A stretch of DNA of 18,785 nucleotides, taken from positions 1 to 18,785 of the IMG/VR virus record IMGVR_UViG_3300032307_000505, one strand, 5' to 3'. Below, in pieces: positions 1 to 18,785 of this stretch. This DNA is from a virus (taxonomy: Duplodnaviria; Heunggongvirae; Uroviricota; Caudoviricetes). A program made the position numbers and the translations under genes. Numbering within the stretch: the first letter of the stretch is position 1; each line of letters begins with the position of its first letter. The notes under the pieces were generated by a model. The model did not search any database and was not told the origin of the DNA. It was given only the letters and a program-made list of their open reading frames with translations.

Positions 1-1599
1 TAACACTTGGTTTGGTGGGAAGTAAGGGTCACGGTAAACTTGGTAACGTCCTGCAAGAGTACCAACTCTTTCAATACCCATGTTGTATTGGTCTTGCTCA
101 GGAGAAGCGTTTGATACGTGGAAGTATTCTAAATCATCAAAGATAGCTGAGATTTCAGAAGAAACTACAATCCAGTTAGCTCCACCTCTTAATGTAGATT
201 TGTGGATTTGAGCAGAGATTTGGTTAATCGCTGTGATAAGCGTTTGGTTCCAGTCTTTTTGAGTATAAGGAACTGCAGAAGACCCTAAACGTTTCCAACC
301 ATTGTAATCCCAACGTAAGTTCCATGCTGCACCTTTACGTAAATCTCTTAAGATTTCACGGTCAATTTCAGCAGCAACTTGTTCAGATAATAAAGCTGTT
401 AATTCAGCCTCAGCATCAATGTTATGGAAAGCCGCAACGTCTTGAGCCATCTCAGGAGACCATTGTGCTCTTAATTTTCTTTCTGTTACAGAAACAGTTA
501 CTGACATTAAGTCAAAAGAAACCTCACCAATTCTATCTTCAAACTCTAAGTTTTTGTAGATTTTGTAAGTAGCAGTAAACGCATTACCCATAGCAGCAGT
601 AGATTCGAATGTTGAACCTGTATATCCGTCCATTGAACCTCCACAAGTAATACATACCGGTACTTGTAAGTCAACTTCTAAATAGATTTTACCTTCAGAA
701 TCACATAAATCGTCATATTGACCACCACCTGTTTTACTTCCAGGGAAAGTTAATGTTGCGTTATTGTTACCATATTGTACAATACCTTTACCATATTTCT
801 GAGTTACAACTCTAAATAAGTAAGGGTTTCTTGTGTTTGCAGATGTTGTAGCATTTCCTGCAACACCTAAAATAGTTAAATCAGCTAAGAAAGATTCGTT
901 ATCAACTGGGTTACCATCAGGACCAATTAATTTACCTTCACCCGCAGTTGCGAAACCTGACATAACGATTAATACTTTTCTATAATCAGATGAAGTATAA
1001 GCTGAAGGAACTAATGAATCACCTGTCCATGCAACTGTAGTAACAAAAGCAGTAATCGCAGAATACTGACCTTTTGAATAGTCATATAAACCTGGTGGGT
1101 CTAAAGCTGGTTCGTTACCTTCGTAGAATCTATCGTAAAGGTCTTTAGTATTGTTATAATCATAACCTGAATTAGGTGTTTGAGTATTAGACGCATTTGG
1201 TGAACCATAAGGTGCGTAGTGAATACCTGTACCAGGATAACTTGATTCAAGTTCATTCTCGTAAGACTGAATGTTAGGTACGAAGTAGAATAATTTACCA
1301 ATTGGTAAGTTCATAGCTTGTACAGAAACGATATCGTTAGATAATAATTTAGAGAAAACTCTTCTAACAATAGGGAAAACCACTGTTTCAAATGCACCTG
1401 TATCAGATGTAGTTGATGCTTCGTTAATTAAATACGATGCTTGGTTTTCATATAATTGTGCAACGTTTTCTCTCATGTGACCTTTAAGTCCCTCTAAGAA
1501 ACCTAATTTATCCCATTTGTTGATTGTGTCTTCTTTGATAACTTTTAAATGTTTTAATCCAATGTTACCAACAAGACCTGATTCTAATAATGCTCCCAT
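1..1599 (-). CDS. gp23: Major capsid protein, T4 gp23-like (3' end runs off the left edge)
   Basis: Not in the ORF track because there is no stop in the window. Hand translation from ATG 1599 gives MGALLESGLVGNIGLKHLKVIKE...VFPIVRRVFSKLLANDIVSVQAMNLPIGKLFY...RKLRAQWSPEMAQDVAAFHNIDAEAELTALLSEQVAAEIDREIL...GTLAGRYQVYRDPY. These are hallmark gp23 motifs, and the gene follows protease and scaffold. Confidence 0.97.
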   Translation of the reverse strand, partial: MGALLESGLVGNIGLKHLKVIKEDTINKWDKLGFLEGLKGHMRENVAQLYENQASYLINEASTTSDTGAFETVVFPIVRRVFSKLLSNDIVSVQAMNLPIGKLFYFVPNIQSYENELESSYPGTGIHYAPYGSPNASNTQTPNSGYDYNNTKDLYDRFYEGNEPALDPPGLYDYSKGQYSAITAFVTTVAWTGDSLVPSAYTSSDYRKVLIVMSGFATAGEGKLIGPDGNPVDNESFLADLTILGVAGNATTSANTRNPYLFRVVTQKYGKGIVQYGNNNATLTFPGSKTGGGQYDDLCDSEGKIYLEVDLQVPVCITCGGSMDGYTGSTFESTAAMGNAFTATYKIYKNLEFEDRIGEVSFDLMSVTVSVTERKLRAQWSPEMAQDVAAFHNIDAEAELTALLSEQVAAEIDREILRDLRKGAAWNLRWDYNGWKRLGSSAVPYTQKDWNQTLITAINQISAQIHKSTLRGGANWIVVSSEISAIFDDLEYFHVSNASPEQDQYNMGIERVGTLAGRYQVYRDPYFPPNQVL

Positions 1600-1638
1600 T
1601 TTAAAATATTTGTTTGTTTTTTAATTTATTTATTTTGA

Positions 1639-3276
1639 TTACCCTAATTTACTCATCAAATCTTTCATTCTCATGAATTGAGGATTCTCATAAGTTTTTG
1701 ATTCAATTAAAGTAGTCGATGAACCTGTAGATACAGTTTTTTGAATTTTGTTCTCTACTGATTCGCTTAATGATTTTTTAATTTCCGGTTTAGATAATTC
1801 ACCTTTGATTGACTGATAAAGATTTTTTGATTCTTTTAAAGTTTCAACATCGTCAAATCTTCTTAAGATATTAATTTTCTCTTTTTTAGTAGTCGAATGT
1901 TCTGTGAACAATCTTGTAGCGTAAGCTAAGTTTGAATTGAAAATTGCAACTTCGTTAAGTTTTTCTCTGAAAACATTTAACGCTTTTCTGTATTCTTCAT
2001 TTTTCTCTCTTAACATATTAACCTCAGAATTGATTGACTCTACTTTAACACCATTATTACCATAATTATAGTTTCTGTTGTTAGTAATAGATTTTCTAAG
2101 ACCTCTACCTTCTTTGGAACCCATTCCATAAGTTCTAGCAGCTTCTTTAGTTTCTTCCTTTTCGAAAGCTTTTCTTTTTAAAGTGTCACCTTTTTTAGTA
2201 GTGTAATCTTCTTTACCTTTCATGGTTCTAGATTTCTCACCCTTATTCATTCCGTAATCACCTTCTTTTGTTTCTGCCTTTACAACTTTGGAAGTTCCTT
2301 CCATATTTTCACCTTTCTTGTATTCGAATTTTGGTTTACCTGTTCCTACTGATTTAGGCCCTTCTTTTCTTTTTTCATTGAAACCTCCGGCAACTTTTTT
2401 ATATTCAGTTTTACCAGGTCCTTTACCATTTCTAACACCTTTAGATATAGTTGTTAATTTTGTTTCTCTCACAGCTCTTCTTGGGTTGTAAGACTCTTCT
2501 AAATCCTCTAAGTCCTCTTCGTCCATCATGTTTATATCATCATCGTCTTCTTCTTCGTCTAAATAATCACCTTCTTCAAGGTCACCATCTTCGTCTTCAA
2601 ATTCAATTTCAAACACAACTTCATTAGAATCTTCGATATCGTCAACATCACCGTCAGCAAAAATTGCGTCAATAACGTCATCAGTTGTTTGGTCATCCAT
2701 TTCTTCATCCATTTCAAAATTAATGTCATCCATTTCTTCATCCATTTCAAAATTAATGTCATCCATTTCTTCATCCATTTCAAAATCCATACCTTCACCA
2801 AATTCCTCCTCTTCAGATTCACCAAGTTTAACTAAATACTCTTCATCAGTATCGTTATCAGTTAAGTGGATATCATCACCGTCTTTTTTTACAATGATTC
2901 CATCTTCTTCACCCATAGCTTTGAATACTTTCAGAATTTCTTCATCTGATGCACCTGTTAAGTCGATAGGACTTTCGTCTGAATCCATGTCCATATCAAA
3001 ATCCATTTCAATGTCCATTTCATCTTCGTCTTCATTATCAGTATCCATATCAAAATCCATTTCCTCTTCATCAGAGTCCATTTCATCGTCCATGTCAACA
3101 TCTAATTCAACCTCATCATCTTCTAAATCTTGTTCAGAAAGAGATTCTTTTACTAGCTGATTGATTTCTTCCTTCATAGTTGAAGCAAGTATTCCTTTTG
3201 CATTTTCGGCAATAGCTTCTTCAACTTGTTTCATTTGAATAAGTGCCTCTTGTACTACGTTTTTATTTTCTTGCAT
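1639..3276 (-). CDS. Prohead scaffold/core protein (T4 gp22 position), highly acidic, 545 aa
   Basis: Lies between prohead protease and MCP. D/E-rich low complexity, with a helical C-terminus (LREKNEEYRKALNVFREKLNEVAIFNSNLAY...ETLKESK). Confidence 0.8.
   Translation of the reverse strand: MQENKNVVQEALIQMKQVEEAIAENAKGILASTMKEEINQLVKESLSEQDLEDDEVELDVDMDDEMDSDEEEMDFDMDTDNEDEDEMDIEMDFDMDMDSDESPIDLTGASDEEILKVFKAMGEEDGIIVKKDGDDIHLTDNDTDEEYLVKLGESEEEEFGEGMDFEMDEEMDDINFEMDEEMDDINFEMDEEMDDQTTDDVIDAIFADGDVDDIEDSNEVVFEIEFEDEDGDLEEGDYLDEEEDDDDINMMDEEDLEDLEESYNPRRAVRETKLTTISKGVRNGKGPGKTEYKKVAGGFNEKRKEGPKSVGTGKPKFEYKKGENMEGTSKVVKAETKEGDYGMNKGEKSRTMKGKEDYTTKKGDTLKRKAFEKEETKEAARTYGMGSKEGRGLRKSITNNRNYNYGNNGVKVESINSEVNMLREKNEEYRKALNVFREKLNEVAIFNSNLAYATRLFTEHSTTKKEKINILRRFDDVETLKESKNLYQSIKGELSKPEIKKSLSESVENKIQKTVSTGSSTTLIESKTYENPQFMRMKDLMSKLG
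2692..2786. repeat. Perfect 33-bp tandem repeat, about 2.9 copies, in frame (DINFEMDEEMD) within the scaffold gene
   Basis: Unit gtcatccatttcttcatccatttcaaaattaat at 2692-2724 and 2725-2757, partial at 2758-2786. Confidence 0.95.
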
Positions 3277-3299
3277 GAAAAATTATTGTTATTTTCATA

Positions 3300-3307
3300 A
3301 TAAATAT
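3300..3307 (-). promoter_or_regulatory. ATATTTAT motif (candidate late promoter) upstream of the scaffold gene
   Basis: Plus strand ataaatat, 23 nt from ATG 3276. The motif recurs upstream of nine genes. Confidence 0.6.
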
Positions 3308-3311
3308 TACC

Positions 3312-3360
3312 AAAAACAAAAAAAGTTTATTTTATCTTACTATTAGACAAAATAAACTTT
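3312..3360 (-). terminator. Stem-loop with U-tract (second hairpin after the DUF4494-like gene)
   Basis: 12-bp arms aaagtttatttt (3322-3333) and aaaataaacttt (3349-3360). The stem extends by G-U pairing on the minus strand and is followed by a U run. Confidence 0.55.
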
Positions 3361-3370
3361 GGTTTATGAC

Positions 3371-3397
3371 AAAAAAAAAGTGGTCGTTTGACCACTT
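3371..3397 (-). terminator. Rho-independent terminator
   Basis: Minus strand AAGTGGTC-AAAC-GACCACTT followed by a poly-T run, 24 nt after stop 3422. Confidence 0.8.
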
Positions 3398-3421
3398 ATA
3401 ATTTAATAATTTTAGAAATTT

Positions 3422-3631
3422 TTATTGAATTACTTCATCAATTTTACTTTCAGAGACAGAAGTGATTCTCCACTCGTGAGTAAATCCCTCATACTTTTTT
3501 GTGACTTTGGCTTCAACATCTGTTACTGAATAACCTTCCACAAGTTTCTCTTCTCTAATTTTTCTAATTTTACCTGTATTCTCATCAGGTAAGTCATACT
3601 GAATTTTTGCTACGAAATACTTTTCTTCCAT
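3422..3631 (-). CDS. Small protein, DUF4494-like
   Basis: Pattern YFVAKIQY..DENTGKIRKIREEKLVEGYSVTDVEAKV...W.ITSV.ES resembles DUF4494 as I recall it; not searched. Confidence 0.6.
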   Translation of the reverse strand: MEEKYFVAKIQYDLPDENTGKIRKIREEKLVEGYSVTDVEAKVTKKYEGFTHEWRITSVSESKIDEVIQ

Positions 3632-3638
3632 GTGTTTT

Positions 3639-4355
3639 TTATTTTCCCAAAAAATCGTTTAATTTTTTCATTAAGTCAACTGACTTTTCAACATATTCGT
3701 CTTTTTGTTTGTATTTTTTTTCTTCTTCTAAGTTTTCCTCATATTTGTCTCTATCGTCCGCGTTTGTAAATAGATAAGCTCCCGGTGTTGATGGTGATGA
3801 TACTAAGTCAAAACAAATTAATTCAAAATCATCTTGAACTTCGTTTTTTTCGCCAACTTTTTTAAGTGAACCAACCCCACGAGAAGAAATACCTAAAGTA
3901 ACTCCTTGTCTCATTAAATTTGCCGCTTGGTCCCCTTTAGTTGATACAATACCTCTCTCATGGAATCCCGGAGAAGTTAATAGTTTAAGTTTACCCATTA
4001 AAATATTTCTATCCCACCAAATATCTGTAATGATATGAGATACACGGTCTAAATCAATTAAAGAAGACTCAGGGTGGTTTAGCTCAGAAGTTGATAAACC
4101 TTTCTCAATTGCGTTTTTATAATTATCGGCCTCTCTTTTTAATATTCTTTCAGGATATGTTCTACCATTTCTATTTGGAGTATCGTACTTTTGAAGTACC
4201 GCGTAAAATTCAAATGGGTTTCTATAATCCATCTCTTTAGCCTCTTTCAAAACTTTTTCATTATGCTTGTCTTTAGGTGATACCCAACCTGCATCTGCCT
4301 CAACTAATATACCATGTCCGGTTTCGGTTGCTTCTAATATTCTTAATTGTTTCAT
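3639..4355 (-). CDS. gp21: Prohead core protease, T4 gp21-like
   Basis: NRNGRTYP, ELNHP (His), GISSRGVGS (Ser) and FDLVSSPSTPGA (Asp) motifs; canonical position in the head module. Confidence 0.95.
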   Translation of the reverse strand: MKQLRILEATETGHGILVEADAGWVSPKDKHNEKVLKEAKEMDYRNPFEFYAVLQKYDTPNRNGRTYPERILKREADNYKNAIEKGLSTSELNHPESSLIDLDRVSHIITDIWWDRNILMGKLKLLTSPGFHERGIVSTKGDQAANLMRQGVTLGISSRGVGSLKKVGEKNEVQDDFELICFDLVSSPSTPGAYLFTNADDRDKYEENLEEEKKYKQKDEYVEKSVDLMKKLNDFLGK

Positions 4356-4369
4356 TAATTCTTTTTAAG

Positions 4370-4377
4370 ATAAATAT
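4370..4377 (-). promoter_or_regulatory. ATATTTAT motif upstream of the protease gene
   Basis: Plus strand ataaatat, 14 nt from ATG 4355. Confidence 0.6.
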
Positions 4378-4392
4378 ATCAATTATGATACT

Positions 4393-4833
4393 TTACAAGA
4401 TAACCTCTTTTTTTGTGTTAGAAAATTCTAAATATTTATTTTTTACCACGTTATTTTTTATAATTGTTTGAATTATTTTTTTAACGGAATCTTTTATTTC
4501 GTTTGATTTAAAATCAATCTCATTTATTGTATATAAATTAATTTCTAAATTTAAAAACGATTTCTTACCATAAGATATTCCACTAGTTCTTAAGTCTAAA
4601 TCGATAATACTTTTTTCTTGAAAAATTGAGGTGTTGTTTGATTCGAATACCGAATGTTTTATTTCCCTACTTAAAGTTGAAACAATTCGATTCCAATTAT
4701 CGTAGTCGTCCTTAGGGGTCACCCAAGATTGGATGTTAATGTAGATTGATTTTAAATTTTTTGAGTCGACAGTCCCGTAGACTGTTTTAATTGAATTGTA
4801 TAAATTTAATTTTATACTTTTTCCTTTTTTCAT
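4393..4833 (-). CDS. Hypothetical protein, 146 aa, K/I/N-rich
   Basis: Fills the gap in the operon orientation and has its own promoter-like element; no family recognised. Confidence 0.8.
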   Translation of the reverse strand: MKKGKSIKLNLYNSIKTVYGTVDSKNLKSIYINIQSWVTPKDDYDNWNRIVSTLSREIKHSVFESNNTSIFQEKSIIDLDLRTSGISYGKKSFLNLEINLYTINEIDFKSNEIKDSVKKIIQTIIKNNVVKNKYLEFSNTKKEVIL

Positions 4834-4871
4834 TAATAATTTCCATTATTTTCAGTTTATTTGTTTAGTAA

Positions 4872-4900
4872 AATATATGTTAAAATTATTATAATGTCAA
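4872..4900 (-). promoter_or_regulatory. Housekeeping-sigma-type promoter TTGACA-N17-TATATT
   Basis: -35 at 4900-4895, exact 17-nt spacer, -10 at 4877-4872. Also readable as Bacteroidota TTTG-N20-TAtaTTTt. Confidence 0.6.
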
Positions 4901-4945
4901 AAAAAAAAACGTGTTATTACTCATTATAGAACAATAACACGTTTT
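4899..4945 (-). terminator. Rho-independent terminator after the 4965-5663 gene
   Basis: 13-bp arms aaaacgtgttatt (4906-4918) and aataacacgtttt (4933-4945). G-U pairs extend the stem on the minus strand, and an 11-U run follows. Confidence 0.8.
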
Positions 4946-4964
4946 AATTTGTTAAATTTTTATA

Positions 4965-5663
4965 TTAAATTGATTCTTCTAAAGTTTTTAATCTTAAGAA
5001 ACTTATTTGGTCAAATTTTTCATTTTTTAATTTATCAATTGTTTCTGATAATTTTGTTTTGATTTCAAATTCAGTTTCATTTTCCAACATAACATTAAGT
5101 TTAGTTATTGTTGTTTCTTTCAAATTTTCAAATTTAGTTTCAAGTGTTTTAGAATCTTCAGATATTAATTGGAAAAATTCTTTTTTAGATGTTTCGTCTA
5201 AATTTTCAATATACCCTCTTAATGTTTGATTAGCAATACTTACCATTGATTTAATTGGAATATTAATAGATTCTTTTACAGTTTCTTTTTTAGTCGTCAA
5301 AACTTTAATAATATTTTTCTTAGCATTTACTCTTTCAAGTAAATCTAATTTATTTGAATGAGTTAAAACATCCAAATCAATATATTTGTTTTCATTAAGT
5401 TTAGATAAACTTTTTGGCAACTTAATTGTTGGTAAAATTTTATGTAGTAAATTAATCCCTTCTTCTAAAAATTCCTTTGCGTCTTGTTCCGACAAACCTT
5501 GAGGCGTACTTAATTGGTCATATAAAGCGTAAGCTTTTGACATAGATTTATTGTTCAGAACATTATGTTTGAACTCTCTTAAAGATTTTTTGAAATCTTT
5601 CTCGTCACTATATGACTCAAGTAGATTTTTTTCGATTATGGATTTTAGGTTTCCGAAGGTCAT
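4965..5663 (-). CDS. Hypothetical helical protein directly after the portal (possible prohead core protein by position)
   Basis: 232 aa, K/E/L-rich. T4 carries core genes 67/68 between portal and protease; the analogy is positional only. Confidence 0.8.
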   Translation of the reverse strand: MTFGNLKSIIEKNLLESYSDEKDFKKSLREFKHNVLNNKSMSKAYALYDQLSTPQGLSEQDAKEFLEEGINLLHKILPTIKLPKSLSKLNENKYIDLDVLTHSNKLDLLERVNAKKNIIKVLTTKKETVKESINIPIKSMVSIANQTLRGYIENLDETSKKEFFQLISEDSKTLETKFENLKETTITKLNVMLENETEFEIKTKLSETIDKLKNEKFDQISFLRLKTLEESI

Positions 5664-5681
5664 TACACTTAATTTTATTAA

Positions 5682-5689
5682 ATAAATAT
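5682..5689 (-). promoter_or_regulatory. ATATTTAT motif upstream of the 4965-5663 gene
   Basis: Plus strand ataaatat, 18 nt from ATG 5663, touching the portal stop codon. Confidence 0.55.
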
Positions 5690-7542
5690 TAGGATTTTAG
5701 TAACTTATCCAATTCTTTTGAAATTTCTCCTAAAGAATCTTGTCCATGACCCAAATTAATCATTTGAGCACCTTCAATTAAGTTATTTTCAACTAACATA
5801 TTTAAGTTACTCATTCTAGATTCAGGGGTGATTTCAGCCTCACCTGCTGCCGGTGCCACTGTCTCTTCACCTGCTGGTGGTAACTCTTCTCCACCACCTA
5901 AATCAGCGGTTTCAAATTCACCTCCACCTCCGAATGACGGAGCGGGTTCTGATGTTTCTGTTGATGCTGCTGTTGCGGTACCCCCCGATGAATTACCATA
6001 AAGTTTATCAATATTATCAAATAAACCTGTTTTAGTGATAACTGTAGGAGTTGCTTTAAGTTCTTCACCAACTGCTCTTTCAACTCTTTGTTGTTGTAAA
6101 TCCAAACGAACTTCTTCATCAGACCAACCAAAAATATGTTTTTTGGCCCATGTTGATGAAGTGGCTTGTATACCATTTCCTGGGTCGGAAACTAAATCTT
6201 TATACAATAATACTTTTTCTTTCCAAACGTCAATTTTTAAAAGGTCAGCTTGAGTAGATGGGTTAGTTAAACCTAATGTAAAATTTTCTAATTCATCTTC
6301 AAATCCTAATAAAAATAAATGTACAATCGCAATTTTATTTAATTCCGCAATCATACTTTTTTGGATTCTATTAATAGTTCTAGCAAAACGAATATCTTGT
6401 AATGATAAATTTTTACCATCACCGACAACTTCTTCAAACCCTAAGAACGCCTTAGGAACACGAAGAGCTGTTAATAATTTCTTTTGGATGTATTCAATAT
6501 CCGCAATCTCAGAAAGGTTAGTCGCTCCAGGTAATGTTGTAATAGGGTCCGGTGCTGATGGGTCTCTAACAGGAATAAAGTAATCTTGGTCAACCGCCAT
6601 TTGGTTAAATCTCATATCAACGTTACCCGTTTTATTATCTACTATTTGTTCTCTTTTGAATTTGTTTGCAACACGTTGTACGTAAGCTTCAACATCATCA
6701 TCATTCATGTTACCTACGAATACTTTGAACATTCTTCTTTCAGGGGCTCTTGATGTACGATAAATCAACATCGCGTCCTCAGATAATAATAATTGTTTCC
6801 AAATTCTTCTTGCCTTTTCCAACATAGAAGTACCATAAGGAAGTTTTCTATCATCACCTAATAATCTAAAATGGGCAATTTCCCATGATTGGAATTCCAT
6901 ATTTTTGGTTTTCCAAGTGAAATGAAGTGCCTTTTTGTCCTTATCTAATTCTTTTGTAATATCCGTAGAGATTTTTGCACTAACACCCACTTCATGACGT
7001 TCAATTTCAATTGTCGGTAATTGTTGTACTCCAACAATACCTTTCTCAGGGTCTAATTTCAAATAAATAAAGTTATCACCATACTTACAAGTGTTTCTTG
7101 TCCACATTGGTAAGTTAGTGTTAATATCGAGTGAGTTATTAAATAAATCCGCTAATACCCCTTTTATTCTTTTTGATTCAGAATAAATTTGTAAAATAAA
7201 ACCATCTTCATTTGTTGTTGTTGATTCTTCTGCGTAGATATCTAACGCAGCTGAAATCTCAGGGGTATACTCCATTGACTCGTAATCGTATTGTGCCGAT
7301 AATCTTGATGGTTCGTAATAGATTGCTTGTGAATATAAATTATTCTCAACTTTCGCCCATTGATTTGTTAAATAAAAGGTTTGTTGTGCTTGTAACCTTT
7401 CTTTTTCGTATTCTTCCTTACTATTAGTACGTAATAACTCCTTTTTATCAAACTTAAATGTTGGATAATCTTGGTTTAATAAAGAGTTTGGCCCAAATGT
7501 TTGGGACAATCTTTGCCATACTGTTAAATTTTGTTCACTCAT
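5689..7542 (-). CDS. gp20: Portal protein, T4 gp20-like, with a Gly/Ala/Glu-rich C-terminal tail
   Basis: PEISAALDIYAEES, YGTSMLEKARRIWKQL.L.EDAMLIYR.SRAPERR.F, D.FIPVR...I.TLPG..NL.EI.DIEY..KKL..AL.VP motifs. Confidence 0.96.
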   Translation of the reverse strand: MSEQNLTVWQRLSQTFGPNSLLNQDYPTFKFDKKELLRTNSKEEYEKERLQAQQTFYLTNQWAKVENNLYSQAIYYEPSRLSAQYDYESMEYTPEISAALDIYAEESTTTNEDGFILQIYSESKRIKGVLADLFNNSLDINTNLPMWTRNTCKYGDNFIYLKLDPEKGIVGVQQLPTIEIERHEVGVSAKISTDITKELDKDKKALHFTWKTKNMEFQSWEIAHFRLLGDDRKLPYGTSMLEKARRIWKQLLLSEDAMLIYRTSRAPERRMFKVFVGNMNDDDVEAYVQRVANKFKREQIVDNKTGNVDMRFNQMAVDQDYFIPVRDPSAPDPITTLPGATNLSEIADIEYIQKKLLTALRVPKAFLGFEEVVGDGKNLSLQDIRFARTINRIQKSMIAELNKIAIVHLFLLGFEDELENFTLGLTNPSTQADLLKIDVWKEKVLLYKDLVSDPGNGIQATSSTWAKKHIFGWSDEEVRLDLQQQRVERAVGEELKATPTVITKTGLFDNIDKLYGNSSGGTATAASTETSEPAPSFGGGGEFETADLGGGEELPPAGEETVAPAAGEAEITPESRMSNLNMLVENNLIEGAQMINLGHGQDSLGEISKELDKLLKS

Positions 7543-7570
7543 GATTTAAATTTACTTGTTTCCTCAGTAA

Positions 7571-7578
7571 TATAAATA
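7571..7578 (-). promoter_or_regulatory. TATTTATA motif upstream of the portal gene
   Basis: Plus strand tataaata in the terL-portal gap, about 29 nt from ATG 7542. Confidence 0.6.
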
Positions 7579-7581
7579 GTA

Positions 7582-9342
7582 TTACCCACCAAATAACCAC
7601 CCGTACTTTTGGTAATCTTCTTTACTTGGTCCTTGATTCATTGGGGATTGTCGACCCATCTGAGGTACCATTGGATTAAAAAATTCGGAAGCGTTTTTAT
7701 TTTCATTAACCGCTGTTGACCAAGAGTTTAACATTGCTCGAGTATGATTAGTAACCTTTTCTAATGATTGAAATGATTTCTCGGCAACATATATTGCCAT
7801 AGCAATACTCATAATACAATCATCGTGATGCATTTTTTGATGGTCAGGTCTACCGTTAATGTAAACAAATGTATTCATTTCGTTATAAAGACGACTTGAA
7901 TAAATTCTAAACTTATGTCTCATCGCCTCTTCAAATGATGCAATAATTTGTACCCTTTTAGAGTTAAAGTTAATTCCGGGGATTTTTTCATTTATTTTTG
8001 GGTCATACTTCCATTTATTGGTTGTATCGACTCCATCAACATATAAACCTCCTTGATAGTTCATTTCTTGGAGTTTTCTTGCAGTTGAAACCCCCATACC
8101 TCCTGTGATATCAACAACACAATATGCATTATACATAGTACCCCATTTATACGCAATTTCCGCTAAAATGTCCGGAGGGACTTTTCCAACATATTCTAAT
8201 ACCTGTTCTCTAGTGTCAAAATCAATAATCTCAACACTTGAAAAATCCTCAGAATCCCCACGAGATACGTCACAACCCATAACATACTTATGTCCGTTAA
8301 CCGGTTCTTTAAAAATCCAAAGACCACCACCCATCATTTTCGCTTGTGGTTCTCTTACTTGATTTTTGGCAATATCTTGCATTAAATCAGAATCAAATAC
8401 GTTATCTCCGGAACCTAAGAAGTTACATTCTAACTCCTGAGCAACCTTACGTCTATCGTATTTTAATTTCTTAACCATACCTTCAAACCAAGCGGAACAT
8501 GGTTTGTATCCATCTTCAATGTACTTTGTAACTATACTATGGTCTCTTTCAAATGGATTTGACATTGATAGGTCAATGATAACATCATCAAGGTTATATT
8601 CTTCCCTATTTAATAAAAAGTGGACTAAATCATGAGTTTTCACCATATACAAATCTTTTGTATATCGAGGGTCACGATACCAAAACATTTCAGAAATTTT
8701 GAAATCATTCATATTTCTAAGTGCTTGGTCATAAATCTCATAATAGATTGGGTCATAACCATTTGGTGTTGAAACCACAATTACTTTACCCCCTGTAGAT
8801 AGGGATGCCATACACGCTGACCAGAAGTCTCCGTCAGCTTCAATAAACGCAGCCTCATCAAAGATAAGAATGGTTGGGGTATACCCCCTTAATGCATCTC
8901 GAGATGTCGCAACGGCTTTAACTTCACACCCATTTGTTAATTTAAAATGTCGTTGTGAATTTTTTTCATTTGAGAATCCAACTCCAACCCAACTCGGCCA
9001 TTGTTCTGTAAAACCTCTAACCTTGTTTGCCATCTCCATGGATGTATCCAATTTATTGGCAATGATTAGAATTTTTTCAGGTTTGGTTTTTTTGGCAAAT
9101 ACAAGTTTCTTAGATGCCCACGCAGCGGTTACAGTAGATACACCCGCCTGTCTATACTTAAGGGCGATATTTTCATTGTAGTTATCGTAATCCTCAATCA
9201 AAGATATTTGGTCCGGAAATAAATCTAACGGAACATATTTTGATACCGTATTATCGTATGTCTGTAAATAAGTACGAAGTGCGTAGGGAGTATTCCTCAT
9301 GCACTTCGTTATCTCAATAATTAATTGTTCTTTATTATTCAA
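7582..9342 (-). CDS. gp17: Terminase large subunit, T4 gp17-like (TTG start)
   Basis: KYRQAGVST (Walker A region), ILIFDEAAFI (Walker B), VSTPNG (coupling motif), MGCDVSRG..EDFS and HDDCIM (RNase H-like nuclease Asp residues). Confidence 0.96.
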   Translation of the reverse strand: MNNKEQLIIEITKCMRNTPYALRTYLQTYDNTVSKYVPLDLFPDQISLIEDYDNYNENIALKYRQAGVSTVTAAWASKKLVFAKKTKPEKILIIANKLDTSMEMANKVRGFTEQWPSWVGVGFSNEKNSQRHFKLTNGCEVKAVATSRDALRGYTPTILIFDEAAFIEADGDFWSACMASLSTGGKVIVVSTPNGYDPIYYEIYDQALRNMNDFKISEMFWYRDPRYTKDLYMVKTHDLVHFLLNREEYNLDDVIIDLSMSNPFERDHSIVTKYIEDGYKPCSAWFEGMVKKLKYDRRKVAQELECNFLGSGDNVFDSDLMQDIAKNQVREPQAKMMGGGLWIFKEPVNGHKYVMGCDVSRGDSEDFSSVEIIDFDTREQVLEYVGKVPPDILAEIAYKWGTMYNAYCVVDITGGMGVSTARKLQEMNYQGGLYVDGVDTTNKWKYDPKINEKIPGINFNSKRVQIIASFEEAMRHKFRIYSSRLYNEMNTFVYINGRPDHQKMHHDDCIMSIAMAIYVAEKSFQSLEKVTNHTRAMLNSWSTAVNENKNASEFFNPMVPQMGRQSPMNQGPSKEDYQKYGWLFGG

Positions 9343-9355
9343 AAGATTGTATTGG

Positions 9356-10651
9356 TTATTTAGGTCTCGATATACCTAAACTACCCAAGAAATCATCTAA
9401 TCCATCGTCTTCGTCTTCATCATCTGAATCAAATCCTTCATCTTCTTTGTAATCTTCAAATTCTTCTTTTAGTTTCATCGCCTCTTTCATGATTTCATTA
9501 AATCTTGATTTGGCTTTAGACACTTTTGAAGAATCTTCAGAGATTGCATTTCCAATTATTTCTAAAAACTCTTGGGCTTCAATTTGGTATAAAACAGTAT
9601 GAAACCAGTTTATTAAACCTTTATTTTCAGGTTCGTATATTTCGTCAGGTAATGAAAACCTAATTCTTTCAACAATTTCAGGTCCAATTCTTAATTGCAT
9701 TGGTTCATTTTCCAAAGTATCTGTTTGACCCATAACTTTTTGAGCCAATTCAGGGTTTTTAGGTAAACCATGTCTACCTTTAGCCTCTTCTAACCCTTTA
9801 ATTATTTCGTGGCATAAAATAGGGAAGATTAATCCTTGTGCTTCGATAACGGTATCAGGTTTTTCTTCTCCACCTTCATCATCTCCACCCTCATCATCAT
9901 TATCTTTCAATTTAACTTTTCCCGCAACTCCTTGTCCTGATTGACTCATCATTTCAATCATTTGTTCCATACTAAAATATAAGAAATCATTGATTGCCAT
10001 TATCCCTAAATAATCATTATAAAGAGATGGGTCAATTTCGTCAAGTCTTGCTTTAATATCCGGTTTTTGAAAAATATAATGTCCTTTCTTAGCAGCACCT
10101 TGAATTAATGCGTTAATAATGTTTCTTTTATGTTTTTCTAATTCGAAAATTTCATCGTCGGTTAAATCATCAATATCAAATGATGGTATTTCGAATTCGT
10201 CCTCTTCTTCTTCCTTATCATCTTCTTTGTCTTCAGGTTTCATTCTGAAGTCTGATGTGTCAATTCCCGGTCCTAAAATCGCTTCAATTTCATACCAATC
10301 ACTTGGAATTTCAGTTTCTTCTAATGAAGCATCTATCGCCAATTGTTCTAATTCATCTTTGTGAGCAGACTCAATTCTCATGATATTAGGTAATTTTCTC
10401 ATCATTTCTTGGAATATCATTCCTTGAACTTGTTGAGAACTTAAATCTTCTCTTCCGGTCACTTGACTTAATTTCTCAGCAACTTTTTGAAAACGATTAC
10501 TAATTAATCTTTGAACATCCGCCTCTTTTTTTCTCATGGCAGGATTCTGAGCATATAAATTTTCAGGACTAGCAAGTTTTCTTTCCAAATTTGGGTCCAT
10601 TCTTTCAGGTCTATCCCCGTAATCTAATTGTTCTTTAATTTTCTTCGCCAT
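9356..10651 (-). CDS. Hypothetical protein, 431 aa, with acidic tracts
   Basis: Long ORF tightly packed against its neighbours; no family recognised. Confidence 0.85.
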   Translation of the reverse strand: MAKKIKEQLDYGDRPERMDPNLERKLASPENLYAQNPAMRKKEADVQRLISNRFQKVAEKLSQVTGREDLSSQQVQGMIFQEMMRKLPNIMRIESAHKDELEQLAIDASLEETEIPSDWYEIEAILGPGIDTSDFRMKPEDKEDDKEEEEDEFEIPSFDIDDLTDDEIFELEKHKRNIINALIQGAAKKGHYIFQKPDIKARLDEIDPSLYNDYLGIMAINDFLYFSMEQMIEMMSQSGQGVAGKVKLKDNDDEGGDDEGGEEKPDTVIEAQGLIFPILCHEIIKGLEEAKGRHGLPKNPELAQKVMGQTDTLENEPMQLRIGPEIVERIRFSLPDEIYEPENKGLINWFHTVLYQIEAQEFLEIIGNAISEDSSKVSKAKSRFNEIMKEAMKLKEEFEDYKEDEGFDSDDEDEDDGLDDFLGSLGISRPK

Positions 10652-10653
10652 TA

Positions 10654-11490
10654 TTATTTATTTAAAATTTGCATGATTACGTCTATAACCTTATCTTTAG
10701 TTTGTTCCGGAGAAGGTTTTTTTGCCTTTGGTGCAGGATTAACTCCAGGATTTGGATTTTTACCCGGATGACTTGGTCTTGTTCCCGGCTTAGTAGTCGG
10801 TTTTGTTCTTGTTGGTGCAACTGCAGGGTCTGCCTCGTTTAAATAATTCATAAGTTCCTTTTTAGTTATTTTTGGTGGTAAATTTCTTTCCACAATTTTA
10901 ATAATTTCATTCTCAAGGAACAAAGATACGGGATTTTTTTGTTCTTTCAAAGATTTTTTTACATCCTTAACGCATCTCTCATATTTATTATTTTCTTTAG
11001 CACTCCATAAATGTCTTTCTCTAGTACCAAATTCTTTACCTAATTGTGATGTACAAATGGCCCATGGATTATCTTCATCTTTTTTAGACTTCTTTTTCTC
11101 TTCGGACATACCAATCATTTTACTATCGTGATTTTCAGGTGAAGTGTCATCGTCCATCCCATCATCAGACGCTTGATATTCGTCATGAGAACCTTGTTGC
11201 CCTGTATATGCTTGGTCAGCATCTAAATCAAAATCATCATCTTCAGACATTTCAGATTCTGTTGCTGTAACCATAACTTCTTTAGTGTTTGGGTCTTGTG
11301 TAATATTTAAATTACCAACCTTACCACCTGATGGACCTACTTTATAAGTTTTTTTAGCAGGAACTTCGGTTACTTGTTCATTAACAAGTTTACTATGTAA
11401 TACATTAATTTGCGATTCTGTTAATTTCCCAACAGTTTTTGAGGATAACCCCTTTTCGATAAGTTCTAATGCTTTAATATTAATTTTCAT
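10654..11490 (-). CDS. Hypothetical protein, about 278 aa, with acidic and Pro/Lys-rich segments
   Basis: ATG 11490 preferred over the track's 11508 because it overlaps the upstream stop (ATGAAAATTAA). Contains NPWAICT...YERCVK and a PAVAPTRTKP...PNPGVNPAP tract. Confidence 0.8.
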   Translation of the reverse strand: MKINIKALELIEKGLSSKTVGKLTESQINVLHSKLVNEQVTEVPAKKTYKVGPSGGKVGNLNITQDPNTKEVMVTATESEMSEDDDFDLDADQAYTGQQGSHDEYQASDDGMDDDTSPENHDSKMIGMSEEKKKSKKDEDNPWAICTSQLGKEFGTRERHLWSAKENNKYERCVKDVKKSLKEQKNPVSLFLENEIIKIVERNLPPKITKKELMNYLNEADPAVAPTRTKPTTKPGTRPSHPGKNPNPGVNPAPKAKKPSPEQTKDKVIDVIMQILNK

Positions 11491-11875
11491 AAATAACTTT
11501 CTTTTCAAATTCTAATACCAAATCTCTTTCGTAGAGTTTGTCTTTTATTTCTTGTTCCGGAACCCCAAATCTAAACACCATTCTTTTCTTAATGTTATCG
11601 TCATCAGTTTCCCATGCTAATGCAATTACATCATCCATTGCATCCATTACTGAAAAAAAATCGGAGTTTTGTATCAATTCCAATTTTACATCAGTATCTC
11701 TCAAAACTCCTACTTTTTTAATATATTTTAAATCAGGTGGTTGAGGGTATCCATTAGATGGACGATTATCCCACGATTCACCCCACACGTCTAAAGTGTC
11801 TGAGAATATGAATTCGTAAAGATTGTCTCCCTTATAATTAGGACCTAAACCATTTACGTAAATCAAATAACTCAT
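11480..11875 (-). CDS. Hypothetical protein, 131 aa
   Basis: ATGA overlap with the upstream gene indicates translational coupling; globular-looking sequence. Confidence 0.85.
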   Translation of the reverse strand: MSYLIYVNGLGPNYKGDNLYEFIFSDTLDVWGESWDNRPSNGYPQPPDLKYIKKVGVLRDTDVKLELIQNSDFFSVMDAMDDVIALAWETDDDNIKKRMVFRFGVPEQEIKDKLYERDLVLEFEKKVIYEN

Positions 11876-13176
11876 GACAATAATCCTTCAGGTGTGATTT
11901 TAATTTCTTTTCCTTTATTTTCAAAAACTAAATTATTTTTATTTGTTTTTCCAATAATTTTAGCACTTGTATTTTCTTCTAAAAATTTCTGAGATGCTAA
12001 TTCTTGTTCAATAGTTTCAGTTAATTTAACAACAGATTTCATTTGTCTTCTAACTTCCGAAATTGTTCTTGTTTTTTTCTCAGCAATTTTTTGTTTGTTT
12101 TCAACAATTTCTTGTTTAGTAACTTCAAAATATTTTGATAATACTTTATCTACTTTTGATTCCCCAAAAATACTATCGAAGATTGCCCCATTTCCGAAAT
12201 CAGAATCTCTTTTTTTAAATTTTGAAAAATTGTAAGAATCTTCATCATTATAAAAATCGTCAGGATTAACATCATCAACATCGTCATACTCATAACCTTC
12301 TTCCATATCACCTTCAACTGCTACATCCATATCAGCTTGGATATCTTCAACTTCACTATCGTCAGTTAAGTCTTCACCATCCATATCGTCACCACCTAAA
12401 TCTTCAGTTTCATCTTCAAATTTAGTTAAAATATCTTCTCTATCCTCTTCTGTTAATTCAGCCAAGTCAAATGAAGATAATACCATATTAATAACATATT
12501 TAATATCTTCAGAAGTCATACCTTCTTGAGAATCTAATGTTCTAATTTTTTGAGTTAATTTACCTGTTAATTTTTGAATTGATTTAAATGTAACATTTTC
12601 TTCAGTATCAACTTCAGTATCTGTATCAACATCAACTTCCGCATCAACATCAACTTCAGTATCTTCTAATCCTAAGTCATCATCTGTCATATCTTCACCA
12701 CCCATATCACTCATTGGTGATGATGGTAATTCCGGAGATGGAACCGCTGGTGGAGCTGAAGGAACTTCAGCAGGTACCGGCATATCCATTTTTGGTTTTG
12801 GAGTTTTTAAAGTGAATTTTTTTTGTTCACCATACAATGATACACCTTCTTCATTTTCGTTAATTCTATTTAACTCACCTGCAACTAAGTTTAATCTTTT
12901 GAATGCTTGTGAATATGAAGAATAGTATTTTCTATTTTTCATTGGCTCAATATAATCTGTTTCAGATTCTGAGATTGTTTTCTTAATGATATAACCTTGT
13001 CTCTCTTTAACAATTTCATATTTATTACCATCCGCAAGACCAATAGAATATTGTGATTTTGCAGTTTCATTTATACGATTAGGGATTACCTCGTTAAAAC
13101 GAGCAATCTCCATAATTCTTTTAAGTTTTTGGTCCCCTGTTAGTTTTTCACTACCAATTGGTTTTAAATCTCCCAT
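11872..13176 (-). CDS. Hypothetical acidic, partly disordered protein, 434 aa (candidate internal head protein)
   Basis: Ordered blocks alternate with Pro-rich and D/E-rich tracts, like the scaffold gene. Confidence 0.85.
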   Translation of the reverse strand: MGDLKPIGSEKLTGDQKLKRIMEIARFNEVIPNRINETAKSQYSIGLADGNKYEIVKERQGYIIKKTISESETDYIEPMKNRKYYSSYSQAFKRLNLVAGELNRINENEEGVSLYGEQKKFTLKTPKPKMDMPVPAEVPSAPPAVPSPELPSSPMSDMGGEDMTDDDLGLEDTEVDVDAEVDVDTDTEVDTEENVTFKSIQKLTGKLTQKIRTLDSQEGMTSEDIKYVINMVLSSFDLAELTEEDREDILTKFEDETEDLGGDDMDGEDLTDDSEVEDIQADMDVAVEGDMEEGYEYDDVDDVNPDDFYNDEDSYNFSKFKKRDSDFGNGAIFDSIFGESKVDKVLSKYFEVTKQEIVENKQKIAEKKTRTISEVRRQMKSVVKLTETIEQELASQKFLEENTSAKIIGKTNKNNLVFENKGKEIKITPEGLLS

Positions 13177-13197
13177 TGTATATTAATATTTGTTTTT

Positions 13198-14031
13198 TTA
13201 ATTATTTAGTCCGTTAAACCCACCTAAGGTTATTCCGTTTAATTGTGCGTATGGTACCCCATTTGCGTCGGTAAAGATAGGGTGAGGTGCGATAGCACCT
13301 TCAGGTGCAGTACCTCCACTAAATCCACCTAATATTTCGATGGTATAAGCATATTGATTATCAACACTAATTCCTGATAACGGCCACGGAGTATTTGATG
13401 GTGTTGGAGTATTTGTTGGTGTTGGTGTATTAGTCGGTGTTTGCGTTGGTGTACCCGTTTGTGTTGGAGTATTAGTTGGAGTATTAGTTGGCGTACCTGT
13501 ATTAGTTGGTGTGTTTGTAGGTGTAGGTGTTTGAGTTCGAGTATTGGTCGGTGTATTCGTTGGTGTACTAGTGTTAGTTGGTGTATTTGTTGGTGTTTGA
13601 CTTGGTGTATTACTCGCAGTTATTGATGGTGTTGGTGTTTGAGTACGAGTATTAGTTGGAGTATTTGTTGGCGTACCTGTTTGAGTATTTGTTGGCGTTT
13701 GGGTTGGGGTTGGTGTTGAGGTATTAGTCGCTGTTACCGATGGAGTTGGGGTATTTGTTGGTGTACTTGTTTGAGTCGGTGTTGGTGTCGGAGTTGGATT
13801 TGCAGATAAACAAGGACCACATTCACCATAATTTGTTGACATTGTTGCAACATAATCAGAACCTGTTCCTGGCTCCGCAGTATCAACCACTTCATAACAT
13901 CCTTGAGTTGTTACACCTGTGAATGTTAAATAATAATTTCCTCCCACTGCCGGAAGTGATGAACTGTTAAATTCTACGGTTAGTGATGAACCACCCGCGC
14001 AAGGTGCTATAAGATATGTAACGAATGCCAT
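13198..14031 (-). CDS. Thr/Pro-repeat (mucin-like) protein with a Cys-containing N-domain; likely virion-associated
   Basis: About 137 aa of TPTNTPT-type repeats between a 4-Cys N-terminal domain and a Gly-rich C-terminal domain. Confidence 0.85.
13387..13797 (-). repeat. Degenerate coding repeat encoding T-P-T-[N/Q/P] units
   Basis: ggtgtt/tgttgg/attagttgg units with variable third codon positions. Confidence 0.9.
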
Positions 14032-14044
14032 TTAATTTTTTATT

Positions 14045-14053
14045 TATAAATAT
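14045..14053 (-). promoter_or_regulatory. ATATTTATA motif upstream of the Thr/Pro gene
   Basis: Lies within the palindrome tatttataaata (14041-14052), about 14 nt from ATG 14031. Confidence 0.6.
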
Positions 14054-14085
14054 ACGATTATTACCAATTATTATTAATTTAACGA

Positions 14086-14817
14086 CTAATCTTCTATTTT
14101 TCTTTCAACTGATAGTTCTTTATCAGTACCTTTATTAATCGCATCAAATAATTTTTCAATGTGTCCTGACCTTCTAAGATATTTAAAAACTAAATTTTCA
14201 TAAGACAATTCACCATCACCTTCCAAACCGGATTGACGATATTTTTTCAACTTATCTTTAATTAATTCGAGTGATTTTACATCACCATCTTCAATTGTTT
14301 TATCAATTTTCTCAGTCCAATTTTGAATCTTATCTTCAAGAACTTTTTTATTAATGTCTAATTTTGATTTTTTTGGGGCATTTACCCAAGAATTGTTCAT
14401 AATAGAGTAAACCCCAGAACTAACGTGAGGTTCTTCAGAATCTTGAGCGTATAACTCAACATCATAACCAAATATTTTAATATTATGTTTGTCGTTAAAA
14501 ACTTGTTTTTTTAAATTAAACAATTCTTTATATAATTCATCGTCATCACCATATTCATCCATATCAACTACAATATGTAAATCGAAATCGGAATATTCAG
14601 ACCAATTAAAGTTAGACAAAGAACCGGTTAATATAACGTCCTCAACAAATACATCTTCACCCAAATATTCCACAAACTCATCGGCAATACGCTCAAGCGC
14701 TTTTCTAACTTTAGGAACCATTACCGCTTTTTTAGGGTCATCAGGATTTTCCCATACTTTAGGATTTAAAGTTGGTTGAATTGAAAAACTATCTATTATT
14801 TGTTGTAATTTACTCAT
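14086..14817 (-). CDS. Nucleotidyltransferase, DNA polymerase beta superfamily
   Basis: ILTGSLSNFNWSEYSDFDLHIVV matches hG[GS]x9-13DhDh. The third acidic residue is probably in YDVELY; helical C-terminal region. Confidence 0.85.
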   Translation of the reverse strand: MSKLQQIIDSFSIQPTLNPKVWENPDDPKKAVMVPKVRKALERIADEFVEYLGEDVFVEDVILTGSLSNFNWSEYSDFDLHIVVDMDEYGDDDELYKELFNLKKQVFNDKHNIKIFGYDVELYAQDSEEPHVSSGVYSIMNNSWVNAPKKSKLDINKKVLEDKIQNWTEKIDKTIEDGDVKSLELIKDKLKKYRQSGLEGDGELSYENLVFKYLRRSGHIEKLFDAINKGTDKELSVERKIED

Positions 14818-14820
14818 TAT

Positions 14821-14828
14821 TATAAATA
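14821..14828 (-). promoter_or_regulatory. TATTTATA motif immediately upstream of the nucleotidyltransferase
   Basis: Sense strand TATTTATA-ata-ATG. Confidence 0.55.
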
Positions 14829-15071
14829 CTACAATTTCTTATACTTGTAGGCTTTTGAAATATCATTTACAAAAAATTTTCCTTGGGACTCGGCCATTCT
14901 AAATTTTGTGTAGGTTTGATGAGGTACCTCATCATACTCATACTTGAATCCATTATTAAATTCAACAACAAGTTTTTTTGTTTCAGTGTCGTATTCTGTT
15001 CGTTTAATGTTTGACGATTTTATTTCATTAATAATCTTCGTCCCCTTGATTTCCTCTCTCGTAATCCCCAT
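14829..15071 (-). CDS. KTSC-domain protein
   Basis: SSNIKRTEYDTETKKLVVEFNNG..YEY..VP...Y..F..AES.GKFF is the typical KTSC pattern. Confidence 0.9.
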   Translation of the reverse strand: MGITREEIKGTKIINEIKSSNIKRTEYDTETKKLVVEFNNGFKYEYDEVPHQTYTKFRMAESQGKFFVNDISKAYKYKKL

Positions 15072-15360
15072 CGCTTAGTGGTGTTAGTTCGTTTATGTTT
15101 TGTAATATTTGTTTTAGATAGTCATCAAATTCTTCGACTTCAAAATCAAAACCTAAGTCTTTTGTTTGTCGAAATAAAGACCTTTTTTCATCATTAAAAT
15201 CTTGGTGAAACGTCATTAATTGTGCCGAGTAATATGGTGGATTTTCTAAATCCTTTTCACTCCACCCTTCTGATTGGAAATATTGTCTTATCTTAAGATA
15301 TATTTCAATTATGCGTTGTAACCCAACACTTCTACTTAAAAATTTTTCAAATGGTTTCAT
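15028..15360 (-). CDS. Hypothetical protein, 110 aa
   Basis: Has its own TATTTATA motif; overlaps the KTSC gene by 44 nt. Confidence 0.75.
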   Translation of the reverse strand: MKPFEKFLSRSVGLQRIIEIYLKIRQYFQSEGWSEKDLENPPYYSAQLMTFHQDFNDEKRSLFRQTKDLGFDFEVEEFDDYLKQILQNINELTPLSDGDYERGNQGDEDY

Positions 15361-15363
15361 ACT

Positions 15364-15372
15364 TATAAATAT
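15364..15372 (-). promoter_or_regulatory. ATATTTATA motif in a 16-bp divergent intergenic gap
   Basis: Sense strand TATTTATA-agt-ATG for the 15360 gene; 5 nt before the opposite-strand ATG 15377. Confidence 0.55.
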
Positions 15373-15376
15373 AACT

Positions 15377-15946
15377 ATGGACGCAACTGAAACATTTATT
15401 AAACACGGAGATTACAATGTCGAGAATATTTTAAAAATAATCAACGACAATAATTTGGATTGGGATGAATTTACCGATAGACAAAAAAGGTATGGAAGTG
15501 AACATATTCACACAAAAACAATTCCAATAATTTTTGATAAGTCATTTAATTTTAACCATTTAAAAATTATCCCAACTACTCATTATCCTTTATTTAAAGA
15601 AGAGATAACCAAAATTGAAGATATCATTAAACTCAATACCGGAGAAAATGGTAGAATAATGAGAGCAATATTAGTTAAGTTAACCGCAGGAGAATCTATC
15701 AGACCTCACGTTGATATTGTTGGATTTAGTTTAGTTGTTTGTCGAAGAATTCACATACCAATTCAAACAAATGAAGATTGTTTTTTTACTGTAGGTGATG
15801 ATAAAAGAAATCTAAGATTAGGTGAACTATGGGAAATTAACAACGACAAACAAAAACACTCCGTTGATAATTTTGGAGAAACCGATAGAATACATCTAAT
15901 TGTTGATTGGATTGAAGAATCTTTATTTGAATCATATGGTATCTAA
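15377..15946 (+). CDS. Aspartyl/asparaginyl beta-hydroxylase-family 2OG-Fe(II) dioxygenase
   Basis: IRPHVD (HxD), RRIHIPI, GELWEINN, KHSVDN (distal His) and DRIHLIVD motifs. ATG 15377 avoids overlap with the divergent gene. Confidence 0.88.
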   Translation: MDATETFIKHGDYNVENILKIINDNNLDWDEFTDRQKRYGSEHIHTKTIPIIFDKSFNFNHLKIIPTTHYPLFKEEITKIEDIIKLNTGENGRIMRAILVKLTAGESIRPHVDIVGFSLVVCRRIHIPIQTNEDCFFTVGDDKRNLRLGELWEINNDKQKHSVDNFGETDRIHLIVDWIEESLFESYGI

Positions 15947-16613
15947 AACACAAAAAATAATATTTTTATACCCTCCAAAAACCGCATCCAATTCCTTACG
16001 TTATTGCTTAAATGAAAATGGGTTTATTGAAGATTCTCAAAATAACACATATCTCACACCAAAACTTCATTTAAAATTAGATGAAATTATGGTTGCCTAT
16101 GATATTGAGTCTCTTGACGGATATAAAGTTATACAAGTAACTAGAAATCCTTATGATAGAATGATATCCGGATATTACCATCAAATTAGGTTTTTTAATA
16201 ACACTGACTTTGAATCGAGTACTTCAATTAGTGGATACTCATTTGACAAAATTTTACGTCATTTAAACTCAACAAAAAATTCTAAAAATTTTATTGATGA
16301 TTTTTATGGTGATTCATCTCATCACATCAAGTATGTTATTGACAATAAAAACTCTTGGGGTGGAATTCGATTTTACCACACTCAAAGTAGTTGGAAAAAT
16401 GTAGATTGTGATTTTTATCATTTTAAGTTAGAGGATTTAAATAAAGACATCAAACCGTTACGTGATTTAATCAACTTGCCCTTATCCCCCTTACATCAAA
16501 TTAATACTAACCCTAAAAAAGTTGATTATGAAACCCACAAAACCCCTCAAAATAAATTAATCATTCAAAATTTATTTTTAGAAGATTTCGATATTTTTGG
16601 ATACGAAAAATAA
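15936..16613 (+). CDS. Sulfotransferase (Sulfotransfer_2-like)
   Basis: IIFLYPPKTASNSL (5'-PSB loop), TRNPYDRMISGY (3'-PB motif) and C-terminal EDFDIFGY. Start overlaps the hydroxylase stop (ATGGTATCTAA). Confidence 0.85.
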   Translation: MVSKTQKIIFLYPPKTASNSLRYCLNENGFIEDSQNNTYLTPKLHLKLDEIMVAYDIESLDGYKVIQVTRNPYDRMISGYYHQIRFFNNTDFESSTSISGYSFDKILRHLNSTKNSKNFIDDFYGDSSHHIKYVIDNKNSWGGIRFYHTQSSWKNVDCDFYHFKLEDLNKDIKPLRDLINLPLSPLHQINTNPKKVDYETHKTPQNKLIIQNLFLEDFDIFGYEK

Positions 16614-16636
16614 AACCCCACCTATTAAGATGGGGT
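16606..16636 (-). terminator. Rho-independent terminator of the 16657-17133 gene
   Basis: Minus-strand RNA ACCCCAUCU-UAAU-AGGUGGGGU followed by UUUAUUUUU. Confidence 0.85.
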
Positions 16637-16656
16637 AGAGATTATATTATTATGTC

Positions 16657-17133
16657 TTACCTTGTTCTTGATAAAATATTTTTTATTGGGTTCATAAACA
16701 TTAATTCTAAATTTGTTGTTGAATCTACTTTGTACTTTAATTCCCCTGACAAAGCCTCACAAAAATCTTCATCACCTCCATAGTAATCACCGTAGTATTT
16801 TATCATAGTACAGATGTCTTCAGCACTTGTAAGATTTTTTTCAAGTGCCATACCAGCTTTACTTCCTGAACTTTTTTTATTCTCCCCACCACCAAAATTA
16901 CTGAGTGGATTTTCCCCTCCATAAATAGCTTGTTGAAATTCACTAGCTGCTTTTCGTGCTCTTGGATTGTTTGTATCTAAATTAGTTTGTTTTGAACAAA
17001 TACTACAAACACTTTTATAATTCCCAACCGATTTAAGTAAAAGATTTTTTAAGTTGTTATTGGCTTGTTCTTTAATCACTCTTCTAACCAATCTTGTTAA
17101 ATCAGATTCGGTTAATCTTATTATTTTTCCCAT
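16657..17133 (-). CDS. Hypothetical protein with the N-terminal tag MGKIIRLTESDLTRLVRRVIKEQ
   Basis: Stand-alone unit with its own TATTTATA motif and terminator. Confidence 0.85.
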   Translation of the reverse strand: MGKIIRLTESDLTRLVRRVIKEQANNNLKNLLLKSVGNYKSVCSICSKQTNLDTNNPRARKAASEFQQAIYGGENPLSNFGGGENKKSSGSKAGMALEKNLTSAEDICTMIKYYGDYYGGDEDFCEALSGELKYKVDSTTNLELMFMNPIKNILSRTR

Positions 17134-17149
17134 ATTAATTTTATTTTAT

Positions 17150-17158
17150 TATAAATAT
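17150..17158 (-). promoter_or_regulatory. ATATTTATA motif upstream of the RLTESDL-tag gene
   Basis: Plus strand tataaatat, about 17 nt from ATG 17133. Confidence 0.6.
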
Positions 17159-17180
17159 ACCATACCACCCAAAAATTATT

Positions 17181-17213
17181 AAAATAAAAAACCCCACCTA
17201 TTGGGCGGGGTTT
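17181..17213 (-). terminator. Rho-independent terminator of the UVR-motif gene
   Basis: Minus-strand RNA AAACCCCGCC-CAAUA-GGUGGGGUUU followed by UUUAUUUU. Confidence 0.85.
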
Positions 17214-17217
17214 CTTT

Positions 17218-17595
17218 TTACTTTCTTAATTCTTTCAACTCGTCACGAATTTCAATCGACCTTTCAAAGTTGTGTTCCTTAATTGATTGTTTCAATTCTT
17301 CTTCAAGTTTATTAATCATGTCTTGATTAGACTCCAATTTTTTAATTTGGTCTCTAATTTCAACCGCTTTTTCAAAGTCTTCATTTTCGATTGCCAACTC
17401 AAGTTGTCGTTTTAAACCATTTGCACCTTTAGGTGTCTTTGGTTCATTACTTCTATAATAAGTAGTAACTTTCATAGTACCATCTTCAGATACTTTAGTT
17501 TGTGATTTCCATTCTCCTAAACGAGAATCGAACTGAGCGAACATATCATCAAACGCTCTTAAAATGTCATTAAAGTTTTTTTCGTTTCCAAACAT
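17218..17595 (-). CDS. Protein with two tandem UVR (UvrB/UvrC) coiled-coil motifs
   Basis: LKRQLELAIENEDFEKAVEIRDQIKKL and LEEELKQSIKEHNFERSIEIRDELKEL both match L..A...E.FE.A..IRD.I. Confidence 0.88.
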   Translation of the reverse strand: MFGNEKNFNDILRAFDDMFAQFDSRLGEWKSQTKVSEDGTMKVTTYYRSNEPKTPKGANGLKRQLELAIENEDFEKAVEIRDQIKKLESNQDMINKLEEELKQSIKEHNFERSIEIRDELKELRK

Positions 17596-17626
17596 AATTT
17601 TATTTTTTTATTCAGATTTATTTTTA

Positions 17627-17634
17627 TACCTTTG
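17627..17634 (+). promoter_or_regulatory. Possible Bacteroidota-type -7 element TACCTTTG facing the ClpC-like gene
   Basis: Exact TAnnTTTG match, but no clear -33 TTTG at the expected spacing. Confidence 0.3.
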
Positions 17635-17644
17635 TCGTATTCAA

Positions 17645-17673
17645 ATAATATACCATTCGAATAAATATGTCAA
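17645..17673 (-). promoter_or_regulatory. Housekeeping-sigma-type promoter TTGACA-N17-TATTAT for the UVR gene, with an ATATTTAT motif inside its spacer (17661-17668)
   Basis: -35 at 17673-17668, 17-nt spacer, -10 at 17650-17645. Confidence 0.55.
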
Positions 17674-17710
17674 TATGTCAGGTTAAAAAAAAATTTACTG
17701 ACAATTTGTC
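17668..17710. promoter_or_regulatory. Operator-like TGTCA/TGACA cluster between the divergent UVR and ClpC-like genes
   Basis: TGTCAataTGTCAG-N16-CTGACAattTGTC, with a perfect inverted core TGTCAG (17676-81) / CTGACA (17698-703). Confidence 0.45.
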
Positions 17711-17768
17711 GAAAAATTAGGATAAGAATAAAATTTGATGGACCTTTGTAAAATAAAATTAGAAAACT

Positions 17769-18785
17769 ATGAACGACTTAATGGACGACAACGAAAAATC
17801 AGGTAACAAAGCACAAAAACAAGCTATGGACACAAACACTCCTGTATTGGACAACTTCAGTAGAGACTTAAATAAACTAGCTGAGGCGGGTAAATTAGAC
17901 CCTGTAATTGGTAGAGATGCTGAGATTTTGAGAATCGCACAAATCCTTTCTCGTAGAAAAAAGAATAACCCTATTATCATAGGTGAACCCGGGTGTGGTA
18001 AAACCGCACTTGTTGAAGGTCTTGCTATGAAAATTGTAAGTGGAGAATGTCCAAGAAACTTAGTGGACAAAAGAATCGTAAACCTTGACTTAACTTCAGT
18101 TGTTGCAGGTACAAAGTATCGTGGACAATTCGAGGAAAGAATGAAAGTCATTATCGAAGAACTAAGTGCTAATCCAAACATTATTGTGTTTATCGATGAG
18201 ATTCACACATTAGTTGGTTCAGGTAATTCATCAGGTTCAATGGATGGTTCAAACATCTTCAAACCAGCACTTGCTCGTGGAGAGGTTCAATGTATTGGGG
18301 CAACAACTCTTGATGAGTTCCGTAAAAACATTGAAAAAGATGGAGCATTGGAACGTAGATTTCAAAAAGTAGTGGTAGAACCATCAACCGTAGAAGAAAC
18401 AATCCAAATCCTTAAAAATGTTCGTGATAAATACGAATCATACCACAAGGTATTGTATAGTGACGAAGTTGTTGAAACTTGTGTTAAGTTGGCAGACCGT
18501 TATATTACAGACCGTGAGTTCCCGGATAAAGCATTTGACATTTTAGATGAGGTTGGGGCTCGTATGCAAACTGAAATTAAAGTTCCTGAAGTAATTGAGG
18601 AATTAAAAAAGAAAGCCTCTGAGATTAAGATTGAGAAAATGGAAGTGGTAAAGAAACAAAACTACGAACAAGCTGCTCAACTTAGAGATAAGGAGAAAAA
18701 GTTATTGGTTAAACTTGAGGCTGAGAAAGAGAAGTTTGCAAAACAAATGGATTTAGAGAAACAAACAATCGCTCTTAATACCGTT
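17769..18785 (+). CDS. clpC: ClpC-like AAA+ chaperone/unfoldase lacking the N-terminal Clp-repeat domain (3' end runs off the right edge)
   Basis: Not in the ORF track. Hand translation: MNDLMDDNEK...TPVLDNFSRDLNKLA..GKLDPVIGRD.EI.RI.QILSRRKKNNPIIIGEPGCGKT (Walker A)...IVFIDEIHTLVG (Walker B)...GATTLDEFR..IEKDGALERRFQ...DR.FPDKAFDILDE, then a short UVR-type M-domain (KQNYEQAAQLRDKEK). In-frame TAG at 17760-62. Confidence 0.92.
   Translation, partial: MNDLMDDNEKSGNKAQKQAMDTNTPVLDNFSRDLNKLAEAGKLDPVIGRDAEILRIAQILSRRKKNNPIIIGEPGCGKTALVEGLAMKIVSGECPRNLVDKRIVNLDLTSVVAGTKYRGQFEERMKVIIEELSANPNIIVFIDEIHTLVGSGNSSGSMDGSNIFKPALARGEVQCIGATTLDEFRKNIEKDGALERRFQKVVVEPSTVEETIQILKNVRDKYESYHKVLYSDEVVETCVKLADRYITDREFPDKAFDILDEVGARMQTEIKVPEVIEELKKKASEIKIEKMEVVKKQNYEQAAQLRDKEKKLLVKLEAEKEKFAKQMDLEKQTIALNTV

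Follow-up and report, generated by a model that had tools for sequence, protein, structure and literature searches.

Background

ClpC is normally held inactive and is switched on by adaptors that grip its N-domain. In the ClpCs that have been studied, this domain binds the adaptors and phospho-arginine and additionally stabilises the resting state, while the adaptor MecA binds partly to the M-domain. Proteins with UVR motifs also act in ClpC pathways, i.e., McsA in Firmicutes and ClpF in chloroplasts. Other Hsp100 proteins are paired with small heat-shock proteins, such as ClpB-DnaK with IbpA/B, or ClpK/ClpG, beside which an sHSP20 is encoded in heat-resistance islands. The cellular ClpCs of S. 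aureus, B. subtilis (ClpC/MecB) and M. tuberculosis (ClpC1) have two AAA+ modules and the D2-small domain, which are also found in the phage ClpC that is described here. Moreover, they share with it the KYR and GYVG pore loops, the short UVR-type M-domain with its aromatic tip and the [IVL]GF loop, and the Bacteroidota ClpCs are its nearest sequence relatives (55-60% identity). The cellular proteins, however, have a Clp_N repeat domain of ~145 residues, in place of which the phage ClpC has a leader of ~23 residues.

An engineered N-domain-deleted S. aureus ClpC (PMC12583610, EMBO J 2025) consists of the linker, NBD1, M-domain and NBD2, as does the phage ClpC, although the construct is laboratory-made and Gram-positive, whereas the phage protein is natural. 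The hexamers of the S. aureus enzyme without the N-domain bind ClpP but are proteolytically silent, as their M-domains are paired head-to-head via F436; M-domain-linked ring dimers and ClpP rods are formed, and proteolysis is seen only with F436A. When the F436 contact is broken, the N-domain-deleted enzyme degrades an SsrA-tagged protein well (PMC12583610). Among phages, for the moraphages, which are large aquatic phages of Flavobacteriia, the part of the report cited here lists a Clp ATP-binding subunit among the near-core genes (24 genomes) and HSP20 in some of the phages (PMC12619734, Arch Virol 2025). Their habitat and predicted host are the same as those of the phage in this study, a likeness that does not imply membership in that lineage; in the same part of the report, the Clp gene is annotated as ClpA, and the loss of the N-domain, a double-UVR neighbour and an Hsp20 slot are not mentioned (PMC12619734). 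No description of an N-domain-less phage ClpC or of its UVR neighbour was found in the literature searched, the coverage of which was incomplete.

The window, which is the whole stretch of 18,785 nucleotides analysed here, makes up the initial 18.8 kb of a jumbo-phage fragment that is 82.8 kb long. Its source is a giant freshwater phage of Bacteroidota, and the locus belongs to a protein-quality-control module that is conserved in a clade of ~310-325-kb Bacteroidota phages, from which four genomes (309-326 kb, rated complete by CheckV) were used as the complete relatives. The following features were recognised in the window:

17186..17216, minus strand, intrinsic-terminator-like hairpin (13 pairs and a T run) directly after the double-UVR stop codon
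17218..17595, minus strand, double-UVR protein P0002, 125 aa, with two UVR motifs (PF02151)
17596..17768, no strand, divergent intergenic region of 173 nt between the double-UVR gene and ClpC
17668-17680, TGTCA-N3-TGTCA in the divergent intergenic region
17699-17711, TGACA-N3-TGTCG in the divergent intergenic region
17760..17762, plus strand, TAG stop in frame with the ClpC ATG 17769 and 9 nt ahead of it
17769..18785, plus strand, 5' part, 339 of the 671 codons, of the N-domain-less phage unfoldase (ClpC type), with the S. aureus and B. subtilis ClpCs as its best solved relatives
18606..18704, plus strand, UVR motif (PF02151) of the ClpC M-domain, residues 280-312

Phage ClpC and the loss of its N-domain

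The complete ClpC ORF, which was recovered from the contig (17769-19784), encodes 671 aa and is an intact ClpC-type double-ring unfoldase that was acquired from a Bacteroidota-like host and has lost its N-domain. An initial sequence-only reading of this DNA had placed a TAG 9 nt before ATG 17769 and about 23 residues before the TPVLDNF motif, and this was borne out, as the stop lies at 17760-17762 and exactly 23 residues, acidic and basic in character, precede the motif. The 45 nt upstream of the start contain two additional stops in the same frame, and because only 173 nt separate ATG 17769 from the start of the opposite-strand gene, there is no room for an N-domain of ~150 aa. A Pfam search of the protein returned AAA, AAA_lid_9, the UVR motif, AAA_2 and ClpB_D2-small, but not Clp_N (PF02861), which was detected in the control genomes; both the proposed absence of the Clp-repeat domain and the proposed retention of the UVR-type M-domain (PF02151 at 280-312) thus hold. 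The Walker motifs are GEPGCGKT and FIDEIH in NBD1 and GSTGVGKT and LFDEVEKA in NBD2, and the pore loops are KYRGQFEE and GYVGY. Recovery of the 3' part, which the sequence-only reading had called for, revealed NBD2 (AAA_2, ClpB_D2-small) with the GTGIGFS loop, whose IGF at residues 535-537 aligns with the ClpP-docking [LIV]-G-[FL] loop of S. aureus ClpC. Additionally, Y299 aligns with S. aureus F436, the aromatic tip of the M-domain. The solved ClpCs of S. aureus (748 bits) and B. subtilis (716 bits) align with the phage protein from their residue ~145 onwards.

The same architecture was found across the relatives. The N-domain is absent from all 79 related phage copies and present in all 79 complete cellular Bacteroidota ClpCs, which are 839-906 aa long. 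Among 80 related viral loci, the called ORFs are 616 to 719 aa long, a span that takes in contig-truncated and over-extended calls, and each of the 74 distinct full-length phage copies starts 16-50 residues ahead of TPVLDNF. The M-domain and its aromatic tip (75 Y, 4 F) were kept in 79/79 copies, as was the ClpP-docking loop in the form of IGF, VGF or LGF. The mean column identity over 42 phage copies is 78%. In the phylogeny, the phage ClpC clade is monophyletic with respect to the Bacteroidota ClpCs (SH-aLRT 100), while a branch with a support of 94 groups two huge phages of 634-642 kb with the cellular proteins, a placement for which the AU test (p 0.33) does not reject a single clade. One loss of the N-domain in phages and several losses are both compatible with these results. 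That the short ClpC results from faulty assembly or sequencing, or represents a decaying pseudogene, is a reading for which the stop codon itself speaks and nothing further, and it has practically no chance of being correct: the identical architecture recurs in 79 related loci from many samples, in which the short acidic N-terminal peptide, the Walker motifs and the pore loops are conserved, and the starts of the relatives together with the full-length cellular ClpCs refute it. The read error at 17760 that had been considered can therefore be dismissed, because all 79 phage copies lack the N-domain. A separate N-domain gene, the other way in which a normal architecture might have been restored, was not detected with PF02861 in the 82.8-kb contig or in the four complete relatives, while the control genomes were positive.

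The double-UVR protein and the slot beside ClpC

The divergent neighbour that had been described from the sequence as carrying two UVR motifs and a short N-terminus was confirmed to be the minus-strand ORF 17218-17595 of 125 aa, with NFNDILRAFDDMF at its N-terminus. PF02151 matches it in two stretches (E 4e-15, 55.4 bits versus a cut-off of 21.5) and matches 33/33 aligned members of its family. The predicted layout comprises an N-terminal F-rich helix, a short beta-hairpin and three helices with the two UVR motifs, with a mean pLDDT of 63 for the AlphaFold2 model. The family consists of 231 clusters (50% identity, E<=1e-10) and was found on phage-like contigs only. A tblastn search against the GenBank phages gave no match, PHROGs holds no family for P0002, and no resemblance to known adaptors was found in Pfam, NCBIfam or PHROGs. 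Searches for fused ClpC-UVR or Hsp20-UVR proteins and for longer forms of P0002 were also negative; two profile hits that seemed to be fused, P0174 (GT2 fragment) and P0248 (methyltransferase fragment), have the appearance of recombinant or chimeric gene calls and not of Hsp20 or ClpC fusions.

The double-UVR protein, an optional accessory restricted to phages, alternates with Hsp20 in one slot beside ClpC. The double-UVR gene was the divergent neighbour of ClpC in all 67 distinct contigs with a flank; in the UVR-centred set, for which 36 viral loci with the protein were retrieved, this was the case in 34/34 loci with a flank, at start-to-start distances of 171-219 nt. The 78 ClpC-centred loci comprised 37 with the double-UVR gene, 20 with Hsp20 in the same slot, 21 with neither and none with both. 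Therefore, of the pairing for which the sequence-only reading had proposed a synteny survey, the constant divergent arrangement stood and its fixity did not. The slot Hsp20 (PF00011, E 1e-11 to 1e-14) has the same position and orientation as the double-UVR gene and, among the complete genomes, was found solely in the Hsp20-type genome and solely at the slot beside ClpC. The ClpC tree implies 12 or more changes in the state of the slot. As the double-UVR gene is missing from 41 of the 78 loci, ClpC evidently works without it, and since the M-domain consensus is identical in the UVR-type, Hsp20-type and empty-slot loci, there is no sign that the M-domain has co-adapted with the slot type. Between a conserved 110-aa gene and ClpC, the cargo is variable and in this window also includes genes for a sulfotransferase and a hydroxylase as well as a 158-aa ORF, and adjacency to ClpC is for this reason weaker evidence than it appears. 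The extra cargo was inserted beyond the double-UVR gene and never between it and ClpC.

Phage ClpP and tmRNA

Two further components of protein quality control are encoded on the contig. The protease gene is located as follows:

contig 47305-48051, phage ClpP (PF00574, 173 bits), ~27 kb from ClpC

Judging by its profile scores and catalytic residues, this gene is a true ClpP and not a ClpP-like prohead protease. The NCBIfam ClpP models scored 180-227 bits, all under their curated equivalog cut-offs, versus 61-71 bits for the prohead-protease models, and the Ser-His-Asp triad is intact (ASMG, H and D align with the solved ClpP). ClpP was found in three of the four complete relatives; the remaining one has a ClpC with a VGF loop yet no ClpP. 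The tmRNA gene lies 2 kb downstream of ClpC (Rfam, 67 bits) and was found within 4 kb of ClpC in 10/15 sampled loci, including all three slot types. Its predicted tag, GNVLDKLSAVGFIRTEEVAVA, would be virus-specific and 21 residues long.

Possible roles of the double-UVR protein

The best explanation that we can offer, and one that we hold tentatively, is a quality-control module with the N-less ClpC, of which the double-UVR protein is an optional accessory cofactor. The two UVR hairpins of P0002 would contact the UVR-type M-domains of the phage ClpC, and the F-rich helix at its N-terminus would be the part that holds client proteins. Because M-domain pairing silences the N-deleted S. aureus ClpC, a protein that caps the M-domains would switch a natural N-less ClpC on. 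Such a cofactor would modulate the motor rather than be required by it, because the phages with an Hsp20 or an empty slot manage without the double-UVR protein. The earlier proposal that the double-UVR protein is an adaptor is partly supported by the sequences, and only in part, since the protein is optional (37/78) and the slot can hold Hsp20 or be empty; as was suggested initially, it may replace the lost N-domain and contribute to escaping the host adaptors, with host-protein degradation or virion remodelling as putative roles. A phage-run tag-and-destroy pathway in which the double-UVR protein is the switch appears rather improbable. In such a pathway, the tmRNA would add its tag, the ClpC pore would take the tag with neither an N-domain nor a host adaptor, and the N-less ClpC would feed the tagged protein to the phage ClpP. 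The double-UVR protein would cap the M-domains and free the motor from head-to-head ring dimers, which would make it nature's equivalent of the N-deleted F436A ClpC that was made in the laboratory, while Hsp20 would be the alternative solution for client delivery in the sister phages.

It is doubtful, though not as improbable as a tag-and-destroy pathway, that P0002 is a stand-alone holdase analogous to Hsp20, with no specific contact with ClpC and a shared role in stress or late infection; nor is it any likelier that its F-rich helix binds unfolding proteins while the UVR coiled coil only builds oligomers. The double-UVR and Hsp20 genes are mutually exclusive in one slot and one orientation, the P0002 N-terminus resembles the N-termini of the phage Hsp20s (FNDLFDTFF), residues 1-43 were paired with residues 1-52 of these proteins by profile-profile alignment (P = 0.01), and the M-domain shows no co-adaptation. 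However, the Hsp20 profile match is weak (HH-suite probability 4%), HSP20 matched 0/33 family members even at E<=10, P0002 has neither an alpha-crystallin domain nor a C-terminal IxI motif, and the UVR motif common to P0002 and the ClpC M-domain would have to be a coincidence. That the double-UVR protein may be a remodelled Hsp20 is a weak lead, and the ESM Atlas feature search with P0002 residues 1-56 gave no usable match. In the sHSP-Hsp100 pairs, a small holdase gene adjoins the Hsp100 gene, as it does in the 20 Hsp20-type phage loci, but ClpB, ClpK and ClpG do not dock ClpP whereas the phage Hsp100 keeps the ClpP loop, and in this window the holdase slot is occupied by a non-crystallin UVR protein. 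An action on a host protein, either by mimicking a UvrB/UvrC domain against excision repair or by docking on the M-domain of the full-length host ClpC, is unlikely, and equally so that the gene adjoins the phage ClpC merely because the spot is a cargo hot spot. Weak matches in a single range (E 1e-5 to 5e-11) connect the UVR motifs with the UvrB C-terminus, the UvrC UVR region and McsA alike, the region upstream of ClpC is variable, and the closest complete relative has two small ORFs ending in a single UVR motif far from ClpC; the divergent position in 67/67 contigs with no cargo in between and the restriction of the family to phage-like contigs argue against it. Least credible of these roles, and very improbable, is that of a McsA-type activator of a protein arginine kinase. 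It follows the automatic JGI names, which label many family members 'protein-arginine kinase activator protein McsA', and the NCBIfam McsA model does match the UVR part (E 5e-11), but NF053706 scored 42.7 bits versus a cut-off of 210 and covered only model positions 139-174, which are the UVR motif. McsA has zinc fingers and acts via the kinase McsB, and P0002 has neither part; as it contains no cysteine, the CxxC pairs are absent. Moreover, the N-less ClpC lacks the N-domain pArg-binding sites that were described for ClpC (PMC12583610). ClpF differs as well, having a YccV-like domain and working with ClpS1 and the ClpC N-domain, all of which are missing from P0002 or its N-less ClpC.

As for the accessory cofactor, the points that count against it are that the N-domain-deleted data come from a Gram-positive enzyme and not from the phage protein, that neither ClpC-UVR or Hsp20-UVR fusions nor M-domain co-adaptation were seen and the double-UVR gene is missing in 41/78 loci, and that one complete relative combines ClpC (VGF loop) with the lack of ClpP. 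For ClpC 1-350 and the double-UVR protein (alignments of 42 and 33 rows, respectively), a complex prediction scored 0.18 versus a mark of 0.32, which is neutral on binding.

The N-domain deletion occurs naturally in a large clade of giant phages, in which it is kept under selection together with the phage ClpP and tmRNA, and it allows the control of an N-less ClpC, and what such a motor degrades during infection, to be studied in a natural setting. The neighbour slot points to two candidate cofactors, the two-UVR protein and a small heat-shock protein. Should the UVR protein bind the M-domains, Hsp100 proteins would have a regulator of a new kind; otherwise, what is left is an accessory gene in a variable region beside an already reported phage Clp ATPase.

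Intergenic region and expression

Contigs in the metatranscriptomes of three studies overlap with both genes, i.e., with the UVR gene at 17263-17603 and 17221-17575 and with ClpC starting at 17684, and none of them bridge the intergenic region. They represent relatives at 90-97% identity with word shares of <=0.17, from which the strand, transcript ends and level are not readable, and give a weak hint of expression of both genes. The TGTCA repeat was considered as a regulon mark for ClpP and tmRNA, a role that was rejected as the 82.8-kb contig has the element at the ClpC locus and nowhere else. The exact palindrome TGACAA-N0-3-TTGTCA was absent from this window, and all 80 host clpC loci lack it in their first 3 kb. 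In the UVR-type and Hsp20-type loci alike, TGTCA-type half-sites recur ~97/89 and 67/59 nt ahead of the start of ClpC.

N-domain loss in the phage ClpC

The phage ClpC-type unfoldase starts at ATG 17769, 9 nt downstream of an in-frame TAG (17760-17762) that has two further in-frame stops just 5' of it, and 23 residues stand N-terminal to the NBD1 entry motif TPVLDNF, as the sequence-only reading had proposed. The window makes up positions 1-18785 of an IMG/VR record of 82,785 bases with a CheckV completeness of 32%, which indicates that the record is a fragment of a jumbo phage. The 3' part of the gene was recovered from it; the ORF ends at contig position 19784 and encodes 671 aa with both Walker A/B pairs, the KYR and GYVG pore loops, the AAA_2 and D2-small domains of NBD2 and a GTGIGFS ClpP-binding loop. 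The best solved relatives, the ClpC of S. aureus (748 bits) and B. subtilis (716 bits), align to the phage protein only from their residue ~145, just past their N-domain. Y299 aligns with S. aureus F436, the aromatic tip of the M-domain (a UVR-type coiled coil), and IGF lies within the ClpP-docking loop of S. aureus ClpC.

A scan of IMG/VR for ClpC relatives returned more than 597 viral stretches, from which the best 80 loci (identity 67-97%) were taken. The ORF calls in these 80 loci spanned 616-719 aa, contig-truncated and over-extended calls included, and the 74 distinct full-length viral copies among them start 16-50 residues N-terminal to TPVLDNF, with a short conserved leader that is acidic and then basic. 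Complete cellular Bacteroidota ClpC ORFs had 839-906 aa in all 79 cases. The Clp_N model matched the control genomes but neither the 82.8-kb contig nor any of four relatives with genomes of 309-326 kb (CheckV 100% complete). Because short copies occur across the clade and Clp_N is missing from the contig and the four complete genomes, a read error and a separate N-domain gene are both excluded, and the loss of the N-domain stands. ClpC-like genes that lack the N-domain (701, 707 and 657 aa) are also present in three huge uncultured GenBank phages (634, 642 and 484 kb, respectively), where no UVR gene adjoins them.

The nearest relative among the fetched loci was a 309-kb contig (ClpC identity 97%), and the closest cellular ClpC sequences (55-60%) all belonged to Bacteroidota, mainly Flavobacteriales. 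This lineage is similar to that of the "moraphages", large freshwater phages of Flavobacteriia, for which the published description already reports a Clp ATP-binding subunit as a near-core gene and HSP20 in some members (PMC12619734).

The double-UVR protein family

The divergent neighbour of ClpC, P0002, is encoded by an opposite-strand ORF (17218-17595) of 125 aa, which has the N-terminus quoted earlier and the two UVR motifs claimed for it (PF02151, E 4e-15). A word-based search placed 226 proteins in its family, and an exhaustive profile search of a 50%-identity library gave 231 clusters at E<=1e-10 and 70 at E<=1e-30. Every member found comes from a metagenome, and the long contigs among their carriers extend to ~315 kb. 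Their layout is fixed: the N-terminal motif MF..R.NFNDIF..FD.MF, a middle segment W.KET(Y/F).S.DG...(I/V)T that was modelled as a beta-hairpin, and a C-terminal part in which the model places the two UVR motifs on three helices, the fold being only indicative at a mean pLDDT of 63. The aromatic residue of the ClpC M-domain tip has a conserved counterpart in each of the two UVR motifs. The automatic JGI name "McsA" was rejected, as P0002 has no cysteine and scores 43 bits with the NCBIfam McsA model against a cut-off of 210.

A strong terminator-like hairpin directly follows the stop codon of the double-UVR gene. Of the RNA-library contigs, which come from close relatives, those of two studies span this gene alone, one of a third study begins ~100 nt 5' of the ClpC ATG, and none from the three studies spans both genes. 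The hairpin and these contigs weakly hint that the double-UVR gene looks monocistronic.

The 309-kb relative G001 has two more small ORFs that close with one UVR motif each and show no other relation to P0002: L208:486-917 (-), 143 aa, with the tail ...AIEDEDYELADKIRKQLEKF, and L209:452-799 (-), 115 aa, with the tail ...LNDENYEEAAKIRDKIKEIS. In this group of phages, the UVR hairpin may serve as a portable module at protein C-termini. Two profile-search matches, P0174 and P0248, are chimeras that join a truncated piece of a glycosyltransferase or a methyltransferase to the hairpin-plus-2xUVR part; recombination in the variable region, or faulty gene calling there, probably produced them.

Exchange of UVR and Hsp20 genes beside ClpC

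Each of the 34 UVR-centred viral loci whose flank was long enough had ClpC as the divergent neighbour, at a start-to-start distance of 171-219 nt, and the UVR gene occupied the divergent position (the slot) in 37 of the 78 ClpC-centred loci with flank. The two sets share four contigs and thus comprise 67 distinct ones, in every one of which the double-UVR gene adjoins ClpC divergently. The proposed pairing is therefore without exception where the UVR gene occurs, but it is not obligatory for ClpC. In 20/78 ClpC loci, the same position and orientation is taken by an Hsp20/alpha-crystallin gene (115-133 aa, PF00011 E 1e-11 to 1e-14, C-terminal I-x-I/L motif). Neither gene was present in 21/78, where conserved KTSC and 110-aa genes or another small ORF adjoin ClpC, and no locus (0/78) had both. 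Among the complete genomes, two of the UVR type lack Hsp20 genome-wide, the Hsp20-type genome has its sole Hsp20 at the slot and no UVR protein, and the empty-slot genome has neither. The slot state changed at least 12 times on the ClpC tree and sister pairs differ, which implies that its contents are often exchanged between co-circulating phages. The UVR protein resembles the phage Hsp20 at its N-terminus (profile P 0.01), and on this resemblance a common origin is possible; Pfam gave no signal of one and no fused form was found.

Possible role of the double-UVR protein

The suggestion that P0002 is an adaptor that would dock on ClpC is supported only in part. A functional tie is favoured because adjacency is strict in the carrying loci, because the UVR motif also forms the M-domain of the neighbouring ClpC and because the alternative occupant of the slot is a small heat-shock protein, a class of Hsp100 partners. 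Small heat-shock holdases are known to accompany Hsp100 machines, IbpA/B with ClpB and sHSP20 beside ClpK/ClpG. However, over half of the ClpC loci do not have the double-UVR protein, the M-domain consensus showed no distinguishable difference among the three slot types (79 copies) and the UVR-ClpC region is a cargo hot spot, all of which weaken the adaptor reading. Considering both sides, we tentatively favour an optional ClpC cofactor; a holdase that works independently of ClpC seems unlikely, and a UVR mimic that is directed at the host slightly more so.

How an optional cofactor might act is suggested by S. aureus ClpC, which without its N-domain forms planar hexamers and binds ClpP, yet is proteolytically inactive because its rings pair head-to-head via the M-domains (PMC12583610). 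When F436A is added to this construct, GFP-SsrA degradation equals that of the fully activated wild type, the SsrA degron being recognised by the pore and not by the N-domain (PMC12583610). As the F436-equivalent aromatic tip is kept in 79/79 phage copies, the phage ClpC should meet the same M-domain lock, and P0002, with its two UVR hairpins, could open it.

Phage Clp ATPases, ClpP, tmRNA and HSP20 are already known. Our analysis adds the mutually exclusive and repeatedly switching Hsp20/UVR swap, the finding that every phage copy keeps the ClpP loop and the residue equivalent to F436, complete genomes without any N-domain gene, how large the double-UVR family is and how uniformly it is built, and a connection to the phenotype published for ClpC with its N-domain deleted (PMC12583610).

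ClpP and tmRNA

The contig carries further genes beyond ClpC:

Downstream of ClpC: M20-like peptidase
Downstream of ClpC: 406-aa protein of no known family
Contig 21939-22329 (L003:4939-5329 in the retrieved locus), outside the window, 2.2 kb downstream of ClpC: tmRNA (Rfam RF00023, 67 bits)
Contig 47305-48051: ClpP (PF00574, 173 bits)

NCBIfam ClpP models score far above prohead-protease models for the phage ClpP, whose Ser-His-Asp triad aligns with that of a solved ClpP. Of the four complete relatives, three have ClpP. In the remaining one, G004 (321 kb, locus L098), ClpC lacks the N-domain and retains a VGF ClpP loop, but there is no ClpP, Hsp20 or double-UVR gene; its ClpC would have to rely on host ClpP or act alone.

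The tag of the phage tmRNA was read as GNVLDKLSAVGFIRTEEVAVA; ARAGORN did not call the tmRNA at 21939-22329. A tmRNA lies less than 4 kb from ClpC in 10 of the 15 sampled loci, with all three slot types represented. At the tmRNA place in sister loci, there are group I intron matches of 72-98 bits (L110:9113-9340, L086:9130-9346, L074:8753-8969), and in L110 the intron and tmRNA (8765-9142) matches overlap at the 3' end of the latter. An intron may interrupt some tmRNA genes of these phages.

Upstream elements and neighbouring genes

Two elements of TGTCA/TGACA half-sites with 8-nt spacing, ~30 nt apart, lie 5' of ClpC (window 17668-17680 and 17699-17711). They are conserved in loci of both the UVR and the Hsp20 type, have a single occurrence in the 82.8-kb contig and were not found upstream of host clpC; one RNA-library contig starts at the first. 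They may be an operator or a phage promoter element. The neighbouring genes are:

Window 15311-16613, + (opposite strand): Asp/Asn beta-hydroxylase-like gene and sulfotransferase gene
Window 16657-17133, -: 158-aa ORF of no known family

The hydroxylase-like and sulfotransferase genes are an insertion that separates the UVR-ClpC pair from the conserved KTSC/110-aa genes and is missing in most related loci. Only the first 24 residues of the 158-aa ORF (M..IIR.TE.DL...V.RVIKEQ) are common to otherwise different ORFs in the variable region of L078, L102 and L112, a pattern that suggests variable cargo proteins with a conserved N-terminal tag.
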